A stretch of DNA of 50,503 bases, the filler included, from Jimgerdemannia flammicorona (taxonomy: Eukaryota): assembly GCA_003990765.1 (NCBI GenBank). It is 2 parts of 2 records of this genome, joined end to end, with 100 filler letters (N's around TTAATTAATTAA, not from the genome) between each part and the next. Parts side by side here need not be neighbours in the genome. Positions count along the whole stretch, not along the records: positions 25,306 to 50,503 come from RBNJ01000867.1; 1 more part is not named here. One strand, 5' to 3'. The notes under the pieces are model-generated. The model did no database searches and was not told where the DNA came from. It saw only the letters and a list, made by a program, of their open reading frames with translations. A program made the translations under genes and the position numbers. Of the stretch, positions 1 through 50,503 are shown piece by piece (positions within the stretch are counted from its first letter, which is position 1; each line of letters begins with the position of its first letter).

Positions 1-119
1 ATGTAACATCATCAAAATATGACATTATCAAAATGTGATATCATTAAAATCAGTCCTTTCTCCACTACCATACCAGTTATAAGATTAGTAGACAACTTTC
101 TGAGTCTCTTTTCTATTAT

Positions 120-124
<5 letters not shown>

Positions 125-162
<38 letters not shown>

Positions 163-815
163 GTTACTTAGACTCTTTTATTATCTATATATTTATATAT
201 AATAATGAAAACTAAATACTAATACCATTATTGAGAATACTAGAAAGAGACTAACTAACTACTCCAAGGGCCAATCAACTAATACCTTCCTTCTATCAGA
301 TCCTTCTGTCATCCAATACTAGATATTCTTAACTCTACTGTATGATGTCTTATACTTTTTGTAAAGCCCCCAGCTGATTTTTCTTTCCCTAATACCACTA
401 CTCTTACACCATCTCTCTCAGGAGCCACTGCCATTGCTCTACCAATTCACTAATTCTCATTCTGCTTAAACATCTATCTTCAATATACAGCTATTAGGAT
501 CCATACTCTTAAAATCTGACTCAAACTACCCCAAGTATCACCAGTTACTTCCATCAGCTACTATCTAACTACTAGATCAGTAGGATCTCCTGGCCATCTA
601 CTCTTGGAGCCCCAGTAACTCTCTAGAGCCAGCCAATATCCTTTAACACCAGGACAGACTGCCAGGACATGCTCCAGTATCTGAACTATCCTCTCATCTA
701 TCTTACTATACTACTCACAATCCTGATAGCCATCTACTTCCATCCATCCTGTCCAGTATCCCAGTATTACATTCTTTCTCAGGAAATACCACTATATCAC
801 TCAGTACTTAGGGAG
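125..815 (-). mobile_element. 5'-truncated, decayed 3' end of an L1/Tx1-type LINE (C-terminal Cys/His region of ORF2, 3' UTR, poly(A))
   Basis: Poly(T) 125-159 followed by ATAGTTACTTAGAC matches the LINE terminus at 25306-25337 (ATAGTTACTTGGAC). 600-815 aligns by eye with 25740-25975. Confidence 0.8.
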
Positions 816-816
816 T

Positions 817-1945
817 TTATTCTACCCTCTTTATCTTAGATTGATTTGCTATATCTGCAAGGATATAGTAGGAGAGAGATAATGATAATGAGTTGTCTCT
901 TTATCAGTATCATATCAGTGCTTTCTCTACTTTTTTGTAGTTTATGGTATCTCTGGCTATATCTGAAATATATCTATTTTGATATAGTATCTTCTTTCTT
1001 TCACTATAGTCAATAAGGTATTGTCTAGATATATTATAGACTATATAGAGTATCAGCTAACCTTAGATATCAAGTGCTGATATAGATTATCTGCAGATTC
1101 TTGGTATCTATAGTAGGGCCCTCTGAGCTTTAGTGAGCTTTCTAGTGAGTATAGTACTAATATAAATAATTGTTTTTTTAGATAAAGTTGAATTAAAAGG
1201 AGAAATAACTATTACAGATAAGAGAAAGAGCAATTATAGTAAATCAGTAGAGTGTTAGGCTGAGGGCAGTTATCAGGACTAGAGTGGATACTACATATAT
1301 CAATAGGACCTTCTGATTGATATAAGATAATTAGATAATAGATATTACTCTTAGCTACTTTTGGTAATATGTAGAGTTAGACCCTAATTATTGAGGATAG
1401 TTGGGGAGTCTAAGGCTACTCAGATCAGATATCTTAACTATACTTAACTAGAACTGGAAACTGATATAGCAATATGATCAAGACCTATAGGCTTTAATAG
1501 TAGAATATTGAGAGTCTCCTCTTACCTTAAATATAAGTTCACTACTTATCTCTCTGGAAGAACTAAGTTCTAGCCATTATTCTGTACTTTGATAGGGGGT
1601 TTTTTCTTTATCTATTACTCTACTTGGAGTGATAGAGACTATGCAAATCTGCTCAGACTTGGTCTTATATATATATTGGAGTTTTGGATATATGTATATC
1701 TTTAGTTATAAGTATATAGTTGTTTACTCTTTGATAGTAAGAAGAGTATAGTATACAGAATAAGGTATGGATATTCATAAGCTCTGCTGTATCTAGTATA
1801 GTTGAGCTGCTAGATAATAGTTAGTCTAGATTCATAGAGGTATAGTACTCAGAGAGTAGTAGGAGAGAGTTTTGGTTTATATATCTAGGTTTTCTTCTAA
1901 TAAAAATCTACAAGACTGTAAGTCAATTAAAAAAAAAAAAAAAAA
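817..1945 (+). mobile_element. Older, heavily transition-mutated copy of the non-autonomous LINE-5'UTR-derived retroelement
   Basis: 817-1447 aligns with the reverse complement of the LINE 5' UTR (31144-31770). 1448-1928 aligns with the reverse complement of 47505-47933. Ends AATAAA plus poly(A) at 1929-1945. Confidence 0.85.
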
Positions 1946-1967
1946 TCATTAAAATAACTTGACCTAA

Positions 1968-2190
1968 GATATAGACTAGATGAGACTATAGGCTAAGTAA
2001 GACTATGAGCTAAATATAAGACTATAATAATATAGTAAAGACTATAAGTAAGACTATGATAATATAGTAAGACTATAGTAGTATGATAGAGTTATATATA
2101 ATAATATGACAAGGTTATAGTAAAGTAGTAAGGTTGTAGATTGAGATATAGTAATATAATAAAGGCTATGAGATTAGTGAGGCTATTCCT
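1968..2190. repeat. Degenerate ~19-20 bp tandem repeat (AGACTATARTAATATAGTA-like)
   Basis: Recurrent AGACTAT units visible in the sequence. Confidence 0.6.
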
Positions 2191-2715
2191 ATAATACATA
2201 TATTGAAAGACAAATAATAGTAATTTATCTAGCTCTCTAATTATATAATGTAATAGTCATAAAATATTTATCAAATTATAATATTTTATCTTTCTCTCTT
2301 TTTCTTTCTCTCTCTATATAAATCTAATATATTTTTATCTTCTTCAGGAATATACTATAAATCCAGATTATGACAAGTTTGCTAGAATTTTAAATATTCA
2401 CATCTATTGAAGATGTAGCATATCTATTCATTTTAGTAATAACTAAAATAAGACTTTCAGATCTACTAATAATAATCTCTAAGATATTCTTCAAATTATT
2501 ACAGATGATATTTCTGAATTTGAAGACTATAAGGAGATGCTAGAATATAGTAGAGAGCAAAAGTATAAGAGGTAGAAAAGAAGAAAAAAGTGCAAGAAAT
2601 AAGATAATAATATTGATAAAAGTAAGACCAAAAGTGAGACTAAAAGTAAACTAAAAGTAAGACCAAAAGTGAGACTAAAAAAAATACTATTAGAAATAAG
2701 GCTGAGATCTCTACT

Positions 2716-3180
2716 TGTAATAATTTTATAGTTATATTTAGTCTTAGTATATTTTTATATCTTTTAGTTAGTCTTTTCTTATCATTTCTTGAATATTCTA
2801 CTATGTTCTGCCACCTTCTACTTGTTTAGAAATATTCTCTTAGTACTCAGACACTACTAGAATATTCTTGCCTTTCCTTGGTGTCAAGCATCTTATCTTA
2901 GCTAGTCATAAAACCTTTTGGAATATTGTAGAATAATATTAGTCAGCTTTACTGAGAACCTATTTCTTAGCATTTCTCTTTCTTTCTAAGATTCTTCTGG
3001 ATCTTTCTTTCAGATTATATATAAATATTCTTGTTCTTTGTCTAAATAAAGCTCAGAATATTTTTCTCTCAAAAATCCTTCAAGAATACTTGAATCTTTA
3101 AGTATCTCTTTGAGCTACTTTAGACCAACTAGAACTTCTATATTTAGCCACTTCTTCTTAAAGAAACTAGAACCATTACA
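2716..3180 (+). repeat. 5' LTR of A1
   Basis: TG...CA termini, followed by a PBS remnant; the 3' end (AAGAAACTAGAACCATTACA) matches the A2 LTR end. Confidence 0.75.
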
Positions 3181-4237
3181 CTTAGTAGTAGCAGGTGATT
3201 ATATCTTATCTTATTAAGAAACCTTATATAAATTCAGAAACTAGTTATAATCAGTCATATGAACCTGAAATGAGCTACAAAGAGTCAGCCTATCAGTCAG
3301 ACCCCTTTGCTACAGAAGAAGCAAGAGAACTGCAAGTTGGTATAGAAGATATGATCACTACTATGGCCCACCAAATCTAAGAACTTTAAGTACAACTAGA
3401 ACAGCAGAGAATAAGAACTGTGAGTATATCATATTTCACTATAGCACTAGTCAGTTTCAAGTTACTCAAGCCAGATATCTTTGATAGTCATTGAGAAGGA
3501 CTATATAGACCTTTCAGTTGGACTAATACTTTGAACTCACAAGAATGGAAGAAGACATGTAAGTCTAATTTGCCACTATAATTCTCTAAGGAAATGTAGT
3601 CATCTGGTAATATAATCATATTATGACTATATCTATACACTCATATGCATAAATCAGAGACTGAGAAGCTTTCAAGAGAGTCCTTCACAAGCAGTTCAAG
3701 TCTGCTAATACTATCAAGCTAGCCAGAGACAAGCTAGTAAACATCAAGCAACTTAAGTCTGTACAAAGCTATAATATATAATTTTTATCAATTATACTCA
3801 AGCTATCAGCAATATCTAAGGATGAAAAGATAGACCACTATGTCTAAGATCTGAAGAGAAACATATGAGTCAAGGTTGAGCTAGAAGAGCTCAAAAATCT
3901 CAATGAAGTTATGAAAATTATCAATAGGTTTGATGTTATCATCTTTGATAACTACTTTGAACCAGAATATCATAAGAAGAACTACTTTGAGAACTACCAC
4001 AGAAACCAACCAAAGATAGTTGGCCTGGTACCAATGGATTTGGATACTATAAATAAAAAGAACACCAAGCTTATCTCTGAAAAAAAGGACTATCTGAAGA
4101 AATCTAGAACCTATTTCTTCTGTTATCAAATAGGACACATTGCAACCAAATGTCCTAAGAAGACTAGCAAACCCTCAAGACCAGTCACCATGTTGTCCAA
4201 AGACACATCTGCCAACCTCACTACCAGTCAACCTAAG

Positions 4238-4650
4238 CTCAAGATCAAGAAGCTTCACCCAAAGGCCCAGACCTCTCAATATCAAACAGAAGGAGCCATT
4301 GGTCTTGACCTATACTCTGTCAAATAAGTTACTATTTCAGCTAAGAGCTGAACTCTGGTGCCTACAGGAATTGTAATTCAATGTCCTAAAGGATATTATA
4401 CCAGAATTGTACTGTAATCAGAACTTAGTGTCAAATACTATTTAGATATAGATACTGGTGTCATTGACCCAGACTTTCAAAGACAAGTTCAAGTTCTACT
4501 TATCAATCAGAAGAATCAAGACTACACAGTCAAGGAAGGAGACCAAGTCATGTAAATAATCCTGGAAAAAGCCAGTCAACTTAAGATTACAGAAGTCCAA
4601 AAACTTCCTGAAACCAAACAAGACCAAAAAGATTTTAGTAGCACTGATCA
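4238..4650 (+). pseudogene. dUTPase domain of A1 gag-pol
   Basis: Translates GAIGLDL...GVIDPDFQ...EGDQV*I...DFSST with in-frame stops, i.e. decayed trimeric dUTPase motifs I, III, IV and V. Confidence 0.85.
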
Positions 4651-7063
4651 AGCAGAAATTCTTACTAAAAATTGAACTCAAGATACTTATTTTCAAAGAC
4701 CTAGTCAAAGGAAAAGAAGTTCAAGTACTCATAGACAGCAGAGCTATAGGAAAATTTATCAATTAGAACCTCATCAAAAGTCTCAAAATTCTTACTAAGT
4801 CTGTATCCAAGAATAATAGTATAGTTACTACAGATAGTACTCTGTACTCCATTAAGTCAATTGTCACCAAACTACCTATTAAGATCCAGAAATATTGAGA
4901 GTAAGTAGACTTTGAGGTTGCACTACTAAGAGATCATGATCTGATCTTAAAAAAACCCTGGCTTATGAAATACAACCCAGACATTGATTGGTACAAGAAT
5001 GAAGTCACCTTACTTCAAGATGGAGTCAACATTACTATCAAGATAGACAAGACCATAAATAAGACTCAGATTGCAATACTGTCAGCTATACAGTATAAGA
5101 GAGTACTCAAGAAGACAATATACATCTTTATTATAATGGTTTATCTCAAGAAACAAGACAAGAGACTATCAGTTAATGAAAGTGTCAAGTTACTACTAGA
5201 AGAATTCAAAGATGTCTTTCCAGACAAGCTACCTGGCCTACCACCTATATAAGAAGTTGATTATGAAATTGAACTGATCCCAGGAGCCATATCATCTAAG
5301 AAATACATATACTGCATATCACTACTTGAAATTGAAGTAGTCAAGAAGAAACTAGAAGAATTACTTATATAAGGAGCCATCCAGCCAAGCAAATCTCCTT
5401 ATGGCTCACCAGTCTTATTCATTAAGAAGAAGGATGGTACTCTGTAAATATGTATAAACTATCATATACTCAACAAGCTTACTATCAAAAACTGATATCT
5501 GCTACTCTTGATTGATCAAATCTTTGATACTCTCAAGAATGCCAAGTACTTCACCAAGTTAGACCTCATGTCAGGATACTATCAGATTTGAATCAAGCTA
5601 GAAGATATTTCCAAGACTACATTCATGACCTCCTTTGGACTCTATAAATTCTTGGTCTTAGCATTTGGTCTCACCAATACACCTGCCATATTCTAGATTC
5701 TAATAAATAAGATATTTAAGGACTAATTATTTATTTTCTTGTTGGTATATCTTGATGATATCCTGATCTTTAATACAACTAAAGAAGGACACCTCAAATA
5801 TATTTGAATAGTTCTGGAGATTCTGCAAAAATACAAGCTTTACACCAAGCTCAAGAAGTGTGAATTTTTCAAGTAATAAGTCAAATACCTTGGCCATATT
5901 GTCTCTGCATAAGGAATTCAAGTAGACCTATACAAGATAGAAGCAATTGAAGAATGGCCTATTCTATCAAATCTCACAGAACTCTGATCCTTCCTTAGTC
6001 TAGCTGACTACTATTACTGCTTTGTCAGAAACTTCTCTGATATTGCCAAGCCACTGACTAACCTCATGAGAAAGGCCCTGTACTCAGACCACTATATATC
6101 CTACACCTGGGACCTCTTCTGTTAATAAGCTTTTCAAGAGCTCAAGAACTTCCTGACCTATGCTTTAGTTCTGCATAATGCAGATTAAGGCCTAAAATTT
6201 ACAGTCACTACTGATGTATCAAATTTTGCCATTGGAGTAGTTCTGTTATAAAATGATGGTAAAGAACATCATCCTATTACTTTTGAGTCCCACAAGTTGG
6301 CCCTAGCTAAATAAAAGCTAGCCACTTATAAAAAGAAACTACTGGCAATAATACATGCACTAGATCACTAGTGATGCTATCTAGAAGATATTGAGTTTAA
6401 TGTTATTATTGACCATTAATCCCTTAAGTATATCAATACCCAACCTACTCTGTTATATCTATAAGTCAAGTGGAGCCTTAAGCTTCAAACCTTCAACCTG
6501 ATGATTATCTATAAGCCTGATAAGATACTTATAGTACCAGATATCTTATCAAGATACTCTGACCTCACTACAATCATACAAGTCATCTTGGCATCAGAAT
6601 TCCTAGACCAAATCAGGCAAGCTTATAAAGAAGACACAGTTACCACTAGAGTTTTCTCAAATGAGCTCAAGGATATATATACTATCAAGAACAACCTAAT
6701 CTATCATCAAGACCAAGTCTATCTATCTGAAAACATAAACCTATACTATAAGGTTTTGCAAGAACACTATGACTCCCATCTTATTGGTTATCTGGGAATT
6801 GAGAAGACTGTCAAGAACATCCAACACTACTATAATTGGCCAAGTATAGTCAAGGAAATCAAGAACTATATTGCCAGCTGTGATCTATACCAGCACAATA
6901 AGTCTACCAACCAAGTGCCTGTCAGTTTGCTACAACCACTACCAATTCCCACCAAGAAATTCAAGTAAGTTACTATAGACTTCATAACTCAACTACCACA
7001 AACTCAATCTGGTGCTGATGCCATCATCATATTCATTAACTGCCTGACCAAGACTATGGTTGC

Positions 7064-10000
7064 TGTAAGCATATAACCTCTAAGCCACTCAAATCACACA
7101 TTATCTCTAAACAAATCCAGAAATTATATATATAATCATGAAGCTGAGTCAAACTGAAGTTATAGCACACAAAGCTGAGTCAACTTGAAGTTACAGAAAA
7201 TAAGATTTACATAAACAGAATCTTACCAATTAGGACCAAATGTATATATATCAAGTACTGAGATATATCAAAATAAGAGAACTACAACAAACTAAATAAA
7301 CAACTTAAACTTCTAAACATATACATAAATATAACTACTAAGATCTACAACTGCATCTGTGCTGACATTTGGAATACTATTGTCAACTGAGCTGCACCTC
7401 CTCTGCCCCTTATGAATATCCATAGCTTAGCACCTCTCTACTTTATAGAAGTATGATAGAATGCCCTGAACATACTTAACAAGACCTATCAAATCAAATA
7501 AATCTCAAGCTACTATCAGATCAGTCACCTCCAAGAAGACTTGATCAAATACCACCATAATACCAATATTACCCAGATATTCCAATACCAGAAACTCATT
7601 GTCTGTAAATACAGAGAACTCTTATATGAGTACAGCTCTTTTATTTTCTATCTCTGAGTTATTATCACTAATATGGTTACAACTCTATCCTATAGTCAAT
7701 CAATAATATAATATAAGAACTCAACTACAAGTATATCAAGTATATTCAAACCACAGATAGAACCTTTCTATACCCTAATGACCACATTCTGCAAATTCCT
7801 CAAGTTGGATATGCCATAAAGAATATCTATAATATAATCTGATTTAATGATAATGAAGCAGAAGATAATAATCCCTTTGATGCTAACATGATCTTGAGCC
7901 AGAGATCTCTGCTAACTCTGATCACCTTATCAGTCTCACTGATGAACTTATAACAGTTCATAACCACCTATGAGACCTATTGGGATAATGACCACTGATA
8001 TGAATACTAGCCTATATTCACTCCCAATTACTTCAACTACAATAAAGAGACTGGAGAATACAACCTATATCTCCAGACAATCCTTGAGATTGAATCAACA
8101 ACCCTACTATCTGAGTATAAATGATATGAAGTACAACTACCAGTATACTACAACTCTATAACTCATAGTACCATAATCTATAGAAGGTATGCAGATAGCA
8201 AATTCAGACAATGTACCCCTCCTTCATCCACCAACTCCTTACTCAGTATATAAAATAGATAATGCTATTCTGTAGAATGGTGATGAAGTTCTAATATATT
8301 ATTATCTCAATGAATAGAGAGAAGTAATCTGCAAACCATTCTTCCTAGATGACTACTTCATCAGAGATAATATCATTGATAGTGATATTATCAAAGATTA
8401 CTCAGATAGCATCTAAATCTATAAATAGCTTAGCAGCCATTGGTATAGTTAGATTAGCCTTGTACAATATAACTATGAACTAACTCAGCAGTCAGATGAT
8501 CTTTTGACATATCAGATCACACTTATACTATATGACTGCATTCTGACTCAGCAAAGTATTAAGTACTATATTCATATTCAGCATAGTCCAGATAGCTCCT
8601 TACTAGTATAAATACCCCCTTCTTCAGACCTCAGAATCTCAGACTTGAATATATAGAATAATCTGAACACAACTTCTAAATACTTCTACACAATATTCCT
8701 TCACACAACTACTCCTAGTATAGCAATATCATGAATAGTAAATAAACCTATTTAATAACCCACAAACCACTTTTAAGTAAATTTACTTCCTGTTAGGTCT
8801 CACTTCTAACCCTATTATGAAATTTTCTAATTAGGTATTGTCTATAGTAATATGCTGATTCAACTAAGCTGGTCTTAGTTTCTTAAACTTCCTAAATTAT
8901 GGAAAATTCTGAATATTTAAAACTAGTCCAAAAAAGGACTTTGGTTGAGATGTCAACTCAATCTTGAAATCAATAAGTATAGAGGATATACTCTATATGA
9001 AATTGATCTTGACCTTAAGAAAATAGTCTTCCAGAATATCCAAAACATCCAGAAAACTCTTTCAAAACTATATAATGATTACTCTAATAGATAACCTTCT
9101 TACAACTTAGTAGCAGTAGTTTATAATCCAATTTTACTTTAAGATACTTCTTTACTCTGCTATAAACTACTTTAAGAATTCCTACAAATTGATATAAAGC
9201 CCAATCTCCAAACTGGAATTTATTCTGAACTATCTGACAATCTGGAGAGAATTGAATCTGATGTATAAGGACAATTTGACCTCCACACCTATAATAAGTG
9301 GAATAGACTTCATTTAAAGAAAGAAGTCTCTAATTAAATCAGCAGATAGACAAAACCCTATACACCAAACTCCTTGCTCTACACCCTGCAAGTCAAGATG
9401 AAGAAGGTCTTATAGAAGTCTTCTTTACTCTTCTCAACAAGAGTTTTGTCAGCTCCACAAATCTGAGTGACCTAGGATAACCAGCAGCAGTCTTTCTAGC
9501 CTTAGTTCCTCATGAAGCTCAAGCTTTCATAGCCAAGTAGCTCAACTCTACCAACTTTCACTGCACTAAGACCAAGACCACATTATACTACTACTTCCAG
9601 AATAGTAAGATCTGACATATTCTTAAGGAAGAAGCAAGAGAAACCCTTCATCAACAACCTGACTCTAAATTAGAAGCAGACCTAGCTACAATCTTACCTG
9701 CAACTGAAACCAATACTGAACCAGAACTTGATTTTGAATTAAGCCTATCTGAAATCTGATATATAACTGATTCTATCTACTTTGATATCAAGTAAACTCA
9801 ATTATACAGGAACCAAAGCCAAGAGGAGGAGGAGTATCTCAGTAAATTCAATCCCAGATATACTACTGAAGGAGACATACCTCCATCAGGACAGAACACA
9901 CCTATATAGAAACAGACAGCTATCTACTAAGCCCTTACTCCAGACTCACAACTATTACTCTAGCAACTTATATAGTCTCAAAGAACACTATCACACTCTG

Positions 10001-11118
10001 CATTAGTACCTTAAGTAGTATTAGTAATACTACTGCTAGTAGTCCAATCACCTTTAGTAAACAACAAGGTGAACCAACAGATTCTAGATCTCATAGTCCA
10101 GATAGCCATAATGGTAGCAACTATTACTACCTTAGCTGAACAGACCTGACCAATCAAAAATCTGAGCTTACCTACCTTCAATGGTATTGTACAAGAAGTC
10201 CAAAGCTTCATTAGTATAGTTGATACTAACTTTGAAGCCAATCAATAGACCAATGAGTAAGTTACTGACCACCTTCTGCTAAATAATCAAGACCACACTC
10301 TGGAACAACCTTTTGCTACTACTACAGTCTATATCCATTAAGTTGTTACATTCTTCTAAGGACCCACCAAAGAATGGTGATGAATTCTTCTTGAAAAATC
10401 CCTCACATATGACACCCAACCTGCAGTAGTTATTCAGAATACAGCAAACAATATCTTAGAATATGGAGTCCATCCTATAGCTCCTGGACTCAAACAACTT
10501 ATAATTGCTCAATATTGTAGTAAAACCATAATCACTAAATCTTGAGTCAAACTCTACAATCTCAAATTTGATATATATAGTAAGGAGGAATTCAAAACCT
10601 TCTATACAAAACTCAAGTCACTACTAAATACCATCAGTTTAAAATATGTTGCTAATGACAAAGCATGAAATGGTATAAGAGCAGACCATTTATTCAATAT
10701 ACTATCTGAATAGCTTTTAAGAAAAATCCAAGAACCAGAATACTCAGTTAGTTGTAACTACCAATAATGGTGCCTGGTAAGAATCAAGACTATGGTCAAG
10801 TGAATTCTAACAGCCAGACCAATTCTGCCTCAAAGACAATTCAACAATAAGGAAAAAACTTGGATCAAGAAAGAAGAACCCAAGCATGAAGCATCTCATG
10901 CTCCCTCTATATCCACCTTATAGACATGCAGAAATTTTGAACCTACTTAGCCAAGTATCTTTAAGAAACTTATTAAAGAGAAAAGAAATGAACTTCGAAG
11001 AAGTGAAGCATGCTTCTATTGCCAAAAGACAGGACACATGGCTAGTACCTACCCTAACTGAAAACTCTGAACAGTAATATGAGCAACTGTTACCACTCTG
11101 CACTATCTCAACAATCTG
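7064..11118 (+). mobile_element. Ty3/gypsy family B, copy B1 (2.04-kb 5' LTR, PBS, long gag up to the zinc knuckle; truncated by a LINE fragment)
   Basis: 7064-9104 is collinear with LTR 40382-42412. 9105-11118 is collinear with 32372-34382. Confidence 0.9.
7331..8416 (+). pseudogene. Decayed LTR(U3)-internal ORF of family B, copy in B1
   Basis: Collinear with 40638-41735; contains stops and two frameshifts. Confidence 0.7.
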
Positions 11119-12303
11119 AAGGGAATGTCATTGAAACAATTGTCCCCACAAGAGAGGTGGTGCAGTATCTAGGTATCTTCCTCTCTGTATATGGATTGGT
11201 CCTACCACAGATATGGTGGGAGAGGAGGGTAGACATTTGGGGAGAGGCTCTAAAAGGTTGGGGGGGTCATCACATCTCTCTGGTGGAGTGGGTGGTGATT
11301 CTGAATGTATACTGGTTCCCCAAGCTGTAGTATGTGGCATATCACTTAGACTTTCCTACTTGGATAGTGAAGAGGCTGATGAAACTGGCTAGAGATTGGA
11401 TTTGGGCAGGTAGAAGGGCCCAGATCAGTTGGAATACCCTTGTCAAGCCAGTGCTTAGGGGAGGCCTGGGCCTTGTTGATTTCCCTAAGCGTCTGCACTA
11501 TCTGCAAGCTTGGTAGTTGTGAAGGGCTGTTGATCTATAGGGTAGAGATTGGGTACCATTGATGAAGAAGGTGTGGGAGATGAGAGTCTCCCTCCAGGGG
11601 TCCTCAGGGGATCTACTCTCTTTGGTGGATCTGAATAGAAGCCAACAGCTATGGTATAAGGGCTTTTGGTGGGGAGTGGTCAATGGGGCACACCGGATAG
11701 GCTTGCACTGGCATAGCAATGAGGGGGAGGTGGTATGGGGTCCAGCTATGTGAAGATGGAACTGTCTGCTTCTAGGGGGAGTTCCACTCGCTGAGTTTGA
11801 CATTGGAGATAGAGTGGAGTGTCAGTGGTGAATTGGCCAGAATCTTTGGCCGAGTAGTTGGCAGGCAGTAAGGATTGGTAAGGAGTGGGACTGGGCAGGG
11901 ATCTGGTCTTGAAGTACAGAGGTGCAGCAGTGGCTTCCTCCCAAGTTCTGGGTAGTGTGGTGGTGAATGTTGTAGAGAAATATTATGTTGAACTTCTGTA
12001 CTGGGCATCTGGTGGATGGTGGTCAGCTGGATTGTAAGGAGTGTTATAATGTTAGGCAAGTTGGGAGATTTGTACAAATGCTGGAACATTGGCTGGGGGA
12101 GTGTGAGATACTGGGGGACTTTTGGATAGCTGTAGGGGACCAGCTAGGGGTTGAAAGGAGACCAGATGGAGAGAGAGGTCACTGGGAAGATCTGGAATCT
12201 AGACTTGTGGGAGGTATTGGCAATAGGTGGCTTACTGTAGGGTGGGTTGTGGCAGTGTAGGTGGGGTTAGCTGGACATTGGCTTTTTGTTTTTGAGGAGG
12301 GGT
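11119..12303 (+). mobile_element. Internal ORF2 fragment of a related L1/Tx1-type LINE subfamily
   Basis: Translates VVQYLGIFLS...YWFPKL, AYHLDFPTWIVK...GGLGL and CKEC...EHWLGEC, paralleling the ORFs at 26383-26814 and 25570-26232. Confidence 0.9.
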
Positions 12304-13012
12304 GACAGAATCAGCTGAATTCTCTGACAAATAACTGAAACAGAGAAATATGAGTGAAAATTAACCAAGCTAACCAAAAAACATAAAAATGACACCTATC
12401 ATTCAAGCTTATCATCTACATCGACATACTGTTTCTTCTCATATATTGAGTTAATAAAATCATTGACATTACAAGATATTGAGGATATAATGACAACATT
12501 AACAGGCTTATACTCCTTTTCCCAGATATGTTCCATCTGATTCTTCTATTCATCAATTAAGGATTTTTTCCATTGCTTATAACAGAAATAATACATGTTG
12601 ATATGTAGATCTAAGGTTGAAGCTATGCTGTATAATGGTGTCATCTTGCAGTAATACTTTAGAAGTTTCATACATACATTCTCAGCAGCAGTAAGCATTA
12701 TTTATAAAAAATAAAAATATATACATATTACTTCCCAATTACTTACTAAACTAGTTTCTAAATTCACAAATAAAATTACTTTCAAAATCATATATATACC
12801 TGATTAAAATGTTCACCAGTTTTATATGTATCAATGACATCTTCAAGGTGATCACATAGCTAATTAAATAGTGGGATAACAGCCACTATTGTAGAATACT
12901 TCAAAGCTAATATCATGGTTATCACTTTGGTAATAGACTTGAGAAATCGGCAAATCAATTCAAATTGTTGCTATATATCTTCAGATATATTACTCATTTT
13001 CTTATCTATGGC

Positions 13013-16000
13013 TGTAATGGTTCTAGTTTCTAAATGAGGAAGTAACTAGTTCTGGTAGTTCTAAGTAGCTCAAAGAGATATTTAAAGATTCAAGTATTCT
13101 CAAAGGATTTCTGGGAGAAAATATTCTGAGACTTTATTCATGAGAACAAAGGGGATATTTATACAAGATCTGAAAGAAGGATCCAGAAGGATCTGAGAAA
13201 TCAAAGGAAAATGCCAAGAGGAAAGTTCTCAGCAAAGATGACAAATGATGACAAATAAAGTTCTACAAGTTTCCAGAACATTCAGTGACTAGCTAAATAA
13301 GTACTAGAGGATGCTTGGTACCAAGAAAGGATTTCTAAGCATTCAGAAAGTACTGGAAGGTCATAGAATATTAAAGAAAGATAAAGAAAAGAAATAAACT
13401 ATGCTAAAATGTTACATCTCCCCCTCCTTAAGAATCAACATCCTTATTGAATTCTCAAAGTTACACATAATAAACAATAAGACTAAAAGAAACTTCAAAT
13501 TAAATATATTGACTCATTGGCAAGGATTGGCCATTCTTATACAAGGTGAGGGCCAAAGTATCATCTTGATCAGATGAGAACTGGTTTGAACCTCATTGGT
13601 TGCAAGATTTATAGGATTTTTCTATATCTCTTGCTTCTGATACTATATCTCTTAGAGAGCCCTGATGCATAATATGCCTGATCAGCACAGTAGGTCATCT
13701 ACTATCCAAGAGGAGAACCTCATGGGCAGTCAATGAGTTCCTTTTTGCTTGAACTCTTGGATGAGATCTTGGGAGTTCTTGAGATTGGCAGCAGGTTCCC
13801 AGGTGGTATCATATTCAGAGTAGCCTATCTACTTAACTAGGTATTCTGTGCAACAGTATCAGACTTGCTTGTCTAAGATTTTCTCAACTTCATACTCGAT
13901 GTGATCTTCAACTATAACTGGTGCTAATGGTGTCAGAATTCAGCCAGGGTATGGGGGTAACTGGTTCCAGGCCTTGAGTTGTGATATATAAAATACTGAG
14001 TGTATTCGCATGGTTATTGGCAAGTTGAGGTGGTAAGACCAGATGGAGACTTGCTTGGTGATCTCAAAGGGTCCAAGGTATTTGGGCTGGAATTTGGCTG
14101 ACTGGCAGTTGACTTAAGATTGAGCCTTGATGTTGTCAGCTTTGAGTAGAACCTTATCTCCAATATTGTATATGACATCTCACTGCTTCTTATCTGCATA
14201 CTTAGCTTGATGTTGCTGAGCCTTTTGTAGGTTCATAGTGGTGATCTTGAGAAGGAAATTCATTTTATCGATAAGGTTCTGGGCTGTGGGGACTTGTGTA
14301 TGACTGGATTGCTGAAATGAGACTAGACTTACAGGGGTCTTGGGATTTTGACCATGAAGTAGCTGAAATGGGGAAAAGCCAGTTGATGATTAGGTGGTAT
14401 TATTGTAGGTGAACTTGGCATAGGTCAGATAGTGATCCCAATCATCTTGCTCATAAGACACATAGTTTCTAAGCATTTGTTCAAGTGTTCTGTTTATTCA
14501 CTCAGTCTGTCTATTAGTTTGAGGATAGAAGGCAGTAAATATAGCAATTTGGATTCCAAGGGTCATGAAGAGTGCTTGCCAGAAGTGACTTGTGAACTTG
14601 GGGTTGTGGTCACTGATAATTACTCAGGGAAGTCCATAATGGCAGAAGACAGTCTTGAAGAAGATTCTTGTAATTTCTGGGGCAGTGGCATTAGTTGTGG
14701 TTGGCTCAGCAATTATAATCTTGGTGAGATGGTCCACAAACACAACAATAGCATCATAGCCTGTTTTGGTTCATGGGAGTTACACAATGAAGTCCATTGT
14801 GACTTGTTTGAACTTCTTGGTTGGAATTAGCAGGGGTTGCAGAAGACTGGCAAGTACTTGGTTGCTTAACTTGTTTCTTTAGTAGAGATTACAGCTTTGG
14901 ATATACTCCTTGATTTTCTTGAGTATATTTAGTCAGTAGTAGTCTTGTTGGATATTCTTGATGGTCTTCTCAGTTTCAAGGTGACCAGCTAGTGAGAAGT
15001 CATGATGTTCATGAAGAATCTTATACTGTAGTTCAGGGTTGGCAGAAATATATACTTTGTCTTAATAGTACATGAGGTTGTCCTTGATGGTGTACTTTTC
15101 CTTGAATTCCTTGGTGTTCCTTTGTAGAACCAGAGAGTCTTGTTCATATGCCTTCTTGATCTGATCAAGGAATTCAGGTGCCATGGTGACTTGTAAAATT
15201 ACAGCAAGGTCAGATCTTCTTGAAAGTATATCTAGTACAACCAGAGTTTTGCCAGGCTTGTAGATGATGTTTGGGATAAAGGTCTGGAGCAGTTGACTCT
15301 ACTTGGCTTATTGGTGAGAAAGGGTTGGTTGAGTGTTGATATACTGAAGGGACCTGTGATTAGTGATCATATTAAACTCAACTCCTTCTAGGTAGTATGT
15401 ATCACCAAGTCTTGAGGGCATGCATGATTGCCAGGAGTTCCTTTTCATGAGTAGCCAGCTTTTGTTCTGCAGGGGACAATTTTCTTGACTCAAAGGCAAT
15501 AGGTTGGTATCCTTGACCATCATCTTGAGAAATGACTGCACTAATGATAAAGTTAGATGTATCTGTAGTAACTGTAAACTTCAAGTTTGAGTCCATGTTT
15601 CTAAGGACAGGTACATGGGTCAGGTGGTTCTTGAGTTCTTGAAAAGCTTGTTGACAGAAAGCATCCCAGATGTAGGGAATATAGAGGTCAGAGTTGGGTT
15701 CCTTTTGCAGGAGGTTTGTCAAAGATTCTGCAATGTCAGAGAAGTTCTTGGTGAATTAGCAGTAGTATCCAGCCAGACCAAGGAAGGACCTGAGTTCAGT
15801 GAGGTTTGCTGGTACAGGCCACTGTTCAATGGCTTGTATTTTCCTTGGGTCTACTTGAATTCCTTTGGCTGATACAATGTGTCTAAGATATTTGACTTGA
15901 TTCTTGAAAAATTCACATTTCTTAAGCTTTGCATAGAGCTTGTTCTCATGGAGGATCTTGAGGACTTGTTCAATGTGCTTGAGGTGTTCTTCTTCAGTGC

Positions 16001-19000
16001 TGCTGAAGATCAGAATATCATCAATATATATAAGTACAAAGATATAGAGCTGATCCTTGAAGACAGTTTGCATGAGGTCTTGAAATGTTGCTGGCACATT
16101 GATAAGACCAAAGACCATAACTAGGAATTTGTAGAGTCCAAAGGGGGTCATGAAGGCAGTCTTGGATATATCTTCTGGCTTGATTCGAATTTGGTGATAC
16201 CTAGAGATGAGATCAATCTTGGTGAAGTACTTTGCATTCTTGAGAGCATCAAAGATTTGATCTATGAGTGGTAGCGGATAATGGTTCTTGACTGTTATCT
16301 TATTGAGTACTCAGTAGTCTATATACATTTGCAGAGTATTATCCTTTTTCTTGACAAATAGGACTGGGGAGCCAAAGGGTGACTTGCTTGGCTGAATGGC
16401 TCCTCACTCAATGAGTTCATTGAGTTCCTTCTTGACTGCTTCAATTTCAAGTAGAGACATGTGGTATATTTTCTTCTTAGATATAGCTGCACCAGATACC
16501 AACTTGATTTCATAGTCATGGTCTCTTGAAGGTGGTAGGCCAGGTAGTTTGTCCAGGAAGACATCTTTATACTTATTTAGTAGTAACTTGATACTTTCAC
16601 TAATTGATAGCTTCTTGTCTTCTTTCTTTGATTGGATCAGTACCACAAAGGCACAGGTAGCTTTCTTGAGGGCCTTCTTGAACTGAATTGCTGAAAGGGT
16701 GGCAATTGGGGTTCTATCTGAGTCTTGTCTGGCTTGATGGTAATATTGGCTCCATTCTGAATCAAGGTGACTTCATTTTTGGTCCAATCAATCTGAGGGT
16801 TGTGCCATATAAGCCAGGGTTTGCCTAGGATCAAGTCATAGTCTCCTAGTGGTGCTACCTCGAAATCTAAATGTTCCCAGTACTTCTGGATCTTGAGCAA
16901 TAATTGAGTCAATTAGTAAGGTGGTGCTATCTGTGGTGATAACTCCACCATTCTTACCAGCTGGTTTGGTGAGAATCTTGAGCTTATCAATGATGTTCTT
17001 GTTGATGAAGTTCCCAACAGCTCCACTGTCTATGAGAGCATCTAGTTCTTGTCCCTTGACTAGACCTTTGAAAATGAGCATTGAATTGGCTTGGTTCTCG
17101 GCTATGCTTGCAACTTTATCAGTGCTGCTAAAGTCTTTCTGATCTTGCTTAGTTGAAGACAGCTTGGTGACTTCTTTGATGACTGGTAGGGTGGCTTGCT
17201 CCAGAATGAGCTGTGCAATTCTGTCTCCTTCATTGACAGTATATGGTTAGTTCTTGTAGTTGACTAGCAGGACTTACATTTCACCTTAGAAGTCAGGGTC
17301 AATGACTCCAGTACCAACATCTAATAAGTGCTTAAAACTGAGGCCAGATCTTAGTGAAATTCTTGCATAATATTCCTTGGGGATTTTGACTGAAAGGCCA
17401 GTTGGAATGAGCCTTCTTTCATGTACCAGAATAGTGACTTGTTGTACTGCTTGAAGATCCAAACCAATGGCTCCTTCTGACTATGCTTGAGGGATCTGGG
17501 CCTTAGAGTTGACTCACATGAAATTGAGTATAACTTCTTGTTCAACTGGTTGACCTTGAGTGGCTTTGGACAGGACCAGGATCCTCTTTGGTTCAGCAGT
17601 TTTCTTGGGACATTTAGTTGCAATGTGACCAGGCTGATGGCAAAAGAAGCAGGTTCCAGCCTTCTTGAGGCACTCATTTTCCTCAGATGTAAGCTTACCT
17701 TTCTTGTTCTTGTCGATGGTATCTAGGTCCATGGGGGCAGGTCCAACAGTTCTGACTTTGGGTTCCTCCCTTCTGTGGTTGTTGTTGTTGTTGAAAGGCA
17801 GTCTCTTCTGTTCAAAGTAGTGACCATAGGTGATGACATCAAATCTATCAGCAATTTTCATTACTGTATCTAGGTCCTTGGATTCTTTTAGTTCAATATG
17901 AACTTAGGTTTGACCTTTCAGGCCTTGGATGTACTTGTCAACCTTCTTATCTTCAGTGACATATAGTAGTTCTAGTAGGATTGACAGGAATTATATATTA
18001 TATGCTTGCACAGACTTGAGTTGTTTGACATTTATCAGATGGTCTCATGTGGCCTTGGTGCTGTTGACTGGTTTGAATTGACCTTGAATAGCATCAGAGA
18101 ATTCACCCCAGGTCTTGATTTGATCAGAGAATCTGGTATTCTAGACATGATTTCACCACCAAATAATAGCATTTCCTTAGAGGAGTGTGGTAGTGAATTG
18201 GACTAGTGTTGCTTTTTCCAAATTGGTCAGTTCTCTATATTACTCCAATTGGAAAAGCTAGGTATCAGTAGACAGTCCTCCTCTTTGACCATCAAAGGTA
18301 TCAAGCTTCTGAGACCTAATAGTGACTGCTGTTAGATGTATTGATGTTGGTAGAGGTGTAGAGGTATGAGCAGAGGCCTTGCTTTTCTTTCTTTCTATGC
18401 ATTTTTGAAGTTGAGCAATCTGAGCTAATGTAGTCTGCAATAGACTCTTGATGGCTCATTTGACTGAGTAGGGCTTTGCTGTTCCTCTTCTTCTTGCTGA
18501 TTGTATGAGGCATTGCCTGGACTATAGATACTGTATAAAGGGTTACATCTGTTGTCCTCCATAATATTATGACTGATATCTTGAGAGGTGTCTTGATAAG
18601 GCTAGGTGTAACTTAACTGCTGCTACCAAGTGTAACAGTTCTAGTTTCTAAATGAGGAAGTGACTAGTTCTGGTAGTTCTAAGTAGCTCAAAGAGATACT
18701 TAAAGATTCAAGTATTCTCAAAGGATTTCTGGGAGAAAATATTCTGAGACTTTATTCATGAGAACAAATGGGATATTTATATAAGATCTGAAAGAAGGAT
18801 CTGGAAGGATCTGAGAAATCAAAGGAAAATGCTAAGAGGAAAGTTCTCAGCAAAGATAATGAATGATGACAAATAAAGTTCTACAAGTTTCCAAGATATT
18901 CAGTGACTAGCTAAATAAGTACTAGAGGATGCTTGGTGCTAAGAAAGGATTTCTAAGCATTCAGAAAGTACTGGAAGGTCATAGAATATTGAAGACAAAG

Positions 19001-19030
19001 AAAAGAAATAAACTATGCTAAAATGTTACA
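13013..19030 (-). mobile_element. Full-length degenerate Ty3/gypsy chromovirus, family A copy A2 (gag-dUTPase-PR-RT-RH-IN-chromodomain)
   Basis: LTRs 13013-13416 and 18631-19030; perfect 5-bp TSD ATGGC (13008-13012, 19031-19035). PBS TGGTAGCAGCAG; PPT AAGGAGGGGGAGA (13417-13429). Motifs CFFCHQPGHIATKC, LIDSGA, YIDD, TDTS and a chromodomain (EYEVEKILD...YLVK*IGYSEYDTTWEP) at ~13750-13900. Confidence 0.95.
17117..17520 (-). pseudogene. dUTPase domain of A2 gag-pol
   Basis: GAIGLDL...ARISLRSGLS...GTGVIDPDF*GEM...EGDRIAQLI...DFSST between the zinc knuckle and the protease. Confidence 0.9.
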
Positions 19031-20753
19031 ATGGCATACAATATATCCAAGTCCTATTTGGATATAATATCAATTTATTTAGTATCAAAATACTTCTGAA
19101 TTATATTCCAAAATCTATACAAATAGATTCAAAATCTTACCTTACAAATCTTCAGAGCACATGCTAACATTTCATATGTAGAACTCTATCTTGTCATAAT
19201 ATCTAAGAGAGGCTTCAAAATAGGAATTCTGGAGGATTCATAGACCTTTGCCAGTTGTACTTGTCATTGTGCTGAATTTTTGATCTTCTTTATTAACTCC
19301 TGTAGCTTTCTAATATGCTCACTAAGAGAACCAAGAGCATCATAAATGATGAGATTCAACATATGCCCAAAACAGCATACATGAGTAAGCAGATGATGGA
19401 GATTCTCAAACAGAGTATCATTGTTACTGGCATTGTCACACACAATAGCAATAATTTGATTATTACTAGGCAATAAATCATCTATTACCAGCTCCAGACT
19501 TTTTGCAAGATTGGCATCCATGTGTGTTATTTTGCTGATCTTCACAAAGTCTAAGATAATATCATATATCTTTCAATCACTACATATCAATCCAATGAGC
19601 TGTTATTCCAAGGAAGGCTTTGATATTAACATCTGATATCTAATAATCAAGTATAAGTGACACCTTTGACTTGAGCCCTACTAGCCTTGCTTTCACTTAA
19701 GTGTGCAATAGTTCGAATTCCTTTCAAATAACTCATGAAATCATATCAGCTGATAGAAGGGCCAGATCAGGGCATAATATGTAAAGGAGATACTTGAAGC
19801 TAGCATTTTCGATAGTAGAGAATGACTGAATCACTTAAAGTCTTTCTAGTATATTCCTATTTGTAATAATAAAATTTGATGAATTATTTTTCTAATAACC
19901 TCCTAAGTACTTCCCAAATTCCATTTTATCCATACTCACAATATCATCTTTCTTAGACCAGTGAGGATTCTCAGCATACTGGAGAGATAAGAGTATGGCA
20001 TTGTGATGCTTCCAGAGATGTTATTTAAGATTATTGATATTGCCATTCTTCAATATATAGCTCTAAGTCATACAATTATTGCAACTGATGAGCTTACTTT
20101 GTAAATTCTATTTGAATAGAGAGATATGAGACTATATTAGAATCTTAACTGCTTACAACCAACCACCCACCCTTATGACTGATGAGACCAATTATCTCTA
20201 TAAATGTAACTATTAGCACCATATATAAAACTACCTTTGTGGTATGATTCCACACTCAGCTATTACCAGGTTTTGTTTTTATTTTTATTCTTATGCTCAT
20301 TGGTAATAACAAACTGGTGGAGATATCTAATATATCTCTGATATATCCTTCGATATATCATCTGATAATTCTGAGATTTCTCCTAAATGTACTTCTTGAT
20401 CTTTAGACATTTCAAATATTTGATGATGGCAGGGACTGGGAGCTTAAGTGGGAGGCCAAGAGCTGGAAAGTAGCTAAGAAGTGGTGAGCTAGAGAGTGGC
20501 AAACTGGAAAATGAGCTGGGGGGGCAGTGAACTAGGGGGCAGAGAGTTGGGGGGAGGCAGCAAGTAGTGGGAAAAGCCAGGAACTGTGGGGCCTGAAACA
20601 GGAGTTAGCAAGCTGGGGGGCATTGAGAGGGAGAGCAGCAAGGTGGCATGCAATAGCCAATGATCGATTGTGGACATAGGATAGATGAATAAATATACAC
20701 AGGTGGTTAACTGGTACCTATCACACAACTGCAAACAGCAAACATACTTTGGA

Positions 20754-21208
20754 GATTCAGTATATTCTGCATAAGCCCCAATTGAGCAAGGTTTGTAATG
20801 ACATTTAAGTGAGGTTTGTGGTGCATTTGAGTGAGATTTGTAGTGAGATTTGAGTAAGATTTGCAAGCAAGATTAAAGCAAGATTTGCAAGCAAGATTTG
20901 CATATAAGATTAAAGTGAGATTTGCATAAGCCAGGCTTTGCAAGCCTTGTGCTTGCAAGCCTGGATAAGCTCAGTCACAAGCTGATATAATGTGTATATA
21001 TATAAGCTAATATTACGTGATATTAGCTATCGGCTGAGCTTGCAAGCACAAGGCTTGCAAAGCCTGGCTTATGCAAATCTCGCTTGTAAATCTTGCTCAA
21101 ACCTTGCTGCAAATCTCACTGCAAATCTCGCTCAAACATACCACAAATCTCACTCAAACATCATTGCAAATCTTGCTCAATCAGGGCTTATGCAGAACCT
21201 ACTGAATC
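20754..21208. repeat. Long imperfect inverted repeat (arms ~20754-20959 and ~21038-21208) with a palindromic core
   Basis: GATTCAGTA...GCATAAGCCC pairs with GGGCTTATGC...TACTGAATC. Core AGCTAATATTACGTGATATTAGCT. Confidence 0.9.
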
Positions 21209-21214
21209 ATGCAG

Positions 21215-21419
21215 AGAGGAGTGGAATGCAGTGAGGAAAGCTCCAGATTGCAAGCATAAGCATAAGTATAAGCTTTGCTCCACTCAGTCTGACAAGCTGA
21301 TAATAAACTAATATCACATGATATCAGCTATCAACTGAGCAGAATAAAGCTTGTGCTTATGCTTATACTTATGCTTACACTTGCAATCTGGAGCTTTCCT
21401 CACTGTATTCTACTCCTCT
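21215..21419. repeat. Second inverted repeat with a similar palindromic core
   Basis: AGAGGAGTGGAATGCAGTGAGGAAAGCTCCAGATTGCAAG pairs with CTTGCAATCTGGAGCTTTCCTCACTGTATTCTACTCCTCT. Core CTAATATCACATGATATCAG. Confidence 0.9.
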
Positions 21420-21529
21420 TACATTCTACTCCTCTTGTATTCCACTTCTCTTGTACAACTCTCACATATTCCTCCACCTCCCTCATCCTCATTTCTCAGA
21501 TTGCAAACAATATGCAATTTAGAAATAGG

Positions 21530-21635
21530 TTTCAAAAGAGATTTCGAAGAGATTCTGAAAGAGATTTCGAAGAGATTTGGAAAGAGCTTTTGAAAGAGAT
21601 TTCGGAGAGATTCTGAAAGAGCTTCTGAAAGATGT
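21530..21635. repeat. ~12-bp degenerate tandem repeat (AGAGATTTCGAA-like)
   Basis: Direct reading. Confidence 0.7.
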
Positions 21636-21854
21636 TATAGCTTTTGAACATTTAAGATATCAAAAGCTTACTTTTGCCTCTTGTTCTTTTCACCTTGTCC
21701 TTCACTTCGCCTTGTCCTTTACTTCACCTCACTTAATTCACTGCTATGTTGAGAAAATGTGGATATGACCATCTGGCCAATAAGTATTTACTTGGCCCCT
21801 CTCAAGCTTGATGTACTTCAGCTCACTGTTCCAAAGCTCAGTGCCCTAAAGATG

Positions 21855-22030
21855 CCTAGCTTGCCAACACCCAGCCTGCCAAGCTTGCTGACACCCAGCC
21901 TGCCAAGCTTACTGACACCCAGCCTACTGAGCTTGCTGACACCCAGCCTGCTGAGTTTGCTGACACCCAGGTTGCCAAGCTTGTTGACTCCCAGCTTGCT
22001 GACCCTCAGCTTCCTGATCTCCAGCTTGAC
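21855..22030. repeat. 24-bp tandem repeat (CCCAGCCTGCCAAGCTTGCTGACA), ~6-7 copies
   Basis: Direct reading; produces the TPSLPSLL pseudo-ORF. Confidence 0.85.
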
Positions 22031-22169
22031 CACCAGCTCGCCACCAGTCCACAAGCACAAGGTCCCCCATCAGATCCCAATAATGTAGTTTAAAAAAGTT
22101 AGTTTTTTTTTTTTTCTTTTTAAATCAATGTCTGAATTTTTTTCCTAATAACATTCGAAATATACATAT

Positions 22170-23165
22170 CCTCCAGCTTCTAAGCCTGGGCTGGAGTACA
22201 AATCTTGCTACAATTGCCATTTTTGCCATCAAGTTTGCCCAAGCACTATCTGGAAGCATTGCCAAACCAATTTCCCAGATGCTCCAAACCTCATGGAGAA
22301 AAGGCCTTATAAATCAGACATTAGGCATACTTTTGCTGTGACCAACAAATGCATTAAGAAAGTATATGATGACCAACTGAGACAAGAAGTCATAAGAGTG
22401 ATAGAAAACTATATGAAAATCATAGAACATTTGTCATACCACACTGGCTTCAAGGTGAATGTCAAAGCATAGAACAAGTGAGATTATCTAGATAGAATTA
22501 TCATCATAGATGAATATGAAAAACTGTTGGCCATATTTGAATGAGTACTGGTGAAGAATGACAAAACACTTTATATGTGACTGATGGATGACAGGCTTGT
22601 GCATTTTGTTGAGGGGGGTGGTGGTGGAGGAGATAGAGAGGTGGGAGAGGTCAGTGTCAGTGGAGGAGTCAGTGCTGTGGAGAGGTCGATGGAGAGGTTG
22701 GTGTGGAGGAGGTCAGTGCAGGGGAGGTCAGTGCAGAGGAGGTCAGCATGGAGGAACATGGAGAGGTTGACATAGGGGAGATCAGTATGGAGGAATATGG
22801 GAAGGTTGGTATGGAGGAATATAGAGAGGTTGGCATGGAAGAACATGGATAGGTCAGTACAGGGGAGGTCAGCACAGAGGAATATGGGGAGGTCAGCACA
22901 GGGGAGGTCAGTGTAGAGGAATATAGAGAGGTCAGTGTAGAGGAATACAGAGAGGTTGGTATGGAGGATTAAATGGAGGTTGGTGTAAAGAAGGTTGGCA
23001 CAGAGGAGAATATAGAGAAGGAGAATATAGAGGAAAGCAGTTTGGAATATATAGAGGAAGATGGTTCAGAATATGAGAAGGAGGAGGATCAGTTGGTTTA
23101 TAGTGATGAAGAGGAGGAGGATCAGTTGGTTTATAGTAATAAAGAGTAAGATCTGTTCACACTAG
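22170..23165 (+). pseudogene. Decayed ORF of unknown function: Cys/His-rich N-part, Gly linker, long Glu/Val/Gly-rich repeats and acidic tail
   Basis: Frame reads PPASKPGLEYKSCYNCHFCHQVCPSTIWKHCQ...LVHFVEGGGGGG with few stops. It is followed, in a shifted frame, by 15/24-bp repeats encoding EEVSA/EEYGEV and by EEEDQLVYS repeats. Confidence 0.55.
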
Positions 23166-23329
23166 TAAGTTCTTTATTTTTCTGATTTACTTCTTATTTA
23201 TTTCTGATTTCATTTTGATTTCTGATTCCTAATTATGTTTCTGTTTGTTTATTCTAAATATATATCTTAGATATGCAATATATATTTTTTAGTGCCTTAT
23301 AGCTTAAAGGCAGATTAAAGATAGGTCTG

Positions 23330-23690
23330 TGTTGGGTTAAATATGGATCAGGGTCAGGTCATGTATATTTCTCAGATTGGGTTATATATATTTCTCAGGT
23401 TGGGTCATATATATTTCTCAGATCAGGTCATGTATATTTCTTGGATTGGGTTAAATACAGGTTATATATAATTCTAGGTTAGATTAAAGATAGGTAATAT
23501 ATATTTCCAGGTTGGGTTAAAGATGGGTGATATATAATTCTGGGTTGGGTTAAAGACAGATGATGTATTATTCTGAGTCAGGTTAAAGAAGGGTGACATA
23601 TAATTCTAGGTCAGGTTAAAGACAGGTGATGTATAATTCCAGATTAGGTTAAAGATGGGTGACATATAATTCCGGGTTGGGTTAAATACA
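23330..23690. repeat. Tandem array: ~23-bp units, then ~7 copies of a 33-bp unit (ATTCCGGGTYGGGTTAAAGAYGGGTGAYRTATA); probable transposon subterminal repeats
   Basis: Head-to-tail units without unique spacers. The copy-to-copy differences are mostly TG/CA at inferred CG sites. Confidence 0.8.
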
Positions 23691-23713
23691 TATGTGCATG
23701 GATAAGCTCAGGT

Positions 23714-25055
23714 TGTGATACACTAGCTAACACACTCACCAGTATGTTTGTTGCTATCCATATTGATAGTCTCCTTTTACCAAAAATGTTATAAAAAGCA
23801 TTGTCTAAGTCTTATATTATCTGAATGTTACCAGTGAAAGATGCCATCTAAACATTCTGCTCTAAGTCCCTTAGTTATACTGAATTATACTGATATTCTT
23901 TTCCTGTATAACAGCTATTCCTCCACTGGCATTCTGATCTTATATAACTCAGAATTATTTTAGCACCCTTTTTCTATATCACCAAAATTATACCAGTATC
24001 CTGAACCTGTACAACCATCTGTGCCAATACTGAAACTTGGTAGTTTTTTGTATTCCAGTATTTTATTTAGTTATTGGAATTTATATTTAGCTTTATATCT
24101 TAACAACTATTGAATTATATTTTGTATAAATACCCCTTCTATTTCCTTTAAAATAAAGTCAGTCAAGTTTACTTATATATAATTCCTTATGAGCAATTTA
24201 AAGAGATAACAAGATAGTTTAAAGATAAGAAGTTTGAGAACTATAAGATCTTAAGAAGGTACTCCAATAAGAACTTACTTATAGCAAACTTGAGTTAGTC
24301 TAAGAGATATACTTTAAAGAGAATCTGATATATTTAAAGGACTCAGTGACAACTACATGACAACTTGGTGCCCATTGGCTGGTGATTCAAGATGAATCTC
24401 TCACTTTCAAGCTGAAAAATAAACAACTACCATAACAACTACCCTAACTACAAGAGTCATCTCTGCAAGAATTTAAGATAAGATAGAAATGTATCCCCCT
24501 ACATTCTACTGAAGAGTCAATCCTGATCTTTATTGAAGACTTTGAACAATTTGCTACTATATGAGCCCTTATCATAGATGTACAATTGACCCTTCTATCA
24601 GTCAGCCTCAGAGGACCTGTTAGAGATAAGTTCAATACAGCCACTATTGCTGATGCTGATGCAGTCAGACTTACCAATATGAAGACCTTTCTCAGAACTA
24701 CATACTATACTGAAGAGATCAAGTAAGCTCTCAAGGATTAACTTAATACTATTTTCCAGAGACTCAGTGAAGATCCTAACTCATTCTATATCTGAATCTA
24801 TCACCAGATTATCTTGACTAGCTATGATGACTACCTTAAGGAACAAATAGTAGATTCAACCTTCCTCAAAGGAGTTCACCCTGAAATTGCCCTAGCAATT
24901 TGGTCTACCCCAGCTATACTGACCCTTGATCAGAAAGTAGTCTTTGTACAGAGATATTGGACTGCCAGACACCCCACAAAACACTCAATGGAGAAAATAA
25001 CTGGCATTAAGATAGAGCTATCAAAGTCAACTAGTATCATATCTACCACAGTTGT

Positions 25056-25057
<2 letters not shown>
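23714..25057 (+). mobile_element. LTR retrotransposon stub (family D): putative 5' LTR 23714-24362, PBS, decayed gag
   Basis: TGTGA...TGACA with internal TATAAATACCCC, then ACTTGGTGCCC PBS. A gag-like frame FIEDFEQF...FQRLSEDPNSFYI...TFLKGVHPEI follows. Confidence 0.7.
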
Positions 25058-25094
<37 letters not shown>

Positions 25095-25205
25095 GTCACT
25101 TGGACGTCCCTTTATTATGCACTCTCTATAGATAATACATAAATGCCTCCATCCACCTTAACCGATGCCCCTTGGGTCCCCCTCCCCACCCACCCCACCC
25201 CCCTG
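25058..25205 (-). mobile_element. 3' terminus (poly(A), AATAAA, G-rich tract) of another LINE copy running into the gap
   Basis: Poly(T) followed by ATAGTCACTTGGAC...TTTATT, the same terminus as 25306 and 125. Confidence 0.8.
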
Positions 25206-25305
25206 NNNNNNNNNNNNNNNNNNNNNNNNNNNNNNNNNNNNNNNNNNNNTTAATTAATTAANNNNNNNNNNNNNNNNNNNNNNNNNNNNNNNNNNNNNNN
25301 NNNNN
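25206..25305. other. Artificial scaffold gap: N44-TTAATTAATTAA-N44
   Basis: Exactly 100 bp with a six-frame stop linker in the middle. Confidence 0.95.
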
Positions 25306-25479
25306 TTTTTTTTTTTTTTTTTTATAGTTACTTGGACTCTGCCATTTATTACCCGTCTATTAATAAATATACAGTTCACCCTCCCCCTACCCAATCCCCA
25401 TAGGGGTGCCTCTCCCCCTACTCATATGAACAAAGACCACTTTCTCACCCACAACACCAACCCTCCCCCCACTCTGCCT

Positions 25480-28400
25480 ATAGATTTGTTCTACCAAATG
25501 ACACCTGCGACCTCCCTTCAACCCCTAATCAAGCCACCAGCCCATCAAGGTGTCTTCCATAAGGCTCCGCTATCTCAGCAACCTGACCTTGGAGCCAAGT
25601 TTTCTCCCATCCTTAAAAACAAATAACCAGTGACTGGCCAGCCCTACCCAAATAGCCAAGGCCCAACCCAACATCAGCCACTCCTTCCCCACCCCCCCCA
25701 CCAGTCTTTCCCTTAAATCCTCCCAATGCCCCCACACTTCAGCTCTCCTACCCACTACTCCCAGATGCTCCCCAATGTTCTGCCAAAAGGTTCCAAGTAC
25801 CTCACACTCTCCTAGCCAATGTTCAGATATCTGTACATATCCCCCTTCCTGCCCTACATTATAACACTCTTCACAGTCGAAGCAGCCTCCCTCAATAAGG
25901 TGACCAGAGTGAAAGTTGAGCATGATATTTTGCCTCAGCATATACCACCAGACCACCCAATACTTCAGCAGCAGCCACCTCCTCACCTTGGCACTCCAGG
26001 CCCAAATGCTATGCCAGTCCCACTCCTCGCCGATTCCTACTCTCTGCCAACTGCTAGGCCACTGATCCTGGCCTGGTCCCCATTGGCATTTGATCCCATC
26101 CTCAATGTCAAACTCAATCAAGAGAATACTGCCTAGTAATACTCGGTCCCATCTCCACATCACTGGGTCCCAAGCCTCCTCCCCTTCATTCCCCTGCCAC
26201 CTAATTCCAATGCGGTGCACCCCCTCTGCCACTCCTCACCAGAAGCCTCTGAATCGCAATTGTCCAGAATTCTGAAGGCCCACAAGTGCTAGGAGATCAC
26301 CAGTCGAACCCCTTGGAGAGGACCTCATCTCCCAGACCTTCTGCAGTAGGGGAACCCAACCACTCCCTCCCAACTCCACCGCTCACTTCAGCCACCATAC
26401 TCGCAAACAGTGCAACCTCTTAGGAAAGTCAACCAGCCCAAGTCCCCCACTCGCCACTGGTAAGGACAAGACCTCCCAGCTGATCTGACTCCGCCTTCCA
26501 GCCCAGATCCACCCCTTGGCCAGCTTCATCAAATGCTTTACCACCCAAGCTGGGAAGTCCAGATGATAAGCCAGATACCACACCTTTGGCAGCCAATAGA
26601 TATTCAGAATTGAAACGTGTCCTGCCAGAGACAATTGGCAGCCCCCCCAACTCCGCAGGGCCTCCTCCCAAATGCCAACCTGCTGCTCCCACCAAAGTCT
26701 GGGCAGAACTGACCCATACACTGACAGGTAGATACCCAAGTACCTCACCACCTCACCAGCAGGGATAATTATACCAATAATCTCCCTGCCCACCAGACTA
26801 TTGCCTAACACCATTGTTTCACACTTATGCCAATTAAGTCTAGTCTCAGAGTTTGCCTCATACTACTCCACTGTCTCCTTGAGCTTCTCAACATCCGTAA
26901 TTGATTTCAGACTGACCACCATGTCATCTGCAAATGCCCCTACTTTCCACCTGATGCCAAAGATAGAGAGCCCTACTATCTTCTGCCAGATTCTGTCCAT
27001 GAAGGGATTCAGAGACAAAGCATACAAAATGGGGGATAGTGGGTCCCCCTGGGGCACCCCCCTACCCAGGGAAAATGCCACCCCTCTATGTCCATTACAT
27101 ATGAGTGCTGCCCTACTCCCTTCCAGTAGGCTGATCATGGCGGCCCTGAACTGTTGTGGGACCCCAATCCTATCCAGAACTTTTGCCAGCCAGACCTGTC
27201 GCACTCAGTCATAAGCCTTCTCTTGGTTCAAAAAGACCAGACACCCATCCAGTCCACTGGCTTGAACCCCTTCAATAATGCTGTACACCCATGCTGTATC
27301 ATCCCTGATGAGCCAGCCTCCCACAAAGCCCCGCTGCTCCTCACTCAAGACATGCTGGGCCACCTTTTGCAACCTTGCAACCACCACTTTGGTAACCAAC
27401 TTTCTGTCTATATCCAACAGCATAATCGGCCTCCAGTTCTTCCAGTCCTCTCAGCCGCCTTTGTTCTTATAAAGCAATGTCACCAGCCCTAGATCCTGTT
27501 CTCCCACCTATCTCCCTGTCTGTAGAATCCAATTCCACAGTGCCGTCATCTCTCCCAGTACTCCAGGGACTCCCACCATCCTTTTCCAGAAGTCCCAGGG
27601 CAGACCATCCTCCCCAGGTGCCGTACCCAAGGTTGTTGTGGCAAGAACCTGGTGGATCTCCTCCTCTAGTACCAGCAGTACTAAATCACCCAACCCATCT
27701 GCTCGGGTAGGGTACCAATTCTCCAATGCTCGATCAATGTCCTCAGCATCTGCCCCCCCCTCCTCCTTACTCCACAATCTACTCCAATGCTCCTTTAATG
27801 ATCCAAGAATATCTTGTACCCTATGCACCAATATGCCATCAGCATTAAACACCCCCTCCCACCTTTGCTGCACCCTTCTTGCCTGAAGGGCTCTCGTAAG
27901 AAACTTTGAGGGCCACTCTCCTTCCTCCAGTCCCTGCCAACGAAGTCTCGCTGCCAGACCCTGGACCCTTGCCTCTTCCTCATCCTGCAGTACCTGTTGT
28001 AGTTCCGCCACCTCCATTCGTAACCTTATCAATCACCAGTCCTCCTCCCCCTCTAATGTCGCCAGTCTCGCCCAGTCCTCCAAGAGTCTAGAAAGTCTAC
28101 TAGATGTCCACTGCACCTGCCTCCTCTTCTGTCTCCCAGCCTCCATACCAGCCTCACTCCAGAAGGTCCTGGCCATCTCCTTCATCCTCATCCACTGAAT
28201 ATCCACTGGGACCCCACACTGCCTCCAGCACTCCACCTGCAATTGAACTACTTCAGTCCATTTATTCCACCAGATCTTATCATCTAGTAAGGAGGAATTG
28301 AGGTGCCAATGTCCAGGCCCATCCCCACTTCCCCCAAAATGTCCCTGCCCTAAAAGCCCCAATGATCTGACCAAGGGCACCATTCTGCCTCCAGCGACTT

Positions 28401-29040
28401 CCAAACATCCAAGCCCCAGCACTGGCTGTCAGAATCCAATCAATCCTTGTCCCCAAGCCCCCGGCCCAGTGTGTGTACACCCTCCTATTCCCCCAGCATT
28501 CCCTACCCACATCTATCAGAGCACTCAGTCTTTCCACTTCCTCCCATGCCTCCAGTCCTCCACTCCGACCCACAGCCCCTCGTCCTCCATCAGTTCTATC
28601 CCTCAATACATCGTGGACCATATTGAAGTCCCCACCGAACACATCCACCCCAACATCTGCAAGAATTCCACTCTCCTGTAGGCCTGTCACCCACTCCACC
28701 CACTCACCCTGCACCGCAGGGCAATAACAAGAGCCCACTATGACAGGCTCCCAACCTGTGCATATCCACTCTCCCCAGACCAATCTATCTCCCCAGCTCT
28801 GCACATCCTGTACCTTCCCTCTGCCTTTCCGCACCAGAATTCCAACCTTGCCCTTCCAGACTGCCTCACCTCCCCACTCCTTCATCCATTCCAATCTATC
28901 TAAGTCATCCTCACACCTGACATCCTGCAAGAGGAAGAGATCAGCCTCCAATTCCTTCAGCCAAGTAAAAATGTTCCTACATTGATAAGCCCCCTGTAAC
29001 CCATTCACATTCAGGAAAAAATGTTGGTTGTACTATTCAT
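25480..29040 (-). pseudogene. LINE ORF2 (APE endonuclease - reverse transcriptase - Cys/His domain), with stops and frameshifts
   Basis: Consecutive ORF pieces 28280-29008, 28033-28422, 27508-28032, 27205-27423, 26863-27204, 26383-26814 and 25570-26232. Confidence 0.9.
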
Positions 29041-29049
29041 AAGGAAGAT

Positions 29050-31105
29050 TATATAGTTTCAGATGAGTCCTTTACTGCTCCATGTCCACTTTCTCCTATG
29101 CCCTATCCAGGTCGTGCTCAGCAATAACTTCTTCTTTCTTGGCCCTCTTAGCCTCCAATTCAGCCAGGATCTCAGCCATCTCCCCATCCTTCTTTTCCTC
29201 AAACTCCTCATGGTACTCTATACAAGCCTCCTGCCAGAGCTGCAGTCCATGCTGCTTAGTCCAACAGTGCGCAGCCTGCTCACCCGCCATGACTGCCAGA
29301 GTAGCTTCCCTCTCCTTATCCACCTCATACCCCTCTTCCTCCAAGTATACTACCAGAATTTCTGCCTTCAATGCTGCCACCACTCCATCACCCTGCAGGA
29401 TCCTCGTCCAATGCTCATCGCTCATCACCCGGAGGTCAACTTCCCCCAGCTCCTCTGCCACCAAGTTGTTCATCATCCGGTACACCCAAAGCAAGTTTCC
29501 CACCTCCTTCCCTCCTGGGGTCGCTGGTCTCCCCCCATCCAACATTGTAGTGTCAGCCCCTATACTCACCAACTCATTCCATCCCTCCTCTGGGACATCC
29601 ACCAATTCCTCTTCCCCAGTCACCTCTACCAATCCCCCCTTTGCCACATTTGGGACTCCAAAGCATACCTGCTGAGTACCGTGCATCGGCACATCCTCCA
29701 CCACTCTACGGCTTGCCACCGGACCCCTTCTGATAAGGGGAGAGGGTGAAGATGAATCCTCCCAGGTTTCCTCCCAAACCTCGAGTGTGCCATCTTCATA
29801 TGGATTCCTGCTCGGCCCCTTCCCAGCCTCCATCTGCCCCTCCTCCTCATTCTTTCCACTCTCAGCAGCCCAGACACTCACCTCAGCACCTCCCGTGGTT
29901 GCACCATCACTTGCCTTCCTCATCGCCCCTGCCCCCATTTTCACCAAAAATTTCCTCTGCCTTCTGCATCCTTGAGACCTCTCCCACACCTCCTTGTTGA
30001 TGCGAACTCTCTTCCCTCCAACCACCTCAAGATGCCTTGCCTCCTCGAATGCCTTCCAAGCCTTCAACCTCCTCTCCACCACCCCACTCAACTCCTTCAG
30101 CACTTCCAGCAAATCCTCCTCCTCCTCCTCGCTCCCCTTTACTCTCGTCACCTTACACAAGAAAGCCCCTCACACTATCACTGAGGGCCAGTCCCAAGCC
30201 TTCCCAGCAGCCTCCCTCCCGGCCAACCGAATCCTGACATCAACATCCCCTGTCTGGAGGGAGGTTCCTTCCCACACTCTGAACCCAATATCGACCACCT
30301 CCCCATACTCTGCCATGATCTCCTCAACCCTCTTCCTCATCTCTACAGCAGTAACTGTGGGAACTCCTTTTACAAGAAGCTGTACTACTCTTGGGTCCCA
30401 CCTCAGGCATCTCATCATCAGTATGCATACCTCACACACTTTCATTCCAGCCTTCAAAGCCTCCTCCAGTGGTCCAGCCTCCTCAAATCCCACCTCTACC
30501 CCTTCTAGGCCCTTCAGGAACTTAACAGATGCTGCACCACTCATCTGCTTCATGATCAGCCCCAGAACTATTTTTGCCATCACCACTAAGCCCTGGAAAC
30601 ACATCGTGACTGCAAATTACGAGATCGACTTTTTGAGTAACAGAGCCACCGCCAGTCCCATTACACCATCCACCAGGTCCCCAGGCCTTGTGCCCTTCCC
30701 ACTGCTCAGCTCATCATCAGCAGTCCCATCTAGATTTTTTTCCAGATTGCCCATCACACCTCCATCAGCAGTCCTCACCTCAGCCGCAACCCCCCCAGCT
30801 CCACCCCTATGGCCCTCCAGAGAGGTACCCCCAAGAGGTTGCTGTCTTGTGGCCCTCACTGGCACCTTTTCCCCCCTCAGCCAGCTCTCCAGTCCAGCTC
30901 CCTGCTGACCCCCCTTCACCTTCTCTGCAAAACTCACTCCGCCAGACCCTTGACCCCCAGCTCCGCCCCCTCCTCCACCACATCCTCCTGCCAGCAGGCC
31001 CCTCATACTTCCCCCCAGGCTGGGGCCTCTCCCTACTTGCTGCCATTCGAATGCTCCAGGGCCACCCTGCCCAGTATGCACCTCAGAATGCTTGTTGGTT
31101 GCCAT
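29050..31105 (-). pseudogene. LINE ORF1 (Gly-rich N-terminus, possible RRM-like segment, acidic coiled-coil C-terminus), disrupted
   Basis: ATG at 31105 (MATNKH...); ORF pieces 30617-31105, 30170-30604 and 29096-30160 lie directly upstream of ORF2. Confidence 0.75.
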
Positions 31106-32211
31106 GATACTAGTAGCTTGTCTCCAGAAACTGTGTCGAAAGTGTTGAGTGCAGCCAAGACACCTGAAATGGGTAGCCTCGGGCCTCCTGACCCCCCCTG
31201 ACGACTGGGGCCCAACCCCGCTGACCACCAAAAGAAGCTGATAGTGACACCTACCACCTAACTACGCCGCACCAATCAAAAGGCCCCACTGAAGCAGCAC
31301 CTGCCCCAGCTCTGATGACCACCCCCAGCCTGGCACCCTACTGGTTCACCATTATCGCCCTTCCTCCTATCTGTGACGGCCATCTCCCCTCTCATCCCGA
31401 CAACACCCGAAAAACAGTCACCTACGCCAGAACCGTGCTCGCCAGGAAGCTCACCAAAGCCAGAGGGCCCCACCACAGGCACCGAGGACCTGCAGGTAAC
31501 CTACACTGAGCACTTGACACCCAAGGTCGGCCGACTCCCTATGTAGCCCAAGACACACCGAGACAACTCCTTGTTGGTGACGGCAAAAGGAAGAAGGCGC
31601 CGCACCAAAACGGGTATACCCCAGATGTAGCCGAAGGCACCAGAATCCATGAAAAAGTGGAGGAAGTACCGATCCGACACCAATAAAGGGGCAACTCATC
31701 ACCATTGCCCTCCTCCCACCATATCCCTGCAGGCACAGCAAACCAACCCGAGGTAGAGGGGGTAATAATAGGGGAAAGGGGACTCGGAAGGTCACCTACC
31801 AAACCTTATAACTGGTAAGGTAGCGGAGAAAGGAGCTAGTGCTACATCCATATCTAGCATAGTCTAGATAGCCCCTCACTAGTATAAATACCCCCTCCCC
31901 CAGACCTCAGAATCTCAGACTTAAACAATTTGAATACAACTCCTGAGCACTTCCCCACAATATCCCTTCATACAACTACTCCTAGTATAGCAATATCATG
32001 AATAGCGAATAAACCTATTTAATAACCCACAAACTACTCTTAAGTAAATCTGCTCCCTGTTAGATCCCACTTCTAACCCTGTCATGAAATTTCCTAATTG
32101 GGTATTGTCTGCAGCAATACGCCAATTCAACTAAGCTGGTCTTAGTTTCTTGAACTTCCTGAAATACGGAAAATCCTGAACATCCAGAACTAGTCTGAAA
32201 AAGGACTTTGG

Positions 32212-35200
32212 TTGAGACATCAATTCAATCTTGAAATCAATAAGCGTAGAGGACATACTCCATATGAAATTGATCTTGACCTTAAGAAAACAGTATTTCA
32301 GAATATCCAGAACTTTCAGAAAACCCTTCCAGAACTACGTAACGGTTACCCAAAAAAGCAACCCTCTTACAACTTGGTAGCAGCAGTTTACAATCCAATT
32401 CCGCTTCAAGACGCTTCCTCACCCTGCTACAAACCCCTCTGCGAATTCCTACAAGTTGGTATAAAGCCCAACCTCTGAACTGGAATTTATCCTGCACCAT
32501 CTGACAATCTGGAGAGAATTGAACCTGACATACAAGGACAATTTGACCTCCACACCTGTAACAAGTGGGACAAACTTCACTCAAAGAAAGAAGTACTCCG
32601 ATTAAACCAGCAAATAGGCAAAATCCTATTCACTGAACCCCTTGCACTACACCCAGCAAGTCAAGATGAAGAAGGTCTTATAGAAGCCTTCTTTACTCTC
32701 CTCAATAAGAGTTTTATCAGCTCCACAAATCCGAGTGACCTAGGACAACCAGCAGCAGTCTTTTTAGCCTTAGTTCCTCATGAAGCCCAAGCCTCAGTAG
32801 CCAAGTGGCTCAACTCTACTGACTTTCACCATACCAGGACCAAAACTGTATTATACTACTAATTCCAGAACAGTAAGGCCCACTATATTCTTAAAGAAGA
32901 AGCAAGAGAAACCCTTCATCAACTACCTGACCCTGAACCAGAAGCAGGCCCTGCTACAGCTCTACCTGAATCAGAAACCAACACTGAACCAGAACTTGAC
33001 TTTGAATTAAGTCTATCTGAAATCAGATATATAACTGATTTCATCTACTTTGACACTGAGCAAACTCAATTCCATGGAGACCAAACTATAGAGGAGGAGG
33101 AGTATCTCAGTGAATTCGATCCCGGATACACTACCGAAGGAGATACACCTCCATCAGGCCAGAACATACCTACACAGCAACAAACAGCTATCTATCAAGC
33201 CCACTCCAGACCCACAACTACTACTCCAGCAACTTATACAGACTCAAAGAACACCCTCACACTCTGCATCAGTACCTCAAGTAGTACCAGTAACACCACT
33301 ACCAGTAGTCCAACCACCTCCAGTAAACAATTTGGCAAACCAACAGATTCTAGACCTCACAGCCCAGGTAGCCATAATGGCAGCAACCATTACTGCCTTA
33401 GCCGAACAAACCCAACCTACCAAAAATCTGAGCCTACCTACCTTCAATGATACTGCACAAGAAGTTCAAAGCTTCATTAGTATAGTTGATACCAACTTTG
33501 AAGTCAATCAATGGACTAATGAGTGAGTTGCTGACCATCTTCTGACAAACAATCAAGACCACACTCTGGAACAACTCTTTGCTACTACAGCCTATGTCCA
33601 CCAAGTTGTTATATTCTTCTGAGGACCTGTCGAAGAATGGTGGTGAACTCTTCCTGAAAAACTCCTTATATGGGATATCCAACCTGCAGTAGTTGCTCAG
33701 AATGCAGCAAACAATGCCCCAGGATATGGAGCCCATCCTGCAGCCTCTGGACTCAAACAACTCATGATTGCTCAATACCGCAGCGAAACCATGATTGCTG
33801 AATCTCAAGTAAAACTCTGCAATCTCAAATTCAATGTACATGGCAAAGAAGAATTCGAAACCTTCTGTACAAAACTCGAATCACTCCTGAATATCATTGG
33901 CCTAGAATACATTGCCAATGACAAAGCACGAAATGGTATAAGAGCAGACCATTTATTCAATGTCCTGCCGGAATGGCTTACTAGAAAAATCCGAGAACAA
34001 GGCTGCTCAGTTGGTTGTGATCACCAACAATGGTGCCTAGCAAGAATCAAGACTATGGTCAAGCGAATCCTAACAGCTGGACCAATGCTGCCCTGAAGAC
34101 AATTCAACAACAAGGAAAAGACTTGGACCAAGAAAGAAGAACCCAAGCATGAAGCATCCCAAGCTCCCTCCACATCCACCTTATGGACACCCAGAAATCA
34201 TGAACCCACTCAGCTGAGTACCTTTAAGAAACTCACTGAAGGAGAAAGGAATGAACTCCGAAGAAGTAGAGCATACTTCTATTGCTGAAAGACAGGATAC
34301 ATAGCCAGTACCTGCCCTAACCGAAAACCCCGAACAGCAACAAGAGCAACAGTTACCATGCTGCACCACCTAAACAACCTGACTACCAGAATACTAGACT
34401 TTGTCAAGTTAAGATAAACTGCGAAGGCCCCAACCAAAGGAAGTCAAATAGCAGCTGGATATGACCTGTATGCAGCTGAAGAAGCTACAGTTTCTAACTA
34501 AGAAGTCAAGCAAGTCTACACAGAAATCAGTATCCAAATTCCTGAAGGACATATTGGAAGAATATGCTGTCGCAGCAGCCTAGCACTGAAAGGACTCTCA
34601 GTAGAAGGAGGAGTCATTGATGAGGATTATACAGACGAAATTATTGTCCTCATCCGAAACCACAGTTGGACACCCTTCAAGATCCCCATAGGTTTCTACA
34701 TTGCCCAGATCCTATTCAAAAAAATTGAGTCAACTCTGACAGTCAAAGAGGTCCCTGAACTACTGCCCACCATCTGAGGATCCAAAGGATTTGGCTCATC
34801 AAAAAAGGCCCCAGTCTAACCTACTATGAACAAAGAAGAACAATTCTACAAGAAAATTGAAGACGGATATATACCAAGTGACTGATGCCCTCATGGCATT
34901 GTAATGTACTCTTCCCGAATGATTGATGATTTCTTCTCTTGTGTCAATGAACTGGCTCAAAGAAGAACCAACAGAAGGAAAGCTCCCACAACTGAAATCA
35001 CTACTATTAGATCAGACAAACTGCTTACACTTAAAGCTTTTGTTAATCAAGCACCAGTCAAGATTATGATTGACAGCGGTACTTCCAGGAATTTCATCAA
35101 TGAAGAAACAGCCAACAGACTCAAGGTCTTCACCTCTCCAGTACAACAAACTCAAGCAGTTGCTACAGCTGATGGAACCTCACATGTCATTAGCAAAGAA

Positions 35201-38200
35201 GTCCACAACCTATCCTTCCGAATTGGTAACTATCGAGTACATATTACTCTCCAAATTGTACCACTTCCTGACAATGAGATCATTCTTGAAACACCATGAT
35301 TGAACCAAGAGAACCCCATGATCGATTGGGTAAACCATTCTCTGACCATTAAGAAAGGATGCCATAATTTCAAACTGCAAGGTGAAAAGGACCCACTCAA
35401 CTCTAGCAACCCTGGACCAAAGATCACTCATATCAACAAGCTACAACTTAAGAAATTAGCCAAGAAATGCCCTTTCTTTGCTATCTCTATCTGCCTATCC
35501 AAAGGAGAACCTGAGAACTCTGAAGAAGACTTTTCCAAAGTCAACAGCTGTATTAGACCCCTACTCCAGAAATTCTGAGACATATTCCCAAAGAAGCTTC
35601 CGAAAGGCCTACCTCCTAAACGAGCAGTAGACCATGCGATCAAGACCATTCCAGATGTCAAGCCAGCCTTCAAGTCAATCTACCACATGTCTCTGAGAGA
35701 AATAGATGCACTCAAGAAGGAAATAAATGAACTCCTAGAACAAGGATTCATCAGACCCAGTATATCACCCTATGGTGCACCAGTCCTCTTTGTTGTAAAG
35801 AAAGAAGAAGACCTGCGAATGTATATTGATTACCGAGACCTTAATGAACAGACCATCAAGAACTGTTGCCCACTATCAAGAATCGATGAAATATTCGATA
35901 GGCTTACCAACTCACAATTCATGAGCTCTTTTGATCTATAAAATGGTTACTGGCAAATTGCTATGAAAGAAGAAGACATCTACAAGACAGTCTTCCAAAC
36001 CCACTATGGACACTTCAAATTCCTAGTTATGTCCTTTGGCTTAACTAATGCTCCAGCAACCTTCCAGACCCTGATGAATACCATCCTATACCCCTATCTA
36101 GACAAATTTGTTGTTGTCTATATTGATGACATCCTAGTCTTCAGCAAAACTCTGGAGGAACATCTCAAACATCTTGAACTAGTACTACTGAAACTGCGAG
36201 AAAACCGACTCTTCACAAAACTCAGCAAATGCGAATTTCTCCTGAAAGAAATTCAATTTCTTGGACACATTGTCACACCAAATGGAATCAAAGTGGACCT
36301 CAGCAAAATCTCCACAATCAAAGATTGGCCCAGACCTAAGAAGCTGAAAGACCTCCAGTCATTCCTAGGACTAGCAAATTATTACAGGCGATTTATTGCT
36401 AACTTCACCAAGATTGCTACTGCCCTGACTCAAATGACCAAGCATAGCAAGAAAGAGGAACAGCCCTGGACCACGAAACAAGAGAAAGACTTCAACAACC
36501 TTGTAAATTGGGGACCCAAACAAGATACTGCCTTTCAAGCACTAAAGGATGCCCTGATAACTACCCCAGTACTTCAAGCAGCAAATTCTGCTCTGCCATA
36601 TAAAGTTACTACTGATGCCTCTGACCTAGCTCTTGGAGCAGTACTCATGCAAGAAGGACACTCTGTGGCCTATCACTCCCGCAAGTTCAATGATGCTGAA
36701 ATTAACTACACAACTCACAAGAAGGAAATGCTAGCCATTGTAGACACTCTGATCAAATGGCGACCCTACCTAGAAGGAGCACACTTCACTATATTGACTG
36801 ACCACAAGTCATTAGTTAACATCAAGACCCAGGCTACTCTTTCTTGAAAGCAAGCCAGATGGATGAAAGTCCTCACCAACTTTGACTATGAAATCCAGTA
36901 CCGCTCTGGCAAGGAAAACATTGTTGCCGATGCAATCTCCAGACCACTAATTGAAGAAGTTATCCAAACCCTCACCTTGGTTACAAACTCCATCATGGAA
37001 CAAATTATCACAGTATGTGCTGATGATAAGGAAGCTCAAGTACTTCGAGAAATCCTAAATAGTGACAATGCTGATAAGCATACCCAATATCATCAATACC
37101 AACTCAAGGACAATGCTATCTACTACAAGAATAGATTGTATGTTCCAAACAACCGAGACCTCCGAAGGACTATCCTATTCGAATGTTATGATGCACCTAT
37201 AGCTGGACATTTAGGATTTAACAAATGCTATGAAGTTATCTTCTGAAACTTCTATTGGCCCCACATAGAAGATCAGCTAAAAACCTACATTACTTCCTGT
37301 GATGCCTGCCAACGCAATAAGTCCTCAACACTAGCAAAACCTGGCCTACTCCACCCTATCCCGGTACCATCTGCAAATTGGGAACAAATCTCTATAGACT
37401 TCATTATACAACTACCCTGAACAAAGAATAGGAAGGATGCAATTGTTATCTTCATAGACTATCTCAGCAAACAGGCCTACTTTGTGCTAACTACTACTAC
37501 TGCAATAGCACCAGACATAGCCATACTCTTGTTTGACAATATCTTCCGCTATCATGGTCTTCCTAAGATTATTGTTAGTGACCAAGATCCAAAATTTACC
37601 AGCCATTTTTAGAAAGCCCTCCATGCACACCTTGGAACAAAACTTGCACTATCCACAGCCTTTCACCCTGAAACCAATGGCCAAACCGAAAGAATGAACC
37701 AAACTCTGGAACAAATACTAAGAAACTATGTTTCCTACAGACAAGATGATTGGTATGAACACCTCACTGCAGTTGAGTTTGCCTATAACAATAGCAAGCA
37801 AGCCTCTCTTGGAATGACCCCATTCTTTGCCAACACTGGACAAAACCCAAACACTTCTCTGACACTTATCTGAACTACTGAAGAACTCTCCACAGTTGAA
37901 GCTATTGAAGAATTCCTGCTCCAAATGCATAATCTAAGCTAGATCGCAATTGAGAATTTATCACGAGCTCAAGAACAACAGTCACAGTATATTAACCAAC
38001 ACCACCAAGAAGAAACCTTTGATATTGGAGAAAAAGTTCTACTAGATATCTGAGGATACTGAGTTGACAATCTTAAGCATAGACCATCTACAAAACTGAA
38101 CAGTAAGTTCATAGGACCATTTGAAGTCATTGCATAAGTCTCTCCAACCTCTTACAAATTGATGCTACCAGACATCATTAAGATCCACCCAGTCTTCAAT

Positions 38201-38461
38201 GTCCAATGTCTCAAGTGATACAACAAGAATGATGATGAACTATTCCCAAACCAGACCACTGAACCACCTGCATCTGTCATTATTAATGATCAAGAAGAGT
38301 ACAAAGTTGAACAAATCCTCAACAAATGTGGCCACAAGAACCACCCTGAGTATTTTGTCAAATGGAAAGGATACCCGATTCATGATGCAACATGGAAACC
38401 CAAGACCAACCTCCAGAATGCTACCAACTTAGTTCAGGAATATGATTTCTTGAACAACTAA
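32212..38461 (+). pseudogene. B2 polyprotein frame (N-terminal extension - Gag - zinc knuckle - dUTPase - PR - RT - RH - IN - chromodomain)
   Basis: Consecutive ORF pieces joined over single stops. A 2-nt deletion at ~33200 is absent from the B1 copy. Confidence 0.85.
34394..34800 (+). pseudogene. dUTPase domain of B2
   Basis: AAGYDLY...GRICCRSSLA...GGVIDEDYTDEI...IAQILF...*GSKGFGSS: all five trimeric dUTPase motifs. Confidence 0.95.
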
Positions 38462-38860
38462 AAACCTGAATACTCCAATACCTACTAGTACATACTATAT
38501 ATTACTCTCCTGGACACTATAATTATCATGAACAAAATCAAGAACTCAGCAAGTCAAGACAAAAAATACTGACCCTCTAGAAAAATAGCAAAACTGAAAG
38601 CAAGCCTATTCTCCTTATACCACTGGTGGAAAACGAGGCATAGACATTTAAGAAGATTCCTTAGAGGAAATTCTCCAGCAGTGAATGACATCAGAATCAC
38701 TTCCGGTGCACAGCATCAAATATATGACCCTTTAATGTGTGAATCTAATACATTAGGCAACTGTACTATGAGCATGTCACCTTCTGAGAAAAATGGACTT
38801 CACCAGACTTTTGACCTTCTAAACGGTATAACAATACTAGAACTAAATTAGAAGGCTCCG

Positions 38861-40345
38861 TGTAAGAGGGTTGCTTTTTAGGGTAACCGTTACGTAGTTC
38901 TGGAAGGGTTTTCTGGAAGTTCTGGATATTCTGGAAGACCGTTTTCTTATGGTCAAGATCAATTTCGTATGGAGTACGTCCTCTATGCTTATTGATTTCA
39001 AGATCGGGTTGACGTCTCAACCAGAGTCCTTTTTCGGACTAGTTCTAGATGTTCAGGATTTTCCGTATTTCAGGAAGTTCAAGAAACTAAGACCAGCTTA
39101 GTTGAATTGGCATATCGCTGCAGACAATACCCAATTAGGAAATTTCGTGACGGGGTTAGGAGTGGGACCTAACGGGGAGTGGATTTACTTAAGAGTGGTT
39201 TGTGGGTTATGAAATAGGTTTATTCGCTATTCATGATATTGCTATACTAGGAGTAGTTGTATGAAGGGGTATTGTGGGGAAGTACTCAGGAGTTGTGTTC
39301 GGATTGTTCAAGTCTGAGATTCTGAGGTCTGGGGGAGGGGGTATTTATACTAGTGAGGGGCTATCTGGACTATACTAAATATGGATATAGCACTTAGTGC
39401 TTTGCTGAGTCGGAATGCAGTCATGTAGTACAATAGTGATCTGACAGGTCAAGAGATCGTCTGACTGCTGAGTCAGTTCACAGTCACGTCGTATAAGGTT
39501 AATCTATCTATACTATGACTGCTAGACTATTTATAGGTTTAGGCACTATCTGGTTAGTCCTTGATGACATCACTATTGATGACATCATCGCTGGCAAAGT
39601 CTGAGTAGTTTTCTGACTTCTGACATCATCAGTTTCAAGGTGTCGTCACTTCTATCTCTTGTAAGATTAAGGCTGTCCTTAGTGGCGGTGGTTGTACAAG
39701 GATAACAGGTCTTGGTTCTCTTTTTTTTTGGTCTGCTGGCACATTTGCGAGGACTGGCCATTCTCGTCTAGGGCGAGGGCTCCCAATGTCGCAGCTGGGG
39801 GTTCGAACCTCTCGGAAATGATATTTTCTGTAATCCGAGACAATTTCTAGTAGTAATATCTGTCACATGGATGGCTTGAGATTGGTTTCGATGTTGTCGG
39901 CTTTCTTGAGTTCAGATGAAGTGTCCGTCACTCTCCGACGGAGATGACATAGATAGAGCGAACAGAGTTGTTCAAATGCGTTTTGCTTCTGCTAAGTAAT
40001 GAGGTCTTGTATAGTCACAGTGTGTCTTGGTCTTGAGTTGATAAGTGCAGTTCGTGAACCTTTTGGTAGATGAGATAGGGTTCTTCTTGTCTCAATTTGA
40101 GTTTGGTACTTTTCGGTTTCTTTTTGTAATAGTACAGTACACCAAACTAGTTATAGCAGTTCAGAATCAGTCTTATGGTTGTAGTACTTCTTCTAGTATT
40201 CTTGTATCTTGGCGGTGGGTTCTCGTACTTGCTGGCATATTTCGTGTAACCAGATGATCTCTTGTTTTGTGGTCTCGCATGTGGTTTCCAATTTAGTTCT
40301 GAGGATGCCATGCGATTTTGGTGGCTTGGAGGTTGTGTGCTTACA
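38861..40345 (-). mobile_element. Solo LTR of a family-B variant (1485 bp) inserted in reverse orientation 36 bp upstream of the B2 3' LTR
   Basis: TG...CA ends. 38861-39590 is the reverse complement of ~41685-42412, and 40270-40345 matches the LTR start. TSD CTCCG/CTCTG (38856-38860, 40346-40350). Confidence 0.9.
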
Positions 40346-40381
40346 CTCTGAGAGGACATCGAAAGCTAAGAAGGGGAGAGT

Positions 40382-42412
40382 TGTAAGTACACAACCTCCA
40401 AGCCACTGAAATCACATGTGACCTTCAAACAAATCTGAAAATCACCTGCTTGATCATAAAGCTGAGTCAAACTGAAGTCACAGCACACAAAGCTGAGTCA
40501 ATATGAAGTCATGGAACACAAGATTCACACAAATGGAATCTTACCAATCAGGACCAAATGCATATATATTGAGTACCAAGACACGTCAAAATAGAGAACC
40601 AAAACAAACAATAACTATAACTTCCAAACACACAAACATGACCACTGAGATCTACAACTGTATCTGCGCTGACATTTGGAATGCCATTGTCAACCAAGCT
40701 ACACCCCCTCTGCCCTTCATGAATATCTATAGTCTAGCACCCCTCTACTTCATAGAAGCCCAATGGAATGCTCTGAACATGCTTAACGAGACCCACCAGA
40801 TCAGACAAATCTCAAGCTACTACTAGATTGGCTGCCTCCTGGAAGACATGGTCGAACACCACTATAACACAGACATTACCCAGATGTCTCAACACCAGAA
40901 ACTCATCGTCCGCAAATACAGAGAACTCTTCTATGAGTACAGTATCTTTATTTCTTGCCTCTGAGTCACTACCAGCGAAATGGTTGCTACCCTGTCCTAT
41001 GGCCAAATCGACAATATGATATAAGAACTCAACCATAAGTACCTCAAGTATGTTGAAACTATAGACAGAACCTTCCCACACCCCAATGATCATATCCTGC
41101 AAATGCCCCAAGTCAGATATACCATGAAAGATGTCTACGATATAATTCACTTCGATGAAGATGAAGTAGAAGACAATGATCTCTCTGACACTGACATGAC
41201 CTCAAGCCAAGGATCTCTACCAACCCTGATCACTCCACCAACCTTGCTGATGAACTTACAATAGTTCATAACCACCTACAAGACCTATTGGGACAATGAC
41301 CACTGGCATGAATACCAACCTCTATTCACCCCTAATTACTTCAACTACAATGAAGAGACCAGAGAACACAACTTATATCTCCAGACAACCCTCAAGATCG
41401 AACCAACCACTCAACCACCCGAGTATGAGTGACATGAACCACAGCCACCAGCTTACTACAACCCTGCGACCCATAGTACTGTAACTTATAAAAGGTACGC
41501 AGACAGCGAATCCAATGAAAGTGAAGATAATGCACCCCTCCTTCGCCCACCAACACCTTATCCAGTATATGAGACAGATAATGCAATCCTGTGAGATAGT
41601 GATGAAGTTCTGATGTATTATTACCTCAGCAAACAAGGAGAAGTAATCCGCAAACCACTTTTCCTAGATAACTACTTCATCAGAGATGATGTCATCGATG
41701 GTGATGTCATCGAAGACTACCCAGACAGTGCCTAAACCTATAAAAAACTTAGCAGTCAAAGTATAATTAAATTAGTCTTGTATGACATGACTGTGAACTG
41801 ACTCAGCAGTCAAGTGATCTCTTGATATGTTAGATCACACTTGTACTACGTGACTGCATTCCGACTCAGCAAGGCACTTAGTGCTATATCTATATCTAAC
41901 ATAGTCCAGATAGTCCCTCACTAGTATAAATACCCCCTCCCCCAGACCTCAGAATCTCAGACTTGAACAATCCAAACACAACTCCTGAGTACTTCCCCAT
42001 AATATCCCTTCACACAACTACTTCTAGTATAGCAATATCATGAATAGCGAATAAACTTATTTAATAATCCACAAACTACTCTTAAGTAAATCTGCTCCCT
42101 GTTAGGTCCCACTCCTAACCCTATCACGAAATTTCCTAATTGGGTATTGTCTGCAGCAATACATCCAATTCAACTAAGCTGGTCTTAGTTTTTTGAACTT
42201 CCTGAAATATGGAAAATTCTGAACATCCAGAACTAGTCCGAAAAAGGACTTTGGTTGAGACGTCAACCCAATCTTGAAATCAATAAGCATAGAGGATGTA
42301 CTCTATACGAAATTGATCTTGACCTTAAGAAAACAGTCTTTCAGAATCCAGAACTTCCAGAAACCTCTTCCAGAACTATGTAATAGTTACCCAAAAAAGC
42401 AACCCTCTTATA
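40382..42412 (+). repeat. 3' LTR of B2 (2031 bp); TATA-like TATAAATA at 41925, AATAAA at 42050
   Basis: Follows the PPT and is collinear with 7064-9104. Its 3' part matches 31837-32371. It ends TA (CA in other copies). Confidence 0.92.
40638..41735 (+). pseudogene. ~365-codon ORF of unknown function inside U3 of the family-B LTR
   Basis: ATG 40638 to TAA 41735 in one frame (MTTEIYNCICADIWNAIV...DDVIDGDVIEDYPDSA) with six internal stops and no frameshift. Confidence 0.75.
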
Positions 42413-42610
42413 GAGTGCTTAGTATATATATATTCAGTTCTGATTGGTAAGATTCTATTTATATAAATCTTATATTTTATAACTTTGAGTTGACTCAGCT
42501 TTATACTCTATAACTTCAGTTTGACTCAGTTTTGTAATCTTATATGTGATTTCCAGATTTGTTCTGAGGATGATGTGTGATTTCAGTGGCTTGAAGGTTG
42601 TGTACTTATA
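42413..42610 (-). mobile_element. First ~200 bp of an older family-B LTR, opposite orientation, into which B2 appears to have inserted
   Basis: The reverse complement starts TATAAGTACACAACCTTCAAGCCACTGAAATCAC and is collinear with 40382-40580; it is cut exactly at the B2 end. Confidence 0.85.
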
Positions 42611-43679
42611 AATTCTGAATAAAACTCCAAACCTTTCTCTGAGGTATATTGGAATAAGTAGCAAGGTGAGGTACATTAGGATGAGCAGTAAGACAAGATG
42701 TTAGAATATAAGACAGAGCATTGAGATGAGAGGCAAGGTGTTGAAATAAGTAGTGAAAAAAGGCATAATAAGGTAAGGTACAGGAAAAGAGCAATGATGC
42801 AAGGCTCTCTTCTCCAGGAAATATATTGAGCTAGTGTGGAGAGCCAGTATAATAAGAATCCTAAATAAAACTCCAAATCTTTCTCCAAGGCCATGAAGGC
42901 CATTGCTATTGAGGTGCATAGCATATCAGTGATGGTGCTGAGAATATGAAGCACCACATATCACATTTCCAGACATGTGACTTAAAAATCTTTCAGCCAT
43001 GTCACCCAAAAAAACACAATCTAAAAAAATACCATAATGCTATAGACCACCCCCTGTTATAGATAATATTCATTAAAAAATAAGAAAGTTAATATAATTA
43101 TATATTAATAAATATTGGTGCAGCTCTCACAAGTATACTTGTAACTTGCATCATATAATGCTAAGGAACGATGAATCATGAAATCACCACATCCTGATAG
43201 AAGTGTTGTGAAATTACCACCCCTGATATAGAAAAAGTGTTGCGAAATTATCACATCCTGATATAAAAGAAATTGCTATGTGAGTTGCAAATCTACAGAG
43301 TAATAATTATTATCTTTTCGTATTTTACACATTGATGTATTCTTTATTTTTATTATCATTATATAATTATCCATAAGCTTTAGTCACTGTGAATATTTGG
43401 TTGAATAAAAATGGTTTTGTACTCCATAACATGGCCCGAATTTGACCCGCTCGAACAGGCAGTTAAACTGAGTTTTGACGACTCATAGTACATGAAGGAG
43501 CAGACCAACTATGTTTTTCAATTTTTAAATCAAGTGCATATTTTATTGATCACCACCCCTCAGAATACAAGACATCAGGAGTTATTATCTATAGGAAATA
43601 TCTGTCTAGCATATTTCTCCTTTGGTTTTGTTGGTGTCAAAATCACTAAACTAGTAAACACTTTAAGTGTTGGTAAATT

Positions 43680-45344
43680 TTACAATGAGTTTAGTCGATT
43701 TGACTTGCATAGATTTTCTAATGTTGCGATGCTTGATTCTATTCCTCTCTGTAAATATAATATAAATAATATATAAGATAATGATTTAAAAATAATACTA
43801 TATATATATATATATTATTATTAAAATAATACTATACCCCAAAGTTCCATAATATAGGAAGTCCATGAAGAAGTTGATGGTGATTATCCCAGTTAATAGG
43901 TAAGGAGATCTTACCAATGCAAGTCATACGATAGATTCTACTTGCTGGAAGATCCATTGACCAGACTTGTATCTCATGTCCTAATATTAAATTTAAAATC
44001 AATTAATTATATAATTTAAATTAAATAATTTGAAAATTCTTTACTTACCGTAAACATGGATGAACCAAACATGCAATTTTCGTATGATTGATATATCTCC
44101 CTTTGAAAGCTTTCCAGTAATATAATCTAACAAGTCTCGCATTCCCCAAAAGCCACGCACACGGTCTTTAAGATATCTTGGTAGATCATTTGTTAGATGA
44201 CCTACAGATATCTCAAGCATACCAATCTCATAATCCGAGGTTCCTGGTGACTGCCAAAACCCATCAACTTTTAAACCTAATGGTTTTTCGTCCTCAGGTC
44301 CCAAGTTACGACGAACTGCTCGTCTTGCTGAACTTGCTGATAAGAGAATCTCTCCTCTACATTTAATAAAGAGATGATGATTTTGTTAATAAATAATAAC
44401 ATAATATAGTTCAAAATGATCACTATTTGTGTAAAAGCCGCGAAAGCCGCAAGCCCGACCCGCGAAAGCCGCGAGCCGCGAAAACCGCAGAAGCCGCGAA
44501 AACCGCGAAAGCCGCGAAAACCGCGGAAGCCACGAAAACCGCGGAAGCCGCAAAACCCACGGAAGCCGCGAAAACCGCGAGCCGTAAAATCCGCAATCCG
44601 CCGCAGCCGCAAAGCCACAAGCAAGCCACAAGCCACAAAAGCCGATAGCCATGAAACCCCACCAAAGCCGCAATTCCGAAAGGCATTTATTTCTGAAGCA
44701 AACAACCAGTGATCAATGAATGTAATACATACGGAAGGTAGATTACTCCGCGATCACTTTTGTTAGCCAATAATCGAAACACAGTATGAATGAGAAGAGA
44801 GCCGAGAACTGACTCTTGAGCACGCGGAGTGTGAAAGGCACTTGATGGACGGAATACAGATTCTCCACTTTAGGGTGATATAGAAAATAAAAACACATAT
44901 TAATAAATCAATGTAGACACAGCATTTTCTTTACAGTTTACTATAGAATACTTACAACCACCATGTAATGTCTGTAAAAAATGACATCTGTGGATCGAGA
45001 GGGCCCTGTGATCTTACTCGATTGACACATGCGACATATTCGACCAATGAATCCTATAACCGGTGAACAAGAGAAATTTAGGTATATGTAGAGAAAGCAC
45101 ACAATCAAGAACAAATATAAAATCATATGAATACCGTTTGAAGCAGGTCATTAAAAAATTGTTGCGCCGACAAGGAAATTGGATGCTTGTGGTAATTTGT
45201 TGATGCCTGTAAATATTCCCAATCAGCCTTCTTGATCCACGGTAGACGTCGAACACCATCACCAACTCGAATTATCCCAAAACGAGAAGGGCTGGATAGA
45301 TGAGAGGAGAATGACACTTAGAATACACTGTGTTGGTGGTGAGA

Positions 45345-45381
<37 letters not shown>

Positions 45382-46334
45382 CGGACGCGCAACATACTGG
45401 GCACTTGGGATCGATTTCGGCCCACGGATCATCTCAGTGGCAGACAGTCCAGAAGGTACCATCCAGGCATGCGGCGAGCTTCCATCTTCTGGAAATTGTA
45501 GAATGGGTGGGGGGGTGTCGCTTGACCGGGTTTCTGAAGTAATCGGATTAATATCTGCGTCGACCTCGAATTCATCATCATCCAGGCCATGCAACAGGGG
45601 AGAAGCACCTAACAGCGAGACGGCACCCAAAGGAGTGGACGAAGCATCCACGGATGATTCGAAATATAGCGGGTTCGAGGATGACGACGACGACTCCAGC
45701 AATGCTGCTGACGAAGATCCAGTTGTTAACGATGCGGCATCTGATGATGAAGGCCAGGTTTTCGATCTAATAACCAATGCCGACGAGGACAACGCTACAT
45801 TCAACCTAGACATAGCCACCGATGAAGATGAAGCAGACAGCATTTAGTGCGCTGACGATACGAATAATAATAATATAACATTGACAATGTCATCTTCATC
45901 GCATAAATGAATGAGTATTATTAACATACGTTTTCTTCGACTTGTTGTAGGTTCTCCAAATTCTCGTAAGCTTGTCGCATTGGGGCTAAGCAGGTAGAAA
46001 ACCAAAATGATGCATAAACAAGTTTGTTGGGTCTGAAACCTGGCAATTTGGTACTCACGTCGTAAATTTTCTGGAACCTTTGCGCCAGGTTTTGAACCTT
46101 GGCAGGGAGCGTTGTAAGATTCTTGATTCTGCTTAGTGAACGAGAGTACGCGTCCATCGTTTTGCACTTGTCGATCGGTGTGTCGCACTTTTCCTGGCAG
46201 AACAAGGCGAAGTTGCCGGGAAGCCAGTTCTTTGCCTGGACCAAAATGAAGAACTGATGGACACCCATTATATTCGGCGGACAGACGTAATCTCCGGGCA
46301 CTTGTCCGAGGAACCGTTCGCGTACACTTTCCAT
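43680..46334 (-). CDS. Multi-exon host gene (possibly disrupted in its 5' half) with a C-terminal PD-(D/E)xK/restriction-endonuclease-like domain of the kind expanded in early-diverging fungi
   Basis: GT-AG introns join exons DSLVEY..TWWF / GESVF..IYLP / GEILLSASSARR..GLKVDGFW..EIGMLEIS..FIHVY / GHEIQVWSMDL..LWNFG / RGIESS.. in frame. CpGs are retained. The 5' exons (46334-45260) could not be phased cleanly. Confidence 0.7.
44421..44711. mobile_element. CACTA/CMC-like MITE (291 bp) filled with 9-bp AARCCGCGA repeats, inside an intron
   Basis: Termini CACTATTTGT ... ACAACCAGTG form an imperfect TIR with a 2-bp AT duplication on both sides. The interior is a CpG-rich tandem array. Confidence 0.65.
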
Positions 46335-47450
46335 GATAGTCGGATTCCTGGGTGAGGATATTTTGGTCACGTCCAAAGGCGATCTCCAGGCACTTGTCCA
46401 AGGAACCGTTTTCCATGATATTTTGGTCACGTCCAAATTTTGAAGTCACGTCGACACGTCGACCAAATTGTGTCTGCTTCTTTGCTGACTGCCTACCCCT
46501 ATATTTAGAGGCAAGATTTTGAAAGTTTATAACTTTTAAAATCATAATAGCTTTTAAAAAAAAATTTACCAATAATTTTTTATATAATAATTTTATCTTA
46601 GGTAAAAATTTTATAAATAAAAAAATTTTTTTTTTTTTTAAACAAATTGAGATATATTTTTAACAGAAAAACAAGTTTCAAAAAATCATTTTTTTCAAAC
46701 CTTAATTTGTCTGCTAAATGATTTTAAAAGATGATCTTATTTACAGTCAAAGAGATAGGTGTGCCTAGCTGAACAGGAGTTCAGGCAAAGTAACTATTAT
46801 ATATTGTATAACTACTAATTCTCTCTAATCTATATTTCTATTAAGTTTAAATTTTATAACTCATGGATATTTTGTCAATTTTCTATATAAATATTAATCT
46901 AAATTCAATGAAAATTATATTTTCAGAAAGTATTTAATCAGGCAAATCCAAGAAAAATAGTTTTATTAAATTTGGATATATATTTATAGAGATATAAAAA
47001 TTTTTATTAGAGATTTATAATATATTTAAAATATAATAATAATTTGAATTTAATTGGATTTATTTTTTAATAATATTATTAATATATCTCAGACAATTTT
47101 ATTTATTCAATCTATTTATTATATAAAATATTTACAAATAATCAAATTTATAAACTAATTCACTAGTAATATCTTTACTAATAATTAAGTCATCAAAAGT
47201 TAAATCATCTAATTCACTAATATTACTATCAAAATAATCTTCTGATTCTGAATCTAAATTAATAATTAAAGAATTGGCTTTAACTTCTTTTTTAGTAAGA
47301 ATATTATGTTTTATAACTAAATCTTTTTTATTTTATAAATTCTTTTAATAAGATTATTTCAAACTTCTAAAGTAACTTTTATAAAGTCTTCTTTAATATA
47401 GTTTTAACCTTTTGAAAGTCCTTTTCATTATTAATATCTGCAACATATTC

Positions 47451-48629
47451 TTTTTTTTTTTTTTTTTGTTTTTTGTCTTTTTTTTCCCCTAGTTTTTTTT
47501 GTTTTATAGACTCTATGTCCCACAGATTTTTATTGGAAGGGAACCTAGACTATATAGACCAAAACCCTCCCCCACCACCCATCAAGTACTGCCAGGTGTA
47601 GCAGGGCAAAGTACCCTGCATCTCATTCTGCACACCATACTCTCCCTACCACCAGGGGAAATCCAGCCATATGTCAATGACCAAAAGCATATATCTGAGA
47701 ACCTAATATATATACAAGGCCATGCTCGAGCCAAATAGAATAGCCCCTGCCACCCCAAAGAGAATGACAGGCAAAGAAAAAACCCTCATCAAAGTATAAT
47801 ATAGTGGGTAGGACCTGGTTCTCCCAGTCAAGGTGAGTAGAGGACTTACATGTGAGGTAGGAGAAGACCCCCAATACTCCACTACTCAAGCCTGTAGGCC
47901 TTGATCACATTGCCATGTCAGCTCCTGGTTCCAGTTGAGTACAGCCAAGACACCTGAAATGGGTAGCCTCAGGCCCCCCGACCCCCCCTGACGACCGGGG
48001 CCCAACCTCATGAATTGCCAAAAGAAGCCAAGAGTGACATCTATCACCTAACCACACCGCACCAATCAAAAGGCCCCACCGAAGCAGCACCTGCTTCAGC
48101 TCCGATGACCACCCCCTGTATAGCACCCTATTGGTTCACTGTAATCACCCTTCCTCCTATCTGTGATGGCTATCTCCCCTCCCATCCCAACATCACCTGA
48201 AAAACAGTCACCTATACCAGAACTGCACTTGCTGGGAAGCTCGCCAAAGCCAGAGGGCCCCACCACAGGCACTAAGGACCTGCAGGTAACCTACACTGAG
48301 CACTTGATGTCCAAGGTCAGCCGACTCCCTATATAGCCCGAGACACACCGAGACAGCTCCTTGTTAGCAATGGCAAAAGGAAGAAGGCACCACACCAAAA
48401 CAAGTATACTCCAGATGCAGCTGAAGGCACCAGAATCTGCAAAAAAGTAGAGGAAGCACCGATCCAACACTGAGAAAGGGGCAACTCATCACCATTGCCC
48501 TCCTCCCACTATGCCCCTATAGGCACAGCAAATCAACCTGAGGTAGAGGGGGTAAAAATAGGGGAAAGGAGACTTGGAAGGTTGTCTACCAAACCCTGTA
48601 ATCAGTAAGGTAGCAGAGAAAAGAGCCTG
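47451..48629 (-). mobile_element. Complete non-autonomous retroelement: LINE 5' UTR + unrelated ~430-bp 3' part + poly(A)
   Basis: 47934-48626 is collinear with 31144-31836. Poly(T)-rich tail at 47451-47505. TSD TCTGCAAYATATTC at 47437-47450 and 48630-48643. Confidence 0.92.
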
Positions 48630-49314
48630 TCTGCAATATATTCTTTAGTAATTCTCTATACTTCTTTAATTAGATTAAATATTGAATGATATAATAGAAT
48701 TTAATAAACTTCAAATTTATAAGTTTTTAAAATTTCTTCTATTGCTAAAACATCTTTAAATTTCTAAGATTCTAATTAACAAATAGAATAAATATCTTGT
48801 TTTGTATTTCCATTAAAGGTATTTTCATCTATTAGCTCAGATTTATATTTTTTCATCTAGTTAATTAGCTCTTACTTTTTTAACTTTGAAATTCCACCTT
48901 AAAGTCCTTCAACTCACTATGATAAGCTATATTATCTATATAAATAAATATATCTTTTTTCACTCTTTCTTATGAGTACTTGAGTAGAATTTGATTGTAT
49001 AATATTTTAAAATATTTTTCAAATATTTTAGTATTTATATTATCATGATAATTACCAGTACTTAAATTTGCTTCAAAATTAAAAAATCTCCAATCTATCT
49101 ATCTGCTCTACTACAATATATAATCACTTAGTAGCATTCTTGTATTTCTCTTCATATAAAATCTTCCAAGTGAAATCATGATTGTCTACTAATATAAAAT
49201 TGATTTATCTAATCATATTTTAATTTCACTAGACTCTTTAGTCTTTTCATAATGTTAAAGATATTTTTTATACTATTGTTTGATTGTGAAAATTAATAGT
49301 CTTTAATACCTTTT

Positions 49315-50235
49315 TGTAATAAAACTATATACTGATAAAATTACTATATTATAGATAATTAAGATAATTATTAACCTTAAGTTTGGGATTCTTAAGGAAG
49401 TAATGGGTTCTGAATTACCTATTACAGTAAGGTCTAAGTATCACTTTCAGGTTCTTGTCTAGGTATAAGAGATCATACTTATATCTCAAGTTGATCAGAC
49501 TTGAAATTATTAATAAGTCAGATCTGAGGTTTCTATAGTAAGAATACTACTTTATTTTTATATTTAGAAAAAGTAGAGCTAAGGTTGTAATTTACTTAGT
49601 ATAGAGGGTATTTATACATATTCAAAGCTATAACTAAATATAATATGCTGGATATGTCTATATATGATTATACTACTTTAAGTAACTATAACTACTAGTC
49701 AGAAATTCTAGAGGCTTATAACAATTTATTACATCCTTCTCTTCTTTACTTAAGTCTACTCATTAGACTTAGCACTAACTCTAAGAGATCATCAAACTGA
49801 AGAGCAGTGTACTGGACTGTTTGAAAGATAATTTCACTCTATTATTCATTACTTAAGCTGGTAATATTCTCAGAAGATACTCTATGGAGATAGTTAAGGA
49901 CTTGAAGTCAGATATATAGAGTCTCTTAGCAATTATATAAGTATGGTAATTAATGAAAAGATGGGCTTATTGCTTGATAGTACTGAGGGTAGCTTATTGA
50001 TAGAAAAGGCATTCTATCTCATAGTACTCCTTGAGTTCTTATTAATATCAGAAGGCCTGGAAATATTATATTCTTCTAAGATATTATTAGGCTTCATTTG
50101 ACTCTGGGTCTCTAGAGATATTTATATTAATAGATAGTGGTTCAGTAGAGTTTTATTGGTATTTAATTGCTCTAAGGACTGTGGTGGAAATTCTTAACTT
50201 ATTCTCAATATTACTACTGGATACTTATAGTGACA
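49315..50235 (-). mobile_element. Possible old solo LTR, loosely similar to the family-D LTR
   Basis: Minus-strand TATAAATACCC in a context resembling 24055-24140 and candidate TG...CA ends; no TSD found. Confidence 0.3.
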
Positions 50236-50503
50236 TCCAAAACTATAACAATACTTAAAAAAATATATTTTTTAGCTGAAATACTTATCCAATTAAATCT
50301 AAATAATTGCCATTGATGGAAGAGTATATCAGCTTTCAAACTATGTTTTTTTTTTTTTTTTTTTTTTGGACATATATAGTATTTAATATGACCATTTAAG
50401 GTTATATAGTGAATTGTTATAGTTTTGACTATTTTCCCAATATTACTCTTTCTAAATCTGTGCCTTTACCCAGGATAATATTAAAAAGGCCAAATTTTAA
50501 AGG

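Follow-up and report, generated by a model that had tools for sequence, protein, structure and literature searches.

A solo LTR of variant type in Jimgerdemannia flammicorona with an unrelated block in place of the gene-bearing part of U3

A solo LTR in the genome of Jimgerdemannia flammicorona (assembly GCA_003990765.1) is a real, mobile sister type of the 2-kb LTR that lies beside it and is distinguished by a replaced block in U3. The two are referred to here as the B-type and the A-type LTR, and the whole stretch of 50,503 nucleotides that was analysed is referred to as the window. We suggest, with a probability of about 0.7, that the B-type LTR belongs to a minority subfamily of a dUTPase-bearing chromovirus and that in this subfamily the U3-borne gene of the A-type LTR is replaced by 670 bp without coding signal. 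The B-type is probably an ordinary U3-variant LTR subfamily of recombinant origin. Such subfamilies are already known, and what is special about the B-type is that the block missing from it is a gene.

Structure of the B-type LTR

The A-type family was defined by self-comparison of the window together with a multiple alignment and comprises the copies A1, A2p, A3 and A4p (Table 1). In BLAST searches of the B-type LTR against the window, the part of the query up to position 733 aligns with A3 (3-733 with 42410-41681; 90.0% over 732 nt), A1 (1-733 with 9104-8362; 83.0%) and A2p (1-534 with 32371-31838; 93.1%), and the other end of the query aligns with A4p (1404-1483 with 42529-42608; 78.75%, E 2.5e-13) and A3 (1406-1485 with 40460-40382; 76.25%, E 1.6e-9). 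As these window matches are inverted, the B-type LTR is on the minus strand, running from 40345 (5' end, TGTAAGCACAC) to 38861 (3' end, ..CTCTTACA), with TG..CA termini. Apart from the strand, the sequence-only reading was right in every particular of what it had observed, i.e. a solo LTR that shares its first ~80 bp and last ~730 bp with the 2-kb LTR (76-79% and 83-93% identity by BLAST, respectively) and in which an unrelated segment of ~680 bp takes the place of the ~1.2 kb between them. The replaced stretch measures 1219 bp in A3 and 670 bp in the B-type LTR.

The interiors of the two types align at shuffle level. Smith-Waterman alignment of the B and A3 interiors gave a score of 26 compared with 23.4 +/- 2.0 (maximum 31) in 100 shuffles, and coding both as purines and pyrimidines brought no improvement. 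Neither a second copy of the B interior (query 734-1403) nor any other match to it was found in the window by BLAST, and 7-letter words gave nothing above chance. Similarly, in tblastn searches the A3 ORF matched the B-type LTR at the two shared ends only.

Table 1. Features of the B-type LTR and its surroundings (positions in the window;., no strand)
Feature	Position	Strand	Remarks
Solo LTR of variant (B) type, 1485 bp, TGTAAG...CTTACA ends	38861..40345	-	BLAST and multiple alignment
5' terminal 82 bp in common with the 2-kb LTR (76-79% identity)	40264..40345	-	
Variant U3 interior, 670 bp	39594..40263	-	No window match, no frame-specific coding signal
Shared 3' part, 733 bp: promoter-proximal U3, R, U5	38861..39593	-	Borders inferred from motifs only
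TATA-like box TATAAATA	39342..39349	-	B position 997
AATAAA polyadenylation-type signal	39219..39224	-	B position 1122; conserved in all four covering LTR copies
Target-site duplication, left copy CTCCG	38856..38860	.	
Target-site duplication, right copy CTCTG	40346..40350	.	
Relic of the last 25 codons of the LTR gene (stop included), ENYSDFASDDVINSDVIKD*PDSA*	39539..39613	-	Codons 245-269, frame 1
A1, older A-type LTR	7064..9104	+	Internal region follows at 9105-11119
A2p, last 534 bp of the 5' LTR of element 2	31838..32371	+	Remainder cut off by another repeat
Internal region of element 2	32372..38860	+	PBS-like TGGTAGCAGCAG, dUTPase, protease, RT, RNase H, integrase, SH3_Tf2-1, chromodomain; all decayed
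Polypurine tract AAGAAGGGGAGAG of element 2	40368..40380	+	Two bases before its 3' LTR
A3, 2-kb A-type 3' LTR of element 2	40382..42412	+	
Decayed LTR-borne ORF in A3, part aligned to P0003	40980..41735	+	
A4p, first 198 bp of a further A-type LTR	42414..42611	-	Abuts the end of A3

The 5' terminal 82 bp are presumed to be the integrase-recognition end. The variant block ends 245 bp upstream of the TATA-like box, which in the multiple alignment is conserved in all four LTR copies that cover its position. Because the TATA-like box and the AATAAA signal both lie in the shared part, the swapped block would fall wholly within U3 as delimited by these motifs. With the borders placed in this way, the differences between the types are confined to U3, and promoter-proximal U3, R and U5 are conserved.

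The 670-bp interior itself has neither terminal inverted nor terminal direct repeats and no significant match elsewhere in the window. A secondary transposon insertion inside the LTR was considered and rejected, as there are no repeats at the borders of the insert and no homology to another element in the window. Folding gave no signal of RNA structure in the interior (z-scores +0.35 and +0.46). A tRNA or SINE origin of its GC-rich core was likewise rejected: ARAGORN at default settings returned nothing, and the odd tRNA-Leu(TAG) at 39742-39821, followed by TTTT, that it called with -ps90 is attributable to chance, given seven false calls in 20 shuffled windows. The Rfam tRNA model, run on 171 bases, did not match even at E <= 10, and the interior matched no tRNA or Rfam family. 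Two weak miRNA-model matches at 40310-40416 reflect only that two LTR 5' ends face each other at this position.

Insertion site and occurrence of the variant

The window is a nest of decayed retrotransposons. One of them, element 2, is a Ty3/Gypsy chromovirus that consists of A2p, an internal region, a polypurine tract and A3, and in which Pfam identified dUTPase, aspartic protease, RVT_1, RNase H, integrase (H2C2, rve), SH3_Tf2-1 and a chromodomain, each in a frame interrupted by stops. In the A-type family, the PBS-like sequence follows the 5' LTRs. The B-type LTR interrupts element 2 close to its 3' end: to the right of the B-type LTR are 36 bases that end in the polypurine tract, and then A3 begins. 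Seven contigs from three of the four public runs described below represent the same site unoccupied in other copies of the family; in these, the internal-region sequence runs on without a B-type LTR (joints from 38792, 38812, 38839, 38843 or 38860 to 40352 or 40361). The LTR is flanked by a 5-bp target duplication, CTCCG/CTCTG, in which four of five positions match. The empty-site contigs together with the target duplication indicate that an older A-type element received a B-type element in its 3' untranslated part. The same duplication and the single copy of the interior in the window bear out that the LTR is solo, and we suggest that the B-type element would have collapsed to this state by recombination between its two LTRs. 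Loose contig ends of PBS type at 38861 may stem from A-type copies.

Part of the stretch is represented in 20 rows (13 studies) of an index of public runs, with at most 0.40 of its words in any one row. The comparison below uses four runs (X1, X4, X19 and X5), each from a different study; three are soil metagenomes and one is a coded organism. Their contigs over the stretch measure at most 324 nt, and 32 pieces among 2600 were listed, together with 40 of 237 variant rows. In X1, X4 and X19, all 30 bins of the B interior have depth; in X5, 19 of 30 do. Relative to the shared 3' part, its depth is 0.19, 0.19, 0.40 and 0.11 in X1, X4, X19 and X5, respectively, which makes the B-type a minority in all four runs, a designation that is only rough, as copy numbers cannot be read from contig depths. 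One interior site in X1 is covered by as many as 25 distinct contigs, and the identities of interior contigs range from about 85% to more than 99%.

Among the 32 listed pieces, X19 record 16 (40025-40345) and X1 record 8 (40207-40337) bridge the interior to the 5' end of the LTR, and loose ends at 40261/40263 represent further copies with a small insertion at this 5' joint. For the 3' joint at 39593/39594, X4 record 20 is the single bridge among the listed pieces, and with a 25-letter overlap on the shared side it falls short of the 31-letter rule; at the same joint, loose ends of other contigs in X4 and X19 continue into A-type sequence. Neither the window nor the contigs of up to 324 nt contained a full-length element flanked by B-type LTRs on both sides, and the case for a complete transposition cycle therefore rests on the target duplication and the copy number.

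These data also bear on the possibility that an ordinary 2-kb solo LTR was rearranged, or received a secondary insertion, at this locus alone. The window contains the interior just once, as such an event would predict, and further searches of public contigs gave no match to it: of 463 stretches in JGI metagenome contigs that matched a pattern of the interior frame-1 translation none was confirmed, and a 48-nt transition-tolerant IUPAC pattern (39760-39807) had no hits in JGI metagenome contigs or in IMG/VR. Against this possibility stand the many distinct contigs of 85-99% identity in all four runs, the listed contigs that join the interior to the LTR 5' end, and an interior without terminal inverted or direct repeats. 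We consider a private event very improbable, and the proposal that the B-type is a sister LTR type rather than a peculiarity of one locus is sustained. The donor of the 670-bp block was not found in the window, contig and protein searches. For comparison, P0003, an intact homologue of the A-type ORF, and the RT/RNase H ORF also had no match among IMG/VR viral contigs.

The LTR-borne gene and the coding status of the interior

The ORF in the A-type LTR serves as a positive control for the tests applied to the B interior. It has 8 stops compared with 23 and 32 in the other two frames (0/300 shuffles as good), a codon-usage score of +0.215 log2 units per codon that 0/400 shuffles reach, and a period-3 power of 5.68 compared with 0.72 in shuffles (0/300). 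P0003, encoded on a 998-bp contig, is intact over 247 aa and identical to the A-type ORF at 153 of 250 residues, with Q, Q, Q and W at positions where A3 has stops. As the A-type ORF passes all of the coding tests and has an intact homologue, the 2-kb LTR carries a real gene.

The B-type LTR retains the end of this gene. Its relic tail contains one 6-nt in-frame indel and one private stop, aligns to A1 and A3 and is identical to the C-terminus of P0003 (DNY--FIRDDVIDDDLIAEYPDS) at 12 of 23 positions, and it is preceded by ten codons with three stops. Because the tail aligns to the conserved C-terminus of a relative that is 61% identical, it belongs to the gene and is best read as a relic in the B-type LTR. 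From this, the B-type most likely derives from an LTR with the gene, and not the gene-bearing LTR from the B-type.

Frame 1 of the B-type LTR was correctly described as running over 269 codons into the C-terminal codons shared with the other LTR; it has eight internal stops in addition to the terminal stop, and the codon after its single ATG (codon 160) is a stop. The second stop-poor frame that had been pointed out also exists (eight stops in 268 codons). The coding status of the interior was called less certain from the start, and the tests give it no support. The three sense frames of the interior contain 8, 7 and 7 stops, a spread that singles out no frame (best frame, P = 0.10 in 300 dinucleotide-preserving shuffles), and the longest ATG-started ORF on either strand of the B-type LTR is 70 aa. 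With a score trained on the window's own gag-pol frames, codon usage is not significant in the best interior frame (+0.023, P = 0.23), nor is period-3 power (1.29 compared with 0.75 +/- 0.43, P = 0.10). The 18 listed variant sites in the interior fall 5, 6 and 7 times on codon positions 1, 2 and 3, and all 11 listed interior indels break the frame (lengths 1, 2 or 11).

As far as testable, the interior consensus does not contain an intact ORF: the 29 best-supported majority variants, taken from 40 of 237 rows, remove none of the seven interior frame-1 stops and only the private stop in the shared tail. Frame 1 had no match among 1.84 billion representative proteins, a word-indexed protein search with frames 1 and 2 yielded no relatives among 173 and 153 candidates, respectively, and Pfam recognized no family in any of the six interior frames. 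Since databases are thin for this lineage and the A-type ORF itself drew only one protein-database match, these empty searches are weak evidence when taken alone.

We weighed these results against the alternative that U3 is a slot that can take different genes: the 670-bp interior would be another cargo gene, joined to the same C-terminal tail and since decayed or broken up by frameshifts. Frame 1 does read into the shared C-terminal codons in phase, as this alternative would have it (the chance of such phasing is 1 in 3), and has the least negative codon score. Moreover, the sense strand of the interior contains 22 stop trinucleotides compared with 39.7 +/- 3.9 expected (0/500 shuffles as low), a depletion that is unchanged when shuffling is restricted to blocks of 67 or 134 nt; TAA and TGA are the two most depleted and TAC the most enriched of the 64 trinucleotides, and a frame-hopping path through the interior costs 4 compared with 6.9 +/- 1.5 (P = 0.036). 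Neither the antisense strand nor the shared part shows this depletion; it extends, however, over all three sense frames, which is unlike a single ORF, and the alternative is further weakened by the sole frame-1 ATG that meets a stop at once, by the codon-usage and period-3 values, by variants that are spread over the codon positions, break the frame or leave the interior stops in place, and by the lack of protein relatives in the searches above. We therefore regard a second cargo gene as unlikely. About equally doubtful is the broader proposal that the U3 stretch from attachment end to promoter serves as a genuine cargo slot and that the 670 bp are a second module swapped via the conserved flanks; this module would be an old frameshift-scrambled ORF, or a gene that is spliced or has a non-ATG start, and the stop depletion in all frames would be its trace. 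A purely non-coding interior, as we prefer, leaves the sense-strand stop depletion unexplained, although part of it may stem from a recurring GTAC motif.

Origin of the B-type LTR and relation to known systems

Combining the alignments with the coding tests, we suggest that the B-type LTR kept the essentials of an LTR, i.e. the ~80-bp 5' end, promoter-proximal U3 with its TATA box, R and U5, and that 1.2 kb comprising the gene body and its upstream region would have been exchanged for 670 bp of unrelated sequence, with the last 25 codons surviving. Both LTRs receive their U3 from the 3' end of the genomic RNA, and a rearrangement between attachment site and promoter is therefore inherited as long as transcription, strand transfer and integration remain intact. 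The exchange may have arisen during reverse transcription, by copy-choice recombination of co-packaged RNAs from diverged relatives; subsequently, R-U5 would have been exchanged with the A lineage or held constant by selection.

The divergence along the LTR is mosaic. Comparison of the B-type LTR with A3 reveals nine transversions in the 199 bp beside the breakpoint and four in the last 532 bp (Fisher P = 0.0017); in the matching stretches, the corresponding figures for A1 and A3 are 3/199 and 6/532. Over the last 534 bp, the B-type LTR shares 92.5-93.1% identity with the LTRs A3 and A2p of element 2, compared with 92.3% between those two, and nearly all differences are transitions. This pattern fits a longer-diverged U3 combined with an R-U5 that is more constrained or has recently been exchanged with the A lineage. 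The even similarity in R-U5 could reflect selection instead of recombination.

Alternatively, the B-type could be an ancestral LTR without a gene, and the 2-kb type could have arisen by gene capture. LTRs usually have a short, non-coding U3, and the B-type LTR is the least decayed copy, with an observed/expected CpG ratio of 0.68-0.71 compared with 0.34-0.36 in A3 and 0.00 in A1. CpG content, however, dates the insertion of a copy and not the origin of a type; in addition, the last 25 gene codons with their stop fit a relic better than a tail recruited later, and the B-type is in the minority in all four runs. We consider this order of events improbable, if somewhat less so than a second cargo gene, and favor the replacement of a gene-bearing block in a recombinant LTR.

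Several systems parallel this replacement. Within the species complex of Podospora anserina, 14 LTR subfamilies of crapaud differ in the 5' half (U3) with R/U5 conserved, recombinant LTRs occur, and template switching between co-packaged RNAs, gene conversion and promoter selection have been proposed as causes (PMC10787394). As is the case for the B-type, these are U3 subfamilies of a fungal LTR retrotransposon with conserved R/U5; in contrast to the situation here, where one variant has an ORF and the other its last 25 codons, no LTR gene is reported in the accessible portion of that account (PMC10787394). Subfamilies set apart by unrelated U3 regulatory regions have also been described as "modular evolution" for Tnt1A/B/C and Retrolyc1A/B of Solanaceae (PMC1838419). 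These resemble the B/A pair in that the coding backbone and most of the LTR are held in common and U3 is unrelated, but they are plant Ty1/Copia elements with short U3 boxes, as opposed to the 0.7-1.2-kb block with an ORF in one type described here (PMC1838419). For ONSEN in Arabidopsis, recombination during reverse transcription has been demonstrated experimentally, with junctions mostly in R at the first strand transfer and one in U3, providing a mechanism for an LTR that has U3 and R-U5 from different lineages; unlike in the B-type, the parents there are close family members and no unrelated block is exchanged (PMC5668417).

The proposal that U3 acts as an exchangeable cargo slot survives in part: a real sister LTR with a replaced U3 block exists, but there is no evidence that this block is a gene. 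Given the lack of coding support and the known modular variation of U3, the term over-reads the B-type LTR, and there is no evidence for U3 as a designed slot. A protein gene in the U3 of a betaretrovirus LTR is exemplified by MMTV sag (the "LTR ORF"). The A-type 2-kb LTR resembles sag in carrying a protein gene inside U3, whereas the B-type LTR is without such a gene, and no sequence or host relationship is known to connect sag with the latter. A literature search for ORFs inside the LTRs of LTR retrotransposons listed two unrelated studies on plants.

The B-type is a natural control for its unusual neighbour, i.e. a real protein gene inside a 2-kb LTR. Because the B-type lacks this gene except for the last 25 codons and is nevertheless multi-copy in several soils, the data suggest that the LTR gene is dispensable in cis for transposition. 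A-type and B-type constitute matched gene-plus and gene-minus LTRs with which the function of the gene could be tested.

The nested arrangement also provides a relative chronology. Among the CpG sites that differ between the B-type LTR and A3, CG is kept by the B-type LTR in 11 and by A3 in 3. This CpG pattern indicates that decay here proceeds by CpG loss, rather than by RIP as in crapaud, and that the B-type LTR is the youngest copy, in agreement with its nesting in element 2. The CpG-loss decay of nested copies thus orders the insertions in time.

Reading frames in the two types of U3

The decayed ORF carried at 40980-41735 (+) in the U3 of the 2-kb LTR (A-type) is real: it combines a strong frame-specific stop deficit with a codon-usage signal and a period-3 signal, the same frame is present in the copy at 7064-9104 (A1), and P0003, an intact protein of 247 aa for which no Pfam family was found, is a homologue with 61% identity. 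Upstream of the ORF, at 40464-40979, a weaker signal is found in the same frame.

The unrelated U3 interior of the variant solo LTR, 39594-40263 (-), contains 22 stop trinucleotides versus an expected 39.7 +/- 3.9, and the depletion extends over all three sense frames. When all 64 trinucleotides are ranked, TAA and TGA show the greatest depletion and TAC the greatest enrichment.

At a lowered threshold only, ARAGORN reported a fold resembling tRNA-Leu(TAG), with TTTT after it, in this interior at 39742-39821 (+); the segment does not match the Rfam tRNA model and is probably a chance fold.

Directly after the shared 80 bp, the A-type U3 carries two copies of GCTGAGTCAA..TGAAGT at 40455-40510 (+). 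The pair is also present at the equivalent position in 7064-9104 and 42414-42611, and is absent there from the variant LTR. TGAGTCA is the AP-1/Gcn4-type site.

Age order and nesting of the LTR copies

The CpG observed/expected ratio is 0.00 in 7064-9104, about 0.35 in 40382-42412 and about 0.70 in 38861-40345, and the differences among these three copies are for the most part transitions. LTR decay looks like methyl-CpG deamination and not classical RIP, and it orders the insertions by age.

At 42412-42611 the 3' LTR of element 2, the older A-type element hosting the variant solo LTR, directly adjoins the initial 198 bp, in inverted orientation, of a further A-type LTR; therefore, the LTR into which element 2 itself was apparently inserted belonged to the same family. 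Such nesting would be consistent with targeting guided by the chromodomain. At the other end of element 2, a G+C-rich stretch looks like a LINE-type element that truncates the 5' LTR at 31837; the terminal part of this stretch, 31144-31836, is repeated at 47934-48626 (86%).

Other repeats in the window

The second dUTPase-bearing Gypsy family has short LTRs (~400 bp), which are 94% identical between 13013-13416 and 18631-19030. A1 interrupts the copy of this family that occupies 3726-6985.

Repeats and associated features by position
Feature	Position	Strand	Remark
Second dUTPase-bearing Gypsy family	2892-6985	+	family ~69% identical in pol
Second dUTPase-bearing Gypsy family	13013-19030	-	
Tandem array, period 24 nt	21834-22025		outside retrotransposons
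Tandem array, period 24 nt	22775-22992		outside retrotransposons
Tandem array, period 33 nt	23416-23727		outside retrotransposons
G+C-rich (52-55%) stretch	~25050-31836	-	Exo_endo_phos endonuclease domain and poly-T run
Poly-T run	about 25050-25090		within G+C-rich stretch
Exo_endo_phos endonuclease domain	28280-29032	-	inside G+C-rich stretch

What the first reader, a model, noticed from the sequence alone, without database searches (positions are those of the whole stretch)
40638..41735. A protein-coding gene embedded in the U3 region of a 2-kb gypsy LTR
Seen: a 366-codon ATG-to-TAA frame with no frameshift lies wholly within the LTR, upstream of the TATA (41925) and AATAAA (42050). It has six stops, a density of the same order as in this element's own gag-pol. 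Two stops are CAG in the B1 copy and three fit CpG decay; one TAA is shared by both copies. The product has a helical-looking N-part, an acidic stretch, a Pro/Tyr-rich linker (PPEY, PPAY) and a short C-terminal domain, with no motif I recognise. Established: U3-encoded genes are known in retroviruses (MMTV sag, lentiviral nef); I know of no such case in fungal chromoviruses. Inference: an accessory gene that would also be spread by solo LTRs.
Basis: partly seen in the sequence, partly recalled or inferred. Interest (0 to 1): 0.8.

Follow-up and report, generated by a model that had tools for sequence, protein, structure and literature searches.

The report
Decayed protein gene inside a retrotransposon LTR
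A 2-kb terminal repeat of a fungal-type gypsy retrotransposon carries a now-broken copy of a real, previously undescribed protein-coding gene, an arrangement otherwise known mainly from complex retroviruses.

Summary
A 366-codon frame with six internal stops (40638-41735) lies wholly in U3 of a 2,031-bp LTR (40382-42412). Four independent copies fix the LTR's ends.

It is a decayed real coding sequence.
- The frame has 7 stops against 18-24 in shuffles.
- Two intact database proteins match it: P0002 (128 aa, 83% identity, same start Met) and P0001 (247 aa, 61% identity).
- Contigs from four public runs mostly read C at the first letter of four of the six stops.
- Differences between the two window copies avoid codon position 2 (84/42/107) and are enriched in synonymous changes, in this frame only.

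The window copy is a pseudogene, decayed by C>T/G>A changes at CpG and CpA.

The protein has no known family. Predictions give a helical N-part at low confidence, then an acidic and a Pro/Tyr-rich part with two PPxY motifs.

My reading is an accessory gene of a dUTPase-bearing chromovirus. It is copied into both LTRs because the polypurine tract lies upstream of it. It may have its own promoter.

Function and expression are untested. No full-length intact copy was seen, and a related mobile LTR lacks the ORF.

The parts
40382..42412 (+). 3' LTR of element B2 (2,031 bp, TGTAAG...CTTATA): U3 with the ORF, then R and U5
   Evidence: It matches B1 7064-9102 (79%), the B2 5' LTR remnant 31837-32369 (92%) and solo LTR C 38863-39593 (90%, minus strand).
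40368..40380 (+). Polypurine tract AAGAAGGGGAGAG, 1 nt upstream of the LTR start
   Evidence: read directly.
40455..40516 (+). Two tandem 31-bp modules, each with TGAGTCA; candidate upstream activating sites for the ORF
   Evidence: D2, 81% alike. TGAGTCA at 40463 and 40494, with the same pair in B1 (7145, 7176) and in fragment D (42491, 42522).
40563..40568 (+). TATATA, about 70 nt upstream of the ATG; candidate TATA box of an ORF promoter (inference)
   Evidence: Kept in B1 and in fragment D. The variants listed (40569, 40570, 40574) lie outside it.
40638..41735 (+). The LTR ORF, here a pseudogene: 366 codons, six internal stops
41767..41871 (+). Two modules (63-bp spacing) that are inverted copies of the upstream modules; TGACTCA at 41799; they sit 54 nt before the main TATA
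   Evidence: (D1; I1-I3, 21-32 nt, 74-81% complementary).
41925..41932 (+). TATAAATA, main promoter of the element; identical in all four LTR copies
42050..42055 (+). AATAAA poly(A) signal in R
   Evidence: kept in all four copies.
7064..9104 (+). 5' LTR of truncated element B1. Its ORF copy lies at about 7331-8416 and is more decayed: ATG>ATA, 1-nt and 11-nt deletions, CpG o/e 0.00
31837..32371 (+). Remnant of the B2 5' LTR (last 535 bp only, so the ORF part is missing), followed by the primer-binding site TGGTAGCAGCAG at 32375
32372..38461 (+). B2 internal region: gag (CCHC), dUTPase, protease, RT, RNase H, integrase and chromodomain in one frame with scattered stops
   Evidence: Pfam: RVT_1 7e-32, RT_RNaseH 1e-31, dUTPase 8e-29, Integrase_H2C2 9e-17, SH3_Tf2-1 2e-14, Chromo 4e-13.
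38861..40345 (-). Solo LTR 'C' (1,485 bp) inserted between pol and the PPT of B2, with target duplication CTCCG/CTCTG. It shares the first 80 bp and the last 733 bp, including the ORF's last 18 codons. Its 672-bp middle is unrelated and shows no coding frame.
42413..42609 (-). Fragment 'D': the first ~200 bp of another LTR of this family in inverted orientation, cut by the B2 insertion

Best explanation
The frame is a dead copy of a genuine protein-coding gene of about 365 aa, from an orphan family. The gene is carried inside U3 of the LTR of a dUTPase-bearing chromovirus (Ty3/gypsy) family.

Shown:
- The polypurine tract lies upstream of the ORF, so the ORF is part of the LTR. It is present in a 5' LTR (B1) and a 3' LTR (B2).
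- Other copies and relatives keep the frame open.
- The window copy was inactivated by C>T/G>A decay at CpG and CpA.

Inferred:
- Reverse transcription copies the gene into both LTRs at every round.
- The gene is transcribed either as the 3' end of the genomic RNA or from a promoter of its own in the first 250 bp of U3. That candidate promoter is two TGAGTCA modules, then TATATA about 50 nt on, then the ATG about 70 nt further. This layout mirrors the main promoter (two inverted copies of the same modules, then TATAAATA about 54 nt on).
- The transcript would end at the LTR's own AATAAA. Each LTR would then be a complete gene.

The protein: predictions give a helical N-part (aa 3-141, low confidence), then an acidic linker, a Pro/Tyr-rich part with two PPxY motifs, and a conserved C-terminal tail.

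My best guess at function is an element-serving adaptor or regulator. One version docks on a host WW-domain ubiquitin ligase of the Rsp5/Nedd4 type. Another is a transactivator acting on the shared modules. This guess carries low confidence (about 0.2 for either specific version). The confidence given for this explanation refers to the core claim: the relic of a real coding gene that is part of the LTR.
For: Coding.
- The frame has 7 stops against 19 and 33 in the other + frames and 18-24 in shuffles.
- P0001 is 247 aa and intact, with 153/250 identical and 199/250 similar residues to aa 115-364. It has only two 2-residue gaps, and reads Q, Q, Q and W at stops 129, 209, 265 and 319.
- P0002 is 128 aa and intact, with 106/128 identical residues and the same MTTEIYN start.
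- Read against the window's codons, 21 of its 22 differences need only one C>T or G>A change in the window copy. This is inference, because P0002's DNA was not seen.
- One search lists 20 rows of best-supported other letters that fall inside the ORF. Twelve are synonymous and 8 are not. Of those 8, 4 remove stops 63, 109, 129 and 209, and 4 give the residue of P0001 or P0002.

Constraint within the window.
- B1 and B2 differ at 84/42/107 sites by codon position.
- There are 97 synonymous differences against a context-matched null of 81 +/- 5.8 (P = 0.001-0.0055 across four null runs).
- The two shifted frames give z = -0.8 and -3.0. The non-coding 3' part of the LTR gives z = -0.8 to 0.3.

Inside the LTR. 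LTR starts lie at 7064, 40382, 40345 (-) and 42609 (-), each with a different flank. LTR ends are followed by a primer-binding site at 9104 and at 32371.

Promoter-like layout.
Against: - No single intact full-length copy was seen. P0001 and P0002 cover aa 115-365 and aa 1-128 only.
- TAA at codon 129 is shared by B1 and B2, and P0002 ends exactly before it. In run X1 only 295.7 of 607.1 depth reads C there. Part of the family may therefore carry a split or truncated gene.
- Only two matching proteins were found: 1 of 300 and 1 of 19 candidates, and 1 hit in 1.84 billion representatives.
- No family, fold or motif hit was found.
- The models are poor: pLDDT 31 and 50.5, and 0.39 on a 0-1 scale for the Atlas model.
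- No RNA or protein evidence exists.
- The ORF-less LTR 'C' inserted with a target duplication. The ORF is therefore not needed in cis for mobility.
- The same mutation test gave no signal in the gag region, so its power is uncalibrated.
- The two PPxY motifs are not present as such in P0001 (PLSEY, PLAY).
Confidence: 0.78

Rival explanations
1. A passenger. A piece of a host gene or of another element's gene was picked up into U3 by template switching and carried along without serving the element. The constraint seen would date from before capture, or from a short period after it.
For: There is no retroelement domain. The U3 block is exchangeable, since subtype C has 672 bp of unrelated sequence in its place. 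The ORF is dispensable in cis.
Against: No host-gene relative turned up in 1.84 billion representatives, nor among longer proteins (0 of 869 candidates). The constraint is seen between two LTR copies, that is, after the ORF was already in the LTR. A 61%-identical relative still keeps the frame open, though its context is unknown.
Confidence: 0.12
2. A nested small transposon. The block from about 40455 to 41871 is an old insertion of an element with terminal inverted repeats, carrying its own ORF, that became fixed in the LTR.
For: The ORF is flanked by inverted 21-32-nt matches (I1-I3). The left breakpoint against subtype C (about 40460) coincides with the start of the left arm.
Against: The arms are tandem pairs of a motif that includes a near-palindromic TGASTCA site, as expected of regulatory modules. 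No target duplication is evident. Subtype C keeps the right arms (TGAGTCA at 39469) but not the left ones, so the block does not excise as a unit. No transposase domain was found.
Confidence: 0.05
3. A chance open frame in a C/A-rich, stop-poor strand, with no coding history.
For: The strand is poor in stops generally: the non-coding middle of LTR C has 7-8 stops per 226 codons in all three frames. One antisense frame of the ORF region has only 8 stops.
Against: Only one of the three sense frames is depleted (7 against 19 and 33). Two intact database proteins match this frame. The codon-position pattern of differences fits it.
Confidence: 0.03
4. The LTR is mis-delimited and the ORF is really an internal 3' ORF between pol and a shorter LTR.
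For: The B2 5' LTR remnant holds only the last 535 bp.
Against: B1 carries the ORF upstream of its primer-binding site and gag, with a foreign integrase fragment directly before position 7064. The polypurine tract abuts 40382. The B2 5' LTR remnant begins directly after a LINE-like element, so truncation by that element is likely.
Confidence: 0.02

Closest known systems
MMTV sag (superantigen ORF in the U3 of a betaretrovirus LTR). Recalled; only a search listing of a review was seen.
   Same: The ORF starts after the polypurine tract, lies wholly within U3, ends before the promoter/R region, and is therefore present in both LTRs.
   Different: No sequence or fold likeness could be shown. There is no membrane anchor. 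The carrier here is a chromovirus-type retrotransposon without env, probably fungal. The route of expression is unknown.
Foamy virus tas/bet with an internal promoter, and lentiviral nef overlapping U3 (recalled)
   Same: These are 3'-terminal accessory genes that reach into U3. For foamy viruses there is also a second promoter, and the gene's product acts on both promoters. That is the model for the two-promoter reading here.
   Different: Those genes only overlap U3 and start upstream of the polypurine tract. Here the whole ORF is in U3. Transactivation is pure conjecture here.
Additional ORFs (aORFs) of plant LTR retrotransposons (PMC7264820: abstract and two passages seen)
   Same: An extra ORF of unknown function beside gag-pol, family-specific and without known domains.
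   Different: The abstract and the introduction passage seen speak of aORFs in elements with the usual LTR-gag-pol-LTR layout. The review has no occurrence of 'in/within/inside the LTR'. This ORF is in the LTR itself.
Variable U3 of the crapaud LTR in Podospora (PMC10787394: passages seen)
   Same: Subfamilies of one element differ by a swapped 5' half of the LTR upstream of the TATA box, as LTR C differs from B1/B2 here.
   Different: The crapaud variable part is under 200 bp and non-coding. Here the swapped block is 1.2 kb and holds a gene.
dUTPase-bearing fungal chromoviruses such as PosPlaTy3 and Tmt1 (PMC2864245: passages seen)
   Same: Same kind of carrier: Ty3/gypsy with a chromodomain and a dUTPase domain. 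A figure legend in that paper also mentions an 'add. ORF' of unknown function in some elements.
   Different: The figure is not held, so the position of that additional ORF could not be seen. No LTR-embedded ORF is mentioned in the passages I read.

Membership tests
Chromovirus (Ty3/gypsy with chromodomain): the carrier element | Pol domain order PR-RT-RNase H-INT with a chromodomain at the C-end of the integrase | tested here: met
   gag-asp_proteas 889-972, RVT_1 1143-1301, RT_RNaseH 1408-1504, Integrase_H2C2 1594-1652, rve 1671-1766, SH3_Tf2-1 1886-1950 and Chromo 1977-2024, all in one frame.
Chromovirus (Ty3/gypsy with chromodomain): the carrier element | LTRs with TG...CA ends, a primer-binding site after the 5' LTR, a polypurine tract before the 3' LTR, and a 4-6-bp target duplication | tested here: met
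   TGTAAG...CTTACA ends, primer-binding site TGGTAGCAGCAG at 32375, polypurine tract at 40368-40380. A 5-bp duplication was seen for solo LTR C only (CTCCG/CTCTG).
U3-encoded retroviral accessory gene (sag-type architecture) | ORF wholly between the polypurine tract/LTR start and the TATA/R, and present in both LTRs | tested here: met
   The ORF is at LTR positions 257-1354 and the TATA at position 1544. It is present in a 5' LTR (B1) and a 3' LTR (B2).
U3-encoded retroviral accessory gene (sag-type architecture) | Sequence or fold homology to Sag, Nef, Tas or Bet | tested here: not met
   No Pfam family at E<=1 for P0001 and P0002 or at E<=0.01 for the window frame. The best PDB sequence hit has E = 0.33. 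The Atlas gave no usable hit.
U3-encoded retroviral accessory gene (sag-type architecture) | Expressed as protein from a spliced or internally promoted mRNA | not testable with these tools
   No run on record as RNA holds the stretch. Only contigs could be laid.
aORF of LTR retrotransposons (as reviewed for plants) | Located in the internal region, between the 5' LTR and gag or between pol and the 3' LTR | tested here: not met
   The ORF lies downstream of the polypurine tract, inside the LTR.
PPxY (late-domain / WW-ligand) proteins | A conserved PPxY motif | tested here: inconclusive
   The window has PPEY at 260-263 and PPAY at 270-273. P0001 has PLSEY and PLAY. B1 reads LLSEY and LPVY (by eye). 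The L and S codons are one C>T step from Pro, so the motifs may be ancestral, but that is inference.
Real protein-coding gene (general) | The frame is kept open in diverged relatives, and substitutions are biased to synonymous sites | tested here: met
   No full-length intact copy was seen.

The most novel reading that the evidence does not exclude
The LTR is a complete, self-promoted gene: upstream modules, TATA, ORF and poly(A) signal. A chromovirus doubles this gene at every retrotransposition and leaves it behind in solo LTRs. Its product feeds back on the shared modules of both LTR promoters, or hijacks the host Rsp5/Nedd4 ligase through PPxY motifs. This would be the first U3-encoded accessory gene of a non-retroviral LTR retrotransposon, and a convergent parallel to sag, nef and tas of complex retroviruses.
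Probability: 0.25. Interest if true: 0.8.

Novelty: new variant of a known kind. Interest (0 to 1): 0.6.

Why it matters
LTRs of retrotransposons are treated as non-coding promoter and terminator units. Annotation pipelines mask them, and insertions are dated from LTR divergence on the assumption that LTRs evolve neutrally.

A conserved protein gene inside U3 would matter in four ways:
- Complex-retrovirus-like genome organisation would have arisen in an env-less retrotransposon, probably fungal.
- Every solo LTR of this type would be a potential gene copy.
- LTR-divergence dating would be biased for such families.
- There would be a new orphan protein whose role in transposition or host interaction can be tested.

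My seven literature searches found no description of an ORF inside the LTR of a retrotransposon (passages). The searches cover only the held open-access library and exact phrases, so they do not prove that it is not in print.

Tried and rejected
Resources that were not available.
- No whole genome is held.
The contexts and DNA of P0001 and P0002 could therefore not be seen, and no dN/dS on their DNA was possible.

Searches that found nothing.
- JGI metagenome contigs: protein patterns gave 521 stretches, none confirmed. A 24-nt conserved R-region pattern gave 0 matches.
- Viral contigs: 12 stretches, none confirmed.
- Longer proteins: 0 of 869 candidates.
- Pfam, PDB sequences and ESM Atlas gave nothing usable.
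- Rfam and tRNA scans of the window gave 0.

Structure.
- AlphaFold2 gave mean pLDDT 31 for the full length and 50.5 for the N-part. This is too low for a meaningful fold search, so none was run.
- No complex prediction was run. It would have needed a stand-in ligase, and the motif is a textbook one.

Sequencing runs.
- No RNA holder is listed.
- Depth differences along the LTR in run X7, whose RNA status is only a guess, were not interpreted, because contig depth cannot rank parts.
- A 9.6-kb X7 contig matches only 41188-41544 (69 other letters) and then runs on unlike the window. This stays unexplained.

Controls and rejected ideas.
- A positive control of the mutation test on the gag region gave no signal (z = -0.01 to 1.3). 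Most of the B1-B2 divergence there looks post-insertional.
- A gene on the antisense strand was considered (8 stops in one frame). It was rejected because both database proteins match the + frame.
Full report
**What is there**

The window is a nest of retroelements.

- Element B2 has a 5' LTR remnant at 31837-32371, followed by the primer-binding site TGGTAGCAGCAG.
- Its internal region reads in one frame as gag (CCHC), dUTPase, protease, RT, RNase H, integrase, SH3_Tf2-1 and chromodomain. That frame ends at about 38461.
- The polypurine tract is at 40368-40380, and the 3' LTR is at 40382-42412.
- A second, truncated element (B1) contributes a 5' LTR at 7064-9104. It abuts an integrase fragment of a different element on its left and its own primer-binding site on its right.
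- Two further LTR pieces of the same family lie in inverted orientation. One is a complete solo LTR 'C' at 38861-40345, with target duplication CTCCG/CTCTG. The other is a 200-bp fragment 'D' at 42413-42609.

Four LTR starts with four different flanks, and two LTR ends followed by a primer-binding site, fix the LTR boundaries. The frame 40638-41735 is therefore inside U3, at LTR positions 257-1354. It lies upstream of TATAAATA (41925) and AATAAA (42050).

**Is the frame more than chance?**

- It has six internal stops in 366 codons.
- Counting the terminal stop, that is 7, against 19 and 33 in the other two sense frames.
- Composition-matched shuffles give 18.5, 23.7 and 19.6 (P 0.0016, 0 of 3000, and 0.0003).
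- The strand is stop-poor in general. The non-coding middle of LTR C has 7-8 stops per 226 codons in every frame. The contrast between frames therefore matters more than the absolute count.

**Relatives**

The word-indexed protein search found one hit among 300 candidates of similar length. This is P0001, 247 aa, from a 998-bp contig.

- It aligns to aa 115-364 with 153/250 identities, 199/250 positives and two 2-residue gaps.
- It reads Q, Q, Q and W where the window has stops 129, 209, 265 and 319.

The search among shorter proteins found one hit among 19 candidates. This is P0002, 128 aa, from an 1180-bp contig.

- It starts with the same MTTEIYN and is 106/128 identical.
- Set against the window's codons, 21 of the 22 differences need a single C>T or G>A change in the window copy. 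Examples are R>C, R>Q, H>Y and the two stops.

Other searches added nothing.

- The exhaustive profile search of 1.84 billion representatives returned only P0001.
- The search among longer proteins returned nothing (0 of 869 candidates).
- The DNA and context of P0001 and P0002 could not be fetched.

**Other copies in public runs**

Twelve runs hold parts of the LTR. Most are soil metagenomes, and none is on record as RNA. I laid the contigs of four of them at 80% likeness, which gave 372 to 3350 laid pieces per run.

Of the 40 best-supported other letters that the tool printed (450 more were not shown), 20 fall in the ORF. classes them as follows.

- Twelve are synonymous.
- Four turn stops 63, 109, 129 and 209 into CAG, CGA, CAA and CAG.
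- Four give the residue found in P0001 or P0002 (L27, H76, D77, P204).

At 40824, 40962 and 41262 nearly all depth in all four runs reads C. At 41022 only 295.7 of 607.1 depth in X1 reads C. The places of stops 265 and 319 are not among the printed rows. These rows were selected by support and are not a random sample.

**Constraint within the window**

B1 and B2 differ at 233 of 1086 aligned ORF sites, almost all by transitions.

- By codon position the differences fall 84/42/107.
- Ninety-seven are synonymous, against 81 +/- 5.8 when the same changes are dealt out over sites of the same base and neighbour (P = 0.001-0.0055 across four null runs).
- The two shifted frames give z = -0.8 and -3.0.
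- The 650-bp non-coding 3' part of the LTR gives 36/33/31 and z between -0.8 and 0.3.
- Both ORF halves contribute (z = 1.9 and 2.1).
- The ORF part is also more diverged (21.5%) than the 3' LTR part (15.4%) or the gag region (16.4%).
- The same test shows nothing in the gag region. Most B1-B2 divergence elsewhere is therefore post-insertional decay, and the test's power is not calibrated.

**How the copy died**

From B2 to B1, C is changed at 68% of CpG, 45% of CpA, 32% of CpC and 13% of CpT. B1 has a CpG observed/expected ratio of 0.00. The window copy carries the same kind of decay relative to P0002 and to the majority of contigs. B1 further has ATA for the ATG, a 1-nt deletion and an 11-nt deletion.

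**The protein**

- No Pfam, PDB-sequence or Atlas relative was found.
- The Atlas model of P0001 has mean pLDDT 0.39 (0-1 scale). AlphaFold2 gives pLDDT 31 for the full length and 50.5 (pTM 0.45) for the N-part.
- The models place helices over aa 3-141 and mostly coil after that.
- After the helical part come an acidic stretch (about 173-187) and a Pro/Tyr-rich part with PPEY (260-263) and PPAY (270-273).
- The tail NYFIRDDVID...YPDS is conserved.
- In P0001 and B1 the Pro positions of the two PPxY motifs read L or S, one C>T step from Pro. Ancestry of the motifs is therefore plausible but not shown.

**Regulatory layout (inference)**

- Two tandem 31-bp modules with TGAGTCA (40455-40516) precede a TATATA (40563), and then the ATG follows.
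- Two inverted copies of the same module (41767-41871) precede the main TATA at a similar distance.
- The upstream TGAGTCA pair is kept in B1 and in D. The window holds 20 TGASTCA sites against 10.75 +/- 3.28 expected.
- This suggests two promoter units sharing one kind of binding site, with the ORF between them and the LTR's poly(A) signal serving both.

**Subtype without the gene**

Solo LTR C shares the first 80 bp and the last 733 bp, including the ORF's last 18 codons in frame. Between them it has 672 bp of unrelated sequence in which no frame stands out. C inserted into B2 with a target duplication, so ORF-less elements were mobile. Swapped U3 halves among subfamilies are described for crapaud in Podospora, where they are short and non-coding (PMC10787394, passages).

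**Comparison and novelty**

- The architecture matches MMTV sag, an ORF wholly in U3 (recalled). No homology could be shown.
- The carrier is of the dUTPase-bearing chromovirus kind reported from fungi (PMC2864245, passages).
- A review of additional ORFs in plant LTR retrotransposons has no occurrence of 'in/within/inside the LTR' (PMC7264820).
- Phrase searches for ORFs in LTRs of retrotransposons found nothing relevant (passage).
- I therefore rate this a new variant of a known kind: an accessory ORF of an LTR retrotransposon placed in U3.
- The host is probably a soil fungus. This is inferred from the element type and from the soil runs, and is not shown.

**Verdict**

That this is the relic of a real coding gene inside the LTR: about 0.8. 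That this copy is dead: near certain. That the gene serves the element and has its own promoter: about 0.25-0.4. Any specific biochemical function: low.

Noticed in passing
window 38861-40345 (-): A solo LTR of the same family with a swapped U3: 672 bp of unrelated, apparently non-coding sequence replaces 1.2 kb. It still keeps the last 18 codons and the stop of the ORF in frame. Target duplication CTCCG/CTCTG.
   Followed up: yes
window ~25200-31800 (-): A GC-rich (53%) block with long minus-strand frames, one of which matches Exo_endo_phos (1.3e-8). It is probably a LINE-like non-LTR retrotransposon. The B2 5' LTR remnant begins directly after it, so it probably accounts for the truncation. 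A 300-bp direct match links 31144-31443 to 47934-48233.
   Followed up: partly
window 13013-18930 (-): Another gypsy element on the minus strand, with RVT_1, a dUTPase/protease fragment and a CCHC knuckle. It is flanked by direct repeats at 13013-13312 and 18631-18930 (95%). Its LTRs seem short, and no LTR ORF was looked for.
   Followed up: no
window 32479-33450 (+): A 323-codon frame with one internal stop and no Met lies upstream of, and overlaps, the start of the gag-pol frame, in another reading frame. It has no Pfam hit. It could be the true N-part of gag shifted by an indel, or a further extra ORF. The mutation test against B1 was not significant (z = 1.25).
   Followed up: partly
window 6465-7063 (+): An integrase (Integrase_H2C2, 1.8e-14) of a different gypsy element, cut by the B1 insertion exactly at 7064.
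   Followed up: partly
window 7064-9104 compared with 40382-42412: The mutation spectrum is almost purely C>T/G>A, with both CpG (68%) and CpA (45%) as hot contexts. B1 has no CpG left (o/e 0.00) and 32% GC. This looks like a mix of methyl-CpG deamination and RIP-like mutation.
   Followed up: partly
window 23416-23727: A tandem array of a 33-bp unit, with 7 overlapping 114-nt copies at 62-85% identity.
   Followed up: no
window 41188-41544, in run X7 (record 29): A 9.6-kb contig of a run that may be RNA matches only this middle part of the ORF (69 other letters in 357) at its very start, then continues with unlike sequence. It may be a diverged family with part of the gene in another context.
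   Followed up: no
window 41022 (codon 129): The TAA is shared by B1 and B2, and P0002 ends exactly before it. About half of the depth in run X1 keeps T there. This could be a sublineage with a split gene or a recurrent CpA>TpA hot spot.
   Followed up: partly

Follow-up and report, generated by a model that had tools for sequence, protein, structure and literature searches.

Two insertions of a non-coding chimeric retroposon that shares its head with the 5′ UTR of an L1-like LINE in Jimgerdemannia flammicorona

What kind of mobile element begins with almost the whole 5′ untranslated region (UTR) of a LINE and continues with sequence that the LINE does not contain? The question is raised by an insertion (copy A) in the Jimgerdemannia flammicorona genome (assembly GCA_003990765.1). 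The window, by which we mean the whole stretch of DNA analysed, comprises 50,503 nucleotides in two parts joined by 100 filler letters, with positions 25,306 to 50,503 taken from RBNJ01000867.1. A blastn comparison of the region with the window matched 47934-48626 to 31144-31836 (693 nt, 85.9% identity) in the same orientation; both the LINE and copy A thus lie on the minus strand (Table 1). The shared stretch runs from the first base of the LINE to 38 nt upstream of the ORF1 ATG (31105, taken as the first in-frame ATG) and covers ~95% of the 731-nt LINE 5′ UTR; an initial annotation had put this match at ~690 bp, in good agreement. It stops at the junction CTCAAC|, where copy A reads …GTACTCAAC|TGGAACC… and continues for ~430 nt to an AATAAA and an A-rich tail. 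The insertion is flanked by a 14-bp target-site duplication (TSD), TCTGCAA[C/T]ATATTC, which is 13/14 identical between its copies and extendable by TTT, indicating a T/AAAG site on the sense strand. Every part of the layout first proposed for copy A was found. Three extra nucleotides, CAG in the sense direction (48627-48629), lie between the TSD and the first LINE-homologous base and could be an untemplated addition at the 5′ junction. Apparent homology past the junction, including CATGGCAA shared at the LINE ATG, was no better than chance (for copy A, 179/1000 and 225/2000 shuffles), and an origin of the junction by splicing is unlikely, as the LINE continues after it with ACTTTC, not GT.

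We detected no coding capacity in copy A. Its longest ATG-initiated ORF has 43 amino acids, and its ORFs are not kept in the second copy (copy B). A protein search returned no homologue candidate for a sense ORF of 76 amino acids, and an antisense ORF of 81 amino acids had 0 matches among 1.84 billion representative proteins.

Table 1 Positions of the two element copies and the partner LINE along the window
Feature	Position	Strand	Remarks
Copy A, whole element	47451-48629	minus	~1.2 kb, without genes
Copy A TSD, copy adjoining poly(A) tail (TCTGCAACATATTC on + strand)	47437-47450	.	13/14 identical to 48630-48643
Copy A TSD, 5′ copy (TCTGCAATATATTC)	48630-48643	.	Read from sequence
Copy A A-rich tail (interrupted poly(A), 57 nt)	47451-47507	minus	TRF: period-1 T run 47451-47485
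Copy A AATAAA polyadenylation signal	47529-47534	minus	Element position 1096
Copy A 3′ half, non-coding, unrelated to LINE	47508-47933	minus	Only copy B matches
Copy A head (LINE 5′ UTR nt 1-693)	47934-48629	minus	Homology up to 48626
Copy B TSD, 5′ copy (ATCATTAAAATCA)	40-52	.	12/13 identical to 1945-1957
Copy B head, first ~70 nt	54-124	+	nhmmer 54-117, E=2.2e-6
LINE 3′ fragment nested in copy B, 5′-truncated	125-816	minus	Poly(T) 125-159, LINE-type tail
Copy B head, remainder, to junction (…ACTTAAC|)	817-1448	+	blastn, nhmmer
Copy B 3′ half	1449-1928	+	AATAAA at 1899-1904
Copy B poly(A) tail, 17-nt A run	1929-1945	+	
Copy B TSD, 3′ copy (ATCATTAAAATAA)	1945-1957	.	
Partner LINE, decayed	25058-31836	minus	ORF1 29099-31105; ORF2 25573-29032 (APE + RT)
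Partner LINE 5′ UTR, part common to copies A and B	31144-31836	minus	Whole UTR 31106-31836
Partner LINE 3′ region		minus	3′ UTR with tail T1 ending ~25306; two 44-N runs; second tail T2 25058-25205

The initial annotation had listed copy B as an older copy at 817-1945 with the same junction. Its junction and relative age were borne out. Its start was misplaced, at 817 and not at 54, because a LINE fragment is nested in the head, and once the piece at 54-124 is counted copy B is full length. The nested insertion lies at head position ~75 and has its own TSD of ~9 bp (TTATT[T/C]TAC, at 116-124 / 817-825). LINE positions 25058-25105 match its positions 126-173 at 95.8%, and it has a weak match to the end of ORF2. 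Insertion of a LINE fragment with its own TSD into copy B indicates that the LINE was still active after copy B had arrived.

Copy B carries a 13-bp TSD (ATCATTAAAAT[C/A]A, 12/13 identical), and its junction at 1448/1449 is that of copy A, identical to the base. Thus, the 50.5 kb hold two full-length copies with differing flanks, each with its own TSD and both with the same junction, and one chimera has retrotransposed twice, independently, to give copies A and B. The first interpretation, of an amplified family and not a one-off deletion, agrees with the presence of this junction at two unrelated loci. Only two copies are known, and template-jump chimeric retrogenes do exist in fungi (Magnaporthe, PMC2104539), so one might suppose that there is no family here and that the copies are one-off chimeric retrocopies without relation to each other, or arose when a single insertion was segmentally duplicated. 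We regard this as highly improbable, given that the 3′ halves are homologous throughout (nhmmer E 7.6e-145 and 6.5e-142), that the junctions coincide to the base, and that similarity stops at the element ends, beyond which both TSDs and flanks differ.

The order of arrival can be approached through the substitutions. Copy B is heavily hypermutated in a RIP-like manner: 143 of its 171 private head changes are G>A or C>T, the changes at C are biased by context (CpA 59/85, CpG 9/16, CpC 52/111, CpT 19/92), and across 54-1945, nested fragment included, the o/e values are 0.00 for CpG and 1.3 for TpA. Transversions in the head are less affected by hypermutation. They number 7/620 between copy A and the LINE (with 78 transitions and 0 gaps in the 620 aligned nt), 21/619 between copies A and B, and 22/619 between copy B and the LINE, which makes copy B the oldest copy and places the head of copy A very close to that of the LINE. 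The site patterns leave open whether copy A groups with copy B or with the LINE (four transversions shared by copies A and B against the LINE, three shared by copy B and the LINE against copy A). Between copies A and B, transversions amount to 27/427 in the 3′ half versus 21/619 in the head (Fisher p=0.034, a contrast that could instead come from base composition), and gap columns to 59 versus 11. This difference weakly suggests that the head has been constrained in the replicating lineage, or exchanged with the LINE.

Where does the 3′ half come from? With word-7 blastn, the 3′ part (47451-47933) matched nothing in the window except copy B, and an nhmmer profile of both copies found no third match (next best E=3). 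Against the whole LINE on both strands, in a purine/pyrimidine alphabet that is blind to transitions, 50/50 and 14/50 shuffles equalled or exceeded the score of the 3′ half. The window holds three LINE 3′ ends of differing ages, T1 (ending ~25306), T2 (25058-25205) and T3 (the fragment nested in copy B), and these resemble each other (0-1/2000 shuffles scoring at least as high; 0/2000 for T3 versus T1), as do the tails of copies A and B (0/1000 and 0/2000). The LINE's own 3′ UTR was not found as the 3′ part of the element, either among these three ends or in the whole LINE.

These comparisons bear on the possibility that the element is an ordinary internal-deletion derivative, its 3′ half being the 3′ UTR of an autonomous LINE subfamily outside the window, as in RIME/ingi and bipartite RTEs. 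Bipartite derivatives are described as common (PMC5786205), and there is a faint likeness in the right place: in global alignments of the last 80 nt with the LINE tails, 28/2000 (A-T1), 57/2000 (A-T3) and 56/2000 (B-T3) shuffles scored at least as high, the collinear items being a G-run, AATAAA, AGAGTC and TATA. The resemblance is marginal, as the other three of the six comparisons gave 246, 620 and 696/2000, and in a 100-nt local test the four comparisons with LINE tails gave 57-706/1000. Beyond that margin, none of the three mutually similar LINE 3′ ends aligns with the 3′ half. Composition differs too: G and purines are strongly enriched in the LINE ORFs and 3′ UTR, whose GC skew is +0.42 to +0.56, whereas the 3′ half has a GC of 0.46 and a GC skew of +0.18, and both halves of copy A contain 31-32% T and 47-49% purines. 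An origin by internal deletion therefore seems to us distinctly unlikely. The check for another LINE 3′ UTR that the initial annotation had proposed, run against the three LINE 3′ ends in the window, was accordingly negative or marginal, and the last 80 nt may contain a short LINE-type 3′ signal. The flanks of the insertions are AT-rich (GC 0.25-0.28).

In public collections, the 3′-half pattern and a junction-proximal head pattern had 0 exact matches in metagenome contigs, and a conserved head pattern had 0 exact matches in genome contigs and viral contigs. A look-up in public sequencing runs listed three soil-metagenome DNA runs from two studies with small shares (0.14, 0.05 and 0.05), one added run at 0.00, and no RNA run; we draw no conclusion from these shares.

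To be copied, a non-coding element needs an enzyme, for which the partner LINE is the candidate in the window. Pfam domains were matched in 3 of the 10 LINE frame pieces scanned: an Exo_endo_phos domain at 28283-29032 (E=1.3e-8) and an RVT_1 domain in two pieces (E=4.5e-7 and 1.1e-10). With the ORF2 protein read through as a query (X at its seven stops), 97 proteins were found at E<=1e-5; the best was only 30% identical, and the protein collection searched contains no close relative. Many of these relatives carry PF00078, PF03372 and PF13966, and the few with names are LINE-1-like reverse transcriptases from plants, corals and fungi. Because of these domains (APE and RT, with zf-RVT in the relatives) and its LINE-1-like relatives, we call the partner LINE L1-like. 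Two further LINE copies in the window, making three in all, are 5′-truncated.

Is the element, then, a SINE, as the 'SINE-like' label of the initial annotation implied? The label does not hold: the element starts with the LINE 5′ UTR where a SINE would have an internal Pol III promoter of tRNA, 7SL or 5S RNA origin, and the sense strand of copy A contains 11 runs of T>=4, which argues against Pol III transcription. ARAGORN found no tRNA gene in the element, and Rfam scans yielded no family at gathering thresholds, with one sub-threshold lncRNA match (E=0.12). Structure and ribozymes had been named early as points worth checking; no ribozyme family, including HDV-like ones (Pr77/L1TcRz), appeared in the Rfam scans of the head, and predicted folding was unremarkable (z-scores of -1.20 for the 3′ half and +1.88 for the head). 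A central VNTR domain is likewise missing: TRF reported the poly-T run of copy A as its only tandem repeat, so the element is not SVA-like. What both copies do show are the hallmarks of target-primed reverse transcription (TPRT), with a 57-nt A-rich tail and 14-bp TSD in copy A and a 17-nt A run and 13-bp TSD in copy B. Combined with the absence of coding capacity and the presence of a LINE with APE and RT in the same genome, this is the profile of a non-autonomous retroposon. The core of the initial description, a TSD-flanked, polyadenylated chimera of the LINE 5′ UTR and a non-coding 3′ half unrelated to the LINE, is upheld.

On balance, we consider it probable that copies A and B are full-length insertions of one family of ~1.15-kb, Pol II-type, non-coding poly(A) retroposons that carry the LINE 5′ UTR as their head and are copied in trans. 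A single template switch in the course of LINE reverse transcription would most likely have produced the chimera, the enzyme moving from the 3′ end of a different polyadenylated RNA to the LINE RNA, at a point 38 nt upstream of ORF1. Such jumps are reported to make chimeric retrogenes during fungal LINE reverse transcription in Magnaporthe (PMC2104539). The LINE-derived head would carry the internal Pol II promoter of the LINE, so that copies could be transcribed from their own first nucleotide. We treat the head as a putative promoter because the 5′ starts of copy A, copy B and the LINE agree within 2-3 nt, and its better conservation in transversions and gaps fits constraint on the head. The transcript would be polyadenylated at its own AATAAA and copied in trans, by TPRT at A-rich sites, by the LINE ORF2 protein, which would recognise it by the poly(A) tail, with no need of a 3′ end specific to the LINE. 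A precedent for the shared promoter is Pr77 of L1Tc/NARTc, reported as an internal Pol II promoter common to the LINE and its parasite (PMC1874656).

The same relationship can be read in the opposite direction, with the retroposon being older and the LINE having captured its first 693 nt as a new 5′ UTR (5′ switching); the shared head would then be an acquisition by the LINE and not mimicry by a parasite. The two halves of copy A are indeed alike in composition (GC skew of +0.19 in the head and +0.18 in the 3′ half) and unlike the LINE ORFs and 3′ UTR, and copy B, which already has the junction, is older than the sole full-length LINE seen (21-22 versus 7 transversions). Replacement of 5′ UTRs is also documented, for RTE LINEs of Nicotiana (bioRxiv 10.1101/2022.11.04.512097). 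However, composition is a weak argument, the site patterns (4 versus 3 transversions) do not settle the tree, none of the LINE copies seen has a different 5′ UTR (the two others in the window being 5′-truncated), and a retroposon independent of the LINE would have needed its own promoter all the same. We judge this direction unlikely. Quite improbable, in our estimate, is a further scenario in which the 693-nt head behaves as a promoter cassette that moves between the L1-like LINE and the non-coding retroposon, either the LINE having renewed its 5′ UTR from the retroposon or the parasite repeatedly re-acquiring the current LINE head. Such exchange would explain why the heads of copy A and the LINE differ by so few transversions in comparison with the 3′ halves of copies A and B (7/620 versus 27/427).

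Returning to the family copied in trans that we favour, its closest parallel is NARTc/L1Tc of Trypanosoma cruzi. As described in PMC1874656, NARTc is non-coding and polyadenylated and has its 5′ end in common with the LINE from the first nucleotide, as has our element: the first 77 bp are 100% identical to L1Tc, the remainder is 54% similar, only 13 nt are conserved at the 3′ end, and most copies are full length. The marginal likeness of the last 80 nt of our element to LINE tails recalls those 13 nucleotides. RIME/ingi and SIDER/DIRE, with Pr77 as hallmark, are grouped with this pair (see also PMC5814959 for the trypanosomatid elements). The differences are in scale and equipment. The shared head has 77 nt in NARTc/L1Tc and 693 nt, or ~95% of the UTR, in our element; their LINE belongs to the ingi clade, whereas the partner here is L1-like; Pr77 is an internal Pol II promoter according to the same source, whereas the present head is only a putative one; and the NARTc/L1Tc head contains an HDV-like ribozyme of a type that Rfam did not find in ours.

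Among fungi, the Eg-R1/Egh24 'SINE-like' retroposons of Blumeria graminis resemble the element in being non-autonomous and polyadenylated and in having no Pol III A/B boxes. PMC6022598 presents Eg-R1 as one of eight non-LTR elements with a conserved 5′ region, and as Pol II-transcribed. The likeness is one of described features; the host is an ascomycete, and Eg-R1 is described as encoding a peptide, ROPIP1, whereas our element has no comparable ORF.

Pieces of LINE 5′ UTRs are reported to be common in non-autonomous elements (PMC5786205), and RIME, RTE-N2_Lch, MAR4 and WALLSI3, as presented there, retain a LINE's 5′ UTR or its outermost 5′ end, as our element does. Their 3′ part is given as the LINE's own 3′ UTR, whereas that of our element matches none of the three in the window. 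The SVA elements of hominoids are also Pol II-type, composite, non-coding and polyadenylated with their own AATAAA, and depend on L1 in trans (PMC3287187). They contain VNTR, Alu-like and SINE-R parts, which our element is without. To our knowledge, the SVA head is not an L1 5′ UTR. A literature search for described LINE or SINE families of the Endogonales gave no title on the subject among the 10 of 29 matches listed.

The design itself, a LINE head from the first nucleotide, then unrelated sequence and poly(A), is already known from NARTc/L1Tc, RIME/ingi and Eg-R1. Borrowing the 5′ promoter head of a LINE instead of its tail, which the initial annotation had inferred, thus has precedents in NARTc/L1Tc and Eg-R1. 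The host and the LINE clade are new for this design, the head is much longer than in NARTc/L1Tc, and the element opens no new category. If the reading we favour is right, the L1-like LINE of an early-diverging fungus supports hitch-hikers of Pol II type, which borrow its head and not its tail; trypanosomatids provide the best documentation of this design, and powdery mildew a hint of it. Should the head prove to be a promoter, the LINE and the element form a natural experiment on what is needed in cis for transcription as opposed to reverse transcription. In annotation, we recommend masking the family as a non-autonomous non-LTR element rather than scoring it as a truncated LINE.

The surroundings of the partner LINE are themselves rearranged. 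Its 5′ end adjoins a Gypsy LTR (31837-32369) that is 92-93% identical to the other LTR copies (38861-39593, 41681-42410 and 8362-9104). No clean TSD was found for the LINE because the sequence to the left of its tail is not that LTR, and the 3′ side of the LINE has probably undergone a deletion or rearrangement. Two LINE tails stand in tandem at 25058-25330, where …AATAAA…GTCCAAGTRACTATA plus poly(A) occurs twice, with N runs of 44 bases each (25206-25249 and 25262-25305) around TTAATTAATTA between them; a second LINE 3′ copy, very short and located at the first tail, is the probable explanation. An older 5′-truncated copy of the LINE on the plus strand (11130-12305, 67% identical to 25603-26778) ends near the end of ORF2, without 3′ UTR or tail. 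Most of the window is occupied by decayed Gypsy-type elements (3700-7000, 14400-18050 and 32400-37800) with dUTPase, aspartyl protease, RT-RNase H and integrase zinc-binding domains.
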